In this document: positions 1-64,000 of the stretch, piece after piece
Numbering within the stretch: position 1 is the first letter of the stretch
Layout: the number at the start of each line of letters is the position of its first letter
NCBI GenBank assembly: GCA_017505745.1
Contig: JAFVOP010000101.1
Location: 3,680-67,679, forward strand
Direction of reading: 5' to 3'
DNA length: 64,000 bases
From: Clostridia bacterium
GTDB taxonomy: Bacteria > Bacillota > Clostridia > Oscillospirales > CAG-272
Notes under the pieces: model-generated
Database searches by the model: none
What the model saw: only the letters and a program-made list of their open reading frames with translations
Told to the model about the DNA's origin: nothing
Program-made: the position numbers and the translations under genes

Positions 1-2
1 TT

Positions 3-1067
3 TTGATCCCGGTTTATGGGAACATGCCTGAAACGGCCTCTCCCGATCCCGCAAACGGATCTTGCACGAATGTAGCGATGGCTAATACCCGATATAGCTA
101 TCAGGGAGAATGGACCTCTCCCGCTCGTAAAAGCACCTCAAACGAAGCGCTATATTTGGAGCTTGAGAGCTATTCCTATTCCAAGCTTTCCTTGAAGGGA
201 ATGTTTACTCACTCCTACGGGATGGAATCGTTGGAATATCGGTGGGATGACGGAGAATGGACCACGGCTTCACAGGGAAACAACTTTGATTTTTCCTTAC
301 CAACGAACTTTGCAGAGAATTCCTCGCATATACTGGTGATACGTGGAAACGCCGCATTCGATCATGAAAACGCCGCCAAAAAAAGTAACGTTTCTTTTTT
401 GTGCGCCGTCATTTACTTGACGGTACTTCCCTCGCCTACTGTCCATTTGACGTATGAGATTGCCAACACACAAACGGTCGAATCCTTTCGTGCGGGAACC
501 GAAATATCGCTTCCAACCTGTTCCTCTCCCGATTTTTCCGGATGGGTTGGATCGGACGGATCCTTTCTTCCTTCCGGAGGGACCTTTCGCATCGAAAAGG
601 ATATTTCCTACCGTGCGGTTTTCTTGACGTTTCATGTTTTGAAAGGTGCGGCCCTTGCCTTACCGCCCAACCAACCCTCGCTGTGTTTCTTTGCCGCTGT
701 AGAGCCTGCATCCTATGCAGTTCTGGATGCTATTCCCAATGCAGGTGTTGAGGTGGTTGCGGCAATTTGCTCGGAGCAAGGAGAGCGCACCGAGCGAATC
801 GGCCTGGAAGGATCGCACGTTGGAGACTGGCTGTTCTTTCATGCCAATACCGAGCCCCTCTCCCCTGCCTCATATCGTACCGACTACACCGTTTCCTTCG
901 GATTGATCTTCTCTTATACAGACGGAACAAGCCGAACGGTATCTCTGCAAGGTCCGGAATTTACCCGAACGGCTGCGGAGGTTGCCGCCATGGCAATTGC
1001 TGACACCTCCGTCACCTATCCCCCTGCAGAGCTTGCTTTTTTATATACCCTTACAACGCAATCTTAA
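3..1067 (+). CDS. C-terminal part of a large secreted/surface protein (5' end outside window)
   Basis: The ORF is open from the window edge and stops at TAA 1065-1067. The segment HLTYEIANTQ...FSGWVGSDGSFLPSGGTFRIEKDISYRAVF resembles one Listeria-Bacteroides type repeat. Confidence 0.45.
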   Translation: MIPVYGNMPETASPDPANGSCTNVAMANTRYSYQGEWTSPARKSTSNEALYLELESYSYSKLSLKGMFTHSYGMESLEYRWDDGEWTTASQGNNFDFSLPTNFAENSSHILVIRGNAAFDHENAAKKSNVSFLCAVIYLTVLPSPTVHLTYEIANTQTVESFRAGTEISLPTCSSPDFSGWVGSDGSFLPSGGTFRIEKDISYRAVFLTFHVLKGAALALPPNQPSLCFFAAVEPASYAVLDAIPNAGVEVVAAICSEQGERTERIGLEGSHVGDWLFFHANTEPLSPASYRTDYTVSFGLIFSYTDGTSRTVSLQGPEFTRTAAEVAAMAIADTSVTYPPAELAFLYTLTTQS

Positions 1068-1085
1068 TTGGAAAGGAAGAACCCA

Positions 1086-1925
1086 ATGAAAACTCTGGGC
1101 TACTACAACGGAACATTTGACGAATTGGAAAAAATGACGGTCCCTATGCTTGACCGCGCATGTTATTTTGGAGACGGTGTTTACGACGTAACGTATAGCC
1201 GAAATTATAAAATCTATGCATTGGAAGAGCACGTAGACCGATTTTTCCACAGTGCCGAGCTATTGAAGATCCAACCGACGCTGACAAAGCCCGAGCTTTG
1301 TTCCTTGCTTTTGGATCTGGTTAAAAAATTGGATTCGGGAAATCAATGGATCTATCTTCAGTTTACGCGAGGGACAGGACTTCGCACACATGCCTTTTTG
1401 GAGGACGGGAAAGCCAATCTTTGGATTATGCTGAAGCCCGCAGAGATTCGTGACACCTACCAACCCATGCGTTGCATTACGCGGGAGGATACACGCTTTT
1501 ATCATTGCAATATCAAAACACTCAATTTGATCCCAAACGTTCTTGCAACACAGGCCACGGTAGAGGTCGGAGTGGACGAATGCATCCTTCACCGCGGAGA
1601 TACCGTGACCGAATGCGCGCATTCCAATCTCTCTATTTTAAAGGACGGCACACTGATCACACACCCTGCAAACGAGTGGATCCTGGCCGGAACCGGACGC
1701 GCACACCTGATTGCAATGTGTAAAGCATTCGACATTGCCGTGTTGGAGCGTCCTTACACGCTCTCCGAGCTGATGACCGCCGATGAGATCTTGATCACCT
1801 CCGCATCTGCGCTTTGTATGCAGGTTACGGAGATCGACGGGCTTGCGGTGGGCGGAAAAGATACCGACACGGTTCGTCGGTTGCAGGATGCGCTTCTCCG
1901 CAATTTTATGGAAAAAACCGAATAA
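1086..1925 (+). CDS. dat: D-amino-acid aminotransferase (class IV PLP aminotransferase)
   Basis: DRACYFGDGVYDV, EHVDRFFHSAELLKI, YLQFTRGTGLRTHAF, CNIKTLNL and ILHRGDTVTECAHSNL..THPAN track Bacillus Dat closely. ATG 1086 follows GAAAGGAAG. The track start at 1068 is TTG. Confidence 0.85.
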   Translation: MKTLGYYNGTFDELEKMTVPMLDRACYFGDGVYDVTYSRNYKIYALEEHVDRFFHSAELLKIQPTLTKPELCSLLLDLVKKLDSGNQWIYLQFTRGTGLRTHAFLEDGKANLWIMLKPAEIRDTYQPMRCITREDTRFYHCNIKTLNLIPNVLATQATVEVGVDECILHRGDTVTECAHSNLSILKDGTLITHPANEWILAGTGRAHLIAMCKAFDIAVLERPYTLSELMTADEILITSASALCMQVTEIDGLAVGGKDTDTVRRLQDALLRNFMEKTE

Positions 1926-1931
1926 AAGGAA

Positions 1932-1967
1932 AACGCTTATACTGCTTGACGTTGCAGTATAAGCGTT
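1932..1967. terminator. hairpin terminator between convergent genes
   Basis: Perfect 14-bp stem aacgcttatactgc / gcagtataagcgtt with an 8-nt loop, followed by a T-rich tail. Confidence 0.7.
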
Positions 1968-1975
1968 CTCTTATT

Positions 1976-3004
1976 TCAGTGTATTGATAGACGAAGAAAG
2001 CGTTTTTGTTCGTAGGAAAGCATCAACAGATCGCAATTGGAAAAAACGGCAAGACGCCTATACGGATAGCGCGCCGCATAGGAGGCAATTGCATATTCCA
2101 GCTCAACGTCGGAGGGATAATCCGAAAGTGCGATACCGCAGAGAAGATTTCTCGCTTTTGATTGTGCAGAAAAGCTTAAGAGACTGTCACGAACCCTTGG
2201 CTCCCCGGTTGTCCATACAATCGCAGGCAACCCAACAGTACGCTCCGCGTTTTCCAGCAATCGTCGCGCATCGGATTCCGCGCATTCAAAACGCAACAAA
2301 AGAGTCCATTCTCTTTCCGTGCAAGCTTCACATAACATGCGGAAAGTTTGCGCCAGAAGCACATTGCCGTTCTCCTCGTCTCCATTCAAGGCGCGCTCTA
2401 CCGAATATCGGTTGGGATTGTGATTCTGATATTCACGGGGCAACACCAAGTAAGCGGAGTGACATCCTCGCGCCGCAAAGACATCGAATGCAGTATTCAT
2501 TTCCTGCTTCCAATCTTCCCAAGTTTTCCGTTTTGTTCCGCACCACTCATTTGCCGCTAAAACGGGAATGCATGCATCCGGAAGCTCGGAAAGCGTTTCG
2601 TAAGGGGAAAGCAAGCAACGGATTGGCCGCGCTTCGTTCAAGCGCAACACACACTCCAATCGGGTCAGAGGAGTCTCCGCGCACATCTCCGAAATACTTT
2701 TCCAGATCTCATCACACCGCTCTTTTGAAAGTGAAAGATCCAGTCCAAAGCACACCTTCAATAGGTACTCGTACCGCTTTATCAGCGGATGCCCCGATAG
2801 CAGCGGACGGGCGCAGCAAAGTGCGGCAAAAACCTCATAATCCGATTTTGGAGCGTGAAAAGCACCGTTCCCCTCGGTGCCACAGTAGCGCAAGAGCGCT
2901 TGGATTGCTTCCCGATCCATCAGGTCTGTCGGGTTGGAAATGCGTTGGTTCCAGGCCACCTGCCGCCAATATCCGAAATCATATGCAAAAAAAACAGAAT
3001 CCAA
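1976..3004 (-). CDS. hypothetical protein (possibly uronate-isomerase/amidohydrolase-like, unverified)
   Basis: 342-aa ORF filling the gap between a terminator and a promoter region. It has coding-like composition but no motif I can name with confidence. Confidence 0.5.
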   Translation of the reverse strand: MDSVFFAYDFGYWRQVAWNQRISNPTDLMDREAIQALLRYCGTEGNGAFHAPKSDYEVFAALCCARPLLSGHPLIKRYEYLLKVCFGLDLSLSKERCDEIWKSISEMCAETPLTRLECVLRLNEARPIRCLLSPYETLSELPDACIPVLAANEWCGTKRKTWEDWKQEMNTAFDVFAARGCHSAYLVLPREYQNHNPNRYSVERALNGDEENGNVLLAQTFRMLCEACTEREWTLLLRFECAESDARRLLENAERTVGLPAIVWTTGEPRVRDSLLSFSAQSKARNLLCGIALSDYPSDVELEYAIASYAARYPYRRLAVFSNCDLLMLSYEQKRFLRLSIH

Positions 3005-3128
3005 TGGGTTCCCCCCTCTCTGATGATTTTAATTTTATCATAAAATTTGATTTCCGTCAACCAAATGCAGAAAAAAGTATCCGAAATGCAAATTTTTTTC
3101 ATAATGTATAGACGAAACGAGCTTTTTA

Positions 3129-3137
3129 TGTTATAAT
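3129..3137 (+). promoter_or_regulatory. extended -10 promoter candidate (TGtTATAAT) for the MutS-paralogue gene
   Basis: tatgTTATAAT lies 40 nt upstream of ATG 3177. The -35 is weak. Confidence 0.35.
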
Positions 3138-3176
3138 CATTAGCAGAAACCATGTTGAAAGGATCGCAAAAAGCAA

Positions 3177-4793
3177 ATGGATTTTCATGAATTCAGTTTG
3201 ATCTATACCGATGCTGATACGAAGAAACGGCATGAAAGCGGAAAATCTCTACCGGATATCGATCGTTTTACCTTACAGGAGCTTGGCCTCTTGGAAATTT
3301 TTGATCTGAAGAGCAATGATCTTGCCTCTTTCTTCACCGTAGAGCCGGAGGTCATGCAATATCGTATGGCAGCGTTTGAGGATATGCTCACCTGTAAGGA
3401 ACTGACGGATATGCTCAACAATCTGGTCCCGGTTCTCAGCGATATCATGGAACTTCGCCGGCTGGAGGCCGATAGCGGAGACACCGATGACTATCTGTCA
3501 AGCATCACCGAGATTGAACTCTACGTTGCCAGCATCCGCGTATTGCAAAATGGATTAAATGGAATTAAGGAGCGCTTGAAAAGTCCTGCCTTTACCGCGC
3601 TTTCTACACTGATTACCGAGCTTGCAGAAAGTGATTATTACCGAGAGCTTAATCAAAAGCTGGAGGAGCTTACCCAACGCGTACGTGAGATCAAAAGCAT
3701 CACGATCGGAGTTAACCTTGATGCACAGCTTCGTCCCGCATCGGCAGGGGTGCTTTCAATTAATTCCGAAGCCTTTAAATCGGGAGACGTTTTAGATAAA
3801 ATTCTCCGTCTCAACTTCAAAAACGACAATTATACCTGTATTGCCAATTTGGTCCCTTTTGGAAAAAAGCAAACCGAGAACCAAAAGCTGGCCATGTCTC
3901 ACGCCTTTAACAGTGCGATCAATGACATTTACAAGTCCTCATTGCGCTCCTGGAAAAAGATTGTACAAACCTATGTATTGGAAAATACCGAGTTTTTGCT
4001 GAATCTGATGCCTGAATTTGAATTTTTGGTGCGCGGTACACAAATGCTCAAGGAGCTTCGTCAAAAAGGATGTGCATTGAGCGTTCCGGACATCCGCCCC
4101 ATGAACGAGCACGCGTTTTCCGCACAAAAGCTTTACAATCCGTGTGTAGCGTTGAAAATCGAAGACCAAATTGTTCCCAACGACCTTGATTTTGATAAGG
4201 ATGCCGCGATCTACGTGCTCACAGGCCCAAACCGCGGCGGAAAATCGGTGATCACCTGTGCGGTTGGATTGGCACAGGTCATGCTTCAGCTGGGAATGTA
4301 TATTCCTGCCGAAGCCTCGAAAATTTCCCCGGTGGATGGGATCTACACGCACTTCCCCACCGGTGCTGAGGACACCATTGATAAGGGACGTCTTGGAGAA
4401 GAATGTGCGCGTTTGGGTGAGATCTTTGACTGTATCACCGCTGACAGCTTGGTATTGTTGGATGAATCTCTCTCGTCCACGGGAAGCTATGAGGCCTCCT
4501 ATATTGCGGCAGAGGTCCTGCGCGGGCTTTCTCACGTGGGGTGCCGTTGTCTCTTCTCCACACACTTGCACGAATTGGCTGCAGAGATCGATCGCTTGAA
4601 CCGCGAATCGCTCGCTGATGGCGGCGTTGCAATCGATACCTTGGTTGCGGGCATCGTTGGTGAAGGCAAGCGCTCCTTCCGCATTACCCGCGCAAAGCCT
4701 GACGGTAAAAGCTATGCACGAGACATTGCCGAGAGCTATGGTCTTACCTATGAAAAGATCCTGCATCGCATCGATGATCCCGAATTCCAATAA
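3177..4793 (+). CDS. MutS-family ATPase paralogue (MutS domain V, no mismatch-binding domain)
   Basis: Walker A LTGPNRGGKSV, Walker B LVLLDESLSST and FSTHLHELA. It is only 538 aa, with a coiled N-terminal region unlike MutS1. Confidence 0.8.
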   Translation: MDFHEFSLIYTDADTKKRHESGKSLPDIDRFTLQELGLLEIFDLKSNDLASFFTVEPEVMQYRMAAFEDMLTCKELTDMLNNLVPVLSDIMELRRLEADSGDTDDYLSSITEIELYVASIRVLQNGLNGIKERLKSPAFTALSTLITELAESDYYRELNQKLEELTQRVREIKSITIGVNLDAQLRPASAGVLSINSEAFKSGDVLDKILRLNFKNDNYTCIANLVPFGKKQTENQKLAMSHAFNSAINDIYKSSLRSWKKIVQTYVLENTEFLLNLMPEFEFLVRGTQMLKELRQKGCALSVPDIRPMNEHAFSAQKLYNPCVALKIEDQIVPNDLDFDKDAAIYVLTGPNRGGKSVITCAVGLAQVMLQLGMYIPAEASKISPVDGIYTHFPTGAEDTIDKGRLGEECARLGEIFDCITADSLVLLDESLSSTGSYEASYIAAEVLRGLSHVGCRCLFSTHLHELAAEIDRLNRESLADGGVAIDTLVAGIVGEGKRSFRITRAKPDGKSYARDIAESYGLTYEKILHRIDDPEFQ

Positions 4794-4806
4794 AAGAACG
4801 GACACA

Positions 4807-5007
4807 ATGATGAAAAAAACAATCAAAAAACAGGTTACGAACTGCGAAAGCTGCGTATTCTATGACTATGACGAGGATTACGAAGGCTACGTTTGCACAA
4901 TGAATTTGGACCAGGACGAATTGGGGCGTTTTTTGTCCGGTCAAACCTTTTCCTGTCCGTACTATCGCTTTTATGATGAATATAAAAGCGTACATAAGCA
5001 GATTTGA
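4807..5007 (+). CDS. small Cys-rich protein (CxxC ... C ... C, zinc-ribbon-like)
   Basis: MMKKTIKKQVTNCESCVFYDYD..YVCTMN..FSCPYYRFYDEY. ATG is at 4807/4810. The stop overlaps the TTG start of the next gene (ATTTGA). Confidence 0.55.
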   Translation: MMKKTIKKQVTNCESCVFYDYDEDYEGYVCTMNLDQDELGRFLSGQTFSCPYYRFYDEYKSVHKQI

Positions 5008-5540
5008 ATACGCTTCGATTTCGTCTCGCCAATCATGAGGATATCCCCTCAATTTTAGAGATATACGCCCCCTATATTGAAGAAACGACCGTTACCTTTG
5101 AATATGACGTTCCAAGTCTTGAGGCTTTTTCCAAACGGTTTGAGGAGATCACAGAGCGCTTTCCCTGGTACGTTTGCGAGGACGGCGAAACAGTTGTGGG
5201 ATATGCCTATGCTTCCCCCGCGTTTACACGCGCTGCATTTCGATGGGATGCAGATCTTTCGGTTTACATCGTTCCCTCTTATCATCACCGCGGAATTGGA
5301 AAACGCTTCTACGAAATTTTGGAGCAGGATCTTTACCAAATGGGATATCATAACGTCTATGCACTGATCACGGGCAAAAATCAGGTCAGCTGCGCGTTTC
5401 ATGAGTCACTTGGATACACCTTGCTCGGGCGTCTCCCAAGAACGGGATTCAAGCATGGAGAATGGCTCGATCTGTATTGGTATGGAAAGCGGCTACGGGA
5501 TGCGACGCCGCCCTCCTCTTTCCCCCAAAAAAGGCTATAA
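5004..5540 (+). CDS. GNAT N-acetyltransferase (phosphinothricin-acetyltransferase-like)
   Basis: Acetyl-CoA loop HHRGIGKRFYE and the overall PAT-like layout (..VTFEYDVPS..WYVCE..VGYAYA). TTG start. Confidence 0.8.
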   Translation: MNTLRFRLANHEDIPSILEIYAPYIEETTVTFEYDVPSLEAFSKRFEEITERFPWYVCEDGETVVGYAYASPAFTRAAFRWDADLSVYIVPSYHHRGIGKRFYEILEQDLYQMGYHNVYALITGKNQVSCAFHESLGYTLLGRLPRTGFKHGEWLDLYWYGKRLRDATPPSSFPQKRL

Positions 5541-5544
5541 AAAA

Positions 5545-5577
5545 CAGGGATTTTTCACTGCATGTGAGAAATCCCTG
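5545..5577. terminator. hairpin terminator between convergent genes
   Basis: cagggatttttcac / gtgagaaatccctg with one mismatch, followed by cttttata. Confidence 0.6.
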
Positions 5578-5580
5578 CTT

Positions 5581-6219
5581 TTATATGAGATTTAAAATTT
5601 TTGAAATGTTTGAACCGATATAGGTTGCTCCAAAGCGATTCTCCTCTCTTGAGATCAAAAAGCTATCGATTCCCGCATTTTTTGCCCCCAGAATATCGGT
5701 TCGGGGATTATCTCCCACAAAAAGCGTGGTTTCCTTAGCGGCCCCCAGCTGCTCGATCGCCAGCTCGTAGATTCGGGGATCGGGCTTGTCAAATCCGATC
5801 GCCTTTGAGATCAGGATAATATCGAAGGCATCGCGAAAACCGGCCGTATCGATTTTAACGTTTTGACTCCAGGCATCTCCGTTTGTAATGATGCCCAGCT
5901 TGCAGCCACGCTTTTTTAATTGCGTCAAGGTGGATACGGTCCACGGAAAGCATACCGTTGCATGGATGTAAAGATCCCAAAGATGTTTTAAAAACGCCGG
6001 ATACGGAGGAGCATCGTTCCAATGCAGCTCCCAGCAGATATCCTCGAAGATATGACTACCGTTTGCAAAATTAAAATAGATTCGAAACAGCAACTCTTCG
6101 TGACCTCGCAGCGGCGGATATTCCTCTGCCATTTTCGGCAAGATCCTACGAAACGCCTCCACGTTGTCGATCAACGTGGAATCGAGATCAAACAGGATCG
6201 TTTGGTAACGGTTGCTCAT
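5581..6219 (-). CDS. HAD-superfamily hydrolase
   Basis: Motif I ILFDLDSTLID and motif IV FVGDNPRTDILGA. ATG 6219 is preceded by GAGGATGGAG. Confidence 0.8.
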   Translation of the reverse strand: MSNRYQTILFDLDSTLIDNVEAFRRILPKMAEEYPPLRGHEELLFRIYFNFANGSHIFEDICWELHWNDAPPYPAFLKHLWDLYIHATVCFPWTVSTLTQLKKRGCKLGIITNGDAWSQNVKIDTAGFRDAFDIILISKAIGFDKPDPRIYELAIEQLGAAKETTLFVGDNPRTDILGAKNAGIDSFLISREENRFGATYIGSNISKILNLI

Positions 6220-6988
6220 ACTCCATCCTCGCTTTTTCCTCATTCAGATAGAAATGGTTGATCAAAAGGATCAGTACCAAAAATCCAACAAACAGGTAGA
6301 CTGCATGTAACAGATAATAAAAGATCATCCAAAGAAGATCGGAAAGCCCGGTGGGAGCACCGTAGAAAAAATCAAAAATAATTTGGGAAACCAGTTGTAC
6401 GAAGGCAGGAATCGAAGAAGCAAAAAAAGCGCTTCTTGAAATCGGATTTTTAAAATCAAACAGTCCGGAAATCGGAAGATTTGTCAACAAAAGCTCTCCG
6501 CCCTTTCTACGCACTTGCATCGTACCCCGTCTCTTTACACTCCTCAGGATCCAAATCAATGCTCCCATTTGCGCCAGATCCAATAGGATGTCAAGCAAGA
6601 GATATGGGAGATACATCGTGAGAAAATCCTCCCACATTGGACGCTCAATCATACAGAAGCCTGCGATCAGATTTGCAAGATAGCGCAGAACAACCACCAA
6701 CGCGTAGATCCATAAAAACGAACGAAACTTTTCAACATCGAAGCGGAAATAGGTATAAAGAAGGAACGCAAACGCTACCCAATAAAAAAGGTAGTTTAAA
6801 AACTGCATCAAAAAGTCAAGCAACAACGGGTATATGGAGTTTTGGAGCAGAATATCGCTGCTCAGCATATGAAAAACCGGTGTACATACCGCTGCATAAA
6901 ATAAAGAAATTCCGCACAGAGACAGCAAAAAGCCTTTTGTGAGCTTCTGTTTGCGGCAAAGCTCAAATACAGATATCGGCATGGTCAT
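6188..6988 (-). CDS. polytopic membrane protein, unknown function
   Basis: 266-aa ORF with about 6 hydrophobic spans. Its 3' end overlaps the HAD gene start by 32 nt. Confidence 0.6.
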   Translation of the reverse strand: MTMPISVFELCRKQKLTKGFLLSLCGISLFYAAVCTPVFHMLSSDILLQNSIYPLLLDFLMQFLNYLFYWVAFAFLLYTYFRFDVEKFRSFLWIYALVVVLRYLANLIAGFCMIERPMWEDFLTMYLPYLLLDILLDLAQMGALIWILRSVKRRGTMQVRRKGGELLLTNLPISGLFDFKNPISRSAFFASSIPAFVQLVSQIIFDFFYGAPTGLSDLLWMIFYYLLHAVYLFVGFLVLILLINHFYLNEEKARMEYEQPLPNDPV

Positions 6989-7126
6989 ATCCCTCCCTTC
7001 GAAACGGATTCATTTGAGAGTAGCCTTATTATATCATATTCTTGCACGTTTTTTTACCCTTAATTTGTAAATTTTCTTTCTGAAATTGCATAATCTGTTA
7101 AAAATGTATGCAAACGATGGGAGGAA

Positions 7127-8053
7127 ATGGGATTGCATCTCTTTTCAAATTTGAATAAAGCGGGCTTTGACGCAGAGCAGGTATCAATTTTTCTGCATTC
7201 GCTTGCGCAAAAGTATTCCTTTCTCAACTATACAAGCCTTGGAAACAGTATTTTAGGAAAAGAGATTCCGTTGATTACACTTGGCAGTGGCGAGCGAAGC
7301 TTGTTATACGTAGGTGCGCATCACGGAATGGAATGGGTGACCGCAGTGGTGCTTTGCGCTTTTTTACAAGAGCTTTGCGAGGCAATGAAACAGGCGCATT
7401 CCCTATACGGCTATTCCATTCCGCTACTCTTAAGCACCCATACCCTGGCTCTGGTTCCTATGTTGAATCCGGACGGCGTTTCTTATCAAATACACGGTAT
7501 AGAGCCGGAGAATCCGTTGTATTCCCGTGTGCTTACCATGAATGGCGGCGATCACGATTTTTCCCATTGGCAGGCCAATGCACGCGGCGTTGACCTGAAT
7601 CATAACTACGATGCAGGATTTTGGGATTACAAATCATTGGAATTGAAAAACGGCATAATACAAGGGGCATCTACGCGATATAGCGGCGAAGCCCCCGAAT
7701 CCGAGCCGGAGGTGGCAAGGCTTTGCAATTGGATTCGATTCCAAAGGAAGCTGCGCGGTGTTTTGACTCTTCATACCCAAGGCGAAGAAATATATTACAA
7801 AAGCGCTGAAAAAGCCGCTAAAGGAAGCGAAGCGATTGCAAAAAAAATGGCGCAATGGAGCGGATACCGACTCTCTGAGGCGAAAGGTCTCGCTTCCTAC
7901 GGCGGACTGACAGATTGGTGTATCCAAACGCTTGGGATTCCATCGTTCACCTTGGAATGTGGAAAAGGTAACAATCCGCTCCCCGCTTCACAGGCAATTT
8001 CCATCTATGCTTCTCTACGGAAGTCATTGTTTTTGTTCCCAACGCTTGTATAG
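7127..8053 (+). CDS. M14 zinc carboxypeptidase, gamma-D-glutamyl-diamino-acid peptidase-like
   Basis: VGAHHGMEWVT (HxxE zinc site), MLNPDG, VDLNHNY, LTLHTQGEEIYY. SD GGGAGG precedes the ATG. Confidence 0.8.
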   Translation: MGLHLFSNLNKAGFDAEQVSIFLHSLAQKYSFLNYTSLGNSILGKEIPLITLGSGERSLLYVGAHHGMEWVTAVVLCAFLQELCEAMKQAHSLYGYSIPLLLSTHTLALVPMLNPDGVSYQIHGIEPENPLYSRVLTMNGGDHDFSHWQANARGVDLNHNYDAGFWDYKSLELKNGIIQGASTRYSGEAPESEPEVARLCNWIRFQRKLRGVLTLHTQGEEIYYKSAEKAAKGSEAIAKKMAQWSGYRLSEAKGLASYGGLTDWCIQTLGIPSFTLECGKGNNPLPASQAISIYASLRKSLFLFPTLV

Positions 8054-8056
8054 AAG

Positions 8057-8090
8057 AAGGCTGCAGATACCGATTTGTATCTGCAGCCTT
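8057..8090. terminator. hairpin terminator between convergent genes
   Basis: Perfect 14-bp stem aaggctgcagatac / gtatctgcagcctt with a 6-nt loop. Confidence 0.7.
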
Positions 8091-8107
8091 TCTCCGTGTA
8101 GCGAGAT

Positions 8108-9055
8108 TCAATCTACACGATTGCGCGTTTCTCCTGCTAAAAAAGAGCGAATATTTTCTGCCATCTCTTCCATTACCCGCACACGCGTTTCGTATCCTCC
8201 CCATGCCATATGAGGAGTCATACAAACGTTGGGATACTCGCGAATAGTTTGAAATGGATGATCATGCGGAAAGGGCTCCGTACTGTATACGTCAACGCCA
8301 AGTGCACCGATCCTCCCTTCCCGAATCGCTTCGGCAAGTGCTGCCTCATCGGTAACCGCGCCGCGAGCCACGTTGATCACGATCGCACTCTTTTTTAGCA
8401 TTGCGATATGTGACGCATCCAACAGATTTCTGGTAGACTCATTGAGGGGCGTATGGATCGAAAGAATATCGGACTCTCTGCAAACCGTATCCAGGTCCAC
8501 ACAATCCCAATTTGCAATTGGAGCACGTTTGTGAACGATCACACGGCATCCCAGCGCACGCGCAACCGTTCCCACTTGCTTTCCAATGTTTCCAAACCCA
8601 ATGATCCCCCACGTTTTTCCATAAATCTCATGGTAGACCGGAGTCAGGGAATTGGCAATTCCGCGAGCGGTATATTCCCCGCTGCGAACAAATTCGTCAT
8701 ATTCCCGCAGATGTGTGATCAAGGAAAGAGCCATCGATACCGTAACCTGCGCAACGCATTGAGTAGAGTATCCAACCACGTTACAAACAGCGATCCCGCG
8801 GGCACGGCAGTAATCCAGGTCCACATTGTCAAATCCGGTGGCCGCCAGACAAATGAGCCGTAAGGAGGAAGCCTGCGCAAGATTTTGGGAATTAAGCTTT
8901 ACCTTGTTGATGATTACAACCTCGGAGTCTCCGATATGAGCGGAAACCTCCTGCAGTGAAGTATTGCGATAAACAGTCACATCTCCAAATTCAGAGAACA
9001 GATCGGTGGAAATATCATCTCCCAAGGTTCCGGTGTCCAACAGTGCGATCTTCAT
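8108..9055 (-). CDS. D-2-hydroxyacid dehydrogenase (glycerate/phosphoglycerate dehydrogenase family)
   Basis: NAD fold GIIGFGNIGKQVG, plus HTPL and ARGAVTDE. ATG 9055 (MKIALLD) lies behind AAGGAG. The longer track start is unlikely. Confidence 0.85.
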   Translation of the reverse strand: MKIALLDTGTLGDDISTDLFSEFGDVTVYRNTSLQEVSAHIGDSEVVIINKVKLNSQNLAQASSLRLICLAATGFDNVDLDYCRARGIAVCNVVGYSTQCVAQVTVSMALSLITHLREYDEFVRSGEYTARGIANSLTPVYHEIYGKTWGIIGFGNIGKQVGTVARALGCRVIVHKRAPIANWDCVDLDTVCRESDILSIHTPLNESTRNLLDASHIAMLKKSAIVINVARGAVTDEAALAEAIREGRIGALGVDVYSTEPFPHDHPFQTIREYPNVCMTPHMAWGGYETRVRVMEEMAENIRSFLAGETRNRVD

Positions 9056-9159
9056 AGACGTTTTGCTCCTTTTTGTTTTCCTTGGACAACAGTATAGCAT
9101 AAAAAAACGGATTCTTCAAGAGGATTGCGGAAAAATCTCGGTTATTTGCCGAAAAGGTC

Positions 9160-9188
9160 TTGAAAAATTCGCGGTTTTCATATATAAT
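9160..9188 (+). promoter_or_regulatory. sigma-A promoter TTGAAA-17-TATAAT for ireB
   Basis: TTGAAA at 9160-9165, a 17-nt spacer, then TATAAT at 9183-9188. Confidence 0.5.
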
Positions 9189-9222
9189 GAAATAGAGAAA
9201 CAAAAAAAAGAGGAGGATGGAA

Positions 9223-9468
9223 ATGAATATCGAAAACCACCCCGAAGAAGTTTTGGAAAAAGACTCCAATACTCGTGAGATCTTGCGTGAGGTTTACGAG
9301 CTCATGAGCGAAAAAGGCTATAATCCCATTGGACAGATCGTTGGATACTTGCTTTCCGAGGATCCAACTTATATCACCGATTATCGCAACGCAAGAGCAT
9401 TAATCCGCAGAATCGACCGTGATGAGCTGATGAGCGAGTTGGTCAAAAACTATCTGGAGTTGAACTGA
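9223..9468 (+). CDS. ireB: IreB-family regulatory phosphoprotein (UPF0297)
   Basis: [46 protein letters not shown] is the family signature. ATG 9223 sits 6 nt after AGGAGG. Confidence 0.8.
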
Positions 9469-9471
9469 TCG

Positions 9472-10398
9472 ATGTCTATGATTGAATGCCTCTCTCTTGC
9501 AACCTCTCGGTGTGTCAAAATCCCCTCCCAAACGCTGATATGTCTTGGAAATTTTGATGGCGTGCATTATGCCCATCGCCAATTGATCCGTTTGGCGGCA
9601 GATACGCGCACACGGGAGTTCCCGAATGCCGCGTTGACTGTGTTTTGCTTCCGAACGCCGTCCTCCGATGTTCTTTTTCCTCATCAAGCTCCCACGCATC
9701 TCTCTACGCTGGAGCAAAAGCTGGACTATTTTCGCGAGGAAGGCGTAGAATACGTTTTTTTGGCCGATTTTCCTAAGCTCAGAGATCTTTCAAGGGAAGC
9801 GTTTGCACAAACCGTTCTCAAAGAGGTCTGTCGCTGTGTTTGTGCCGTTTGCGGATTTAACTACCGTTTTGGGAAAATGGGTGCCGGGACGGCAACCGAT
9901 CTTTCGGATCTGCTTGGTGCCCCGGTAAAAATCCAGGAAGAGATCTGTTTGCACGGAGAGACCGTCAGTTCTACAAGAATTCGTCGCTTACTCTCCGAGG
10001 GAAACGTGAAGGAGGCTGCCTGCTTGCTCACCAGACCCTACGGATTTCGGTCCAAGGTGGTGCATGGAAAGGCATTGGGACAAACCTGGAAGATTCCCAC
10101 GATGAATCAAAACCTTCCCCGGAATCTTTTGGTCCCGCGTCTTGGAGTTTACGTTACGGAATGCGAGATCGACGGCAAAAAGGTGCGAGGCGTTTCTAAC
10201 GTAGGGCTGCATCCCACGGTGGATCGGGAATCAAATGTGAACTGCGAGACGTTTTTGTTGGATTTTTCGGGCGATCTTTACGGTAAAGAGGTTTTCGTTG
10301 AATTTTTGGAGTTTCTTCGCCCGGAGAAAAAATTTGAAACCGTAGCACTGCTTCGAGAGCAGATTGCCTGCGATATTGAAGCGGCCAAACGCTACTGA
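9472..10398 (+). CDS. ribF: bifunctional riboflavin kinase / FMN adenylyltransferase
   Basis: LGNFDGVHYAH and VFLADF, plus the C-terminal kinase part GKALGQTWKIPTMN...GLHPT...ETFLLDF..DLYG. Confidence 0.9.
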   Translation: MSMIECLSLATSRCVKIPSQTLICLGNFDGVHYAHRQLIRLAADTRTREFPNAALTVFCFRTPSSDVLFPHQAPTHLSTLEQKLDYFREEGVEYVFLADFPKLRDLSREAFAQTVLKEVCRCVCAVCGFNYRFGKMGAGTATDLSDLLGAPVKIQEEICLHGETVSSTRIRRLLSEGNVKEAACLLTRPYGFRSKVVHGKALGQTWKIPTMNQNLPRNLLVPRLGVYVTECEIDGKKVRGVSNVGLHPTVDRESNVNCETFLLDFSGDLYGKEVFVEFLEFLRPEKKFETVALLREQIACDIEAAKRY

Positions 10399-10423
10399 AC
10401 CGTTACAAAAAGGAGTAGCTTAC

Positions 10424-11794
10424 ATGCAAATAATGCGCAAATTCAAGCAGTTTTTCTGCATTTTTGCGGTGTTGCTTTTCCTGTCTCCCGCACTCCCCGT
10501 CATGTCCGAAGAACCGGCGGCACCGTCCTTGAGCGAGGCAACTGCCGCTGTGCTTTGCTATCTGGAGGAAGAAACCGTCATTGTCTCCAAAAACGCCGAT
10601 GTACAGATCAATGCCGGCTCCACTGCCAAAATCATGGCGGGGTTGATTGCCTGCGAGGTGCTTGAAGAGCATTTATCGGAATCGGTGTGGATCACCGACG
10701 AAATGTTGGCGACGGCCGCAGGCCGAATCTTTGATATCCCGTCGGGAGACCGCCTCTCGGTGGAGCAGTTGCTCTATCTTGCCCTTTGCGGAAGCTATAA
10801 CGATGCATACGACGTATTGGCCTGTCATATTTCCGGCTCTTTATCCGCGTTTACCGATCGGATGAACCGACGTGCCGATGAGATCGGTCTCTCCTCTACC
10901 CGCTTTACCGATGCCAGCGGAATCAAAGACAATGCTATTACCACCGTACACGATCTTTTAAAACTTGCAAAGACAGCATATGAAAACGATCTTTACATGA
11001 AAATCACCTCCACCATGCGCTATTCCTCCCCGGCGACCCTGTTGATGGATGCAAAAAAGGTGTCCAATCGAAATGCCTTGATCTATTCTCAGGAAACCAC
11101 TGCCTACCACAATGATAAATGTCTTGGAATGAACGCGGGATATACCTCGAGTGCAGGAAGCTGTGTAGTGACTGCCGCTACCAACGGAAGTGAGACCTAC
11201 CTTTGTGTAGTGATGGGGGCAATGCAAACCAACACCGCCGATTTTGGATATGTTCTGGTGAATCGGTTGATCAACTGGGTTTATAAAACGTATGCAAAAA
11301 CACCGGTTCTTGCTCCCGAAACCGTGATCTGTACCCTTCCCGTGTCTATCGCGGATACGGCTACCGAGGTCACAATCCATACATTGGATGCACTATCCTG
11401 CTATCTTCCCGTTGGGATCGATGCCGAGAAAGAAATCACGTATAGCGTACGTCTTCTCTATACCGAATTGGAGGCACCTGTGGAGCAGGATCGGATGGTG
11501 GGGTACGTTGCGGTGATGTATCAGGGAAAAACCGTCGGAACACTTCCGCTTTACACGGCAGAGACAGTAGAACGAAGTAGCTTTATCGGGAGCATCAAAA
11601 ATGCGCAATCCCTTATGAAAAGTCGGGTATTCGTGGCCGGTGTCAGTTTTTTTGCAATTGCGTTTACCGCTTGGATGGTAACCGAAGCGATCCTTTTGCG
11701 CAGAAAACGCCACAAATGGGACAAATACTTCAGCGAAAAAATGAATCCCGCGCCACATTCCATGATTGACCGGAATCCAAGCAAGCGAAAATAG
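10424..11794 (+). CDS. D-alanyl-D-alanine carboxypeptidase (S11, DacB/PBP5-like) with C-terminal membrane anchor
   Basis: Signal peptide, SxxK as GSTAKIMAG, and a C-terminal TM segment VFVAGVSFFAIAFTAWMV. ATG 10424 lies behind AAAGGAG. Confidence 0.8.
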   Translation: MQIMRKFKQFFCIFAVLLFLSPALPVMSEEPAAPSLSEATAAVLCYLEEETVIVSKNADVQINAGSTAKIMAGLIACEVLEEHLSESVWITDEMLATAAGRIFDIPSGDRLSVEQLLYLALCGSYNDAYDVLACHISGSLSAFTDRMNRRADEIGLSSTRFTDASGIKDNAITTVHDLLKLAKTAYENDLYMKITSTMRYSSPATLLMDAKKVSNRNALIYSQETTAYHNDKCLGMNAGYTSSAGSCVVTAATNGSETYLCVVMGAMQTNTADFGYVLVNRLINWVYKTYAKTPVLAPETVICTLPVSIADTATEVTIHTLDALSCYLPVGIDAEKEITYSVRLLYTELEAPVEQDRMVGYVAVMYQGKTVGTLPLYTAETVERSSFIGSIKNAQSLMKSRVFVAGVSFFAIAFTAWMVTEAILLRRKRHKWDKYFSEKMNPAPHSMIDRNPSKRK

Positions 11795-11798
11795 GCGA

Positions 11799-12332
11799 TC
11801 ATCCGCGAAACAACACGGAGAAATTCAAGATCAGCATATACGTCAACCAAATATCGTGAAATAACAGAAGCATGCCTGCAAATTTGGTAACGCGATAAAA
11901 GGAATAGGTTACTGCTACCGCCAAGCATAGGATCAGGATCGATTCGAGAACGCTTAAAAACACCAATTGTGCTCCAAACAACGTGGGATACCAACAAAGC
12001 TCTAAAACGGCAAGAAGAACGAACAGCATTCCTCCCTTGTACTTTTCTCCTTCCCCGCCGCCCACGCGGTAGCACAGAACAAAGCCGGCAGCGCATCCAA
12101 CGGTGAAAAAAGATAGCGTCCAAAGAAGCGTCATGATCCAGACCGGGGGAACGATCTCCCCGATTCCAAGCTCTAATATGGTCCGGTACGGACTTCCTAC
12201 AAAGGCGCGCACAACGATTGCGCTGACCGTAAAAAGAAATCCCGCCACGACCATCCAAGCAGGGCTGGAACGTTCCATCTCCGAATTGAGCCAGGCATTC
12301 ACCGTCATCTTTCCATATTTTCTCTTATACAA
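11799..12332 (-). CDS. TspO/MBR-like tryptophan-rich membrane protein (start uncertain: 12332 TTG or 12308 ATG)
   Basis: Five hydrophobic spans and Trp-rich motifs VPPVWIMTLLWTLSF and LCWYPTLFG. The family call is from memory only. Confidence 0.5.
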   Translation of the reverse strand: MYKRKYGKMTVNAWLNSEMERSSPAWMVVAGFLFTVSAIVVRAFVGSPYRTILELGIGEIVPPVWIMTLLWTLSFFTVGCAAGFVLCYRVGGGEGEKYKGGMLFVLLAVLELCWYPTLFGAQLVFLSVLESILILCLAVAVTYSFYRVTKFAGMLLLFHDIWLTYMLILNFSVLFRG

Positions 12333-12360
12333 AACAGCACCTCCGCTCCGAGGTGCTGTT
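12333..12360. terminator. hairpin downstream of PBP1A
   Basis: aacagcacctc / gaggtgctgtt with a 6-nt loop, flanked by an A-run and a T-run. Confidence 0.55.
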
Positions 12361-12402
12361 TTTTGCGCACCTCTGTTTTACAGTATGAGCGCGCCCGTTG
12401 CA

Positions 12403-14826
12403 TTATTCATCCCAAAAAGGAAGATCATTCGGTATTTTGGGAGGAAAGCTTTCATTGTCAATGGATGGAGAATGCTCATAGCAGGAGCGGTTGTATTGCT
12501 TTGTTGCATAGGAAATCCCCCAATAACCGTCACGTGCTTTTGCAAAATAAGCCATAGTAGGATTTTCATTGGGCAAAAGGTCTCTCGGGTCCCCTCCGTA
12601 TACATACTGCGCATCGCTTATATATAGTTGAAACGGAAAGCTTCGCTTTACACGGATCAAACCGATTTCCTTTGTCTGCTCTTCCGGGCAAAAGCCGTGG
12701 GAAACCCCTCCGTTCTCCAAATCATACCGGCAAATCTGATGGCAATCACAAAAGGAATGCGGTTCTTTACCCTGAATAAACCAACCAACCTCCGCCCGAT
12801 TTCCGCGCGGATCCTTTTGACAGGCATCTCCGATGAGCCTTCCGGAATCCTTGCAGTAGGTAGCGCGTACGACTGTAGGCGGAACTTCAAATCGCGTTTT
12901 TCCTCCTTTCACCTCCACGATTTCATTCATCACCTGATCCCAGATTTGCGTGCAGATGTTTTTGCCTTCCAAGGGTTCCGGATACTCGTAGCCGCACCAA
13001 ACGCCGCAAATAAGCTCCGGAGTATATCCAACAAACCAACGGTCGAAATCCTTCGTTGTGGTCCCGCTTTTCCCAGCGCATTCTATCCTTTGATCCAGTG
13101 TGATCGAGGAGGAGGTACCGTCTCGGATCACCCCCTGCATCAGCTTGGTCATGATTGCAGCATTCTCCTCACGGAGCGCGATCTCTCCCACATCGGCTTT
13201 GGAAAGAAGGATTCTTCCTTCGCTATCCAAAACCCGATAATAGCTTTTCCAAGGATGATAAACACCTGCATCGGCAAATGCGGTATAGGCGGCGGTCAGA
13301 TCCCGCAAGGTAACGCCGTAGTTGAGCTGCCCCAGAGCCAAAGCCGCGTAGTCACAGTCATTGGCCTCCGGATCTGATACCATTCCGTTCAGATGAAATA
13401 CGTTTTTCCCAAATTGAAATGCAGTTTCCAATCCCAGATCCTCAAGAACACGAACTGCTACCGTATTGGTGGACTGCGCAATCGCATAGGGGATATTGGT
13501 GAGCCCCCGATAAACTCCGGTTGCATTTTTGGGCCAGGTAGAATGTCCTGTAAACCGGACGGGAACGTCATCGTAAACACTTGCCCAATCGATGATGCCT
13601 TGCTCCAATGCGGGAGCATACACGGTGAGCGGTTTCATGGCGGATCCGGGTGGGCGCAAGGTTTGGGTTGCAAAGTTTTGTATTCGATTTGCCTTTTTAT
13701 CCCCCACCGCTCCCGCAACACCCAAAACGTCACCTGTTTTTGCATCCAGTACGATTAAGGAGGACTGCGCAGATTTTCCATCTTTGTTTTGCGGTACTTT
13801 AATCGCGGTACGGTAATATTCTTCCACCAGCTCCTGAATCTCGGGATCCATTGCCATCTCGATCCGAAAACCACCGGTATACAGAAATTGAGACGCCGCA
13901 TTTCGGTTCAAGCCGTATTTTTGCATCAGATCGCCGATCACGTCCTCAATTACCATATCGACGTACCAGGAGTTGACCCGCTCTCCTTTGGGATCCGTGT
14001 CGGCCACATTCAAATGAAGCTCCTCGGAAATCGCGCTTTGATAGGCCTCTTCCAAAAGATATCCTTGCGCGTACATTTCCGAAAGGATCAGATTGCGTCG
14101 AGCAAGGTTGTGTTCGGGATTCCGAATGGGGTTATAGTAGGAAGGACTGTTGGTAATAGCGGCAATGCTTGCTGCTTCGGCAACCGTAAGCTCTCCCGGA
14201 GTTTTGGAAAAATAATGCCAGGCAGCCTCCGAGATGCCATTGCATTGATCGGAAAAGTGGATCACATTGAGGTACATTTCCAATATTTCGGTTTTATCCA
14301 GCATTCTCTCCATGTCAAGTGCATAAAACATCTCCTGTATTTTCCGACGGATCGATCTCCCATCCTCTCCCGTCAGATTTTTGATCAACTGTTGCGTGAT
14401 CGTAGATCCGCCGAACTGCTTGGAGGACCCCAGAACGTAATGAAGCGTTGCCGAGGCTGTGCGGCGCCAATCAACGCCGTTATGCTCAAAAAAACGCTTG
14501 TCCTCAATGGCAATAAATGCATGGAGCAAATCCTTTGGAATATCGGGATAGTGAATATAAGACGTTTTTTTCTGCGAAAAAGCCTCGGCAGTTACGTTTT
14601 CCGGAACACCGACCCGGTTTAAGCGATCCTCAAACCGATACACAAAGAACTGCGGAGACTCCCCTTTCACACGAAGCTTAAAAAAGTCAGCCGGCAGCGC
14701 CGTTTCAAAGTGAGTACGAATGTAGAGCCCTCCTATCGGGATCGCGCACGCGGTTACCAGCAGAAGCACGGCTAAAATTCGAAGCGTCCATTCCCATGCA
14801 TTCCCTCTCTTTCGGTTTGATTTCAT
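12403..14826 (-). CDS. class A penicillin-binding protein (PBP1A: glycosyltransferase + transpeptidase)
   Basis: EDKRFFEHNG, GGSTITQQL, GSAMKP (SxxK), QSTN, KSGTT. ATG 14826 (MKSNRKRG + TM) lies behind AGGTGA. The track's upstream extension is rejected. Confidence 0.9.
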   Translation of the reverse strand: MKSNRKRGNAWEWTLRILAVLLLVTACAIPIGGLYIRTHFETALPADFFKLRVKGESPQFFVYRFEDRLNRVGVPENVTAEAFSQKKTSYIHYPDIPKDLLHAFIAIEDKRFFEHNGVDWRRTASATLHYVLGSSKQFGGSTITQQLIKNLTGEDGRSIRRKIQEMFYALDMERMLDKTEILEMYLNVIHFSDQCNGISEAAWHYFSKTPGELTVAEAASIAAITNSPSYYNPIRNPEHNLARRNLILSEMYAQGYLLEEAYQSAISEELHLNVADTDPKGERVNSWYVDMVIEDVIGDLMQKYGLNRNAASQFLYTGGFRIEMAMDPEIQELVEEYYRTAIKVPQNKDGKSAQSSLIVLDAKTGDVLGVAGAVGDKKANRIQNFATQTLRPPGSAMKPLTVYAPALEQGIIDWASVYDDVPVRFTGHSTWPKNATGVYRGLTNIPYAIAQSTNTVAVRVLEDLGLETAFQFGKNVFHLNGMVSDPEANDCDYAALALGQLNYGVTLRDLTAAYTAFADAGVYHPWKSYYRVLDSEGRILLSKADVGEIALREENAAIMTKLMQGVIRDGTSSSITLDQRIECAGKSGTTTKDFDRWFVGYTPELICGVWCGYEYPEPLEGKNICTQIWDQVMNEIVEVKGGKTRFEVPPTVVRATYCKDSGRLIGDACQKDPRGNRAEVGWFIQGKEPHSFCDCHQICRYDLENGGVSHGFCPEEQTKEIGLIRVKRSFPFQLYISDAQYVYGGDPRDLLPNENPTMAYFAKARDGYWGISYATKQYNRSCYEHSPSIDNESFPPKIPNDLPFWDE

Positions 14827-14946
14827 AATTTTTTCACCTGCCATTGCAATTTTATAAAAGTATTCCACGAATCGGTGTATATTAGACACAAAAACGGGGA
14901 TGCTATTATTCCCGAGAATGCAAAAAAATGAAAAAGGAGCTAAGGA

Positions 14947-15369
14947 ATGGATACCTCTAAAATTTTGCTTATTCTTTGCTGTTTCGTCCTGACGGTCTGC
15001 CTCACACTCAGCATTTCTACCCTGGTGGTTTTGCGAAACGCCATTGAGGAGCACGGAGCAGTACAGGAGAATGCGCAAAGCATAATGGAAAGTCTTGACG
15101 CGTGTGTAAACGATTTGCATGAGCTGACAACCAAAGATCCGTCTGTTTCTGCCTCAACGAATCCCGACAGGAATTCCTCATCTCTCTCGTTCGTTTTACG
15201 GGAGATAAACGGGAAGATCGGGGTTTATTCTTCGGAAGGAGAACTCCTGAAATGGTTGGATCTGCCGGTCAATCATCTTCCAAAAGCCGACCGGGAAGCA
15301 CTTCAAAAAGGAATCTCCGTTGGCTCCTGGCGAGAGCTTATCGCATTGATCCAGGATTACACCGCATGA
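14947..15369 (+). CDS. small membrane-anchored protein, unknown function
   Basis: N-terminal TM segment ILLILCCFVLTVCLTL, then a soluble domain ..LREINGKIGVYSSEGELLKWLDLPVNHLPKADREALQKGISV. AGGAGC precedes the ATG. Confidence 0.5.
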   Translation: MDTSKILLILCCFVLTVCLTLSISTLVVLRNAIEEHGAVQENAQSIMESLDACVNDLHELTTKDPSVSASTNPDRNSSSLSFVLREINGKIGVYSSEGELLKWLDLPVNHLPKADREALQKGISVGSWRELIALIQDYTA

Positions 15370-15373
15370 GAAG

Positions 15374-15421
15374 AACGCGCTGTCCTCTGTGCCTGTATGC
15401 AGAGGACAACGCGCTTTTTTA
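15374..15421. terminator. hairpin terminator between convergent genes
   Basis: aacgcgctgtcctctg / cagaggacaacgcgct followed by tttttt. Confidence 0.6.
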
Positions 15422-16126
15422 TCCAACCCCAAGCAACTGACTGACGGTAACCGGCTCAAATCCCATTTCCAACAGCTTGGGAAGCAGAATTTCGAGTGCT
15501 TCGGGAGTTCGGCTGTGTCTGCCAATATAGTCGTGCATAAGAATGATATCGCCCGATTCCACGTTCGACAGCACCGTTTCTACAATCCGCTCGGTTTCCT
15601 TATTCTCCCAATCACGGGTATCCAAGCTCCATAGGATCAATTTATAATCATTGCTTTCACTGCAATGCTCCACATACGTGTTTACCGCTCCCTCGGGAGG
15701 GCGAAACAGGTGCGGGCGATATTCACATAGCTCCTCCAGTGCGTCCTCGCACAGTCCCAACTCCCGCACCACCTCTTCTTCGCTCAACTGCTTTAAGTGA
15801 GAGTGCGAAAAGGTATGATTTCCAACCTCGTGCCCCGCTTGTAACACCGCCCGAGCAGCATCGGGATAGTTGAGGACATTGACCCCCACCATAAAAAACG
15901 TAGCTTTCACGTCATAGGCATCCAAAATATCCAGGATCCGTTGGGTGAGGATCGGATGCGGGCCGTCATCAAACGTAAGTGCGATCTTCATGGAATCGTT
16001 TTTCACCGAGCGGTAAACCTCTCCCTCCGCCATTGTTTCAACTGTTATAAACCGTCCTAAGATGCAGGTTACGAGCATGACGGAAACCAAACGAAGCAGC
16101 GTCTGTCTGAGCCTGTAGCAATGCAT
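15419..16126 (-). CDS. polysaccharide deacetylase (NodB/CE4)
   Basis: ALTFDDGPHP and GNHTFSH. ATG 16126 lies 6 nt after GGGAG and 1 nt after the upstream stop. Confidence 0.85.
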   Translation of the reverse strand: MHCYRLRQTLLRLVSVMLVTCILGRFITVETMAEGEVYRSVKNDSMKIALTFDDGPHPILTQRILDILDAYDVKATFFMVGVNVLNYPDAARAVLQAGHEVGNHTFSHSHLKQLSEEEVVRELGLCEDALEELCEYRPHLFRPPEGAVNTYVEHCSESNDYKLILWSLDTRDWENKETERIVETVLSNVESGDIILMHDYIGRHSRTPEALEILLPKLLEMGFEPVTVSQLLGVG

Positions 16127-16127
16127 A

Positions 16128-16916
16128 TTACGCTCCCGTAAGCTCATCCAAGGTTCCAAAGCGATAGCCCTCGCTTTTCAATGTGCGGATCACATCCTGC
16201 AAAATCGCCGCGTTGGTTGCGGACGTGGGGTGCAGAAGCATCACCTCCCCATTGTGCACGTTTTCCAGAATGATTGACTTAGCTCTCTCCTCGCTCATTT
16301 GTTTGCCGTTGTCCCAATCGGGATAGGCAAAGCTCCAGAATACGGTCTTATAGCCGTTTTTCTCGGTAAAAACAAGGTTTTTTCGACTAAACCGCCCTTC
16401 GGGGGGACGGTAATATTTGGACAATTCCCGTCCTGTAACCTCTTTGTAAAGTGCTTCCAGCTTTTGCAATTCTACCATTAACACGGCATCATCGGCACGG
16501 CTCATATCCCGGTGTGACGCGGTGTGGTTACACACGGTATGCCCCTCCTCTGCCATCCGTATAACCAGCGCAGGTTCCTGTTTTAAAAGATTGCTTAAAA
16601 TAAAGAATGCTCCGGGAACGTCTTCGGCCTTTAAAATGTCCAAAATTTTTGCTACGTTTCCGTTTTCATATCCTGCGTCAAACGTGAGATAGATCACCTT
16701 GTCATCGGCATTGGGATCCGTGTGACGGTGGTCAATATAGTAGCCCCCAAATTCTTCCACAAACGCAAGATCGCTATCCGCACAAGGCTGCAAATGCTCC
16801 TTGACGTGCTTGCAGTACCAGCTGTACCGCTCTTGTTCGGCCGAACACAAAAAAATCAGCATGCTACATATCACAAATCCCGTGATGCATCCGATCCAAA
16901 TTTTTTTCATCTTCAC
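16128..16916 (-). CDS. PdaA-like delta-lactam-biosynthetic de-N-acetylase (NodB/CE4)
   Basis: VIYLTFDAGYENGNVAKILDILK, GAFFILSN and CNHTASHRDM resemble B. subtilis PdaA. A signal/anchor sequence is present. Confidence 0.8.
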   Translation of the reverse strand: MKMKKIWIGCITGFVICSMLIFLCSAEQERYSWYCKHVKEHLQPCADSDLAFVEEFGGYYIDHRHTDPNADDKVIYLTFDAGYENGNVAKILDILKAEDVPGAFFILSNLLKQEPALVIRMAEEGHTVCNHTASHRDMSRADDAVLMVELQKLEALYKEVTGRELSKYYRPPEGRFSRKNLVFTEKNGYKTVFWSFAYPDWDNGKQMSEERAKSIILENVHNGEVMLLHPTSATNAAILQDVIRTLKSEGYRFGTLDELTGA

Positions 16917-16984
16917 TATCTCCTTTCAAACCGCTTTGAAAACAGTTTTTGCAGCTTTGGCATAAATCAATCCGTGTAAAAAAT

Positions 16985-17024
16985 AACGGGAGAAGAAACT
17001 TTTTTCAAAGTTTCTTCTCCCGTT
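16985..17024 (-). terminator. rho-independent terminator of the 454-aa/193-aa operon
   Basis: Perfect 18-bp stem aacgggagaagaaacttt / aaagtttcttctcccgtt. On the minus strand it is followed by attttttt. Confidence 0.75.
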
Positions 17025-17030
17025 TTCGCT

Positions 17031-17612
17031 TTATGAAATTTTAAAAAGCGAGATCTTACAATCCACACATGCGGAATTGCTTTTCTCATTGACGGCACCG
17101 CAACGGCTACAAACAATCTTTTCTTTTTCCGTATTCTCAGTTACGAAAGGAAAATGCAAGCCATTATAAAACAACAATTTGTCTCCCACCTCATATCCGC
17201 GTGAGCAATGTGCCGGAAGCCTTACTGTTTTCGTTTCTTTCTTTTCACTTTTTAATTCTAAAAAAACGTAACGTACATTTTCGAACTGTGTATAAATCCT
17301 TACAAATCCTTCGTTTTCTTTTACGGTTTGCTCATACTTATTCTCTACCGTTACATACCATGATTTCCCGAACAGCAATCCGCGAGGCTTTGCAAGAAAA
17401 GAATACAGAAAACAAATTGCAATTACACAGAAAAGAATGACGGCTTTATTCTTCACGCGGTTCATTTCCGCAAGAGTAAACCAGGTCAAGCTCAAAATGA
17501 CGGTATCCAGTAGCAAAACCTTGATTGCTTTCTTGATCTTTCGCATACGGACGTACCGATACAGATCGGGAGCCTCCCGCTTTAACCGTGATTTTATTTG
17601 CTTTATATCCAT
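17031..17612 (-). CDS. membrane protein with C-terminal zinc ribbon, unknown function
   Basis: Two TM spans, then CSRCGAVNEKSNSACVDC. The gene is visibly AT-rich relative to its neighbours. It overlaps the upstream gene by 10 nt. Confidence 0.55.
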   Translation of the reverse strand: MDIKQIKSRLKREAPDLYRYVRMRKIKKAIKVLLLDTVILSLTWFTLAEMNRVKNKAVILFCVIAICFLYSFLAKPRGLLFGKSWYVTVENKYEQTVKENEGFVRIYTQFENVRYVFLELKSEKKETKTVRLPAHCSRGYEVGDKLLFYNGLHFPFVTENTEKEKIVCSRCGAVNEKSNSACVDCKISLFKIS

Positions 17613-18967
17613 TTATACGGGTCCTTTCTGTCGAGCTTTCCGATGCAATCGGCTTGCAGACTGCGGATAAAGGCGTTGCCCGTATAAACCAGATATTCGC
17701 CGATACGGTCTCCGTTGTCCACCTCGCGCGTGGTATTTTGAACCTTGCGCAACACCTTTTTGGGAACCGGATTGAGAATCAGGAGCTTCTCTCCGTCTGC
17801 CTCAAATCGGTAGTCGATACTGGTTGTGTAGCTAAGGATTTCCCGCTCGCCGTCCTTGGCGGGCATTTCCGCTTGCACATAACCGCCAACGCTTGTCATT
17901 CTTGCCTGGAAGGTGCGCAAAAGACCGGCAACGCGTGTACAGGTTCCGTTCTCGTCCAGAATCATCTGATTCCCCCGTTTTACACTGGCCAGGAGTCGGC
18001 AATAATAGGTTTTTCCGTGCGCCGTCACACCAAAGCAATATCCGTTGGTATCTCGAAAAATCGAACGGTACGGACGTCGGCAATCAAAAAGCTCAAAGCC
18101 GTTCTCCAAGCAAATTCGTTTCAATTTTCGAATAAATTTTCCACGGTAACGAAGCGCGCGCAGGTAAAACCATACGATCACAGCCAAGAGCGGGACAAAG
18201 AATAGCGGGGTAACAAGCAAAAGTCTTGCAATTCCGAGTAAATTGATCAGGACAGCCAACGTGACTGCCGCCATAGGAATTACCCAAACGTAGATCAACA
18301 TATATCCAAGCAATCGCAACAAAAAACTGCCAAAGCTGTATTTCCGCTGCTTCTTTTTTGACATTGACATCCAAACCCGATGACTCATCAGGCGTCCCGG
18401 CAGCTCCAACCAGTAGTTACGTGCATCCAAGCGCGAGTGAAAGGACAGGAGAAACGATGCAATCGCAAACAGAACGGTGAGTAGCAAGCGTTGCAGAATG
18501 GGCGACAGTGCGGCTTTGAGCGTAGGGATCAGATTCCAGATATGGCTGTATCCGTAGATTGGAGGAAAAACAAGAAAGAAAACCCAAAGTGAGCCAAGCT
18601 CAACCCAGAAGGGCCAATCATGCAGGATTATTCCCTTCTCCTTTCTCGCATCATACTCCTCCAACGTTGCTCGTTGCAAAAACATCTCGCGATCCAAGCG
18701 GTGATAAAGAGCAAAGGTCAGCAATACCGAATTCAGCATCAGAATCAGTAAAAGAATCCCAAGGATTTCTCGGATTACCGCTTCATAAGGAATATATCCT
18801 TCGGCGATCGAATGGAAATTAGAATGGATCGAATCCACCGTCAAGCGGCACATCAGCGCATATGCCGCGTAGGTACCGATGGCGCGCAACACCGCCATAA
18901 CATGCGGATACGCCCTGTGTGCTTTTACTTTTTGTAAAAAGTGGATGTAATCTTCTCTGTCAAACAT
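17603..18967 (-). CDS. polytopic membrane protein with about 150-aa C-terminal soluble domain, unknown function
   Basis: 454-aa ORF with AAGGAGAGG before the ATG. It has about 8 hydrophobic spans, then ..CLENGFELFDCRRPYRSIFRDTNGYCFGVTAHGKTYYCRLL.. Confidence 0.6.
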   Translation of the reverse strand: MFDREDYIHFLQKVKAHRAYPHVMAVLRAIGTYAAYALMCRLTVDSIHSNFHSIAEGYIPYEAVIREILGILLLILMLNSVLLTFALYHRLDREMFLQRATLEEYDARKEKGIILHDWPFWVELGSLWVFFLVFPPIYGYSHIWNLIPTLKAALSPILQRLLLTVLFAIASFLLSFHSRLDARNYWLELPGRLMSHRVWMSMSKKKQRKYSFGSFLLRLLGYMLIYVWVIPMAAVTLAVLINLLGIARLLLVTPLFFVPLLAVIVWFYLRALRYRGKFIRKLKRICLENGFELFDCRRPYRSIFRDTNGYCFGVTAHGKTYYCRLLASVKRGNQMILDENGTCTRVAGLLRTFQARMTSVGGYVQAEMPAKDGEREILSYTTSIDYRFEADGEKLLILNPVPKKVLRKVQNTTREVDNGDRIGEYLVYTGNAFIRSLQADCIGKLDRKDPYKWI

Positions 18968-18990
18968 AGGCCTCTCCTTGCTTTAGAAAT

Positions 18991-19026
18991 GAAAAAGCGG
19001 ACCTTGCAACAGTCTGCAAAATCCGT
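18991..19026 (-). terminator. strand-specific intrinsic terminator located inside the 5' leader (attenuator candidate)
   Basis: On the minus-strand RNA, CGGAUUUUGCA pairs with UGCAAGGUCCG for 11 bp (2 G-U pairs that would be C-A mismatches on the + strand), followed by C-UUUUUC. Confidence 0.5.
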
Positions 19027-19079
19027 TTTTTCGATTCTTCCGGTGACTGTCGCTTAAAATCATTTTGATTTGTAATTCA

Positions 19080-19108
19080 ATTATAGCATACAGTCATATG
19101 ATTGTCAA
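19080..19108 (-). promoter_or_regulatory. consensus sigma-A promoter TTGACA-17-TATAAT
   Basis: On the + strand, TGTCAA at 19103-19108 and ATTATA at 19080-19085, with an exact 17-nt spacer. It drives the 454-aa gene. Confidence 0.6.
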
Positions 19109-19146
19109 TAGTAATTACAAAAAAACTTCATACAATTGCTTGTTTT

Positions 19147-19830
19147 TTATTGAAGAACGTTATATTCGGTGATCAAGCGTTCGATCGCTATCACTCCATC
19201 CTCAGAAATACGTAGCGTGAGGTATTGCGGGCGGCTTGCGTCACTGCCAATATCACGGCGGAAATTACCGTCGTTGCGGTAAATTTTGTAGTCCAGACGG
19301 TAGGTGATCAGATCCCGGGATTCCTGGGTATAATAGCGAAGCTTAATATCGTATACCATTTGCGGAGTAAAGGCCTCTTGCGGATCATTCTTCTTAAAAT
19401 AAGCATCGTTGAACATCGCGTTGTACGCGTTGCAATCACCGTCAATGATCGTTTGCACGTAATCACAAAGAAAGAGGACGTTAGCGTCAAACTCCTCGCG
19501 GTTTTCCTCGGTTACCGACACCTTTTGCCCATATCCGCTTGGATTATCGCAATATTCCACTCTGCGATCCAGCTCCAGATAGTCTTTGTTTTGCATGATA
19601 TCGCCCGGGTAGGGGTCATAAAACGTAATATTCAGTTCCGGAGGCGTTGGTGCGGACGGTGTGGCAAGGTGATTGACCAAAGCCATAACTCCAACCAAAA
19701 GCAGGATCCCTGCCAGCACGCCACCAAGCACAAACAACAGCTTGCGTTTCATTTTTTTCGATTGCAAGAGAAGGGCCTCGTAGCGCGCGCGGTCTTCGTG
19801 TTTGGGGTTTTGATTCATGATATTCTCCAT
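19147..19830 (-). CDS. membrane-anchored protein, unknown function (start 19830 or 19818)
   Basis: One TM segment LLFVLGGVLAGILLLVGVMALV followed by a roughly 160-aa soluble domain. GGAGAA lies before the ATG at 19818. Confidence 0.6.
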   Translation of the reverse strand: MENIMNQNPKHEDRARYEALLLQSKKMKRKLLFVLGGVLAGILLLVGVMALVNHLATPSAPTPPELNITFYDPYPGDIMQNKDYLELDRRVEYCDNPSGYGQKVSVTEENREEFDANVLFLCDYVQTIIDGDCNAYNAMFNDAYFKKNDPQEAFTPQMVYDIKLRYYTQESRDLITYRLDYKIYRNDGNFRRDIGSDASRPQYLTLRISEDGVIAIERLITEYNVLQ

Positions 19831-19997
19831 TTCTATAAGCCTTTACGGAGGATTCCGTTCCGGTTACCATTGTATCACAGATACCGCAAAAAAGCAACAG
19901 AAAAGATATTTTTTTACAAACATTCCCCTGTTTTTTTCTGCTTTTTGGGAAAAAATGAGAAAATGCAAAAAAGATTTAAAAATATCGGCTTTCGCTC

Positions 19998-20026
19998 TTG
20001 TACTTTTCAAACAGATGTGGTATAAT
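19998..20026 (+). promoter_or_regulatory. sigma-A promoter TTGTAC-17-TGgTATAAT for apgM
   Basis: -35 at 19998-20003 and an extended -10 at 20018-20026. Confidence 0.5.
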
Positions 20027-20093
20027 ATAAGATGTTTTTATATAATTATGTGGAAGCGAATCCAAACAGCCTCCCAGTGAAAGGACATTTTCC

Positions 20094-21302
20094 ATGAAAT
20101 ATCTTGTTTTGATTCCGGATGGAATGGCAGACGAAAAGATCGAAGCCCTTGGTAACCGCACGCCGATGGAGGCGGCAAACAAGCCCACCATTGACGCACT
20201 CGCAAAAAAATCGCTGGTTGGAACGGTATGCAACATTCCCGATGGGATGGTTCCCGAAAGCGATACCGCAAATATGGCCATTCTCTCTTTTGATCCCGCC
20301 GTTTACTCGAAAGGTCGCTCGCCTCTGGAAGCGGTAAGCATGGGGATCGAAATGAAACCCGATGAAACGGCGTACCGCTGCAATGTGGTTACACTTTCGG
20401 ATGAGGGCGAATATGACGATAAGATCATCCTCGATCACAGTGCCGATGAAATCACCACCGCGGAGGCGGACGAGCTGATTCGTGCGCTTCAGGAAAAGCT
20501 GGGAAATGAACTTCGCCGTTTTTATACAGGTGTCAGCTACCGTCATTGCCTGATTTGGAAAAACGGAAACGATCGCTATCCCTTTATGCGTCCGCACGAT
20601 ATTCTTGGAAAGCGCATCGGTGAATATCTTCCCAAGGCCGAGAACGGCGGAGAGGAATTTTACCGCCTGATGAAGGATAGCTTTGATATTCTCAATCATC
20701 ATCCCGTAAACGAGGCTCGCCGCGCGCGCGGTCTGAAGCCGGCAAACTCTGCCTGGCTCTGGAGCCCCGGAAAAAAGCCACAGCTTCCCAATTTCCGTGA
20801 GAAATGGGGTCTGAACGGTGCCGTGATCTCAGCAGTGGACCTGATCAAGGGAATCGGACTTTGCGCCGGCATGCGCTCGATCGATGTAGAAGGTGCCACC
20901 GGAAACGTACATACCAACTACGATGGAAAGGCGCAAGCCGCAATACAAGCGTTCCGCGACGGACACGATTACGTCTATATTCACGTGGAGGCCCCCGATG
21001 AATGCGGACATCGCGCAGAACTGGAAAACAAGGTTCTTTCGGTGGAGCTGATCGACCAAAAGATCCTCAAGCCTGTATATGAGTATCTGCTGGAGTGTGG
21101 GGATGATTTCCGCATTATGATTTTGCCTGACCACCCTACCCCCATCCGGCTACGTACCCACACCAGTCTCCCCGTTCCCTTCCTGATCTATGACAGCACA
21201 AAAGAGCAGGACGGTGTGGAAAGCTTCTCGGAAGAAAGTGCAGCTGAGAAGCTGTTCCGAGTAGAAAACGGATATACCTTGATGGATCATCTGATCCGGT
21301 AA
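20094..21302 (+). CDS. apgM: cofactor-independent phosphoglycerate mutase, archaeal ApgM type (family also annotated as proposed homoserine kinase)
   Basis: MKYLVLIPDGMAD..NRTPMEAANKPTIDALA and HVEAPDECGH (metalloenzyme superfamily). Confidence 0.8.
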   Translation: MKYLVLIPDGMADEKIEALGNRTPMEAANKPTIDALAKKSLVGTVCNIPDGMVPESDTANMAILSFDPAVYSKGRSPLEAVSMGIEMKPDETAYRCNVVTLSDEGEYDDKIILDHSADEITTAEADELIRALQEKLGNELRRFYTGVSYRHCLIWKNGNDRYPFMRPHDILGKRIGEYLPKAENGGEEFYRLMKDSFDILNHHPVNEARRARGLKPANSAWLWSPGKKPQLPNFREKWGLNGAVISAVDLIKGIGLCAGMRSIDVEGATGNVHTNYDGKAQAAIQAFRDGHDYVYIHVEAPDECGHRAELENKVLSVELIDQKILKPVYEYLLECGDDFRIMILPDHPTPIRLRTHTSLPVPFLIYDSTKEQDGVESFSEESAAEKLFRVENGYTLMDHLIR

Positions 21303-21322
21303 CAAATGGAAAGGAGCTTGTC

Positions 21323-21967
21323 ATGAACGAACACCCCCAACTTCAAGAAACCGAAGCCCCTATGGAAACGGCGCCGGCGAAAGCGTCGGGGGGATTTGTT
21401 GCCGGACTCTTTGATGTTCTCGAGATGTTTGCATGGTCGGTTTTCGCCGTGATCCTGATCTTTACGTTTGCATTCCGACTCTGTCGCGTGGAAGGCGCAT
21501 CCATGAACAATACCCTTTACGACGGAGAAAATCTGCTGCTTTACAGCATTGGATACACACCCAAGCAGAATGATATCGTGGTCTTTCACCTGACCAATGA
21601 GGAATCCAATCCCCCCATGGTCAAAACCATGGTCAAGCGAGTGATCGCAACCGAAGGACAAACCGTAACCATTGATTTCAACACGAAGGAGATTACGGTT
21701 GACGGCAAAAAATATGCCGATTCGCACGCGGTTCTGAAGGATATGAGCGACCGTATCGTTGACGAATATCTGCTCAAGGCCGAATATTCCTACGATCTGC
21801 AAACCAATACCTTCTCTGCCACCGTTCCCGATGGACACGTGTTCCTTCTGGGAGATAACCGTAACAATTCCAAGGATAGCCGCGATACCGACGTTGGATT
21901 TGTGGACGAACGCTGTATCCTTGGGAAAGTGGTGCTTCGCATCGCACCCTTTACCGTTTTTTCCTGA
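21323..21967 (+). CDS. lepB: signal peptidase I
   Basis: Ser box EGASMNNTL, Lys box VKRVIATEGQ, and GDNRNNSKDSR. Confidence 0.85.
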   Translation: MNEHPQLQETEAPMETAPAKASGGFVAGLFDVLEMFAWSVFAVILIFTFAFRLCRVEGASMNNTLYDGENLLLYSIGYTPKQNDIVVFHLTNEESNPPMVKTMVKRVIATEGQTVTIDFNTKEITVDGKKYADSHAVLKDMSDRIVDEYLLKAEYSYDLQTNTFSATVPDGHVFLLGDNRNNSKDSRDTDVGFVDERCILGKVVLRIAPFTVFS

Positions 21968-21997
21968 TTTGAATTTTTAAGAAAGGATTTCGAGAAT

Positions 21998-22885
21998 ATG
22001 CCGTCTGAAAATATTCAATGGTTCCCGGGTCATATGGCGAAAACCCGCCGCATGATCTCAGAAAACCTTAAAAACGTGGATATCGTCATCGAAATTCTGG
22101 ATGCACGGATTCCTTACAGCTCCCGAAACCCCGAAATTACAAGGCTGACCGAGGGAAAGCCTACGCTGTTACTTCTCAACAAGGCTTCTCTTGCCGATCC
22201 GGCGCAAAACCGCCGTTGGCAGGAGGTCTACACCAAAGGCGAGACCTATTGCCTGCTTACCGACTGCGTTACGGGAGAAGGATTGAATAAGCTTGCTCCC
22301 ATGATCCGTGAGATCCTTGCCGAAAAGCTTCGGAGGTATGAAGAAAAAGGAATGCACGGGCGCCGCGTACGCGCGATGGTGCTTGGGATCCCGAACGTGG
22401 GAAAATCCTCGCTGATCAACCGTATTTGCGGAAACAAGAAGACCAAGGTGGAAAACCGTCCGGGTGTTACGCTTGACAAGCAATGGGTATCCACGGGAAT
22501 CGGGGTAGATCTTTTGGATATGCCCGGGATTCTTTGGCCTAAGTTTGAAGAAAAGCGCGTGGGCGAAAATCTGGCGCTCACCGGAGCGATCCGCGATGGG
22601 ATCCTGGATATTGAAACGCTGGCGACAGTGCTTTGCAAACGGCTTCGCACGCTCTACCCCGAGCTGCTTGCCGCGCGCTATAAGCTGGGCGATCTTTCGG
22701 CTTACGATGACTATTCAGACTTTGAGCTTTTTGAAGCCATTGGCAAAAAGCGCGGATTTTTGATCAGCGGCGGTGAAATCAACACCGAACGCACCGCCAT
22801 TACCCTGTTGGATGAATTCCGCGCCTGCAAAATCGGCAGAATCACGCTGGATCGCTATTCCAAGGAGGAAGTGCGCCGTGCTTGA
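21998..22885 (+). CDS. rbgA: ribosome biogenesis GTPase A (YlqF/RbgA)
   Basis: [10 protein letters not shown], a circularly permuted GTPase with NKASLAD then [12 protein letters not shown] and DMPG. Confidence 0.9.
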
Positions 22886-23483
22886 ATACACGTTGGAACG
22901 TGAATTGCATGAACAAGGCTTTACCGCGGTTTGCGGAGTGGATGAAGCCGGACGAGGCCCATTGTGCGGTCCTGTGGTTGCCGCCGCCTGCATTTTACCC
23001 GACGGCCTTGTGATCGAAGGCCTGAACGATTCGAAAAAGCTGACCGCGAAAAAACGCGATGCGCTTTTTGATTTTATCTGCGAGCACGCGCTTGCCTATT
23101 GCATCGCGCAAGCAAGCGTGGAAGAGATCGACCGACTCAACATTCTGGAAGCCGATCTGTTGGCTATGCGCCGTGCGATCGACGGCCTTGCGATCAAAGC
23201 TGACTTCGCATTGATCGATGGCAATATTGCCAGAGATTTTCAGATCCCTGCGCGTGCCATTATCAAGGGAGACGCCACCAGCCCCAGCATTGCCGCGGCC
23301 TCGATTCTTGCAAAGGTCACGCGTGACCGCCAGTGCATCGAGCTGGACCGTGCTTATCCCCAATACGGAATTGCAAAGCATAAAGGCTACGGAACCAAGG
23401 CGCATATGCAAGCCTTGCGGGAGTTTGGTCCTTCTCCGATCCACCGCAAGCAATTCATCCGTTTTTTGGATAAAGAATCATGA
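22878..23483 (+). CDS. rnhB: ribonuclease HII
   Basis: [18 protein letters not shown] and LNDSKKL. GTG 22878 lies 9 nt after AAGGAGG and overlaps the rbgA stop. Confidence 0.9.
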
Positions 23484-23872
23484 TGCTTCGCACAAAAAAA
23501 GAAATCGGCAATTTCGGAGAAGCCAAAGCCGTTCACTTTTTACGGTGGCGGGGATATATGATTCGAGAGCGTAATTGGCGCACGGGAAATTGGGAGATTG
23601 ACATTATCGCCGAAACCCGGCACGATTTGGTGTTTGTGGAAGTGAAAACAAGGACCTATACATCCGAGGAACTGGAATACGGGGTTCCTCCGGGACGCGC
23701 CGTAAACGCGGAAAAGCAGCGCCATACCCGGCAGGCTGCTCAGCGTTATCTGCGCCGTTATCCAACCCGCAAGCAACCGCGAATGGATGTGATTGAGGTA
23801 TGGCTTGTGCAAGACTCCTCCCTCAAAAAGCCCAAAGTAGCAAAGATCCATCATATCAAAGCCGCATACTAA
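23480..23872 (+). CDS. yraN: YraN-family endonuclease (UPF0102)
   Basis: [45 protein letters not shown] overlap with rnhB. Confidence 0.8.
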
Positions 23873-23882
23873 GGAGGAAAAC

Positions 23883-24806
23883 ATGGAGCTTTCTCTCTTT
23901 GATCTTCACTGCGATACCGCATACGAAATGCTGACGAAGAGGCAACCGCTTTTAAGGAATACTTTGGCGGTTTCTCTGGAAAATGCAAGGAAATTCAAGC
24001 GTTACATCCAGGTGATGGCGCATTGGACCGATTACTCTCTCAGTGATGAGGAGGGCTGGAATCAATGCCTTGCCATGCTGAAAAATCTGCAACGGGATCC
24101 CGCAATTGTTGGCGGAGAAGCAACCGTTGCAACCACCGTTTCGAATACTTTATCCCCCACTCTGCTTCTTGCTGTAGAGGATGCGCGTATTTTGAACGGC
24201 CAAATCGATCGCGTGGATACGCTTTTTCAGCACGGATTTCGTATTTTGACTCCTTTGTGGAATGGCTCCACCTGTATTGGTGGCTCTCATAACACCGAGG
24301 AGGGACTGACCCCATTTGGGAAAGCGGCGCTTGCGCGCGCCGTGGAGCTTGGGATGATCCTTGATATTTCCCATGCATCCGAACGGTCGGCCGAGGAGAT
24401 CTTTGATATTTCGTCCAAGAAAAATCGCCCTGTCATCGCATCGCACTCGAATGCATATCAAATCTGCCCCGTTTCCCGCAATCTGCGAGACGGACAGATC
24501 GAATCGATCCTACGTTCAAACGGTGTGATCGGCATCAATCTCTATCGGAGTTTTCTTTGCGAAAACGGCACTGCTTCGGCAAAGGACATTTTGCCGCATG
24601 TTGAGTATTTCCTTGAAAAAGGCGCACAGAATGCGTTGTGCATCGGCGGAGACATGGACGGTGCAGATCTCCCCGACGACATCCCCGATCTCTCCGCACT
24701 TCCGATCCTGGCAGAGTTGATGCTTCGCCACAATTATTCGGAAGAGCTGATTCAAAAAATCTTCTACCAAAATGCATTTGATTTTGCAAAAAAATATCTT
24801 TTTTAA
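23883..24806 (+). CDS. M19 family dipeptidase
   Basis: LFDLHCDT, ISHASE, ASHSNA and IGGDMDG match the renal-dipeptidase fold pattern. Confidence 0.75.
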   Translation: MELSLFDLHCDTAYEMLTKRQPLLRNTLAVSLENARKFKRYIQVMAHWTDYSLSDEEGWNQCLAMLKNLQRDPAIVGGEATVATTVSNTLSPTLLLAVEDARILNGQIDRVDTLFQHGFRILTPLWNGSTCIGGSHNTEEGLTPFGKAALARAVELGMILDISHASERSAEEIFDISSKKNRPVIASHSNAYQICPVSRNLRDGQIESILRSNGVIGINLYRSFLCENGTASAKDILPHVEYFLEKGAQNALCIGGDMDGADLPDDIPDLSALPILAELMLRHNYSEELIQKIFYQNAFDFAKKYLF

Positions 24807-24852
24807 TCCCCCATTTATTTAAAAAATCCATTCAGGAAGGATTCCGAATACC

Positions 24853-26334
24853 ATGTTTTACAAAAGCACAAGAAGTAATCAAAAAGCAACCGAAACAGCC
24901 GCACAGGTAATCAAGCAGGGCTTGGCAAGTGACGGAGGACTGTTCGTGCCCGAAAGCATTCCCACGCTGACGATGGAAGAAATCCAAGCACTCTGCAAAG
25001 AAAGCTATCCCGTTCGCGCGGCTACCGTTCTTTCCAAATTCCTCACGGATTATACCTATGAGGAATTGCTGGAGGATTGCACCAAGGCTTATGCCGAAAC
25101 CTCTTTTGTTGGCGGTGCGGCTCCGTTGGTAAATATTCACGATCAGTTCTATTCTCTGGAGCTGTGGCACGGTCCTACGGCGGCATTCAAGGATATGGCA
25201 CTGCAGATCATGCCCCGTCTGCTTTCTCGCGCACTGGTAAAAACCGGTGAGGAACGCACGGCATTGATCCTGGTAGCCACCTCCGGTGACACCGGAAAGG
25301 CCGCTTTGGAGGGCTACAAGGACGTAGACCGCGTAAAAATCATGGTGTTCTACCCCGTTGACGGTGTCAGCCGCGTACAAAAGCTTCAAATGGCAACGCA
25401 AACCGGTGAAAACGTCAACGTTTGCGCGATTCGCGGCAACTTTGACGATGCACAAAACGGAGTAAAAGAAATTTTCGGTGATAGCAAGATGGCAAGTAAG
25501 CTCAACGAACAGGGCTACTTCTTCTCCAGCGCGAACTCGATCAACTGGGGGCGTCTTGCGCCGCAGATCGTCTACTACGTATCGGCCTACTGCGATCTTC
25601 TCACCGGCGGAAAATGCAAGCCCGGCGATACCTTTAACGTTTGTGTTCCCACCGGAAACTTCGGCAACATTTTCGCCGCATACCTGGCAAAGCAGATGGG
25701 ATTGCCGATCGGTCATATGGTTTGCGCCTCCAACACCAACAATATTCTCACCGATTTTCTGAGAACCGGCACCTATGATCGCAACCGCGATTTCTACATG
25801 ACCATGTCCCCCTCGATGGACATTCTCATTTCCAGCAACCTGGAGCGTCTGCTCTATTTCACGGCGGGCAGCGAAAAGACCGCCGCCTATATGGACGCAC
25901 TCAAGAAGCAGGGATGCTACTCGGTAGAACCTGAAATTCTGGCGGAGATTCGCAAGAATTTCAGCGGATATTTCACCGACGAGGCAGAAACGGCAAAAAC
26001 CATTCGTGAAACCTACCAATCTTACGGCTATCTTGCGGATACGCACACGGCCGTTGCGATTCATGCAGCCGAGGAATATGTTCGCGAGACGGGCGATGCC
26101 CGCCCGATGGTCATTGACTCCACCGCAAGCCCCTACAAGTTTGCAAACGATGTTTATCGCGCAGTTACCGAAAAAACGGCTCATTCCGAATTGGAAGCAC
26201 TTGATCAGCTTTCTGCCGAAACCAACACCGAAATCCCCTATCCGTTAGCAGGACTTGCCAAGCGCAAGGTCAATTTTGATTCTGTTGTTGACCGCGAGCA
26301 AATGGCTGCCGCTGTTCTTGATTACGTGGGCTGA
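24853..26334 (+). CDS. thrC: threonine synthase (long form)
   Basis: PLP-lysine motif PTAAFKDMALQ, plus ATSGDTGKAA and SANSINWGRL. Confidence 0.9.
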   Translation: MFYKSTRSNQKATETAAQVIKQGLASDGGLFVPESIPTLTMEEIQALCKESYPVRAATVLSKFLTDYTYEELLEDCTKAYAETSFVGGAAPLVNIHDQFYSLELWHGPTAAFKDMALQIMPRLLSRALVKTGEERTALILVATSGDTGKAALEGYKDVDRVKIMVFYPVDGVSRVQKLQMATQTGENVNVCAIRGNFDDAQNGVKEIFGDSKMASKLNEQGYFFSSANSINWGRLAPQIVYYVSAYCDLLTGGKCKPGDTFNVCVPTGNFGNIFAAYLAKQMGLPIGHMVCASNTNNILTDFLRTGTYDRNRDFYMTMSPSMDILISSNLERLLYFTAGSEKTAAYMDALKKQGCYSVEPEILAEIRKNFSGYFTDEAETAKTIRETYQSYGYLADTHTAVAIHAAEEYVRETGDARPMVIDSTASPYKFANDVYRAVTEKTAHSELEALDQLSAETNTEIPYPLAGLAKRKVNFDSVVDREQMAAAVLDYVG

Positions 26335-26357
26335 TCCCTTATAAATTCAGAAAAAAA

Positions 26358-26384
26358 CGAGGGTGCCTCCAAGAGGTACCCTCG
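26358..26384 (-). terminator. terminator of the DUF1540 gene
   Basis: cgagggtgcctc / gaggtaccctcg. The T-run follows only on the minus strand. Confidence 0.55.
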
Positions 26385-26390
26385 AAAAAA

Positions 26391-26579
26391 TCAGAATTCC
26401 TTCGGCTTGAAGGTTGCGCAAAGCGTATCCCCGGAGGTGTCAGCGTTATTGGGACCTACCGAGATCTCATTTGCCGTGCAACAGGTATCCTGATCGTGAT
26501 AGTAGCAGTTCTGCACGTTGCACTTGATGCCCTTGATATGCTTGCATCCGCAAGAATTTTCGTACTTCCGTTCTTCCAT
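26391..26579 (-). CDS. DUF1540-like small Cys-rich protein
   Basis: 62 aa with the pattern CGCKHIKGIKCNVQNCYYH..CCTA..LCATF, typical of DUF1540 (family call from memory). Confidence 0.65.
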   Translation of the reverse strand: MEERKYENSCGCKHIKGIKCNVQNCYYHDQDTCCTANEISVGPNNADTSGDTLCATFKPKEF

Positions 26580-26693
26580 GTGTGGATCCTTTCTGAGCCG
26601 CGAAGGCTCCTGTTGGTTTGGAAAGATGGCTCTTTCCCATCGATTATTGTAACCTGAGCAAAGTCAAAATATACATGAAAGGAAAGCCAAGCA

Positions 26694-27413
26694 ATGTCGG
26701 TTTTCGCAATGGCAGATTTGCATCTTTCCAGCGACGGAAGCAAGTCGATGGAGGTGTTTGGTTCGCGTTGGAAAGACTATATGCGCAAAATTGAAAAAAA
26801 TTGGTCAGCTGTGGTCTCTCCGACGGATACCATTATTATTCCGGGCGATATCTCCTGGGGGCTGAAGCTGGAGGACGCATTAAATGACCTTCTATTTTTG
26901 GAATCCCTTCCCGGGCAAAAATTGATTGGAAAAGGAAACCACGATTTTTGGTGGTCAACGGCTTCAAAAATGCAAGCCATGATGGAAGCACATCAGATTC
27001 GATCCATCCAACTGCTTTATAACAATGCCTATCTTTTGGAAGGACGCATTTTTTGCGGCACGCGCGGATGGTTTGTGGAGGAAAACCAACAGCATACGGT
27101 TGGAACCGTGGACTACATGCGGATCGTAAATCGCGAGGTCATTCGCCTGCGGCTGAGTCTTGAAGAGGCCAAAAAGCTACAATCTCCCGATGACGAAAAG
27201 AAACCGATTCTCGTCTTTTTACATTTCCCTCCGGTTTGGAATGGGTTTGTATGCCGCGAGATTCTTGATGTTTTACTGGAATACGGTGTTCAATCCTGCT
27301 ATTTTGGCCACATTCACGGCGCTTATGCCCTGCCGCACGCATTCTGCTATGAAGGAATCAACTTTCGGCTTTGCGCTGCGGACGCGCTCAATTTTACCCC
27401 TATTTTGGTCTGA
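26694..27413 (+). CDS. metallophosphoesterase
   Basis: ADLHLS, PGDISW, GNHDFWW and HFPP...FGHIHG. Confidence 0.8.
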   Translation: MSVFAMADLHLSSDGSKSMEVFGSRWKDYMRKIEKNWSAVVSPTDTIIIPGDISWGLKLEDALNDLLFLESLPGQKLIGKGNHDFWWSTASKMQAMMEAHQIRSIQLLYNNAYLLEGRIFCGTRGWFVEENQQHTVGTVDYMRIVNREVIRLRLSLEEAKKLQSPDDEKKPILVFLHFPPVWNGFVCREILDVLLEYGVQSCYFGHIHGAYALPHAFCYEGINFRLCAADALNFTPILV

Positions 27414-27469
27414 AGTCCGGATCTTTTCGATTCTTTTGCTTTATTTTGCTTTTATTTTCGCAAAAGCTA

Positions 27470-27498
27470 TTGACAAAACGGCGAAAAAATTATAAAAT
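27470..27498 (+). promoter_or_regulatory. sigma-A promoter TTGACA-17-TAAAAT for tig
   Basis: -35 at 27470-27475 and -10 at 27493-27498. Confidence 0.45.
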
Positions 27499-27548
27499 AT
27501 AATGAATGTAAAAAATACTTTCTATATCGTTCTGGAGGACAATGAAAA

Positions 27549-28826
27549 ATGAGTTTGATCAAATCCGAAAAAACCGAAAAGAGCGTGTATACGCTGGAAT
27601 TCTCGGTTGACAAAGAAACCTTTGACAAGGCTGTTTCCAATGCATACCGCAAGCAGGTTGGCAAAATTACCGTTCCCGGCTTCCGCAAGGGGAAGGCTCC
27701 CCGTTCTGTGATCGAAAAGATGTACGGCAAGGGATTCTTCTATGAGGATGCTATTAACGAGGTTCTTCCCGATGCATTTGACGAGGCACTGAAGGAATCC
27801 AAGCTGGATATGGTTGGTCAGCCCGAGTTTGACGTCGTTTCCATTGATGAAAACGGTGTGGTAATGTCTGCAAAGGTTGCCGTGAAGCCCACTGCAAAGA
27901 TCGACGGCTATTTCGGAATTGAAGCAGAAAAGAAGGTTGCAGAGGTAACCAACGAAGAAGTAGAAGCAGAGCTGAACACGATCCGCGAGCGTAATTCCAG
28001 AGAGATCGAGGTTACCGACGGTGAGTCCCAGATGGGCGACGTTTGCACCATCGATTATGAGGGCTTTGTAGACGGCGTTGCATTTGAGGGTGGAAAGGGC
28101 TCCGATTATCCCCTCAAGCTCGGTTCCGGCAACTTTATTCCCGGCTTTGAGGAGCAGGTTGCGGGCCACAAGCTCGAGGAGGAGTTTGACGTAAACGTGA
28201 CCTTCCCCGAAGAGTATCACGCAAAGGAACTGGCCGGCAAGGCAGCTGTGTTCAAGACCGTGATCCATAAGATCAAGCACATCGAGCTTCCCGCGTTGGA
28301 TGACGATTTTGCAAAAGACGTTTCCGAATTTGATACCATGGATGAATATCGCGCCGATGTAAAGGCAAAAATTGCTAAGAGACATGAGGACGAGGCAGAC
28401 CGCAAATTTGAGGATGCGATCCTGGATGCCCTGATCGAAAAGCTGAAGGCAGATATTCCCGAGCAGATGTACATTGCAGAAACCGAGAACTTTGTTCGCG
28501 ATTATGACAACCGTCTGCGCATGCAGGGATTGGATCTGAAAACCTACTTCCAGTATACCGGCATGAACCTGGATACCCTTCGCACCCAGCTCCGCCCGCA
28601 GGCTGAAAAGCAGGTGAAGCTGAGACTGGCTCTGGAGGCAATTGCCAAGAAGGAAAAGATCAAGGTAAGCAAGGCTGATATCGAGGAAGAAATCAAGCGA
28701 ATCGCAGACGCATATCAAATGGAAGTCGATAAGGTTCGCGAAATGGTTCCCGCAGACTCCGTTGCAGAAGACATGAAGGTGAAGAAGGCAATGGATCTGG
28801 TGAAGGAAAACGCCATCGCAAAGTAA
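27549..28826 (+). CDS. tig: trigger factor
   Basis: Ribosome-binding PGFRKGKAP and an FKBP domain GDVCTIDYEGFVDGVAFEGGKG...FIPGFEEQ. Confidence 0.95.
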   Translation: MSLIKSEKTEKSVYTLEFSVDKETFDKAVSNAYRKQVGKITVPGFRKGKAPRSVIEKMYGKGFFYEDAINEVLPDAFDEALKESKLDMVGQPEFDVVSIDENGVVMSAKVAVKPTAKIDGYFGIEAEKKVAEVTNEEVEAELNTIRERNSREIEVTDGESQMGDVCTIDYEGFVDGVAFEGGKGSDYPLKLGSGNFIPGFEEQVAGHKLEEEFDVNVTFPEEYHAKELAGKAAVFKTVIHKIKHIELPALDDDFAKDVSEFDTMDEYRADVKAKIAKRHEDEADRKFEDAILDALIEKLKADIPEQMYIAETENFVRDYDNRLRMQGLDLKTYFQYTGMNLDTLRTQLRPQAEKQVKLRLALEAIAKKEKIKVSKADIEEEIKRIADAYQMEVDKVREMVPADSVAEDMKVKKAMDLVKENAIAK

Positions 28827-28838
28827 AAAACCATTCTC

Positions 28839-28872
28839 TGAACCGGAAGTCGCAATTGCTATTTCCGGTTCA
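28839..28872 (+). terminator. weak hairpin after tig
   Basis: tgaaccggaagt / atttccggttca (11/12 matched) with a poor T-run. Confidence 0.4.
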
Positions 28873-28899
28873 AATTTATCATGAAAAGAGGTAATACCA

Positions 28900-29511
28900 A
28901 TGTTTGATTCCAGAGATTTTACAAAGAACGCCCTGGTTCCTATGGTGGTGGAGCAAACCAACCGCGGAGAGCGCTCCTATGACATCTTCTCTCGTCTGCT
29001 GAACGATCGCATCGTATTTCTCTCGGATGAGGTCAATGATGCTACCGCATCTCTCGTCGTTGCGCAGATGCTGTTTTTGGAGGCTCAGGACCCTGATAAG
29101 GACATTTCCTTTTATATCAATTCTCCCGGTGGCTCCGTAACTGCAGGCATGGCGATCTACGATACCATGCAGTTTATCAAGTGTGACGTTTCCACCATCT
29201 GCATCGGTATGGCGGCAAGCATGGGGGCATTCCTTCTGTCGTCCGGCACCAAGGGCAAGCGTCTGGCGCTTCCCCACAGCGAAGTCATGATCCATCAGCC
29301 TCTCGGCGGTGCGCGCGGACAGGCGAGCGATATCCAGATTCAGGCGGAGCAGATTTTGAAAACCAAGGCCATGCTCAATCAGATTCTTGCAGAAAACACC
29401 GGCAAGCCGCTGGAGATTATTGAACGTGATACCGACCGCGACAACTATATGACGGCACAGGAAGCAATGGAATACGGCTTGGTGGACAAGGTTCTCACCA
29501 AGCGCCCCTAA
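28900..29511 (+). CDS. clpP: ATP-dependent Clp protease proteolytic subunit
   Basis: [24 protein letters not shown] (catalytic Ser) and VMIHQPLGG (catalytic His). Confidence 0.95.
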
Positions 29512-29535
29512 TCTGAGATCCGGAAAGGAATACCC

Positions 29536-30891
29536 ATGGCAAACAATACAAGCAACGGCAACAAAGGGCTGCGGCATTGCTCCTTTTGCGGAAGAACCGA
29601 GCACCAGGTCAACTTTCTGATCCCCTCTCCGTCCGGCGTTTATATCTGTGATTTTTGTGTGGAGGCCTGCAGCGACCTGATTTCGGAAACCACCCAGGAG
29701 CATGTCACCTCCGGTGGGGAGCTTTCCTTTACGGAGCTTCCCCGCCCCATGGAGATCAAGGAATCGCTTGACCGTTACGTCATTGGCCAGGATGAGGCAA
29801 AGGTTGCCCTTTCGGTGGCCGTATACAATCACTACAAGCGCATTTTGTCTCAGGAGCCCAAGCGCCCGAAAAACAAGAAGAAAAAGAAGGCAGAAACCGA
29901 TCCGCAGGTCTCTGAGGATGACGTAGAGCTTCAAAAAAGCAACGTGCTCCTCATTGGACCTACCGGTGTGGGAAAAACCTATCTGGCACAAACGCTTGCG
30001 AAAACCTTGAAGGTTCCCTTTGCAATTGCCGACGCTACCACACTGACCGAAGCGGGATACGTGGGCGAGGACGTGGAAAACATCCTTCTGCGCTTGATCC
30101 AGGCCGCCGACTATGATGTGGAACTGGCAGAGCGCGGCATTATCTATATCGACGAGATTGACAAAATTTCGCGCAAGAGTGAGAACCGTTCAATCACCCG
30201 TGACGTATCGGGCGAAGGCGTACAGCAAGCACTGCTTAAGATTTTAGAGGGAACGGTTGCAAACGTTCCTCCACAGGGTGGACGTAAGCATCCAAACCAA
30301 GAGTTCATCCAGATCAATACCAAAAATATTCTCTTTATTTGCGGAGGCGCGTTTGACGGCCTCGACCGTACGATCGAGAATCGCAAGGGCAACCAAACGA
30401 TTGGTTTTGGCGGAGAGATCAAAAGGAAGGCCGAGCGCAAGGATTCGGGAATTTTCCGTGACGTCGTACCGCACGATATCGTCAAATTTGGACTGATCCC
30501 CGAGCTTGTTGGCCGAATCCCTGTGATCGTTCCGCTAAACGATCTGGATAAAACGGCGTTGGTTCGCATTTTGACAGAACCGAAAAACTCACTCGTGAAG
30601 CAATACGAAAAGCTGTTCTCCATGGACGGCGTAAAGCTGACCTTCTCACAGGAATCCCTGGAGGCGGTGGCAACCCTTGCGTTGGAAAGAAACACCGGCG
30701 CACGCGGACTTCGTTCAATTCTGGAAAGCGCCATGACACAGATCATGTACGAGATTCCTTCGCGTCATGACGTTGCAGAGGTGGAGATCACTCCTGCATG
30801 TATTCAAGGCAAAGAAAAAGGGATCTACCGTTTGTTGCGTGATGTTCCCGAACAGATTGCACCTCCTGCCCTACCGGAGGATACTGAATAA
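29536..30891 (+). CDS. clpX: ATP-dependent Clp protease ATP-binding subunit ClpX
   Basis: Zinc finger CSFCGR...CDFCVEAC, Walker [12 protein letters not shown], and [10 protein letters not shown]. Confidence 0.95.
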
Positions 30892-30895
30892 AAAA

Positions 30896-30931
30896 GGAGG
30901 GAGTTCTTCAAAAGAACTCCTTCCCTTTTTT
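30896..30931 (+). terminator. rho-independent terminator after clpX
   Basis: ggagggagttctt / aagaactccttcc followed by ttttt. Confidence 0.7.
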
Positions 30932-30955
30932 ATGCCGAAGTATCAGCCGGGACAA

Positions 30956-31813
30956 TCAACTTCCGCAACCGCATTTGGAGGATCGGTCTCCAAGCTGTGT
31001 AGAGGCTGAAATGCCGCCGGAGCAGAATTCTGCCGTTGGGAACGGCATGGACCGGAAGACACAGCACGGATCGTCCTCTTCCACTGCCTGACACTCTTTT
31101 TCGGGAATGCAATATTCGGTTGCCTGAATGAGATACTGTGCAGGTCGAACGATGCGAACTACCGAGAAAATCCCGAGAGAGACCGTCAAAAACCGTCTGC
31201 CGTGATCCGAGTCCTCGTCAAAGAGCAACGGCGCTTCTAGGGAGGAAAGAACGGCCTCGGGCAGATCATTTTCCTGGCAGCAGCAACAGCAACAATTGCA
31301 TTCACTGCCCTTTTCCATGATCTTGGTTGTTAAAAGCACCGGATCTACCACCTCCACAATTGCGGTAGGCACGTTTTTCTCTCCGCAATCGGGCTTGGGA
31401 AGTGCGCAGAAATCGTTGTTGCAGGCACTGCTTTTGAAAATATTTACGCCGCTTTCTCCACCGTAAAGGATCACTCGTTTTTCCAGCACTGCAATGCCTT
31501 CCAGCTCCTGTGAGCGTCCACCGCCCACGCAGGCCTCAAAAATAATTTTCACGTAGAAGCGAATGGTTACCGCATAAAAGCCGCGGTTGAATTGGATCGG
31601 ATCAATCCCGATATAGGTCCAAACGATGCTTGCACATTTTGCGCGGATCGCACCCGTGCGCTCCAGAAGCTCGTTTCCGTAACACGAAAGATAGACCCTT
31701 ACGTTTTCAAAGCAATCACGGTCGCGGCAAGAATCCAATACCCGATTGGTCTCAATACATACCATCTCGCGCGAATTCGAGGGGGATGCACAGGGAAATC
31801 TGTTTTCCGCCAT
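30956..31813 (-). CDS. Cys-rich protein of unknown function (spore coat/exosporium candidate)
   Basis: 285 aa. The N-terminus is CASP..VCIETNRVLDSCRDRDCFENVRVYLSCYG. An internal run reads ECNCCCCCCQEND and the C-terminus is KCGCGS. AAGGAG precedes the ATG. Confidence 0.6.
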   Translation of the reverse strand: MAENRFPCASPSNSREMVCIETNRVLDSCRDRDCFENVRVYLSCYGNELLERTGAIRAKCASIVWTYIGIDPIQFNRGFYAVTIRFYVKIIFEACVGGGRSQELEGIAVLEKRVILYGGESGVNIFKSSACNNDFCALPKPDCGEKNVPTAIVEVVDPVLLTTKIMEKGSECNCCCCCCQENDLPEAVLSSLEAPLLFDEDSDHGRRFLTVSLGIFSVVRIVRPAQYLIQATEYCIPEKECQAVEEDDPCCVFRSMPFPTAEFCSGGISASTQLGDRSSKCGCGS

Positions 31814-31949
31814 AATCGTAAATCTCCTTTTCTATAGATTCAGAGAATTCTCTCCTCGCTATCATTCTATGCAAGTCCCCATTTTTTGACACCAAAGAAC
31901 ATTCCCGTTTCACTTTTTTTAAGCAAATGTAAATATTCGGGCGATGCTA

Positions 31950-31978
31950 TTGAAAAGTGATCGCGAATCGGCTATAAT
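31950..31978 (+). promoter_or_regulatory. sigma-A promoter TTGAAA-17-TATAAT
   Basis: -35 at 31950-31955 and -10 at 31973-31978, upstream of the lipoprotein gene. Confidence 0.5.
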
Positions 31979-32010
31979 AAGACTATCTTTATAAAAAAGG
32001 ATGTATCATC

Positions 32011-33291
32011 ATGAAAAAAACAATCTGCTTGCTTTTGTTGGCCCTTGCGCTCTGCCTGTGTGCCTGCTCCAACACTTCCAACGAACCCGAGACACCCTCC
32101 GAGAGTTCGTCCGAATCCACACAAACCGACCAGCCTCAAACCATTCATGGAATCTGGTATTCCGCAAAGAGCCAGATCGTACTGGACCTGCGTAATCTTT
32201 CCAACGTTTCTTATTATCTTTTGAAGGTTGGATTTTATCAATATGAGCAAAAGATGACAGCAGATTTCACCTATCAAAACGGAGTTTTGAAAATGGAGTT
32301 GGAGGACGGAGATTCGTTTTCCTGGATTTTTGACGCCAATGGAGATACGCTTTTTGAGCTCGATACCGAAAACTCCGATTCCTACGTTCGCAAGGATGCA
32401 CTTCCCGAAAAATACGTCTCTCTCTCCTTCCCTGATTTCTCCAAGTTGAATGCAGGCGAGTTGGTTACGTTGGGAAAGACGAGCGGTCTTGAACATCCTA
32501 CCTCGGAAACGCTGAAAAACGCCGTAGATAGCTTTGCATCGATGTATGGGAGCGGCAATGTTGCGGGAAGTCCCGTGATCACCGACCGTATTTCACAAAT
32601 GGGTGATTACGTAAACGTGGATTACAAGGGCTTTTTGAACGATGTTGCATTTGAAGGCGGAGAAGCAAAGGGTGCGGATATCCTCATTGATAGCAATAGT
32701 GGGTATATTCCCGGCTTTGCCGAAGGAATTGCGGGACATACGGTAGGCTCCACGTTTGACGTGATCGTAACCTTCCCTTCCGATTATCAAAACACGGATC
32801 TGGCAGGAAAAGAAACGGTGTTTACGATGACCTTAAATGCTATTTACGATTTGAGAGGTGCTTTTTTCTGGGATCAAATGATTGCAGGAACCTCTGTTGA
32901 AAGTTTTCCGGAAGAAAGCTACGCCTATTTTCTGCAAAGCTTTGAGGAATTCCACCGCCTGTATGCTTATTACTATGGAATGGATTACGCGCTTTGGCTC
33001 TCTATGAACGGGCTGACCCAGAATGATCTGATCGCAGAAGCAAAATCCAACGCCTTGAATTATCTTGCGGTATATGCAATTGTTGAAAAGAATCAACTGG
33101 AGATCACCCAAGACATTTTAGATCGGGAGCTTGCCATTTTGGTTAACTCCATGATGAGCCAAAACGAAGAACTAACAGTTGAGGAAGCAAAGGCCTATAT
33201 TTTAGAGCATGATGCATATCCGCTTCATGCACAGGCTGCGCGGTCCGTTGCGATCAACTGGCTGTTGGAACAAAACCAGATGAATGGATAA
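32011..33291 (+). CDS. lipoprotein with trigger-factor-like FKBP PPIase and C-terminal chaperone domain
   Basis: Lipobox LCLCAC-S. GDYVNVDYKGFLNDVAFEGGEAKG..YIPGFAEGIAGH..FDVIVTFPSDY..LAGKETVF aligns by eye with tig residues in this same window. There is no GFRxGxxP motif. Confidence 0.75.
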   Translation: MKKTICLLLLALALCLCACSNTSNEPETPSESSSESTQTDQPQTIHGIWYSAKSQIVLDLRNLSNVSYYLLKVGFYQYEQKMTADFTYQNGVLKMELEDGDSFSWIFDANGDTLFELDTENSDSYVRKDALPEKYVSLSFPDFSKLNAGELVTLGKTSGLEHPTSETLKNAVDSFASMYGSGNVAGSPVITDRISQMGDYVNVDYKGFLNDVAFEGGEAKGADILIDSNSGYIPGFAEGIAGHTVGSTFDVIVTFPSDYQNTDLAGKETVFTMTLNAIYDLRGAFFWDQMIAGTSVESFPEESYAYFLQSFEEFHRLYAYYYGMDYALWLSMNGLTQNDLIAEAKSNALNYLAVYAIVEKNQLEITQDILDRELAILVNSMMSQNEELTVEEAKAYILEHDAYPLHAQAARSVAINWLLEQNQMNG

Positions 33292-33294
33292 TAT

Positions 33295-33322
33295 AAAAAA
33301 GGTCGCAATTGCGACCTTTTTT
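33295..33322. terminator. bidirectional terminator (28-nt perfect palindrome)
   Basis: aaaaaaggtcgcaattgcgacctttttt. Confidence 0.7.
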
Positions 33323-33329
33323 CAAATAC

Positions 33330-33790
33330 CCGGAAAGCACCGTGCTCACAATCCGCTGCGCATCCTGCTTGGTGTACACCTTGTTTCGGTTCACGTTGGC
33401 ATCGGCCTTCGCACTCTCGCCCTCGGAATAATTGAAATTCCGCTCGCGCTCGATCTCGTCGGAGATCGGATCTTTCATGGAGTAGCGAACATTTTCTGAA
33501 TTATTTTGCTCGTCTCCCCCTTGACACTGAGCGCTTTTTGTAGTATACTAGTGATGAAAAGGTGACCTTTGTCGCGGATACCCTCGCCATCTTGGGCGGT
33601 TGGCTCCGTAGTGAACGACAAGGTTGCCTTTTCTGTTATGACGTCATGAAGGTACATTCTTTGACTTTGGTTGTCTCTCTGAATCATAATACCCATGTAA
33701 TATTTTTCATCAGCAATCATGATAGGAGCGGCAACCGTAATTCTGGTATACGGTTTCCCTTCAGGCTTCCAAATGTCTGTACACCCTCCA
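33330..33790 (-). pseudogene. degraded remnant of a larger gene (two frames, no proper start or stop context)
   Basis: The frame is open upstream of ATG 33720 right up to the tmRNA terminator. There is a frame switch near 33478, and the 3' frame reads through the palindromic terminator at 33295-33322. Confidence 0.35.
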
Positions 33791-33792
33791 AG

Positions 33793-33834
33793 AAATACAG
33801 AAAGAGGCCACCTTTTGGGGCCTCTTTCTGTATT
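33793..33834 (-). terminator. terminator of ssrA
   Basis: 17-bp stem aaatacagaaagaggcc / ggcctctttctgtattt abutting the CCA end, followed on the minus strand by a U-rich tail. Confidence 0.6.
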
Positions 33835-34227
33835 TGGTGGAGATGAGGAGAATCGAACTCCTGTCCGAAAATCCGTTGATAAGACCTTCTCCGTGGGCAG
33901 TTTGTTATTTAGATTTCCCCGGCAAAATCGCGAACAAACACGCTATCTTTTCAGGTAGCCCTTTTTTGCATGATCGGTTCAAGAGCGAACGGCCGATGCA
34001 TGTTCACCGCTGAAATGACGCTCAGTCCAAGGCCGCGGTACTCCTTGGAGGAACGGGCGACCCGCAGGTCGCGGCACTGCAGAGTTTTACGTCAAAAGAC
34101 GCAAAACTCAGGCAGCCATAGCAACAGTATTGTTGTCGTTTATTTTTTCAGTTGGGCAGTTATCGAGTTTACCCGGCTCGCCACGCTTATCTTACCTCAG
34201 AATCCCCGTCGAAACCATTGCACCCCC
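33835..34227 (-). ncRNA. ssrA: tmRNA (SsrA)
   Basis: 5' end is GGGGGTGCAATGGTTTCGACGGGGATT. The 3' end is GGACAGGAGTTCGATTCTCCTCATCTCCACCA (T-arm plus acceptor). The internal tag frame reads ...AAC GAC AAC AAT ACT GTT GCT ATG GCT GCC TGA (..NDNNTVAMAA*). Confidence 0.9.
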
Positions 34228-34249
34228 ATATCTCATACAATACACGTTT

Positions 34250-34278
34250 ATTATATCCTATTTTATTTCATTTGTCAA
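34250..34278 (-). promoter_or_regulatory. consensus sigma-A promoter TTGACA-17-TATAAT for ssrA
   Basis: On the + strand, TGTCAA at 34273-34278 and ATTATA at 34250-34255. The -10 lies 22 nt upstream of the mature 5' end. Confidence 0.65.
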
Positions 34279-34294
34279 CAGGATTTTTTCGTCA

Positions 34295-34340
34295 AGAAAC
34301 ACCTTCGTTCTCCTTTTGGGAAGGAAGGTGTTTCTTTTTT
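34295..34340. terminator. 12-bp hairpin just after the ABC operon; its T-run is on the + strand
   Basis: agaaacaccttc / gaaggtgtttct with a 17-nt loop. tttttt follows on the + strand only, and aaaaaa precedes on the minus-strand reading. Confidence 0.45.
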
Positions 34341-34349
34341 CAGGATCTG

Positions 34350-36557
34350 TCAAGCATCCATCTTGGTCATGTCGCGCTGAGCCATTACAAGTCCGTAATA
34401 AATTCCTTGCTTTTGCATCAACTCCTCATGGGTGCCAATTTCCGCGATACCACCCTTATCCATAACCACCAGCCGCGTTGCGTTTCGAAGCGTAGACAGA
34501 CGGTGGGCAATAGCAATGGTGGTGCGGCCGGCAGAAAGGGCCTGCAGAGCGTCTTGGATCAGCTTTTCAGTCTCGGTATCCAAGGAGGCGGTGGCCTCGT
34601 CCAGAATCAAAATTTTCGGGTTGTGCAGAAGTGCCCGCGCAATGGAGATCCGTTGCCGTTCTCCGCCCGATAGCGTGTATCCCTTTTCTCCAACGTAGGT
34701 GTTGTACCCATCGGGTAACCGAATGATAAACTCATGGGCTCCCGCATGCTTTGCCGCTTGGATCACTTCCTCGGGGGTTGCATCGGGCTTTGCATAGGTC
34801 AAATTTTGCCAAACGGATCCTGTAAACAGAAAATTTTCCTGCAAGACCACGCCCATACGCGCGCGCAACGTTTCTTGCGGAATGTCGCGAATGTCCACCC
34901 CATCGATACGGATCACCCCTTCTTCTACGTCATACATGCGCATGATCAGGTTTATCAAGGTGGATTTCCCAACGCCCGATTTTCCCACCAATCCAATAAA
35001 TTCTCCCGGCTCGATATGGAGAGTAATATCCCGCAATACCTCGTCGGAATCCTCATATCCGAAAGATACGTTTTCAATATCGATCCGTCCTACGATTTCC
35101 TGTCGGATTCCATCGGCCTTATCCGGAACATCCACTGTTTCATCAATGATCTCATAAACGCGAGTTACGGAGGTCATCATTTGCATGAATTGTCGCGGGA
35201 AGGACATCAACGCGTGTAGCGGAGCATAAACCATGGAGGCATAGGAGGAAAACTGCGCCATTTCTCCGGCTGTCATCACACCGTCCAGCATCTTATCTCC
35301 CACATAGTAGAGCAACACAAATTCCCCAATTCCCATCAAAAACTGGAGGCACGGCATAAAGAATGCCCAAAAGCGCTCGAGTCGAAGCTGCGCATCGCGC
35401 TCCTTTGCTGACATTTCCAAAAAGCGTGCTTCTTCGCGTTTTTCCATTCCGTAGGACTTTACCACGCGGATCCCCGAAAAGATATCGTGCAGGATCGCAT
35501 TGGAACGAGAATTCAGCTCCCAACGCTGATGGAACATATTGTTCATAAAACGCCAAAAGACCCGAAATGCAAAGGCTACAAAGGGCGTTGGCAAGAGGAT
35601 CAAGAGCGCCAATCGCCAATCGAAAAAGAGCATGAGTAATCCAATTGCGGCGAGAAGCAGAGATTGCTCCAAAATATTTGGCAATTGACGGATCAAAAAC
35701 TGCTTGATGATGCTCGTATCACTGTTGACGCGCTTCATCAGCTCTCCCGATGTGCGGCGCGAAATCTTAGCAATCGACAGTTGCTGGATCTTTTCAAACA
35801 CCATGTTGCGCAGTCGCACGGTCAGGCGGTTTCCCGACGTTGTCAGAAAGTATCCGCGCAGAACAGTCAATCCGCGGCGCAAAAGCTGGGTCCCCAGCAT
35901 GGCCAGAATCACACCGAGAAAGCCGATCAAAAACGGATTTGCGGTGGTGTTTGTGATATAATCATCGACCAGCACCCGATTGATATACGGATTAAGAAGG
36001 CTGACACCGGTGGTTGCAAAAAACAACACCGCCGCAATGGCCACGTATTTCCATTCACCTTTTGCAAGAGAAAACAGCCGACGGAGAGTCTTCTTTTTTG
36101 AAACACATCGCGGGCAGGTATGGGAGCCACGCGGAAAAGCCTTTCCACACTTGGGACATGTTCTTCCCACCGAAGAAAATCGAGAAAAATCGCAGTCTCC
36201 AAATTTCAGATAATGATTGGCGCGCTTTACTGCCTGTCCGATCGCTGTTTGATAATGGTTATCAGCTCGCGCTAAAAGGATCGCTTCCCCATTCTTTCGC
36301 TCACAGGAAAGAAACACACATCCAACGCCCAACACCGTCTTGAGCTGTGCAATCTCTTCTACGTGCTCTTCTACGGCAAGGCATCCGTCGGTATAGACGC
36401 GGAGGACATCGGTCATGAGCACTACGTAGGACTTCACGCGTTTGGAAGGCTCCTTCAGATCCAGATTCGCATATGTCAGGACAACGGCGTCCTCGCGTTT
36501 CAAGCTGCCGTCAATTGCTTGAAGCTCCTTCCAGAGGCGCGAATTCAGTTTTACCAC
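34350..36557 (-). CDS. ABC exporter, fused permease-ATPase, with N-terminal cytoplasmic domain and zinc ribbon
   Basis: Walker A GKSGVGKST, signature LSGGERQR, Walker B ILILDEATAS, six TM spans, and an N-terminal CPKCGKAFPRGSHTCPRC. GTG start lies 7 nt after AGGAGG. Confidence 0.9.
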   Translation of the reverse strand: MVKLNSRLWKELQAIDGSLKREDAVVLTYANLDLKEPSKRVKSYVVLMTDVLRVYTDGCLAVEEHVEEIAQLKTVLGVGCVFLSCERKNGEAILLARADNHYQTAIGQAVKRANHYLKFGDCDFSRFSSVGRTCPKCGKAFPRGSHTCPRCVSKKKTLRRLFSLAKGEWKYVAIAAVLFFATTGVSLLNPYINRVLVDDYITNTTANPFLIGFLGVILAMLGTQLLRRGLTVLRGYFLTTSGNRLTVRLRNMVFEKIQQLSIAKISRRTSGELMKRVNSDTSIIKQFLIRQLPNILEQSLLLAAIGLLMLFFDWRLALLILLPTPFVAFAFRVFWRFMNNMFHQRWELNSRSNAILHDIFSGIRVVKSYGMEKREEARFLEMSAKERDAQLRLERFWAFFMPCLQFLMGIGEFVLLYYVGDKMLDGVMTAGEMAQFSSYASMVYAPLHALMSFPRQFMQMMTSVTRVYEIIDETVDVPDKADGIRQEIVGRIDIENVSFGYEDSDEVLRDITLHIEPGEFIGLVGKSGVGKSTLINLIMRMYDVEEGVIRIDGVDIRDIPQETLRARMGVVLQENFLFTGSVWQNLTYAKPDATPEEVIQAAKHAGAHEFIIRLPDGYNTYVGEKGYTLSGGERQRISIARALLHNPKILILDEATASLDTETEKLIQDALQALSAGRTTIAIAHRLSTLRNATRLVVMDKGGIAEIGTHEELMQKQGIYYGLVMAQRDMTKMDA

Positions 36558-36569
36558 AGTATCGCCTCC

Positions 36570-37118
36570 TTATAGGTAGAGCTCGATCTTTTTATAGCTC
36601 TTTCGATCTAATTTTTCTACGTCCGGGATCTCAAAGCGGTTGCCGTCCACATCCGAGAGAATCAGCCGATTTTCCTGGGCGCGAAAAATACTGCGAAAGG
36701 TATCGTGCAACGTAAAATTCAACGTTCCCTCAGCAGTTCGCACCTTCCAATAGGAAAATCCGTAGCGCTCCTTGACCTGAATGATCTCTTCGATCACCGG
36801 CGCAAAGTACCGCCGCTTCAGTTCAGTCTCCAAAAGCTCTCTTTGCTCACCTGCAAACAGATCGGTACGGCGAACAATGCCGATCTCCTGTTGATTTTCG
36901 TCCAAAACCGATATGAATTCCCATAACATCTCAAGCGGAAACTGGCGGCATAAAAATGCGCGGGAATCCTGCTCCTGATGGCGAACGTAAAGGAAGCCGT
37001 TTTTTTGATAAAACGAAGCATTTTCAGGCGTCAACCAAACCGTAACCGACAATTCCGCAAGCGTACGGTTCTTTTTTGATTCTGCTTTTTCTTCATCCGT
37101 GATATGTAACTCTTTCAT
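36570..37118 (-). CDS. DUF1854-like ABC-transporter-associated protein
   Basis: About 182 aa and soluble: ..FLCRQFPLEM..ISVLDENQQEIGIV..LL..ELKRRYFAPVIEEI..WKVRTAEG..ILSDVDGNRFEIPDVEKLD. The family call is from memory. The SD for the next gene lies within its last codons. Confidence 0.7.
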   Translation of the reverse strand: MKELHITDEEKAESKKNRTLAELSVTVWLTPENASFYQKNGFLYVRHQEQDSRAFLCRQFPLEMLWEFISVLDENQQEIGIVRRTDLFAGEQRELLETELKRRYFAPVIEEIIQVKERYGFSYWKVRTAEGTLNFTLHDTFRSIFRAQENRLILSDVDGNRFEIPDVEKLDRKSYKKIELYL

Positions 37119-37138
37119 CACTTCATCCTCACAATTCT

Positions 37139-39439
37139 TTACTCGCGAATCCCTGCATTCCGCAAGGCCTCGTCCTGAAGGGTGAATAGCTTTTTATAAA
37201 CGCCGTCTTCAATGGCAAGAAGCGCTTTATGACTTCCCCGTTCCACAACCTTTCCGCGCTCGATCACAATCAATTCGTCAGCATCCCGCAAGGTAGAAAG
37301 ACGGTGCGCGATCATAATCGTGGTCTTTCCTTGGATCAGCCTCGAAAGTGCCTCTTGAATCTTGCGCTCGGTACCGGTATCCATTGCGGCAGTGGCTTCG
37401 TCCAAAATCAGAATTTTTGGATTTTTCAGAATGGCACGCGCAATCGAGATGCGCTGCCGCTCTCCGCCGGAAAGGTCCTTGTATCCAAATCCGATACGCG
37501 TATCGTAGGCATCGGGAAGCTTCATGATAAATTCATGCGCTCCCGCACGTTTGGAGGCTTGTACCACCTCTTCAAAGGTCGCATCCGGGCATGCATAACG
37601 AATATTGTCCAAAACGGTTCCCATGAAAAGATAGGTTTCTTGCGAAACGATCGCAATATTTTGATAAATGGAAGATAGCGCCAGATCGCGGATCGGATAT
37701 CCCCCGATGCGGATCTCTCCCTCCTCCACGTCATACATGCGCATCAAAAGATTGGCAAGCGTGCTTTTGCCGGCACCGGTATGTCCCACAATGCCGAGGA
37801 TTTTTCCGTCCGGCACCTCAAAGCTGACATCATTGATAATCTTTTTTCCCTTTTGATAAGAAAAGGAAACGTGATCAAACTCCACAGAGCCCCCCAGCAC
37901 CTCGGGACGCTCTGGATTCTCCTTTTCACTTATCTCGGGTTGCGCATCCATGATCTCAAACATACGCTGCAGCGCGTTGGAGCAATCAGCGGTCCAATCA
38001 AAGAAATCGGTAAAAAATCCAAGCGGATCAAACACCATGTTCATGTAGGAAATAAAGGTGAGAAGCATACCGTAGGTCAATCCGTGGTACCCCGTCATCA
38101 CCATCCATCCTCCAAGTCCCCATGCAACAATGTTACCAAGATACAGCAGGATTCCCGCAACCGGCCATGCATAATTGGTAAACAGAGCCAACTTTTTTTC
38201 ACTTTTGGCTAACCGTTGGTTCCGATCTGAAAAGCGCTCGATCTCCGCGTGCTCCTTGGAAAAGGCCTTCACAACACGGATGCCGGAAAACACGTCGGAA
38301 AGCAAGGAATTGAGCCGTCGGGAATTGGAATACCGCTTTGCATGAAGCATTCGTTCCTTTCGGAAAAAACGTCCGAGCAAAAGCATAAAAAGCGGAACCG
38401 GAATTAATGCAAAAATAGCCAACACGGGCTCAATACAGAGTAAGAGAATAACCAACACGATCACCTGTACCAGATTGACGATCAAATACGGCAGGCCGTC
38501 ACAGAAAAAGTGATAAATGGTATTGGCATCTTCATTGACCTGTGTCATCAGTCCGCCGGTCTGTCTGCCGGTAAAAAAGCCAAGAGATAACCGTTCAATA
38601 GCAGTAAAAATCGTTTTTTTCAGATCGTACACGATCTTTGCGGCCACGTTGGACGTAATGTAAGAATTGAGGATGGTTGCAAGGAGTCGGAGAACACGTG
38701 TGGCAATGATCAATCCCAGCACCGTTAAAATCTGCCCTGCAAATTCCCCGGTTCCGTTGATGACTTCGTCATAGAAAAATCCGCTGGACAGATACGGTGC
38801 TAAAATGCTGAACGCAGTCAGCAAAACCAGCGACAAAACGGTGAGGATCAAATGCCCGCGGTAACGCGAGAAAAACGAGAAAAAGCGCCAAAAAAGCTTC
38901 CCTTTTTCCATACAGCGAGGGCAAACCCGACGGTTCATATCGGGATAGCGCATTCCGCATTTTGGACAACGCTTGGAAGCGGGATCATCCTTCGGGTCGA
39001 TTTCAAGCGCTTCCCCCTTTGCAATCTTTTCCGCGTATTTTGCAAACAAAAAGACGGAAGCTTTGCAGAAGTTGGTAAAAGCGCATAGAAGGATTGGCTC
39101 TTTGGTGTCCCCGTGCTTGGCAATCAAGCGTCCGGAGGACAACAGCTCCTCCACGCGAAATCCGTGAAGCTCGGAAATCGGATACTCCTCCAAGAAAATC
39201 TCCCGAAATTCTTGAGTAAAAGACGGTGTGGTCTGTCTCTTCGAGGCAGATGCACAGGAGGCCACAGTGACACCGGAGAGGACCCATAAGGTGTCCTTTG
39301 AGGCAATCAAATAAACTTGCGCCGGTAAAAGCTCTCGGTCGCGATCACAAAACGCCGATAGAAGAATCTCTTCGTACGAGATCCCCTTTGATGTAAGGTA
39401 TGTAATTACGGAATTCGGGATTGGATCGATCTCAAACAC
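37139..39439 (-). CDS. ABC exporter, fused permease-ATPase, with N-terminal cytoplasmic domain and zinc ribbon
   Basis: Walker A GHTGAGKST, LSGGERQR, ILILDEATAA, and an N-terminal CPKCGMRYPDMNRRVCPRC. The likely start is GTG 39439, 7 nt after AGGAGG (the track start is TTG 39472). Confidence 0.9.
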   Translation of the reverse strand: MFEIDPIPNSVITYLTSKGISYEEILLSAFCDRDRELLPAQVYLIASKDTLWVLSGVTVASCASASKRQTTPSFTQEFREIFLEEYPISELHGFRVEELLSSGRLIAKHGDTKEPILLCAFTNFCKASVFLFAKYAEKIAKGEALEIDPKDDPASKRCPKCGMRYPDMNRRVCPRCMEKGKLFWRFFSFFSRYRGHLILTVLSLVLLTAFSILAPYLSSGFFYDEVINGTGEFAGQILTVLGLIIATRVLRLLATILNSYITSNVAAKIVYDLKKTIFTAIERLSLGFFTGRQTGGLMTQVNEDANTIYHFFCDGLPYLIVNLVQVIVLVILLLCIEPVLAIFALIPVPLFMLLLGRFFRKERMLHAKRYSNSRRLNSLLSDVFSGIRVVKAFSKEHAEIERFSDRNQRLAKSEKKLALFTNYAWPVAGILLYLGNIVAWGLGGWMVMTGYHGLTYGMLLTFISYMNMVFDPLGFFTDFFDWTADCSNALQRMFEIMDAQPEISEKENPERPEVLGGSVEFDHVSFSYQKGKKIINDVSFEVPDGKILGIVGHTGAGKSTLANLLMRMYDVEEGEIRIGGYPIRDLALSSIYQNIAIVSQETYLFMGTVLDNIRYACPDATFEEVVQASKRAGAHEFIMKLPDAYDTRIGFGYKDLSGGERQRISIARAILKNPKILILDEATAAMDTGTERKIQEALSRLIQGKTTIMIAHRLSTLRDADELIVIERGKVVERGSHKALLAIEDGVYKKLFTLQDEALRNAGIRE

Positions 39440-39517
39440 GGGTGATCCTCCTCTCAAGCATTCTGAATACAATGCCGAACCGGCTGTCTATGTACCCTCG
39501 TGAGAGAGGGCTCCAAC

Positions 39518-39724
39518 TTAGCGGTTGGAATTGCGATTTTGATTGTTATTCTGATTGTTGTTTTGATTGTTGTTCTGGTTATTGTTCTGGTTATTGTTCT
39601 GATTGTTGTTTTGATTGTTGTTCTGGTTATTGTTCTGATTGTTATTCTGATTATTGTTTTGGTTATAATTCTGATTGCGAGCTTGATTGTTGTTCTTGTT
39701 TTGATTTTGATTGTTATTTTGCAT
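39518..39724 (-). CDS. 68-aa Asn/Gln repeat micro-protein, (NNNQ)x10 core
   Basis: ATG 39724 sits 9 nt after AAGGAGAG. 60 of 68 residues are N or Q. All inter-repeat DNA differences are synonymous in this frame. The ORF is co-directional with, and 78 nt upstream of, the ABC gene. Confidence 0.6.
   Translation of the reverse strand: MQNNNQNQNKNNNQARNQNYNQNNNQNNNQNNNQNNNQNNNQNNNQNNNQNNNQNNNQNNNQNRNSNR
39521..39715. repeat. imperfect 12-nt tandem repeat (gttctgattgtt-type units on the + strand)
   Basis: The period-12 pattern is visible directly, and all three forward and reverse co-phased frames are open. Variation is restricted to att/gtt and ctg/ttg. Confidence 0.85.
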
Positions 39725-39777
39725 GACGGAATACTCTCCTTTTTGTAATAAGAATTACAAAAGCAGTATGCACAACG

Positions 39778-40113
39778 TCAAATATTTTTATTCGTCCCAT
39801 CGGACTCGTAACGAAAACAAATTTCAGATTTCAGCTCATAGAGTGCCGAATAAAATAGCATGATAGCAACGAAAGACAGTGCCAGAGAGATCAACCACAA
39901 CCAATCCAATTGCAACCGCCACAAGGATTCCACTGCTGCCAGCAAACATGCAACGGTAAAAAACGCAAACGGCAATTGGAAGCGCGTGGCAAATTTTCGA
40001 TGTAAACGCTTGGAGGCCATTTGAGAGAGTGACTCTGCATGAAGATCTCCGTATTCCACTCCGGTGTGTACACAGGCAATTCGATAAAGCGAATAGAGCA
40101 AAAGAGCGATCAA
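39778..40113 (-). CDS. small membrane protein, unknown function (TTG start overlapping upstream stop; uncertain)
   Basis: 111-aa ORF with 2-3 hydrophobic spans. TTGA overlaps the 376-aa gene, and no SD is present. It could be a frameshifted tail of the upstream gene. Confidence 0.4.
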   Translation of the reverse strand: MIALLLYSLYRIACVHTGVEYGDLHAESLSQMASKRLHRKFATRFQLPFAFFTVACLLAAVESLWRLQLDWLWLISLALSFVAIMLFYSALYELKSEICFRYESDGTNKNI

Positions 40114-41240
40114 CAGCGGGTTGCAATTGCCTCCGCCGCTCCAAGGAAACGAATCAAAAGAAACTGATCGTATGCCTTTCCGTTATACAACGATGCCTCG
40201 GGCTCAAAGCGGCGCAGATAGGAAGCATTCAAGAAGAGCTCCAAGCCACTGATTCCGGTTAGCAATGCGCAAGCACCGTAGCAAAGACGGCGAGTAAAAG
40301 CACGCGGTCCAAGCGGTCCAAGCAAAAGAATTGCAAGAAACGCCAACAGGGCAAGCACCGCCCCCGGCAACGCCGAGTAATGATTGATGCGAAGAGTAGC
40401 CGCAAACACGATTGCAAATTGCAACAAATAGAAGGAGCGAGAAAATTTGCGAACGGTCAGCATACCGATCTGCGGAAGAATCTCCTCTTCATATCGGGTT
40501 TCCAGATGTTCGATCCATGCGGTTTCTTTTCGCAAGCATCGTAAAAAGGAAACCAGTCGAACGATCCATACTACTGCCAAAAGCACCGTAGCAAGTGCGC
40601 AAAGCAAGCGTAACACGCCAATGTACGAATAGCGATCTACCGTTTGGGAAGGTGAGGTCAAAACGTCTGAATACCAAAGATCCCCAAACCCGGGGGTTCC
40701 GTTGGCGCCCTGTCCATCCAAGGAAGAAAACCCGGAGAGCTCCGGTAAAAAAGACAGTATGGAAGCAGTAACCAGAAACAGGCGCGTCAGGCTTGCCATT
40801 CGCTGCATCCGATTCTTCCCTTTTTTCAAATCAATGAGTGAGGAGACCGATAGGCGTTCCGCCAGATACTCCAGCCCCGAAAAAAGATTGCGAAATGCGG
40901 GCAACAGAATAAACCATTGCACCAGCATCATAACAAAGGCGCCCATCATCACAAAGGAACGCAACTCATATGTATTCGTGGCTTGGGAGCGAATGACTCC
41001 ATAAGCAAAATACGAAAGAAAAAGCTGTAGCACGCTCAAAACAGAAAGAATACGAAAGCGTCGAACCGCCTCAAATATACGTCCGTTCAGATCGGCCAGG
41101 CGATAAAAGCTCATGCAAAGCAGCCAATATGCCAAACAGTTCGGAAGAACGTCCACAAAGCCTACAACGGGATTGCATAAAATGAGTCCGGAAATGAATA
41201 GAAGACCAAACCCGGTTTTGATTTTTATGCCATTCTTCAT
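40110..41240 (-). CDS. polytopic membrane protein, unknown function
   Basis: 376 aa with about 9 hydrophobic spans and a central loop ..SSLDGQGANGTPGFGDLWYSD... ATGA overlap with the upstream gene. Confidence 0.6.
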   Translation of the reverse strand: MKNGIKIKTGFGLLFISGLILCNPVVGFVDVLPNCLAYWLLCMSFYRLADLNGRIFEAVRRFRILSVLSVLQLFLSYFAYGVIRSQATNTYELRSFVMMGAFVMMLVQWFILLPAFRNLFSGLEYLAERLSVSSLIDLKKGKNRMQRMASLTRLFLVTASILSFLPELSGFSSLDGQGANGTPGFGDLWYSDVLTSPSQTVDRYSYIGVLRLLCALATVLLAVVWIVRLVSFLRCLRKETAWIEHLETRYEEEILPQIGMLTVRKFSRSFYLLQFAIVFAATLRINHYSALPGAVLALLAFLAILLLGPLGPRAFTRRLCYGACALLTGISGLELFLNASYLRRFEPEASLYNGKAYDQFLLIRFLGAAEAIATRC

Positions 41241-41992
41241 TTTGAACCGCCTTTTCTCTTCTTGTTATGGTTGATTTTTTTCTGTTCCCGTTTTTCCTTC
41301 CTGCGCCGCAAGGCATCCTCGGCCTCACGCGTGGTTTTTTGAATCGCTTTTTGGCGATTCTCTTCATAGATCTCGTTCATGCGATTCAAAAAGCCAATAC
41401 GGGAGGGCTTGGTGGGTTGATCCTCATCCCCTGCTCTGCAAATGTTTTTATTGCAAGCCAACAGCAAAAACAGGTTGCAAAACATCCAAATCAGATTGGT
41501 AAATACGATTGGAACGATCAAATAGGATTGGATCGGACTCAATGCAACGATCGGCAGGTTACCAAGCATGTACAGAATTGCATGAAGGCCAACGAAAAAA
41601 GAATTTCGTATTGCAGAGGTTTCCATGTGCAAGATCCCCAAGTCTCGGGAGATCATGCGGATCCCGTACAGCACAGCAAGATTGAAAAACAGGATCAAAA
41701 AGAAGAGAATCCACGAAAAAACGAGCTCCGGTTTCCCGTTCAGAAAACCCAGGTTCCACAAGAATAATTCGTCCAGATCCTTCAAAACATCATAACATCC
41801 AAGAACGATCAAGGCAACTGCGGTCCACTTGGAATAGAAAAAGGCCTCGTGATAGTGATGAAGATTCCAAAGTCCGGCCAGCATCATAGCGCAACCGATC
41901 ACAAATACAATTCCGCCCATTCCCAAATTTGCCGCAAGCATGCGCAATACAAAGCTGATGAGATAGCCCACCAACAAATATCCAAATCCCAT
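41237..41992 (-). CDS. polytopic membrane protein with Lys/Arg/Glu-rich C-terminal tail, unknown function
   Basis: ATG 41992 lies 5 nt after GGAGG, which directly follows the secA stop (TAACGGAGGCAACCATG). It has about 6 TM spans and a tail ..EDALRRRKEKREQKKINHNKKRKGGSK. Confidence 0.6.
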   Translation of the reverse strand: MGFGYLLVGYLISFVLRMLAANLGMGGIVFVIGCAMMLAGLWNLHHYHEAFFYSKWTAVALIVLGCYDVLKDLDELFLWNLGFLNGKPELVFSWILFFLILFFNLAVLYGIRMISRDLGILHMETSAIRNSFFVGLHAILYMLGNLPIVALSPIQSYLIVPIVFTNLIWMFCNLFLLLACNKNICRAGDEDQPTKPSRIGFLNRMNEIYEENRQKAIQKTTREAEDALRRRKEKREQKKINHNKKRKGGSK

Positions 41993-42003
41993 GGTTGCCT
42001 CCG

Positions 42004-44766
<2,763 letters not shown>

Positions 44767-44952
44767 AATTTCATTGTTCCTTTCCCATACGGGATATCCC
44801 ATTTTATCACGGGAGCCTCCCGATTGCAATCACCCGTTAGTTGATACTGCACCAAAACGGAGATTTCAAAGCTTTAATATCTTATTATACTATAAAACTA
44901 TATATAAATATATTGCAAATTGTAAATTTTAATTGATTCTTGCAATTTCCAC

Positions 44953-44981
44953 TTGCGAAAACACACAAAATGTGCTATGAT
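44953..44981 (+). promoter_or_regulatory. sigma-A promoter TTGCGA-17-TATGAT for trmL
   Basis: -35 at 44953-44958 and -10 at 44976-44981, preceded by an AT-rich UP-like tract at 44870-44940. Confidence 0.45.
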
Positions 44982-45016
44982 GTACCCGTAAAAACCACGT
45001 ACCCATTGAGAAAAGG

Positions 45017-45532
45017 ATGAAAGCGATTATGAAATCGATCAACATTGTGCTTCACGAGCCGGAAATTCCGCAAAACACGGGAAATATTGCGCGCACCTGT
45101 GCTGCAACGGGAGCCGCCCTTCATTTGATCCGCCCGCTGGGCTTTGCCATTGATGACCGAAAGCTTAAGCGTGCGGGACTCGATTACTGGCATCATCTCG
45201 ATATCACCTATTATGACGGTCTGGATGACTTTTACGCCAAGCATCCCGAGGCAAAGGTGTACTATTTCACCACCAAGGCCAAGCATGTTTATACGGAAAT
45301 TGCCTACCCCGATCCCGTATTTATCATGTTTGGAAAAGAAACCAAAGGGCTTCCCGAGGATCTCTTACACAAGCATCCGGACACCTGCGTACGTCTGCCT
45401 ATGCGAGACGGTCTACGCTCACTGAATCTCTCCAACACCGTAGCAATTGCCGTTTATGAGATCTTACGCCAAGGAAATTTTGAAGGCTTGAAGGCTGCGG
45501 GCGAATTGACACAATTCTCTTGGGATATCTGA
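45017..45532 (+). CDS. trmL: tRNA (cytidine/uridine-34 2'-O)-methyltransferase TrmL (SPOUT)
   Basis: INIVLHEPEIPQNTGNIARTCAATGAALHLIRPLGF and LNLSNTVAIAVYE. The alternative start is 45029. Confidence 0.85.
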   Translation: MKAIMKSINIVLHEPEIPQNTGNIARTCAATGAALHLIRPLGFAIDDRKLKRAGLDYWHHLDITYYDGLDDFYAKHPEAKVYYFTTKAKHVYTEIAYPDPVFIMFGKETKGLPEDLLHKHPDTCVRLPMRDGLRSLNLSNTVAIAVYEILRQGNFEGLKAAGELTQFSWDI

Positions 45533-45548
45533 GAAAGGGACGAAACCA

Positions 45549-46598
45549 TTGAAGAACGAAAAAATACTGGTTGCGATGAGCGGCGGCATAGACAGCAGCG
45601 TGGCGGCATTTTTGCTCAAAGAACAAGGCTTTGATTGTACGGGAGTGATGATGCACCTGTTCTCTTCCGAAACACCGTCCGATGCCTGTGGATCCAAAGA
45701 TGCCGAAAAGATCGCAGAGCAGATTGGAATTCCCTTTGAAATTTGCGATTATTCCTCGGAATTCGAGCGACACGTCATCGATTATTTTATTCAAACCTAT
45801 ATAAAGGGAGGCACCCCAAACCCCTGTGTGGAATGCAATCGCACCATGAAATTCGGAAAGCTTTACGAGGTAGCGCTCCGATACGGATGTGAGAAAATAG
45901 CCACCGGTCATTATGCCAATATTACACGGGATACAAACGGCCGTTATCTGCTCTCTGCCGCATCGGATGACAGTAAAGATCAGACCTATGTGTTATGGTC
46001 ACTTTCACAGGATCAACTCTCCCGAACGATCTTCCCTCTCGGTGGACTTCGAAAAAGCGAGATCCGTGAAATTGCGCTGGAACAGGGATTTTGCAACGCC
46101 AATCGACGTGACAGTCAGGATATCTGTTTCATTCCCGACGGCGATTACGTCTCTTTTATTGAAACACATACCAACATACCCTTCCCGTGTGGAAATTTTG
46201 TTGATCGAAACGGAAGAATTCTCGGCAAGCATCAAGGATTGATCCGATATACCGTCGGACAACGGAAGGGGTTGGGGATCGCGTTTGGAAAACCGACTTA
46301 CGTATGTGGCAAGGATGCCGTCACCAATACCGTAATTTTGGGAGATAACGAGGATCTCTTTCAGAAAGAGCTTACCGCTCATTCCGTGAATCTGATTGCA
46401 ACCGAACAGATCGATCACCCGATTCACGTACAAGCAAAGATTCGGTATTCAGCGAAAGCAGCTTCCGCGATAGTAGAACAAACCGATACCGACACCCTTC
46501 GTGTTCGCTTTGACGAGCCGCAACGCGCGATCTGTAAAGGGCAATCTCTGGTAATGTATGATGGAAATCTTGTGATCGGCGGCGGCATTATTGATTGA
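45549..46598 (+). CDS. mnmA: tRNA 2-thiouridine(34) synthase MnmA
   Basis: PP-loop VAMSGGIDSSVAA, plus NPCVECN and ATGHYA. TTG start. Confidence 0.9.
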   Translation: MKNEKILVAMSGGIDSSVAAFLLKEQGFDCTGVMMHLFSSETPSDACGSKDAEKIAEQIGIPFEICDYSSEFERHVIDYFIQTYIKGGTPNPCVECNRTMKFGKLYEVALRYGCEKIATGHYANITRDTNGRYLLSAASDDSKDQTYVLWSLSQDQLSRTIFPLGGLRKSEIREIALEQGFCNANRRDSQDICFIPDGDYVSFIETHTNIPFPCGNFVDRNGRILGKHQGLIRYTVGQRKGLGIAFGKPTYVCGKDAVTNTVILGDNEDLFQKELTAHSVNLIATEQIDHPIHVQAKIRYSAKAASAIVEQTDTDTLRVRFDEPQRAICKGQSLVMYDGNLVIGGGIID

Positions 46599-46620
46599 AT
46601 TTCCTTGCAAAAACCGCAAA

Positions 46621-46661
46621 AAGCAGTTGAATCGTCATGCTTTTGACAGATTCAACTGCTT
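46621..46661. terminator. bidirectional hairpin terminator
   Basis: Perfect 13-bp stem aagcagttgaatc / gattcaactgctt, flanked by an A-run and a T-run. Confidence 0.7.
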
Positions 46662-46682
46662 ATTATTTTTGATGTTCGAAAA

Positions 46683-47219
46683 TCAATATTGGAAATCGTT
46701 CGGGATCTTTTTGATATGCGCAAACGTCTCCTGCTCTCCTTTTTCGGCAAGCATTACAAGCCATTCTTCCAAAAGATCTGCCGTTTTGGAATGCATTTTG
46801 ATCCTTGCATTTCCACGGCGGTAATATTCGAGCGGATGCGCATTGGTGTAGTTCTGTCCCTGATAAATTTTACTGGCAGCTACGCGATCACAAAACATCT
46901 CCTTCACGAAACGGATCGGCATAGGAACCGGCTCATAAAGCTTGGTTTTGGGGTTCAAATCATTCCAGTACTCAAAATGATGGCGATTTCTTCCCTTGTG
47001 ATGCAACCACGCCGAGGAATACCCGTAAAGCTCCCGTTCGCGTTCGTTAGGACTGCGCGTTCCTTGATAATACCGCATACCCGGAAAAAACTCCGTAGGT
47101 GAATACTTGGATAAATCATGAAACAGACCTTGAAATCCGATTCCTGCGCGGAAGCAGTGCGCGATGACCCGATGTCGGTGCTTCGTGATCGTACGAAAAT
47201 GTAAAAACGGATGAGACAT
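46683..47219 (-). CDS. DUF5662-like protein with HD-type motif (family from memory)
   Basis: MSHPFLHFRTITKHRHRV..GLFHDLSKYSPTEF..AWLHHKGRNRHHFEYW. ATG 47219 follows AGAGGAAGG. Confidence 0.55.
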   Translation of the reverse strand: MSHPFLHFRTITKHRHRVIAHCFRAGIGFQGLFHDLSKYSPTEFFPGMRYYQGTRSPNERERELYGYSSAWLHHKGRNRHHFEYWNDLNPKTKLYEPVPMPIRFVKEMFCDRVAASKIYQGQNYTNAHPLEYYRRGNARIKMHSKTADLLEEWLVMLAEKGEQETFAHIKKIPNDFQY

Positions 47220-47268
47220 AACCTTCCTCTTTCGAAACCAGAGCTTTTTTGTATCAAAGAACACTGTT

Positions 47269-47297
47269 ATTATAGCACTTCTATGCCCAAATGTCAA
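47269..47297 (-). promoter_or_regulatory. consensus sigma-A promoter TTGACA-17-TGcTATAAT
   Basis: On the + strand, TGTCAA at 47292-47297 and ATTATA at 47269-47274. Confidence 0.6.
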
Positions 47298-47339
47298 GAG
47301 GAGCGAACCAAATGCATTTCCGCATTGGATTCACTCCTC
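47298..47339 (-). terminator. hairpin after spoIVA, stable only as minus-strand RNA
   Basis: 18-nt arms GAGGAGUGAAUCCAAUGC / GCAUUUGGUUCGCUCCUC with 17/18 positions paired, including 2 G-U pairs that become mismatches on the + strand. Confidence 0.6.
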
Positions 47340-47345
47340 AAAAAC

Positions 47346-48824
47346 TTATAACAAGATACAGATCAAGCCGTTGCTTCCCTCGTTGATGATTCGTTCCAGC
47401 GTTTCGGAAAGCTTTTGGCGCGATTCATCGGGCATATGATCCAGCTTGGTGTGCAGTCCTTCATTTACCAGATCATATAGCGATTTTCCAAACAAATTGG
47501 ATGCCCAGATACTCTTGGGATCTTCCTCAAACTCGCGAAGCATATAGCGCACCAGATCCTCGGATTGCTGTTCGGTGCCCACGATGGGATTGATCTCGGT
47601 CTCAATGTTGGCACGGATCATATGGATCGACTGGGCTGCCGCGCGCAGCTTCACCCCGTACCCGCCCGCTTGCTTGACGATCTTAGGCTCTTCCAGATGC
47701 AGATCCTCCACATCGGGCATCACAATTCCGTATCCGTTTGCATTTACCTCCTCCAAAGCCTCTGCAACTCGGTCATATTTCGCTTTTGTCTCTGCAAGTG
47801 AGCGCAAAAGAGCAATCAATTCCCGCTCTCCTGTTACCTCCAGGCCCGTCAGCTCGCTGATCACCTCATAATAAAGTCCCTCTTTCATTGTCAGCGTGAT
47901 CTGCGCCTTTCCGGTGCCCAGCTCCAAAAGATCGGTTGTCATTCTTTCCACATACTCGTTTTCACACATGGGCTCGAATGCATTTTTTACGTCGCCGATC
48001 TTACACACACGCTCAGCGCACTGACGGAGCGAGGAACCGATCGACGTGCGGATCCGATGGGTCTCATCAAGCGCATTCATCCATTCGGGCATCCGTACCG
48101 TAACCTCGGTAACCGGAAATTCCTCCAATACAAGGCCTAAAATATGACGGATATCCTCAGCATCCAGATCCAGACAGCTGACCAATGCCACGGGAACCTT
48201 GTATTTTTCCTCCAATTCATAGGCTAACGTGCGTGCCGATTCGGACGCGGGAACCGAAGAGTTGAGAATAATTGCAAACGGCTTTCCAATCTCCTTGAGC
48301 TCGCGAACGATACGTTCCTCGGCTTCGACATAAGATTCCCGACCGATCTCGCTGATCGTACCGTCATTGGTTACCAGCATCCCGATGGTGGAGTGCTCGG
48401 TGATCACCTTGTGTGTTCCCATTTCAGCCGCTTCCACAAAGGGCATTGCTTCCTCGCGCCAAGGTGTACGAACCATACGCGGTTGGCCGTTTTCAAACGC
48501 GCCCATGGCCTCGGGGATCAAATATCCCACACAGTCGATCATGCGCACCCGCATTTGCGCATGATTGTCCAAAACGATCGGAACCGCCTCTTCGGGGATG
48601 AATTTCGGTTCGGTCGTCATTACCGTCTTCCCCGCGGCCGATTGCGGCAATTCGTCCCGTGCGCGGTCACGGGAGTAACCCTCTTCCATATTTGGAAGAA
48701 CAACAGACTCCATAAACCGCTTGATAAAAGTGGATTTTCCGCTGCGGACCGGCCCCACTACGCCAACGTAAATATCCCCGCCTGTCCGCTCGGCAATGTC
48801 TTTGTAAATTGATTGTTCAGGCAT
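47346..48824 (-). CDS. spoIVA: stage IV sporulation protein A
   Basis: SIYKDIAERTGGDIYVGVVGPVRSGKSTFIKRFME and full-length similarity to SpoIVA (492 aa). Confidence 0.95.
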   Translation of the reverse strand: MPEQSIYKDIAERTGGDIYVGVVGPVRSGKSTFIKRFMESVVLPNMEEGYSRDRARDELPQSAAGKTVMTTEPKFIPEEAVPIVLDNHAQMRVRMIDCVGYLIPEAMGAFENGQPRMVRTPWREEAMPFVEAAEMGTHKVITEHSTIGMLVTNDGTISEIGRESYVEAEERIVRELKEIGKPFAIILNSSVPASESARTLAYELEEKYKVPVALVSCLDLDAEDIRHILGLVLEEFPVTEVTVRMPEWMNALDETHRIRTSIGSSLRQCAERVCKIGDVKNAFEPMCENEYVERMTTDLLELGTGKAQITLTMKEGLYYEVISELTGLEVTGERELIALLRSLAETKAKYDRVAEALEEVNANGYGIVMPDVEDLHLEEPKIVKQAGGYGVKLRAAAQSIHMIRANIETEINPIVGTEQQSEDLVRYMLREFEEDPKSIWASNLFGKSLYDLVNEGLHTKLDHMPDESRQKLSETLERIINEGSNGLICILL

Positions 48825-48854
48825 TTGAAAACCTCCCGTATACCGTGTTGGTAC

Positions 48855-48884
48855 ACTATATGTCGGGATGTCCGAATTTAGAAC
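48855..48884 (-). promoter_or_regulatory. possible sigma-E type promoter for spoIVA
   Basis: The minus strand reads ttctaaatt-N12-CATATAGT, resembling the sigma-E -10 CATACA-T. The spacing is not ideal. Confidence 0.25.
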
Positions 48885-48889
48885 AAATA

Positions 48890-48924
48890 AAAAGCGGAGT
48901 GTTTTTCATAAACTCCGCTTTTTT
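48890..48924. terminator. hairpin terminator after azlD
   Basis: agcggagt / actccgct with an 11-nt loop, flanked by aaaa and tttttt. Confidence 0.65.
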
Positions 48925-48939
48925 AAATTGGGGATTTAT

Positions 48940-49242
48940 TCAAAGGAATGAGACAAAAAGTGCCGCCAGAGATGCTGCAACCGAAACCACGATCAGCGAT
49001 TGATGGAAAAACGCAAGCAACATTGCAACCGCCACTCCAACGGTAGCGGAAAGAATGCTGCCTGTGGAATAGAAGATTGCGGGAAAGGTCATGGCCGAAA
49101 GCACGGCGTACGGAATGTAATAAAAGAAGCTTTTGGCAAAACGCGATTTGATTTTTTTACGGAAAACCGTAAATGGGATCATGCGAACGAGGTACGTGGT
49201 AAGCGCCATAACCGCAATGTAAAGCAAAATTGCAGGTCTCAT
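48940..49242 (-). CDS. azlD: branched-chain amino acid transport protein AzlD
   Basis: 100 aa with 3-4 TM spans. ATGA overlap with the upstream azlC-like gene. Confidence 0.75.
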   Translation of the reverse strand: MRPAILLYIAVMALTTYLVRMIPFTVFRKKIKSRFAKSFFYYIPYAVLSAMTFPAIFYSTGSILSATVGVAVAMLLAFFHQSLIVVSVAASLAALFVSFL

Positions 49243-49970
49243 GACGGCTCCTCCTCTTCATCATCCTCCGCAATCGGGCAAACAAGGGCCAGCACGGCCG
49301 CTGCAATCACGGCGCAAAGGATGATTGCAAAGCCTGCCGAGATCCATTTCAAAAAAGGCAAAAAGGCCACACAGCAGCTCAAAGCGGCTGCCAGAAGCAC
49401 CACGCCAAGAACGCCCTTGTCGCGCTTCATCGGCGGCAAAATGATAGCGATGAACATGGCGTAGATCATAATGCCAAGCGCCAGCCGAAACCGATCGGGC
49501 AAAACACTTCCTGCCAATGCGCCAAGGAGCGTTCCTCCTGCCCAACCAACGTATGGAAGCGTCATCAGACCGTAAAAGTAAGACGGCCCCACGGGGGCAG
49601 GCTTGGATGCGGCAACCGCAAAAATCTCATCGGTGAGCCCAAAAGACATAAATAAGCGATGCTTGGTATTACAACGCGAATCCAGTCGTTGCGTAAGGGT
49701 AATTCCCATGAGAGAATAGCGGAGATTGATCACAAACTGGGTCAGCACTATCTCCAGCAGTGTTCCCATGGCAACAATGACTGTCACCCCCGCCAGCTGT
49801 CCCGCAGAGGTCAGATTGGTCATGGAAATGATCAGCGCTTCCAGAACGCGCAGACCTTCCCCTACCGCAGAAATACCAAAGCCAAACGAGACCGAAAGAT
49901 AGCCAAGACCAATCGGCAATCCATCCTTTAACCCCTCCCGATAGCGGTACGGAGAAATTTTTTGTGCCAT
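49239..49970 (-). CDS. azlC: AzlC family branched-chain amino acid permease
   Basis: ..EGLKDGLPIGLGYLSVSFGFG..NLTSAGQ..FGLTDEIFA... ATG 49970 follows GGAGGAGG. Confidence 0.85.
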   Translation of the reverse strand: MAQKISPYRYREGLKDGLPIGLGYLSVSFGFGISAVGEGLRVLEALIISMTNLTSAGQLAGVTVIVAMGTLLEIVLTQFVINLRYSLMGITLTQRLDSRCNTKHRLFMSFGLTDEIFAVAASKPAPVGPSYFYGLMTLPYVGWAGGTLLGALAGSVLPDRFRLALGIMIYAMFIAIILPPMKRDKGVLGVVLLAAALSCCVAFLPFLKWISAGFAIILCAVIAAAVLALVCPIAEDDEEEEPS

Positions 49971-50008
49971 ATCCGCACCTCCTCCATCAAGCAAACGAAA
50001 TCTGTATC

Positions 50009-50037
50009 ATTATAGCACCGCAGGGAGATAAAGTCAA
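50009..50037 (-). promoter_or_regulatory. sigma-A promoter TTGACT-17-TGcTATAAT for azlCD
   Basis: On the + strand, AGTCAA at 50032-50037 and ATTATA at 50009-50014. Confidence 0.55.
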
Positions 50038-50046
50038 GAAGAAGAC

Positions 50047-50095
50047 GAAAAAAGTTGCCCGAAAAGACACTTTTAAAGAGTTCTTTTCGGACAAC
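50047..50095 (-). terminator. rho-independent terminator of the LRR gene
   Basis: GUUGUCCGAAAAG / CUUUUCGGGCAAC (one G-U pair) followed by UUUUUU on the minus strand. Confidence 0.65.
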
Positions 50096-50115
50096 CGGAA
50101 TCAGACTGTAAAAAA

Positions 50116-51960
50116 TTATCTTTTCATATCCCACCATTCATCCAAAGAGCCATCGGAACAAACGATTTCAAGCCATTTTTCCCAAGCATTTGTTCGTGAG
50201 ATCTGTTTCCACTCTTCCATCGTTCCTGCGTACTCGATCTGCTTTAGCCGAAAGGTTTCAAACACGTTTTCGCCAATGAATTTCACACTCTTGGGAATGC
50301 GGATGGTTGTATAATTAAAACAACGTTGAAAAGCCCCCTCTCCCAAGGAAACAAGCCCTTCCGGAAGAAGGATCTCCGAGAGCCCATTGCATCGGTTGAA
50401 CGCATAGTTTTCGATCTTTTCCACACTTGCCGGGATCGTAATCGAGCGTAACGCCTCGCATCCCGAAAACGCTGATTCTCCAATCTGCAAAAGATCGCCT
50501 TCAAAGGTCACTTTGGAAAGCGCGGAGCAACCCTTGAACGTGCCCTCACAGATCTGCGTCACCCCCAACGGGATCACGGCCTCCGTGAGCGAAACGCAGT
50601 CCAAAAAAGCATTCGAACCAATGTAGGTAACACTTTTGGGAACGGCAGCGTCCTTCAATTCCTCACATCCCGCAAACATGGAATCGGAAATAAGCGGAAT
50701 TCCAGGCTCCAAGACCGCACGCGAAAGTCGGTAACATCCTTTAAACGTCTCTGCTCCAATTTGCGTCACGCTTTGCGGAATACAAACCTCTTGGAGAGAT
50801 GTGCAATCCAAAAAGGCGCCTTCTCCGATGGAAGTGACACTGCTTGGAATCGTAACCGATTGAAGCATTCCACAGCGTTGAAATGCGTAATCCGCAATAT
50901 GGGTCACACCGTTTGGAATAACAAATTCACTGTCCAGCTTAAAAACAGCGTATTTGACCAGCGTAGTTCCATCCTTGGAGTACAAATTTCCGTCCACTGA
51001 TTTATAAACTCCGTTCCGGGGATTCACAATAAAGCAGTTTAACTTGTTGCATCCCGAAAATACACTTGCATCGAAACGCCATACATTTTCGGAAATGTAA
51101 ACGGCGGTCACGGCTTTACAATGCGAGAAGGCGGAATCGCCAATATGGGTCAGATTTTCCGGGAGAACGATCTCTGAAATCGCCCAACAGTTCGAAAAAG
51201 CATACTCTTCGATTTCGGTAACTGACTCCGGAATCACAATATCTTTGAGACGGTAGCATCCGGAAAAAAGCGAAGCGGAGATACAAGAGATCCCCTTTGG
51301 AAGATCGGCCCACGTCAGCTTTTGGCATCCGGAAAAGGCAGAACGTCCAATATAAGTAACGCTATCGGGAATCACGATCTCCTTCAGCGACTCACATTTA
51401 TGAAAAGCAAAATCTCCAATGGTCAGCAATCCTTCAGGAAGGCAGACGCTTTCCAAATTCATGCAATAATCAAAAGCATTGGGTTCAATTTTTTTCAGCC
51501 CCATAGGCAACGTAAGCTCTGTGATATCCGCCCGCCAAAAAGCATTTCGCTGAATGCTTGTAACGGAATATCCTTCTATCTTCTCGGGGATATAAAGCAC
51601 TTTGTCTGTGCATTGCCCCTCTCCCGTAACCGTACAGCTTACACCGTCCTCGTTGACCTCATATGCAAGCCCCCTAGAACCTACCGCCGGGATCCGCTCG
51701 GATTCGGTCACGCCGCAAGCACAGGTGCGCTGTTTCTCGCCGTCCTCGGTTTTGGTGGCCTTGTCAACCGTGGTCCAACTGCTCCATGTATGCGAATGAT
51801 CCGATTTTTCGGGCTCGGTAGAATCGGTGGTATCTGTGAGATCCTCTTTTTCATCCTGCAACGGTGCCGGCTCGCCAAAGCAGGAGGCAAGCAGGAGCAG
51901 GGTGGAAAGCAGGAGCAAAGCGAGAGCGAGCATAGACAGGAACGATGAAAATTTTTTCAT
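50116..51960 (-). CDS. BspA-type leucine-rich-repeat lipoprotein
   Basis: Lipobox LLLASC. There are more than 15 tandem units of about 23 aa of the form IPxSVTxIGxxAFxxCxxLxxV. ATG 51960 follows GGAGGC. Confidence 0.85.
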   Translation of the reverse strand: MKKFSSFLSMLALALLLLSTLLLLASCFGEPAPLQDEKEDLTDTTDSTEPEKSDHSHTWSSWTTVDKATKTEDGEKQRTCACGVTESERIPAVGSRGLAYEVNEDGVSCTVTGEGQCTDKVLYIPEKIEGYSVTSIQRNAFWRADITELTLPMGLKKIEPNAFDYCMNLESVCLPEGLLTIGDFAFHKCESLKEIVIPDSVTYIGRSAFSGCQKLTWADLPKGISCISASLFSGCYRLKDIVIPESVTEIEEYAFSNCWAISEIVLPENLTHIGDSAFSHCKAVTAVYISENVWRFDASVFSGCNKLNCFIVNPRNGVYKSVDGNLYSKDGTTLVKYAVFKLDSEFVIPNGVTHIADYAFQRCGMLQSVTIPSSVTSIGEGAFLDCTSLQEVCIPQSVTQIGAETFKGCYRLSRAVLEPGIPLISDSMFAGCEELKDAAVPKSVTYIGSNAFLDCVSLTEAVIPLGVTQICEGTFKGCSALSKVTFEGDLLQIGESAFSGCEALRSITIPASVEKIENYAFNRCNGLSEILLPEGLVSLGEGAFQRCFNYTTIRIPKSVKFIGENVFETFRLKQIEYAGTMEEWKQISRTNAWEKWLEIVCSDGSLDEWWDMKR

Positions 51961-51992
51961 AATAGCCTCCTTCATTTTTTCCTTCTGTAAAA

Positions 51993-52021
51993 AGTATACC
52001 ATGACAAAAAAGCGGTGTCAA
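51993..52021 (-). promoter_or_regulatory. sigma-A promoter TTGACA-17-TGgTATACT for the LRR gene
   Basis: On the + strand, TGTCAA at 52016-52021 and AGTATA at 51993-51998. Confidence 0.55.
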
Positions 52022-52031
52022 TACCTATATA

Positions 52032-52084
52032 AAAAGTGGAGCGAAAAACCTTTTTAAGCCCTGTTTTTCATCAAAAGTGGAGCG
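52032..52084. repeat. two copies of AAAAGTGGAGCG spaced 41 nt start-to-start, upstream of the LRR promoter
   Basis: Exact 12-mers at 52032-52043 and 52073-52084. Confidence 0.6.
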
Positions 52085-52105
52085 TGAGTGGAGGATAAAA
52101 ACCAA

Positions 52106-52137
52106 GCAGGAGAAATCTGAAACCTGATTTCTCCTGC
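52106..52137 (-). terminator. terminator of rubrerythrin gene
   Basis: Perfect 12-bp stem gcaggagaaatc / gatttctcctgc, followed by a T-rich tail on the minus strand. Confidence 0.7.
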
Positions 52138-52149
52138 CATGGATCATTC

Positions 52150-52713
52150 TTATTCCTTTTGCTCGGCAAAATAGCCCTGCGGGTGCGAGCAGGTGGGGCA
52201 GATTTTGGGCGGTTCCTTCCCCTCCACCACGTATCCGCAATTGAGACAGATCCACTTGGTGGTGGAATTGTCACTTTTGAACATTTCTCCGCTTTTTATC
52301 TGCCCGAGGGCCTTTCGGTAATTGGCTTCGTGCTGCTTTTCGATCGAGGCGACCCGAGCAAAGAGATCGGCAATCGCATCAAAGCCTTCCTCACGTGCAG
52401 TCTTCTCAAAATCGGCGTACATCGTTTCCCATTCAAACTGTTCCCCCGACGCGGCCGCCTCCAGATTGCGCTCGGTTCCGGACCAGCCGCCAAGATAACG
52501 GAACCAGATCTCGGCATGCTCCATCTCGTTGGCCGCCGTATCGCGAAACAGTTGCGAAACGGCAACGTATCCGTCGTCCTTGGCTTTTTTCTCAAACCAT
52601 TTGTAGCGCAGATAGGCTTGCGACTCTCCGCTCAGGGCAGTGTGTAAATTGCGTTCGGTCTGTGTTCCGACGATGTTTTCGGCAAATACGCCGGGCTTTG
52701 TGTAACCAGCCAT
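52150..52713 (-). CDS. rbr: rubrerythrin
   Basis: Di-iron ExxH motifs (ESQAYLRY, EMEHAEIW, EKQHEANY) and a C-terminal rubredoxin CLNCG...CPTCSHP. ATG 52713 follows GGAGGA. Confidence 0.9.
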   Translation of the reverse strand: MAGYTKPGVFAENIVGTQTERNLHTALSGESQAYLRYKWFEKKAKDDGYVAVSQLFRDTAANEMEHAEIWFRYLGGWSGTERNLEAAASGEQFEWETMYADFEKTAREEGFDAIADLFARVASIEKQHEANYRKALGQIKSGEMFKSDNSTTKWICLNCGYVVEGKEPPKICPTCSHPQGYFAEQKE

Positions 52714-52781
52714 TCTATTTTCCTCCAAAACTGAAAATCGGGGATCCCCCGTATCCGATTGTATCCCCGATTTTGGTCTGT

Positions 52782-53378
52782 TTATTCAGTTTTTTTGGTG
52801 GATTGTACAGCAAGCCATTCGGAACGCAGGATCGAGCACATACCAACGTTTACATACGTTCCCTTTACGAGCATGGCCTCTCGCAGCATTCCCTCAAAGG
52901 TCATTCCCACGTGCTCCATCACTCGCCGCGAACGGGCATTGCCATCCATAAAGCGGGCCTCTACACGGTTTACGCCCAATTCCTCAAACGCAAATTGCAA
53001 CACGCGAGAAAGCGCCTCGGAAGCAATTCCCCTCCCCCAATATGAAGGATTTAAAACATATCCCACCTCCGCGCAATCCGAGTTGCACTGAAAGGAGGTA
53101 AAGCCACAGGTCCCCACCATTTTCCGGTCGGGCTCGTAGACGATCGCCCAGTCATAAAACATCCCAACGTGATAGCGTCCGCCAAGGTATTGCAGATATT
53201 CGCGCGTATATGCGGCGTCGGGATGGGGCTTCCAGGTCAAATACCTTGTCACGTCCGAGCGGCAGGCATATTCGTACATATCCGCCGCATCCGAAACCAG
53301 CATCCGTCGCAGCGTCAAACGATCGGTGTGAAGCTCGGGCATATGGGAAAATACACGGTAAATTTTTTCTTTTTTCAT
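52782..53378 (-). CDS. GNAT N-acetyltransferase (RimJ/RimL-like)
   Basis: LTLRRM..DA..MYEY, with the acetyl-CoA loop YWGRGIASEAL. Confidence 0.8.
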   Translation of the reverse strand: MKKEKIYRVFSHMPELHTDRLTLRRMLVSDAADMYEYACRSDVTRYLTWKPHPDAAYTREYLQYLGGRYHVGMFYDWAIVYEPDRKMVGTCGFTSFQCNSDCAEVGYVLNPSYWGRGIASEALSRVLQFAFEELGVNRVEARFMDGNARSRRVMEHVGMTFEGMLREAMLVKGTYVNVGMCSILRSEWLAVQSTKKTE

Positions 53379-53511
53379 AAAAATCCGTACTGTCCTTTTT
53401 TATTCCTCTAAATATTATAATGAATTTTTACTGAAAAAGCAAGTATTTTTAAAAAAATAATGAATACGGAAAAACTATTTTGTATTTTGTCTTCCCTTTC
53501 CCCCCGTTTTG

Positions 53512-53520
53512 TGCTATAAT
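53512..53520 (+). promoter_or_regulatory. extended -10 promoter candidate TGcTATAAT
   Basis: Lies 33 nt upstream of ATG 53553. The -35 is poor. Confidence 0.35.
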
Positions 53521-53552
53521 AAATGGGATAACGCGCGAAAGGAGGAAAGCCG

Positions 53553-53960
53553 ATGGAAACAATGTTCCAAAATCTTCACCAGGGGGAATTGGTGCCGATT
53601 CTGCTCGGCTATTCCTCCGCGGCGCAAGCGTTTTCGCAACGCTTGTTTTGGCAATACGGCATTGTATCCCACGTGTTTTGCCATAAAAATCCGCTCCCCT
53701 TTCGCTTTTCCTTGTCCCTGAAGGTACACCCCGTTCGCGCTACAGAAAATGAGCGGTTATTGTTGGATGCCCTATGTGATTTTGCAAATCTGCCCGAAAA
53801 CAGGGATCGGATCCTTTGGATCATTCCCTGCACCCCCGCATGCATAGAGCTTGTAAACGGGAATCGAAGCGAATTGGAGCGACTTGCAGTCCTTATAAAT
53901 CAGGAAGACCTGGAACGTATGATCGGACAAGATGTTGCACGAAACGGAGGAACACCATGA
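53553..53960 (+). CDS. 135-aa protein resembling only the N-terminal (pre-ATP-grasp) part of D-aspartate-ligase-type enzymes
   Basis: GELVPILLGYSSAAQAFSQRLFWQYG.. and ..ILWIIPCTPACIELVNGNRSELE recall the N-terminus of ATP-grasp D-Asp ligases (from memory). No ATP-grasp core follows. AGGAGG SD; ATGA overlap with the racemase. Confidence 0.4.
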   Translation: METMFQNLHQGELVPILLGYSSAAQAFSQRLFWQYGIVSHVFCHKNPLPFRFSLSLKVHPVRATENERLLLDALCDFANLPENRDRILWIIPCTPACIELVNGNRSELERLAVLINQEDLERMIGQDVARNGGTP

Positions 53961-54703
53961 AAAACTCAATGCTTTTAGGGATACTTGGCGGACTTGGTCC
54001 CATGTCAACCGTTTATTTTTGTGAGCTTTTGACTGCGCATACCAAAGCCCTTGCAGACAGCGACCATATCGATATGATCGTCAGCAGTCGCGCCTCCACC
54101 CCGGACCGTACCGCTTTCATTTTGGGAAAGAGCGACCGCGATCCCCTTCCTGTGATGATCGATGAGGCCGACCGTTTGGTCAAAGCAGGAGCCGATCTGA
54201 TCGTGATTCCCTGTAACACCGCGCATTATTTTTACAACGGATTGCAGGCGGCCTGTAAGGTCCCGATTTTAAACATCATTCGGGAAACGGCCGAGCATCT
54301 TCGTTTGAACGGTGTTCAAACCTTTGGTCTGCTCGCCACCGAAGGAACGGTACAATCCAATGCCTATCCTGCGGTCTGCGCTCCGCTCGGTCTCACCTGC
54401 ATAACACCCACGGAAGAAGAACAGAAAATTATTTCGGATATTATTTACGGACAGATCAAGCAAAACCGACCCGTAGACCGAAACGCCTTTCTCCGGGTTA
54501 CCAACGCCTTGCGCGAAAGGGGCTGCGAAAAGCTGGTGTTGGGCTGTACCGAGCTCTCTCTGCTCAAAAAAGAGGGGCTTAATCCCGCTATTTTCGTTGA
54601 CTCGCTGGAGGTTCTGGCATATCAGACCATTCGCGCTTGCCATAAAACGCCGATCGGATTTTCTTCTGACTTTGACGTATGGAATCGGGAGGTGCACGCG
54701 TGA
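53957..54703 (+). CDS. aspartate racemase (Asp/Glu racemase family)
   Basis: LGILGGLGPMSTVYF, IVIPCNTAHYF and LGCTELSLL (two catalytic Cys boxes). Confidence 0.8.
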   Translation: MKNSMLLGILGGLGPMSTVYFCELLTAHTKALADSDHIDMIVSSRASTPDRTAFILGKSDRDPLPVMIDEADRLVKAGADLIVIPCNTAHYFYNGLQAACKVPILNIIRETAEHLRLNGVQTFGLLATEGTVQSNAYPAVCAPLGLTCITPTEEEQKIISDIIYGQIKQNRPVDRNAFLRVTNALRERGCEKLVLGCTELSLLKKEGLNPAIFVDSLEVLAYQTIRACHKTPIGFSSDFDVWNREVHA

Positions 54704-56187
54704 AGCTCTCCAATCTGTTTGCCAATCTTACCGATGCTTCCCTTTTGCCCGATACGGACATCCTTTCGGTCACCGAAAGCTCGACAACCGCCAACCCGCG
54801 CAGTGTTTTTGTTTGTATCCAAGGAGCGATCCACGACGGACACCGCTATGCCCCCGATGCCTATGCGCGCGGGTGCCGCGTGTTTGTGGCAGAGCAGACG
54901 CTGGATCTGCCCGAGGATGCCTGCGTGATTCCCGTTTTGGATACGCGGCAAACCTTGGCCACGCTTGCTTGCCGCCTGTACGGAAATCCGTCACACCGCA
55001 TGCACCTGATCGGAATTACCGGTACGAAGGGAAAGACGACCACCGCGCGGCTTTTGATGCATATTCTGAACCAACACGGTATTCCCTGCGGCTACATCGG
55101 TACCAACGGGATCTCTTACGTAAACGTACAGATCCCTACCAAAAACACAACCCCCGATGCGCTCACCCTGCAAGAGGCGCTTTCGAAAATGCTTGCGGCC
55201 GGGGTTTCCACTGCCATTCTTGAGGTCTCTTCTCAAGCGCTCCTGCAGCATCGCGCGGACGGCACACGCTTTCAAACCGTTTTGTTTACCAATCTCTCTC
55301 CCGATCACATCGGAAAACACGAGCATCCCGACATGGAAAGCTATCTGGCTTGCAAGCGCCGCTTATTTGCCGAATTTGGCGCGGAGTCCGTGATCTACAA
55401 CACCGATGATCCCGCTGCAACGTATATGCTGGACGGCACCTCGGCGTCCCGTCGGATCTCCTGCTCCACCAGAGGCGCCAAAGCTGATTTTTTGGCCAAT
55501 GACGTTTCCCTGCTGCGAAACGAACAAGCTCTCGGCGTCTCGTTCACGGTGCAAAGCAAAAGAGAAACCCTTCCCTGTTTCGTGCCGCTTTTGGGAAGCG
55601 CCAATGCGGAAAACGCGCTTTTGGCCTTGGTAACCGCACACGAAATTTTTGGAATTTCTTTGCAAAATGCGGTAAAATCACTCTCTCTGGCATCGGTGGC
55701 CGGGCGTTCGGAGTGGATCCCCCTGCCAAACGGAGCCTGCGTGGTCATCGACTATGCGCATAATGCCGTCAGCTTGCGGCAACTGCTCTCCACCCTGCGG
55801 GAATACCGCCCGAAGCGTTTGATCGCGTTGTTCGGCTCGGTGGGCGGACGCTCGCAAATGCGCCGTCGGGAGCTGGGAGCGGTGGCCGCAGAGCTTTGCG
55901 ACCTTGCGATCCTGACGTCGGACAACCCCGGGAACGAATCTCCCGACATCATTATCGAGGAGATTGCGGAAGCGTTTCGCAGTTATGATACCCCCTTCCT
56001 CAAAATTGCCGACCGCGCCGAAGCGATTCGAAAGGCAGTAGAACTGACCCGTGCGGGAGACATTCTGGTGCTTGCCGGAAAAGGCCACGAAGCCTATCAG
56101 CTGATCGGAGACGAAAAAGTTCCCTTCTGCGAGCGCGGATTGGTGGCCGAGGCAATCAAAAGCAGCCTTCTGAGCAATAAAAAATGA
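54700..56187 (+). CDS. murE: MurE-type UDP-MurNAc-L-Ala-D-Glu:diamino-acid ligase paralogue
   Basis: GITGTKGKTTT, DYAHNAVS and GKGHE. GTG 54700 lies 7 nt after GGGAGG and overlaps the racemase stop (GTGA). The substrate motif reads DNPG, not DNPR. Confidence 0.85.
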   Translation: MKLSNLFANLTDASLLPDTDILSVTESSTTANPRSVFVCIQGAIHDGHRYAPDAYARGCRVFVAEQTLDLPEDACVIPVLDTRQTLATLACRLYGNPSHRMHLIGITGTKGKTTTARLLMHILNQHGIPCGYIGTNGISYVNVQIPTKNTTPDALTLQEALSKMLAAGVSTAILEVSSQALLQHRADGTRFQTVLFTNLSPDHIGKHEHPDMESYLACKRRLFAEFGAESVIYNTDDPAATYMLDGTSASRRISCSTRGAKADFLANDVSLLRNEQALGVSFTVQSKRETLPCFVPLLGSANAENALLALVTAHEIFGISLQNAVKSLSLASVAGRSEWIPLPNGACVVIDYAHNAVSLRQLLSTLREYRPKRLIALFGSVGGRSQMRRRELGAVAAELCDLAILTSDNPGNESPDIIIEEIAEAFRSYDTPFLKIADRAEAIRKAVELTRAGDILVLAGKGHEAYQLIGDEKVPFCERGLVAEAIKSSLLSNKK

Positions 56188-56221
56188 AAGAAAAAAAGGC
56201 AGTCTATCATATGAATGATAA

Positions 56222-56251
56222 CCCCCGACAGATTTTGAATTCTGTCGGGGG
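56222..56251. terminator. hairpin terminator between convergent genes
   Basis: Perfect 10-bp GC-rich stem cccccgacag / ctgtcggggg. Confidence 0.7.
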
Positions 56252-56272
56252 CGTATTTCATTTGATGAATAC

Positions 56273-56896
56273 TCAAACAAATTTTTTTGCTTGAATTCGA
56301 GCTTTTATGAATCTAATAACTAAATAAAAATATATTGCAAGATGATAGAAACCAAATCCAACAAATGAAGCAATACAAATCAATATCTTTAAGGGTAATT
56401 TCATATCTTTTCTTTTATGTATCTTCAGCGAAAAGAAGATTCCCAATATAACACATGAAATTTCATATAACATCGCAGGCAAAAAGAATACAACAAACCA
56501 TGTTTCACCATAATTCAGTCCTTGCATGAAATCATTGGGAATCATTCCAATTAAAATAATCCAAGCAAAAAAAGCAAACAACGGAATCAAAGTAAGCGAG
56601 AATCTTGCGAATAAAGCTCGCTCAGCTTTATAATCAATATTATGATTGAATGATTTTCTATTTTGAGCTGTTGAAGATAGCTCCCCCTTCAATAGTTCAT
56701 CAACGGTAATTTCCAATACTTCCGCTAATTTTAGCAACAAAGCGGTGTCGGGATAGCCTCTGCCAGTTTCCCATCGACTCACCGCTTTATTTGTTACCCC
56801 CAATATCAAACCCAACTCACTTTGGCTCATGCCTTTTTCCAATCTCAATGTTGCGATTAAATTACCAACTTTGTAAATATGGTTCAAATCATACAT
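56273..56896 (-). CDS. XRE-family HTH regulator fused to a 4-TM membrane domain
   Basis: LRLEKGMSQSELGLILGVTNKAVSRWETGRGYPD followed by four hydrophobic spans. The gene is strongly AT-rich. ATG 56896 follows GGGAGGTG. Confidence 0.8.
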   Translation of the reverse strand: MYDLNHIYKVGNLIATLRLEKGMSQSELGLILGVTNKAVSRWETGRGYPDTALLLKLAEVLEITVDELLKGELSSTAQNRKSFNHNIDYKAERALFARFSLTLIPLFAFFAWIILIGMIPNDFMQGLNYGETWFVVFFLPAMLYEISCVILGIFFSLKIHKRKDMKLPLKILICIASFVGFGFYHLAIYFYLVIRFIKARIQAKKFV

Positions 56897-57115
56897 CGGT
56901 ATCACCTCCCGATCAGAGTGTAGCACATATTTAATAAAAAGTCAACCATTTCACTATCTACGAAAAATAGATACAAAGCAAAATCACTCTCTTTTTTATG
57001 TATTATCGCCAATTTCGCCTTTGTATTTAAAAAACAGGGCAATACCTATACCCCTAAAAGTATGAGTGTCCTAAGGCTCCATCCAAGAGGGGATTTTTTC
57101 ATCATCGTTTTACTA

Positions 57116-57148
57116 AAAATCGGCAGAGGCAATCCTTCTGCCGATTTT
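57116..57148 (-). terminator. terminator of the flippase operon (bidirectional shape)
   Basis: aaatcggcagagg / ccttctgccgattt, flanked by an A-run and a T-run. Confidence 0.7.
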
Positions 57149-57209
57149 TGTGTCTGTAAATGCTCTTGTAAAAGCAACAGAAAAACCCTGTTTTATTTCT
57201 TTGAAAAGT

Positions 57210-58613
57210 CTATTGTTTTCTTCTCCGCATCAGCATACGCTTCAAGCTGCCAAGCAATGTCGGCGCGTTGATGGCGATCATTGCCACCGTGATGGCAAGC
57301 GTCCACCAGAAGCGTCCCATAGGATCGAAGGTCATAATCGCCGCCGCACATAACAAGAGCACGACGTTAACGCACAGGCGCGGCAAGCAAAGCTTGAACC
57401 GAATGATCCGCGGCGCGTCGATCATCCGCACGATCAAAACCGCACCGTAGGCAAGCATGGTGGCAATTGCCGCTCCCAGCGCTCCGTGCGTTGGGATCAG
57501 GAGCAAGTTCAAAACGACATTGAGCAGCGTTCCCACCATTGCGCTGAGGAAGGAATGCATGCTTTTTTTGCGCACCATATACACGGTAGCAAGAAAGGAA
57601 ACGATCGATTCCAGCGCCGCCGCGCAAAGCAGGGTTGGCATATAGCGCCACGCCTCAAAATACGCACGGCTCAAAAGCAGATCCGCAAGAAACCGCGAAA
57701 ACAGGATCAACCCTGCCGCGCCAATGAAGATCACCGACAAAAAGCCGCGGAACACCTCGGAATAAAAGGTTTTGCAGGTATCCTCGTCCGAGGACTCCGC
57801 CACGGCAGAAAACTGCCAGGCCTGCATGAAAATACCCGAAATGAGATTGACCACCGTTGGGATCTTGTAAGCGGCGGAATAAACGCCATTGACGTCACTC
57901 CCCCAGAAATAGGTTACCATATAGCGGTCGGAAAGGTCGGTAATCAGCCAGCAAACCGTGGTGGGAATTAATGGGAGGCTGAAATACAAGAGGTCCTTCA
58001 TCATCCTTCGGTTGATAGAGGAGATTGAAAAGACACGCCAAAGCTTGGCGGCGAATATCAAATAGACCGTAGTCAAAATATTCCCCACGATCACCGAAAG
58101 CACGTATCCGGTGACGCCCATATCCCATACCACTAAAAACAGGATGTTGCAAAGGATCGTGAGCAACGTGTTCAGTACCCCCTGCAATGCAAACAGACGC
58201 GTGCGGTCGATGGCGCGGACGTACTGCGCGCAAACCGCCTGTACGTCGGCAAAAAAGACGTAGGCAACGATCAGCCACGTATAGCCGCTAAAATAGGTGA
58301 TCAAAGAAAGCAAGGGCGACAGCAGACAAAATCCGCCGAGTCCGAGCGTCAAAAGCGCAACGCTTGCGGAAAAGACCGCCTTTTGGTCGCTTTCTCGCTC
58401 TGCCGCAAAGCGGAAGATACCGTTGCTGATGCCCACGCAGGCAAGCGGGATCAGGAGATTGGCCGTGCTGGTGATCAGCTCCGCCGTGCTGTACTCCGAG
58501 GTGGAAAGCAAGGAGGTATACAGCGGCATGAGCAAAAAGACCAGCAGCTTGGAGCCAAACGTCCCCAGCCCCAAGATCACCGTATTGGAAAAAAGCTTCT
58601 TATGCCGGTTCAT
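57210..58613 (-). CDS. MOP-superfamily polysaccharide/oligosaccharide flippase (Wzx/SpoVB-like)
   Basis: 467 aa with about 14 TM spans. The N-terminus KLFSNTVILGLGTFGSKLLVFLLMPLYT is typical of polysaccharide biosynthesis proteins. Confidence 0.75.
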   Translation of the reverse strand: MNRHKKLFSNTVILGLGTFGSKLLVFLLMPLYTSLLSTSEYSTAELITSTANLLIPLACVGISNGIFRFAAERESDQKAVFSASVALLTLGLGGFCLLSPLLSLITYFSGYTWLIVAYVFFADVQAVCAQYVRAIDRTRLFALQGVLNTLLTILCNILFLVVWDMGVTGYVLSVIVGNILTTVYLIFAAKLWRVFSISSINRRMMKDLLYFSLPLIPTTVCWLITDLSDRYMVTYFWGSDVNGVYSAAYKIPTVVNLISGIFMQAWQFSAVAESSDEDTCKTFYSEVFRGFLSVIFIGAAGLILFSRFLADLLLSRAYFEAWRYMPTLLCAAALESIVSFLATVYMVRKKSMHSFLSAMVGTLLNVVLNLLLIPTHGALGAAIATMLAYGAVLIVRMIDAPRIIRFKLCLPRLCVNVVLLLCAAAIMTFDPMGRFWWTLAITVAMIAINAPTLLGSLKRMLMRRRKQ

Positions 58614-59257
58614 TTCTGTCCGTCGCGGTAGGTGGTGGAGGTATCGGCCTTGCCGTCCCCCGTGGTGTCGACGTAAACCGCGTCGATCTTACCGTCCCCC
58701 GTGTGATCGACAAAAATGCGGGTCCCGGTTTTGTTTACGTGCTGATTCACACGGCTCTGCCCGATCAGAACGGCAATCACATAGATCGCGGTCAGGATCC
58801 ACACGATCCATCCCGCAACGTCCAAAACGGTTCCAAGCGCCTTGGCGGGTCCGATCAACAGCAGGACCACACCCACGATCAGCTTGGGAAGCTCGGTTTT
58901 CAGCCGCAGCAGCTTATCCTTGGAGAGCAGAATCTCCACCAAAGGAAACACCAGCATGTAAACGCCCAGCACGATCATCAGGATCTTATTGTGCCAAAAG
59001 ATCATCCAAAAGCCGATCCCGGCAGAAAGCAACGACAACACAAGGGTTACAACCCCCGAACGGGACCGCAGGCCCATCAGGCCAACTACCACACCGGGGA
59101 TACTGTAAAGCATCGTAATAACGCCCATCACCACAAAAATGACCTTTAGTAAAAAGTCCGCATTCAGCACAATCAACAACGCCCCTGCCAACAGGCCGAA
59201 AAGGCCAAAGATCAATAAGCTTGCAAGCGTAGATTTTTTCGAATCAGGTAACTGCAT
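58610..59257 (-). CDS. membrane protein (DUF308-like) with C-terminal tandem Ca-binding-like loops
   Basis: About 6 TM spans, then FVDHTGDGKIDAVYVDTTGDGKADT. ATGA overlap with the flippase, and 1-nt gap after coaD. Confidence 0.6.
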   Translation of the reverse strand: MQLPDSKKSTLASLLIFGLFGLLAGALLIVLNADFLLKVIFVVMGVITMLYSIPGVVVGLMGLRSRSGVVTLVLSLLSAGIGFWMIFWHNKILMIVLGVYMLVFPLVEILLSKDKLLRLKTELPKLIVGVVLLLIGPAKALGTVLDVAGWIVWILTAIYVIAVLIGQSRVNQHVNKTGTRIFVDHTGDGKIDAVYVDTTGDGKADTSTTYRDGQK

Positions 59258-59258
59258 A

Positions 59259-59747
59259 TCAGAGATTCTCCTTTTTCAGTTTCGTCAAAATAATAGGAAG
59301 TGCATTGGGATGTACCAACCCCTCCGGCACCTTTCCTGCAGCCAGGCAAGCGCGCACCTCCGTGGAAGAGAGCGTAGCGTGCTCTCCACGCGAATGGATC
59401 ATTTCGGTACGGAAGCGCGGATTGTGCGCGCGATTCCAATCTGCCATCTTGATCTCATAAGCATAGTCGGCTTCATTTCGCCAACCCTTGCACACCGCTT
59501 TTGCGCCAAGGCGGTCGTACAGGTCGATCAGCAATCCTCTTTCCGCTACTACCGTAACGTTCGGGATCTCCGCAACCGTCAGCTTGGCGATCTCCAGCCT
59601 GGTTTGAATATCAAACCAATAGCGCTTCGCGGGATTGATCATCACAGCTACCACCACTTTATCGTAACGCTTAGCCGCCTTGCGCACCAGATCCAGGTGC
59701 CCCAAGGTCATGGGGTCAAAGCTTCCGGGAACAATTACCAAATTCAT
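59259..59747 (-). CDS. coaD: pantetheine-phosphate adenylyltransferase
   Basis: VPGSFDPMTLGHLDLV and ..ISSTEVR-type C-terminal motif (LSSTEVR). Confidence 0.9.
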   Translation of the reverse strand: MNLVIVPGSFDPMTLGHLDLVRKAAKRYDKVVVAVMINPAKRYWFDIQTRLEIAKLTVAEIPNVTVVAERGLLIDLYDRLGAKAVCKGWRNEADYAYEIKMADWNRAHNPRFRTEMIHSRGEHATLSSTEVRACLAAGKVPEGLVHPNALPIILTKLKKENL

Positions 59748-60334
59748 AACGTAATATCCTTTCTGTCATTTGTTCGATATTCTAATACGGTCACCGAAGC
59801 AATTCCGTAATTGGAAACTTTACAGATCTCAAACCGGTCCTTCCAGTCTGCATCCGCGGGAAAAACATCCTGTGGGGCTCCGGTTTCACAAATGATCTTA
59901 GCCTCGTCACGAAGTAACGAATAGTCGATCAATTTTTGCAACGCATTTGGAACAGCTCCCAAGGCGTACGGAGGATCAAGAAATACCAGATCAAACTGCT
60001 TTTTTCGGCGAAGAGAAGCCAGCATTGCTTCATAATCCATGCAATAAATATCACAAAAGGGAGCCAACCGTGTTTTGAGCGCATTTGCGCGAATCACATC
60101 CACCGCCTCGCGTGCGCGGTCGCAGAATACCGCATGCGCGGCTCCGCGGCTGAGCGCTTCCAATCCCATTTGCCCCGATCCCGCAAACAGGTCCAACACT
60201 TCCCTGCCAACGATCTCGAATTGCAGCATGGAAAACACGGCTTCCTTTGTGCGTTCAGCCGTCGGACGGGTATTTTCACCCTTCGGGGTCAAAAGCTTTG
60301 TGCCACGCGCTTTCCCCGTAATAATACGCATCAT
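59744..60334 (-). CDS. rsmD: 16S rRNA (guanine966-N2)-methyltransferase RsmD
   Basis: MRIITGKARGTKL..RPT, DLFAGSG and FLDPPY. ATGA overlaps with both uvrC and coaD. Confidence 0.9.
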   Translation of the reverse strand: MMRIITGKARGTKLLTPKGENTRPTAERTKEAVFSMLQFEIVGREVLDLFAGSGQMGLEALSRGAAHAVFCDRAREAVDVIRANALKTRLAPFCDIYCMDYEAMLASLRRKKQFDLVFLDPPYALGAVPNALQKLIDYSLLRDEAKIICETGAPQDVFPADADWKDRFEICKVSNYGIASVTVLEYRTNDRKDITL

Positions 60335-62199
60335 ATTTCGTTTTCTGCCTTTCCTTTCCGAGTTGTCTTTTCTGCGTGCAGATCCTTCCAAACCGCTTCG
60401 GCATCCCGCACGGAAATACCGGATACCGCCGCAATCTCCGCCTCACTCGCTTTGCGCAATGCTCCCATTCCCCCAAATGCGGCAAGTAGCTTTTTGGCTT
60501 TTGCAGGACCAATTCCGGGGATCCGCGTCAAAACCGAGGTTTTTACCGTTTTTCTCTTTGCCTGCTCCATCCGCCCAACCGTATAGCGGTGCACCTCTTC
60601 CTGGATGCGGTAGATCAGCGAATAGATCTCATGCTCACGCGCAATGCTGATCTCCTCGGTTTCGGTACAAAGCGCGCGTGTTTTATGATAATCGTCTTTT
60701 ACCATACCGAATACGGGAATTAAGATTCCCTTTTCAGCAAGCAGCTCACGCACCACCGAAACGTGGCCTTTTCCACCGTCCAACAGGATCAGATCGGGCA
60801 GTTCCGAAAAAGATCCCTCCGCATCCTCCAGGTGTTCCAGTCGGCGTGCCAGGGCCTCCCGCATGGATGCATAGTCATCGGTGGAACCCGTAACGGTGCG
60901 AATTCGAAAGGTGCGGTAATCGGCTTTGGAAAATTTTCCTTCTTTGCATACGATCATCCCGGCCGTTAAATGCTCGGTACCAAGGTTGGAAATATCGTAC
61001 GCCTCAATGCGCGTGGGATAGGTCTCCAGACAGAGCAATGCGGCAAGACGCGCTAATGTTCCCTCGTTGCGCTCGGTATGGATCTTATAAAGCTTTGCCT
61101 GATCGGCGGCATTCTTTTCCACCATTTCGCAAAGCGTGCGCAACGTTCCTCGCTCCGGCGTTTTTACCGAGATCTTATGTCCCGATGTTTGGGAAAGGTA
61201 TTCCGAAAGCATTGCGGTATCCTCCTCATCCATTGGAAAGGATAACAGAATGCGCGGCGGAACGTATTCCCGATTTTTGTAATGCTCACAGAGGAAGGTG
61301 GTCATATCCTCGGGTTCCAGAATGCTGTCGGCTCCGTAAAGAAAATCGGCTTTATCCTGCAAAACCCCGGCGCGAATATAGAAAACCGATACGCAGGAGC
61401 AGATCTCATCCGAATAAAGCGCGATCACGTCCTGCTCGGCATCGGGAGAGGCCACCACCTTTTGCTTTTCTCCAATCGCGGCAAGCGCTGCAATCGTGTC
61501 ACGGCAACGTGCCGCAGCTTCGTAGCGTTCCTCCTCTGCATATGCGTACATCTGCGCTTCCAGATCCCGTTTTACCTGCGCACTCTTGCCACTTAAAAGA
61601 TCTGCAGCGTGGCGCATGGTTTCTCGGTGTTCTTCCGCTGTTACCTTACCGGTGCAAAGTCCGCTACAACGGTTCATTTGGTAGTAAATACAAGGGCGTT
61701 CCTTCCCGATATCCCGCGGGAAAGAACGAGAACAGCTTGGGAGCTTCAACGTGCGACGCAAAAGCTCGATCAGGGAATATGCCGTTCCCGAGCCCGAAAA
61801 AGGGCCGAAATATTTTGCTTTATCAGCATCTCTGCGCCGGGTAAAGACCAAACGCGGATATTCCTCGTTTGTCAATTTGATATACGGATACGACTTCGCA
61901 TCCTTGAGACGGATGTTGTATTTTGGAGTATATTGCTTGATCAAGGTATTTTCCAAGGAGAGCGCTTCCATTTCGTTGTCGCACAGATAGTAGTCAAAAT
62001 TATGCACCAAGGAAACCATGCGATCGGTTTTGGCGTTTTTTTCACTATTTTGGAAATATTGCGAAACACGGTTTTTCAGCTTGCGCGATTTTCCAACGTA
62101 AATCACTTTTCCGTTACGGTCGCGCATTATATATACGCCCGGACAGAGCGGCAAGGTATTCGCTTTTTCCAACAAGATTTTTCTCGTTTCCTCGGTCAT
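60331..62199 (-). CDS. uvrC: excinuclease ABC subunit C
   Basis: GIY-YIG domain PGVYIMRDRNGKVIYVGKS, a UVR domain, and a C-terminal (HhH)2 IPGIGPAKAKKLL. Confidence 0.95.
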   Translation of the reverse strand: MTEETRKILLEKANTLPLCPGVYIMRDRNGKVIYVGKSRKLKNRVSQYFQNSEKNAKTDRMVSLVHNFDYYLCDNEMEALSLENTLIKQYTPKYNIRLKDAKSYPYIKLTNEEYPRLVFTRRRDADKAKYFGPFSGSGTAYSLIELLRRTLKLPSCSRSFPRDIGKERPCIYYQMNRCSGLCTGKVTAEEHRETMRHAADLLSGKSAQVKRDLEAQMYAYAEEERYEAAARCRDTIAALAAIGEKQKVVASPDAEQDVIALYSDEICSCVSVFYIRAGVLQDKADFLYGADSILEPEDMTTFLCEHYKNREYVPPRILLSFPMDEEDTAMLSEYLSQTSGHKISVKTPERGTLRTLCEMVEKNAADQAKLYKIHTERNEGTLARLAALLCLETYPTRIEAYDISNLGTEHLTAGMIVCKEGKFSKADYRTFRIRTVTGSTDDYASMREALARRLEHLEDAEGSFSELPDLILLDGGKGHVSVVRELLAEKGILIPVFGMVKDDYHKTRALCTETEEISIAREHEIYSLIYRIQEEVHRYTVGRMEQAKRKTVKTSVLTRIPGIGPAKAKKLLAAFGGMGALRKASEAEIAAVSGISVRDAEAVWKDLHAEKTTRKGKAENEI

Positions 62200-62287
62200 T
62201 GCCGCACCTCCCTTTGTACTTCAAAGTGAAAAAAGCGGCGTGCCCGGAAAAACCCGCTCGGTTTTGCCTATGCACCCCGCTATTGCT

Positions 62288-62557
62288 TTATCCGATTTCC
62301 GAAAAACCGCTGTCGATCAGCTCGGTCAGCCCTGCAATCGCCAGATTTTCATCCTCACCGTCAGCCACCAACGTAACGGTCATTCCCTTTGCAATGCCGA
62401 GGGAAAGAACCCCGAGAAGGCTTTTCGCATTTACCTTGCGGTCATCCTTTTCCACCCAAACCCTGGATTGATAAGAATTGGCTTTCTGAATAAAAAAGGT
62501 TGCAGGTCTTGCATGCAGACCACTGGTATTCGTAATAACGATGTCGCGTGAAATCAT
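62288..62557 (-). CDS. ptsH: phosphocarrier protein HPr
   Basis: SGLHARPA (His-15 site) and KSLLGVLSLG (Ser-46 site). Confidence 0.9.
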   Translation of the reverse strand: MISRDIVITNTSGLHARPATFFIQKANSYQSRVWVEKDDRKVNAKSLLGVLSLGIAKGMTVTLVADGEDENLAIAGLTELIDSGFSEIG

Positions 62558-62630
62558 ATCGCTTCGCTCCCATTTTCAAAGTTGTGGTTTTCTCGCCGGA
62601 ATATATACAATGATAGTTTTTAACATATAT

Positions 62631-62659
62631 AGTATACCAAAATAAAATATAAAAATCAA
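62631..62659 (-). promoter_or_regulatory. sigma-A promoter TTGATT-17-TGgTATACT for ptsH
   Basis: On the + strand, AATCAA at 62654-62659 and AGTATA at 62631-62636. Confidence 0.55.
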
Positions 62660-62736
62660 TAGTCATTCTATCGGTTTTTTACGATATCTTCTAAATATTT
62701 TCGTGCAATTTGATACCATTTTTAAAAAGAAAACGG

Positions 62737-63246
62737 TCAATCTTCCATTTTATAGGGCATTTGCTCAAGCTTCAGTACGTTAAAATGCAGTGCACTCCGC
62801 TCGGAATATAGCAATAACGGCTGACCCACCGATAACACGTGAGTTCCGTTTTGAAAAATCGTACCGTCCCGCTCGTTTCCCAAAAACTCTAAGTGCACCA
62901 ATAAATCACATCGAACCGTTTCCTCCCATTCTCCTTGATAGGAGGCTCCGTTTGCTGTTAATACGATTGGGGTTGGGATCCGCTCGGCAAAAATAAGAGT
63001 CCCCCATTTCTCTCCGTCTGTGGTGTATACCGATTCGCCTTCCTCCATACAATCCCCTACAAGAGGATCAACGCCTTCCATAATCCCAACCAATCGATAC
63101 GATGAAAGCTCACCGCTTCCCCCACTCATCCGAAGATTCTGCCAGCGAAGGATCGTCCCCAAAATTACAAAAAGAAACAGAAACAGAAAAAACAGATCTA
63201 AAACACTTCCGTTTCGATCATTGCGCTCTACACGGTTTGCTCTCAT
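62737..63246 (-). CDS. membrane-anchored protein, DUF4330-like (from memory)
   Basis: N-terminal anchor VLDLFFLFLFLFVILGTIL and a beta-rich body. 1-nt gap from the upstream paralogue. Confidence 0.5.
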   Translation of the reverse strand: MRANRVERNDRNGSVLDLFFLFLFLFVILGTILRWQNLRMSGGSGELSSYRLVGIMEGVDPLVGDCMEEGESVYTTDGEKWGTLIFAERIPTPIVLTANGASYQGEWEETVRCDLLVHLEFLGNERDGTIFQNGTHVLSVGQPLLLYSERSALHFNVLKLEQMPYKMED

Positions 63247-63247
63247 A

Positions 63248-63763
63248 TTAATCTCCTCGAATAACCGAAATCACAGTTGCTTGCTCCGCATAGTAGTTTC
63301 CAATCCGAAAGGAGCCGCGTTCCCCCGCCGCGATACGAATATCCGATAGACGGATCCCATCTCCCGATTTGCATACACCTCGTCCCTTGACCGTAATAAA
63401 AAGATCCTCCCGATCCAATGCATCCGCCCATATCAATTTTGCATTCAACACCGAACAAACGCGCGTAGGACGTTTCTCTACTGCTACAATCCGTCCAAGA
63501 TCTGCCGTTGCATTGGCCGAGGTTACCGCCATGCCTACCGGAAACAGCCCGTCCCATCCAAGCTCCTCGTAAAATTGTTTCCGCACGCCCGAAACACAAA
63601 GGGTGTATTGAACAGTTTCGGTTGGAAGCGCAGCATCGCGACGCTGCAAAATCAAATAACCGGCCAAGCAGAAAACAGAAACAGCCAAAAGCAGTAAAAC
63701 CCAATCCACCCAAGAGAGCCGAAGCCGAACCGCTCCTTTTTTTCTTTTACGTTCCGTTTTCAT
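63248..63763 (-). CDS. membrane-anchored protein, DUF4330-like (from memory)
   Basis: ATG 63763 follows GAGGAGG. The anchor is WVDWVLLLLAVSVFCLAGYLIL, with the same architecture as the downstream gene. Confidence 0.5.
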   Translation of the reverse strand: MKTERKRKKGAVRLRLSWVDWVLLLLAVSVFCLAGYLILQRRDAALPTETVQYTLCVSGVRKQFYEELGWDGLFPVGMAVTSANATADLGRIVAVEKRPTRVCSVLNAKLIWADALDREDLFITVKGRGVCKSGDGIRLSDIRIAAGERGSFRIGNYYAEQATVISVIRGD

Positions 63764-64000
63764 ATTTGTAATCCTCCTCGGTAAGCAGTGAACAAATGAC
63801 AAAAAACATACAAAACAATCCGGAATGATACCATACGTCATCAAAAAAGCCCATGATCCATATGCCAACCAGCGCACACATGGCCCCTGTAAACAATGCG
63901 CGCGTTCTTCCTTGAAAGGTTCGAAGACCACGAGCGGCAAAAAAAAGTATCTGCAAAAGGAAGAATGAAACCGTCAGGAATCCGGGGAGCCCCAACTCGG
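63747..64000 (-). CDS. C-terminal fragment of a polytopic membrane protein (5' end outside window)
   Basis: The frame is open to the window edge and has hydrophobic spans. The stop overlaps the next gene start by 17 nt. Confidence 0.4.
   Translation of the reverse strand, partial: ELGLPGFLTVSFFLLQILFFAARGLRTFQGRTRALFTGAMCALVGIWIMGFFDDVWYHSGLFCMFFVICSLLTEEDYKYENGT

Follow-up and report, generated by a model that had tools for sequence, protein, structure and literature searches.

We find that a 68-codon open reading frame (ORF) made almost entirely of Asn and Gln codons, lying in the 64,000-nt stretch of DNA analyzed here (the window), is, by the evidence of its sequence, a genuine protein-coding gene overlooked by current annotation. 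The gene is subject to selection at the amino-acid level, belongs to a conserved module, and is separable from the exporter operon next to it. We tentatively read it, at a little under even probability, as an independently transcribed gene for a small hydrophilic protein, probably expressed during sporulation and comparable to SASPs and GerG, rather than as exporter cargo or a leader peptide. The ORF and its ribosome-binding signal are located as follows.

39518..39724, minus strand: N/Q-rich ORF, 68 codons plus TAA, 44 Asn and 16 Gln (60 of 68), with an (NNNQ)x10 core
39734..39741, minus strand: Shine–Dalgarno (SD) element AAGGAGAG, 9 nt 5' of the N/Q ATG

The ORF starts at ATG (39724-39722), stops at TAA (39520-39518) and encodes the 68-aa product MQNNNQNQNKNNNQARNQNYNQ(NNNQ)x10NRNSNR. 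Recomputation bore out what a preliminary description had said of its position, composition, repeat core, SD and spacing to the first ABC gene (ABC1). TRF reports a period-12 array of 14.7 copies from 39540 to 39715. Among the ten 12-nt units, only columns 3, 6, 9 and 12 are polymorphic (four of four third-position columns versus none of the eight others), and the differences (AAT/AAC and CAA/CAG) are all synonymous in the minus frame, as had been claimed. Codon use in the ORF (52% AAC, 50% CAG) matches that in the window's long ORFs (52% and 52%).

An equivalent ORF occupies the same place in 33 of 35 testable loci from related Oscillospiraceae/Eubacteriales gut MAGs, and 15 metagenome contigs also carry one (35–64 aa); all carriers are uncultured MAGs. 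Clade orthologues are 44–74 aa long and ~80% N/Q, with variable repeat units (NNNQ, NNQ, NQNNQ, NNQQ and NNAQ). The diverged L034 product has 48 aa, and the range across all carriers is 35–76 aa. Since the same kind of ORF recurs in >45 independent loci, it is far beyond chance. Pooled, the orthologues comprise 51% N, 28% Q, 5.6% K and 3.8% R, with hydrophobic residues at <2%. Nearly all retain AAAGGAG followed, after 8–11 nt, by ATG-CAR-AAY (MQN).

Across 33 orthologues, AAY (Asn) outnumbers AAR (Lys) by 942 codons to 102, and CAR (Gln) outnumbers CAY (His) by 510 to ~4. Strains that are ~98% identical have 7 versus 10 NNNQ units, an in-frame 36-nt indel, and otherwise differ there by synonymous changes only. 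These patterns indicate that selection acts on the amino acids, and the protein-level selection proposed earlier is thereby upheld. The preliminary description had said that a lost ORF, length changes out of frame or substitutions favoring another frame would count against it. The ORF persists in orthologues, its length varies by multiples of 3, and the substitutions favor the N/Q frame; none of these checks refutes it.

On the opposite strand lie ORFs rich in I, V and L, one of which gene callers picked in L081, L102 and L104. Among the 33 loci, neither the frame nor the start codon, length or ends of these antisense ORFs are constant, and no SD is conserved; they are open because NAN codons read NTN on the other strand, a mirror effect. 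The antisense ORF was rejected as a real gene on these grounds, and so was an antisense type I toxin (a small hydrophobic peptide), for which the 33 loci hold no conserved ORF with a start and SD. More broadly, the locus might contain no N/Q protein gene at all, being instead a DNA satellite, an A/C-rich RNA such as an ARN-repeat sponge, or the site of a real antisense ORF. We consider this extremely improbable. The gene callers' choices and the resemblance of AAN triplets to ARN repeats speak for it, but third positions are restricted to the synonymous class (AAY, CAR) rather than free, the SD, ATG and stop are conserved, and indels are in frame.

The preliminary description recognized no described family, and the searches agree. 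For the 68-aa product, neither Pfam nor NCBIfam returned a family at E <= 0.01, and a peptide homology search returned 4717 word-sharing candidates of which 0 scored; HMMER is blind to such a composition because of its composition-bias correction. Exact look-up of 21 N/Q peptides, one gene-caller prediction among them, found 0 in a collection of 15 billion proteins. Rfam at gathering thresholds gave a tmRNA as the sole match in the whole window, and a permissive scan of 39300-39950 gave just a chance snoRNA match (E 0.63). The tmRNA lies by the operon; it is not syntenic in relatives and is therefore taken as a coincidence.

In the window, the N/Q ORF is followed by three exporter genes.

37139..39439, minus strand: ABC1, exporter half-transporter with an N-terminal cytoplasmic domain and a Zn ribbon (Pfam ABC_membrane and ABC_tran)
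36570..37121, minus strand: DUF1854 protein (PF08909, E 7e-35; NF052234, 81.7 bits versus a cut-off of 150)
34350..36557, minus strand: ABC2, second exporter half-transporter, 735 aa (NF052233, 552 bits versus a cut-off of 880; ABC_membrane and ABC_tran)

ABC1 starts at GTG (39439-39437) behind the SD GAGAGGAGG (39455-39447) and is a 777-aa ORF, 766 aa from the GTG, which lies 78 nt from the N/Q stop; this spacer is 41–150 nt across loci. The top NCBIfam match of ABC1 is NF052233, 'cyanophycin metabolism-associated ABC transporter', at 490 bits versus a cut-off of 880. The operon thus falls below the curated cut-offs of NF052233 and NF052234, though Pfam DUF1854 is satisfied. The DUF1854 protein has 883 homologues and no match among PDB sequences. 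The window ORFs scanned yielded no cyanophycin synthetase, just MurE as a weak match to that model. ABC1 and ABC2 carry no C39 peptidase, modification genes were not found in the block, and the 68-aa product has no leader, Cys or signal, in keeping with the earlier judgement that it does not resemble a known bacteriocin or RiPP precursor.

Comparison of loci separates the N/Q ORF from the exporter in both directions. The gene 3' of the ORF varies: it may be the ABC-DUF1854-ABC operon, a UvrD/PcrA helicase (L092, L094 and L098), an ECF-S gene or another gene. In L086 and L096, the ORF is followed by a canonical terminator, a sigma-A-like promoter and the ECF-S gene; in L098, too, a canonical terminator stands directly 3' of the ORF. 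In L038/L040, which share the synteny, ABC1 comes straight after the membrane-protein gene, without an N/Q ORF, and the ORF is likewise missing from 38 ABC-DUF1854-ABC loci at greater distance (L043-L080), in several of which the exporter genes follow a MarR-like gene. On these comparisons, the position of the N/Q ORF before the exporter is inherited gene order in one clade, not functional dependence.

The preliminary description had suggested an exported prion-like, amyloid or matrix peptide handled by the adjacent exporters. In a fuller form of this idea, the peptide would be a ribosomally made amino-acid polymer that the DUF1854-type ABC exporter delivers as a component of a matrix, amyloid or spore envelope. 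DUF1854/ABC systems have indeed been proposed to export a cyanophycin-like amino-acid polymer (bioRxiv 10.1101/072470), the top NCBIfam matches are cyanophycin-associated models, and the junction element is tight, conserved and terminator-less in 33 species-level loci. Yet the ORF and the exporter are found apart, in the five exporter-less loci named above as well as in L038/L040 and L043-L080, and export is not supported as a general explanation. The NCBIfam scores, moreover, lie well under their cut-offs, no signal, leader or peptidase domain is present, and the 3' element described next is found behind the ORF in L094 and L091 too, where a helicase (L094) or another gene (L091) comes next. 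We regard export as very unlikely.

The ORF is bounded on its 3' side by two conserved RNA elements.

39494..39511, minus strand: GC-rich 3' hairpin GCCCUC-ucucac-GAGGGU, 6 bp, -10 kcal/mol, 6 nt past the stop, no U-tract
39489..39494, minus strand: UACAU(A), directly after the hairpin, UACAUA in the window

A hairpin of 6–10 bp is present in 33 of 33 loci (-10 to -22 kcal/mol, beginning 4–18 nt past the N/Q stop), with compensatory changes in its arms. TACAT is invariant in the 33 aligned loci, as TACATA in 28 and TACATC in 5. The preliminary description had missed this hairpin with its UACAUA, the promoter-like motif and 5'-UTR inverted repeat listed below, and the mirror effect behind the antisense ORFs. 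When both strands of ~1.15 Mb were searched for hairpin plus TACAT, 42 sites were found and all 42 are 3' of an N/Q ORF; a generic terminator or processing element was accordingly rejected. TACATA was also rejected as the -10 box of an ABC1 promoter, because the right distance holds no conserved -35 but hairpin arms that covary; in L041, such a promoter would also start the transcript behind the SD.

UACAUA matches the Bacillus subtilis MazF cut site, U^ACAUA, and UACAUC is a weaker, off-target site next to this strict one (bioRxiv 10.64898/2026.08.06.743204). The N/Q genes thus resemble MazF (EndoA/NdoA) targets of Bacillota, with UACAUA in 28 of 33 loci and UACAUC in 5 of 33, and the putative site would lie in single-stranded RNA just past the hairpin. 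Unlike in such systems, no MazF gene is known from the MAGs concerned, the window ORFs that were scanned include no MazF/PemK, the window contains TACATA about as often as expected (17 observed versus 17.3 expected), with no sign of avoidance, and cleavage at the N/Q site is a prediction.

Neither a hairpin with a U-tract nor a sigma-70-like promoter was found in 39000-40400, in agreement with the earlier statement that no convincing terminator separates the ORF from ABC1. In the exporter-linked clade, the N/Q ORF is likely co-transcribed with the exporter, because the hairpin has no U-tract and most loci show no evident ABC1 promoter; L018 and L022 do have sigma-A-like promoters between the two genes (TTGACT-17-TACAAT and TTGACA-18-TATGAT). 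The C-rich 5' arm of the hairpin may pair with the ABC1 SD in the window and in some other loci, not all. In the minimum-energy fold of the window spacer, CCCUCUCUCA pairs with this SD, and in 20 of 30 loci most of the SD region is base-paired.

This pairing, the placing of the hairpin so soon after the stop and the missing terminator would suit a second suggestion of the preliminary description, namely that an Asn/Gln-codon-rich translational sensor controls the downstream operon. In our version of it, translation would respond to Asn/Gln-tRNA supply, with the terminating ribosome opening the arm that masks the ABC1 SD. There is a precedent in B. subtilis, where the BmrB leader ORF controls the heterodimeric ABC exporter BmrCD; as in that system and in classical attenuators, a small ORF stands directly 5' of a heterodimeric ABC exporter, with structured RNA between. 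Unlike those leaders, the N/Q ORF has its own conserved promoter, no terminator/antiterminator pair, an extreme composition and, at 44–74 codons, a much greater length. It also recurs before unrelated genes or before a terminator and separate promoter, while the exporter of L038/L040 does without it, and L018 and L022 have a promoter downstream of it. Because the downstream gene is not constant and anti-SD complementarity is missing in some loci (e.g. L041 and L016), a sensor is not supported as a general explanation, and we think it unlikely.

Upstream, one gene is constant.

39778..41240, minus strand: helical membrane protein, constant upstream neighbor, 487 aa in relatives

In the window, a 1-nt frame shift splits this gene into a 376-aa ORF (41240..40110) and a 111-aa ORF (40113..39778). 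The P0121 protein, 99% identical, has 487 aa, and blastn of the window against L102 shows one gap in the gene. The protein has no Pfam or NCBIfam family, and its AlphaFold model (pLDDT 77) has no PDB fold match at E < 0.1. Its gene is directly 5' of the N/Q ORF in every locus with available flank, and wherever the flank is long enough the N/Q gene always follows SecA and two membrane-protein genes (251–274 aa and 487 aa). As this is the sole invariant neighbor, we kept the idea that the peptide is a partner or substrate of the two membrane proteins, which would handle or anchor it, an idea that we rate as improbable. Both genes precede the ORF in exporter-less loci as well. On the other hand, the N/Q ORF has a promoter of its own, the membrane genes are retained in L038 and L040 where it is missing, and the 487-aa protein has no family or fold match that would hint at a function; the adjacency may be inherited, because the whole block is syntenic with secA. 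Read-through transcripts from the SecA-side genes would carry the N/Q ORF in vegetative cells too.

Two further elements lie between the membrane-protein gene and the N/Q ORF.

39765..39793, minus strand: promoter-like motif GAATA-N18-CATACT, -35 at 39793-39789 and -10 at 39770-39765
39744..39759, minus strand: 5'-UTR inverted repeat (uGUAAU-ucuu-AUUACa) at the predicted transcript 5' end, RNAfold -3.2 kcal/mol

In the window and 30 of 32 loci, G[ACT]AT[AG]-N17/18-CATA[AC]T stands 63–83 nt 5' of the N/Q ATG; just 18 other matches turn up in 796 kb, a background of ~1 per 44 kb. With the first -10 base relaxed to C/A/G, the motif is found in 42 of 42 loci, exporter-less ones included. The -35 overlaps the last codons of the upstream gene; its second base varies among A, C and T, altering a residue of the upstream protein (N/H/Y), and the constraint is therefore on the DNA. 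The 5'-proximal hairpin is not universal (28 of 42 loci), and its arms differ by locus (GUAAUU/AAUUAC, GAAAUCC/GGAUUUC, UCCGC/GCGGA, UGCCA/UGGCA and CCCC/GGGG).

The B. subtilis sigma-G consensus is GHATR-N17/18-CATXHTA, with TGAATA/CATACTA in ssp genes. The GHATA -35, 17–18-nt spacer and CATA(C/A)T -10 of the N/Q genes fit this consensus; the A that sigma-G would call for at the end of the -10 is not conserved. G[ACT]ATA-N17/18-CATA[CA]T, kept in 41 of 43 loci, also resembles C. difficile sigma-F/G promoters, whose mapped -35 forms include GTATAAA, GAATAAA and GCATAAA (PMC3789822 Table S6). Promoters of the sigma-E type (ATA-N17-CATA...) are similar, and the assignment of a sigma factor is one of motif only; the N/Q motif would be sporulation-type, with forespore sigma-G/F the best fit. 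For calibration of forespore promoters, tblastn found no alpha/beta SASP gene in the sequences searched, and the pdaA-like upstream region in the window was too unclear.

The likeness to sigma-E promoters leaves a low but appreciable probability that the gene acts in the mother cell, where sigma-E/K would drive an Asn/Gln-rich component of the cortex or coat that forms a gel or is cross-linkable (Gln plus Lys, transglutaminase-type), similar to GerG. CATA -10 and ATA -35 elements are common to mother-cell promoters, and the N/Q peptides join many Gln with a few Lys. GerG is itself sigma-E-controlled, ~30% Asn and variable in repeat number, and it forms gels (PMC5241399). However, a forespore -35 (GHATR) is the closer match to a G fixed two bases ahead of ATA and to the A/C/T degeneracy, the spoIVA promoter of the window has a different -35 and CATATAGT as its -10, and a transglutaminase gene was not seen nearby.

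We therefore return to a stand-alone small spore-type protein as the preferred reading. Its link to sporulation comes from the GHATA/CATA promoter likeness, from SpoIVA (above its curated cut-off) and PdaA/PdaB-like deacetylases encoded in the window, and from the parallels with SASPs and GerG. SASPs are small and abundant proteins under sigma-F/G control whose degradation supplies amino acids (PMC7649253), and GerG is an Asn-rich, repeat-variable, gel-forming sporulation protein of C. difficile (PMC5241399). The N/Q gene would form its own expression unit, consisting of a sporulation-type promoter, a short leader often with a hairpin, a strong RBS, the ORF, and a stable 3' hairpin leading into either a U-tract (terminator) or UACAU(A). 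Hairpins at both ends would be expected of a stable, abundant small mRNA. The protein, 35–76 residues of almost only Asn and Gln, extremely hydrophilic, mildly basic and presumably disordered, would be made during sporulation and kept in the spore in the manner of SASPs. Its likeliest role may be that of an amino-acid and amide-nitrogen reserve for outgrowth or of a water-binding, gel-forming filler. Of the three options in the preliminary description, a disordered spore-associated protein is thus the best supported, through the sporulation-type promoter and SpoIVA in the genome, whereas the sigma-factor dependence, spore location and storage or gel function are what we infer from these features.

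The closest parallels are found among spore proteins. SspE, the gamma-type SASP of Bacillales, is small, very hydrophilic, repetitive and Gln/Asn-rich, has a forespore promoter, and is thought to be an amino-acid reserve only, degraded at germination. The N/Q protein is alike in size, hydrophilicity, repeats, Gln/Asn richness and a predicted forespore-type promoter. It differs in showing no sequence or Pfam similarity and no GPR motif, in its more extreme composition (~80% N+Q) and in its Clostridia carriers; we know of no gamma-type SASP in Clostridia. No similarity to SASP families appeared in the Pfam/NCBIfam scans, where composition-bias correction may hide a weak one; inspection of the sequence shows no SASP motif, and a GPR cleavage motif of the type E-[FI]-A-S-E is absent from peptides that are nearly without E, F, I, A and S. 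The minor SASPs of Bacillus (SspH-SspP, Tlp) are hydrophilic proteins of 34–70 aa with largely unknown functions, encoded by monocistronic genes with sigma-G-type promoters and a 3' hairpin. The N/Q gene is alike in size, hydrophilicity, putative sporulation promoter and 3' hairpin, and its products (35–76 aa, K+R 9%) are within the operational size and hydrophilicity limits of minor SASPs (< ~80 aa). It is not homologous to them, however, and in one clade its hairpin, without a U-tract, leads into an exporter operon.

GerG shares Asn-rich, low-complexity repeats whose number varies by strain; it is sporulation-induced, and its repeats drive gelling in vitro (PMC5241399). Unlike the N/Q protein, GerG is larger, ~30% Asn together with Met/Pro/Ser/Gly, sigma-E-controlled and found in C. 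difficile only; its repeats are dispensable for its known function, whereas the N/Q repeats are essentially the whole protein. The composition also recalls Q/N-rich prion-like domains and polar zippers (Sup35 GNNQQNY, the bacterial Rho prion domain) and predicts strong self-association by ladders of amide hydrogen bonds; motifs such as NNQQNN and QNYNQ occur in the N/Q peptides. Unlike those domains, the N/Q protein is free-standing and small, with interspersed Lys/Arg, and the likeness is one of composition only.

For the exporter-linked clade, a fuller scheme can be drawn, in which a forespore-type promoter drives peptide and exporter on one transcript, SD masking by the hairpin and UACAUA set their ratio, and the exporter moves the peptide out of the forespore as a ribosomal counterpart of cyanophycin-like polymers, to form a polar-zipper gel or amyloid in the spore envelope. 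We give this scheme very little credence. A milder version would keep the peptide in the spore core, where it would store amide nitrogen or act as a glass-forming filler, in the role of a gamma-type SASP; we consider it about four times as likely as the version with an exported peptide.

If our interpretation is right, standard pipelines miss a conserved small protein in many gut and rumen Oscillospiraceae, since gene callers often choose the mirror-image hydrophobic ORF and HMM searches drop the peptide for its low complexity. Among bacterial proteins known to be under purifying selection, this one would be the most extreme in Asn/Gln content. The adjoining DUF1854 exporter does not imply a shared function, which corrects a case of guilt by association. 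Should the hairpin-UACAUA element be cut, it would be a clean example of a MazF-type site used in 3'-end formation. In Clostridia, the protein would be a candidate to take over the function of storage-type small spore proteins as well, and it would offer a simple natural system for studying poly-N/Q in a dehydrated cell, whether as a nitrogen store, gel, glass or amyloid.

Read from the sequence, the minus strand agreed with all coordinates of the preliminary description. The Asn/Gln-rich (N/Q) ORF and its flanking elements are as follows:

39741-39734, minus strand, SD of the N/Q ORF, AAGGAGAG
39724-39722, minus strand, ATG start of the N/Q ORF
39520-39518, minus strand, TAA stop of the N/Q ORF, giving 68 codons
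39489-39511, minus strand, GC hairpin and UACAU(A), also at the equivalent position in the related loci L001-L042 and the metagenome contigs L091 and L094
39439-39437, minus strand, GTG start of the first ABC gene (ABC1), with SD GAGAGGAGG, 78 nt past the N/Q stop

The ORF encodes MQNNNQNQNKNNNQARNQNYNQ(NNNQ)x10NRNSNR, in which 44 residues are Asn and 16 are Gln, and TRF finds a period-12 array there. The ten 12-nt units had been said to vary solely at codon third positions (AAT/AAC, CAA/CAG), and they do: all four third-position columns are polymorphic, compared with none of the other eight. The synonymous mix (52% AAC, 50% CAG) is that of the window's long ORFs, so synonymous sites look equilibrated and the amino acids fixed. 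The genes 3' of the ORF encode two ABC exporter half-transporters either side of a DUF1854 protein. A scan of 39000-40400 found no sigma-70-like promoter and, as the preliminary description held, no convincing terminator (hairpin plus U-tract) ahead of ABC1.

Using an alignment of DUF1854 homologues, we retrieved 80 related loci from genomes that represent their species; every one of these genomes is a MAG from gut or rumen with the label Oscillospiraceae, Eubacteriales or Clostridia. An N/Q-rich ORF lies directly 5' of the first ABC gene, on the operon strand, in 33 of the 35 closer-clade loci (L001-L042) with sufficient upstream DNA, and is missing in all 38 of the more distant loci (L043-L080). 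The proposed synteny check thus finds a recurring ORF, in the closer clade. Orthologues there are 44-74 aa long, with a species-dependent repeat unit (NNNQ, NNQ, NQNNQ, NNQQ or NNAQ); the SD, the ATG and the initial residues MQN are kept. Pooled composition is 51% N, 28% Q, 5.6% K and 3.8% R, with hydrophobic residues almost nil. Among the pooled codons, AAY (Asn) outnumbers AAR (Lys) by 942 to 102, and CAR (Gln) outnumbers CAY (His) by 510 to ∼4. In a DNA satellite or an ARN-type RNA repeat, third positions would vary freely, so these counts decide for constraint at the protein level rather than on the nucleic acid. Four contigs ∼98% identical to the window have a 56-aa version with 7 rather than 10 NNNQ units, ending in TGA instead of TAA. 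The 36-nt difference is in-frame and a multiple of 12 nt, and within the ORF these contigs otherwise differ from the window by synonymous substitutions alone, the two points on which the preliminary description had proposed a check. Together with the codon counts, these data bear out the claim that the N/Q frame is selected at the amino-acid level.

Individual loci show further variation. At L011 (2682-2879, plus strand), the usual stop is lost and reading continues for 16 codons, through the hairpin. The L042 repeat (4303-4542, plus strand) is interrupted by a stretch of N, from an assembly gap or from masking. L034 (4444-4590, plus strand) has a diverged 48-aa version, ∼35% N/Q and rich in K/E/D/S, which still has the promoter, hairpin and TACAT. 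Elsewhere in the window, MnmA and TrmL are encoded at 45017-46598 (plus strand), divergently beside secA. MnmA makes s2U34 in tRNA-Gln, -Lys and -Glu, which decode many codons in the N/Q ORF; this placement is probably a coincidence of gene order.

The co-phased antisense ORFs are open solely because NAN codons read NTN (Ile/Val/Leu/Phe) on the opposite strand. Among the 33 loci, their frame, start, length and ends all vary and they have no SD, which excludes the Ile/Val/Leu-rich ORF as a real gene. Repeats of NAN codons predictably generate such a mirror ORF as an artefact. Gene callers picked it in a relative (L081 5269-5538, minus strand) and in two near-identical strains (L102 5494-5667 and L104 3485-3658, both minus strand), and picked the N/Q ORF in two others (L103 5518-5688 and L105 2329-2499, both plus strand). 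Mirror ORFs may enter protein databases as false hydrophobic peptides. The N/Q peptide itself has no Pfam or NCBIfam match, a homology search gave zero matches owing to composition correction, and exact look-ups in the protein collection found 0 of 21 N/Q peptides. That no described family matches, as first remarked, is therefore sustained: the gene is real and undescribed.

The exporter-centred interpretation, source of most of the initial excitement, is not supported. A context-free metagenome pattern scan (SD, ATG-CAR-AAY, ten N/Q/K/H codons) returned 18 contigs, 15 of them genuine, with an ABC gene downstream in 6 and not in the others. In L086 and L096, SecA and two membrane-protein genes precede the N/Q ORF, which ends in a canonical terminator with stem and U-tract; behind it come a sigma-A-like promoter (TTGACA...TACCATAAT) and an ECF-transporter S-component gene. 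A UvrD/PcrA helicase gene comes next in L092, L094 and L098, and yet another gene in L091. In L038 and L040, by contrast, SecA and the membrane genes lead straight to ABC1 without the N/Q ORF, the ABC1 SD lying 25-40 nt past the membrane-gene end. The N/Q ORF and the exporter are therefore separable in both directions. Genes upstream of the 38 distant ABC-DUF1854-ABC loci are unrelated; by eye, a MarR-like regulator gene lies directly 5' of the operon in L058, L064, L066, L070 and L076 (∼4130-4720, plus strand), a neighbour that would suit a regulated efflux role of the exporter in these distant genomes.

The exporter is a DUF1854-type ABC system whose top NCBIfam matches are cyanophycin-associated models, with scores far below cut-offs. 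ABC1 (37139-39439) and ABC2 (34350-36557), both on the minus strand, each begin with ∼150-190 aa of cytoplasmic extension in which a zinc-ribbon-like CxxC...CxxC motif occurs; the NF052233 model also spans this N-terminal region. Directly 3' of ABC2 is a tmRNA gene (33835-34227, minus strand; Rfam 161 bits; tag DNNTVAMAA), a placement absent in L081. The sole constant neighbour of the N/Q ORF is the upstream gene for a 487-aa membrane protein, for which no family (Pfam, NCBIfam) or fold match was found. It is intact in ∼98%-identical strains (protein P0121; L102-L105). In the window, a 1-nt frame shift at 40110-40113 (minus strand) breaks it into ORFs of 376 aa and 111 aa, which reflects either recent pseudogene formation or a mistake in sequencing or assembly.

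Alignment of the upstream regions gave the consensus G[ACT]ATA(AA)-N17/18-(G)CATA[CA]T, located 63-83 nt 5' of the N/Q ATG in the window and in 30 of 32 loci, with just 18 further matches in 796 kb. When the first base of the -10 is relaxed to C/A/G, all 42 loci tested have the motif, metagenome loci included. The -35 overlaps the final codons of the upstream gene, and its second base (A, C or T) alters the encoded residue (Asn, His or Tyr), so constraint acts on the DNA. Judged by its sequence, the motif is not of the sigma-A type. The forespore sigma-G consensus in Bacillus is GHATR-N17/18-CATXHTA, with TGAATA...CATACTA at ssp genes, and the motif appears to fit it. The -35 forms GTATAAA, GAATAAA and GCATAAA occur verbatim in mapped C. 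difficile sigma-F/G promoters, among them those of spoIIQ, spoIIR, dacF and a SASP gene (PMC3789822 Table S6). The same bases might also be read as a sigma-E-type promoter (ATA-N17-CATA...T), yet spoIVA, encoded in the same window, differs in its promoter region, with another -35 and a CATATAGT -10. Past the putative sigma-G-type -10, a small hairpin with lineage-dependent arms stands at the predicted 5' end in 28 of 42 loci; next come an A-rich stretch and the SD. The window has a single further match to the promoter pattern, GAATACAACAAACCATGTTTCACCATAAT at 56486-56514 (plus strand), which is probably due to chance, as no plus-strand ORF lies close behind.

Past the N/Q stop, 33/33 loci have a GC hairpin of 6-10 bp, its arms changing in a compensatory way, and directly behind it an invariant TACAT (TACATA in 28, TACATC in 5). 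All 42 hairpin-plus-TACAT sites on both strands of ∼1.15 Mb of collected sequence lie 3' of an N/Q ORF; hence the element is gene-specific and not a general terminator type. In the exporter-linked clade, a U-tract never follows the hairpin and a separate ABC1 promoter is not evident in most loci, making read-through into the exporter genes likely. In two species, insertions between hairpin-UACAU and ABC1 carry good sigma-A-like promoters, in L018 (∼4590-4640, plus strand; TTGACT-17-TACAAT, upstream TG) and L022 (∼4570-4620, plus strand; TTGACA-18-TATGAT). Clade-specific translational coupling of the N/Q ORF to ABC1 is still a live alternative: the C-rich 5' hairpin arm can pair alternatively with the ABC1 SD, the minimum-energy fold in the window, but this pairing is not conserved, as L041 and L016 show.

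UACAUA equals the site at which B. subtilis MazF strictly cuts (U^ACAUA), and UACAUC is reported to be cut weakly, off target (bioRxiv 10.64898/2026.08.06.743204). The carrier MAGs have no known MazF gene, and TACATA is not depleted within the window. Terminators without the UACAU motif occur in L086 and L096, the motif occurs in loci that lack a terminator, both are present in L098, and neither is in L090 or L092. This roughly complementary distribution suggests, as a lead only, that the motif helps form the 3' end of the small N/Q mRNA.

The window encodes SpoIVA (47346-48824, minus strand), which passes the curated cut-off with E 1e-205, and, in tandem, PdaB-like and PdaA-like polysaccharide deacetylases (15419-16916, minus strand), so the organism can sporulate or has spore-forming ancestors. 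A canonical terminator and the CATATAGT -10 both lie ahead of spoIVA. The N/Q product belongs to no SASP family, leader-peptide system or type I toxin group, nor, in keeping with the preliminary description, to a RiPP/bacteriocin system: the testable defining features of each are absent. The gene resembles ssp genes in its small, very hydrophilic product, its own putative sporulation-type promoter and the hairpins at both mRNA ends, an architecture of the kind seen in minor and gamma-type SASP genes. Products of ssp genes are abundant, sigma-F/G-controlled and broken down at germination for amino acids (PMC7649253). In composition, the N/Q product resembles the repeats of GerG, an Asn-rich, repeat-variable, gel-forming sporulation protein of C. 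difficile (PMC5241399). From the ssp-like architecture and the GerG precedent, we infer sigma dependence, spore location and function alike, and read the ORF as a candidate for a new, non-homologous kind of small spore-type protein. Carrying roughly two nitrogens per residue, such a protein would store amide nitrogen and amino acids efficiently, and its composition predicts strong hydrogen-bonded self-association, as a gel or polar zipper.
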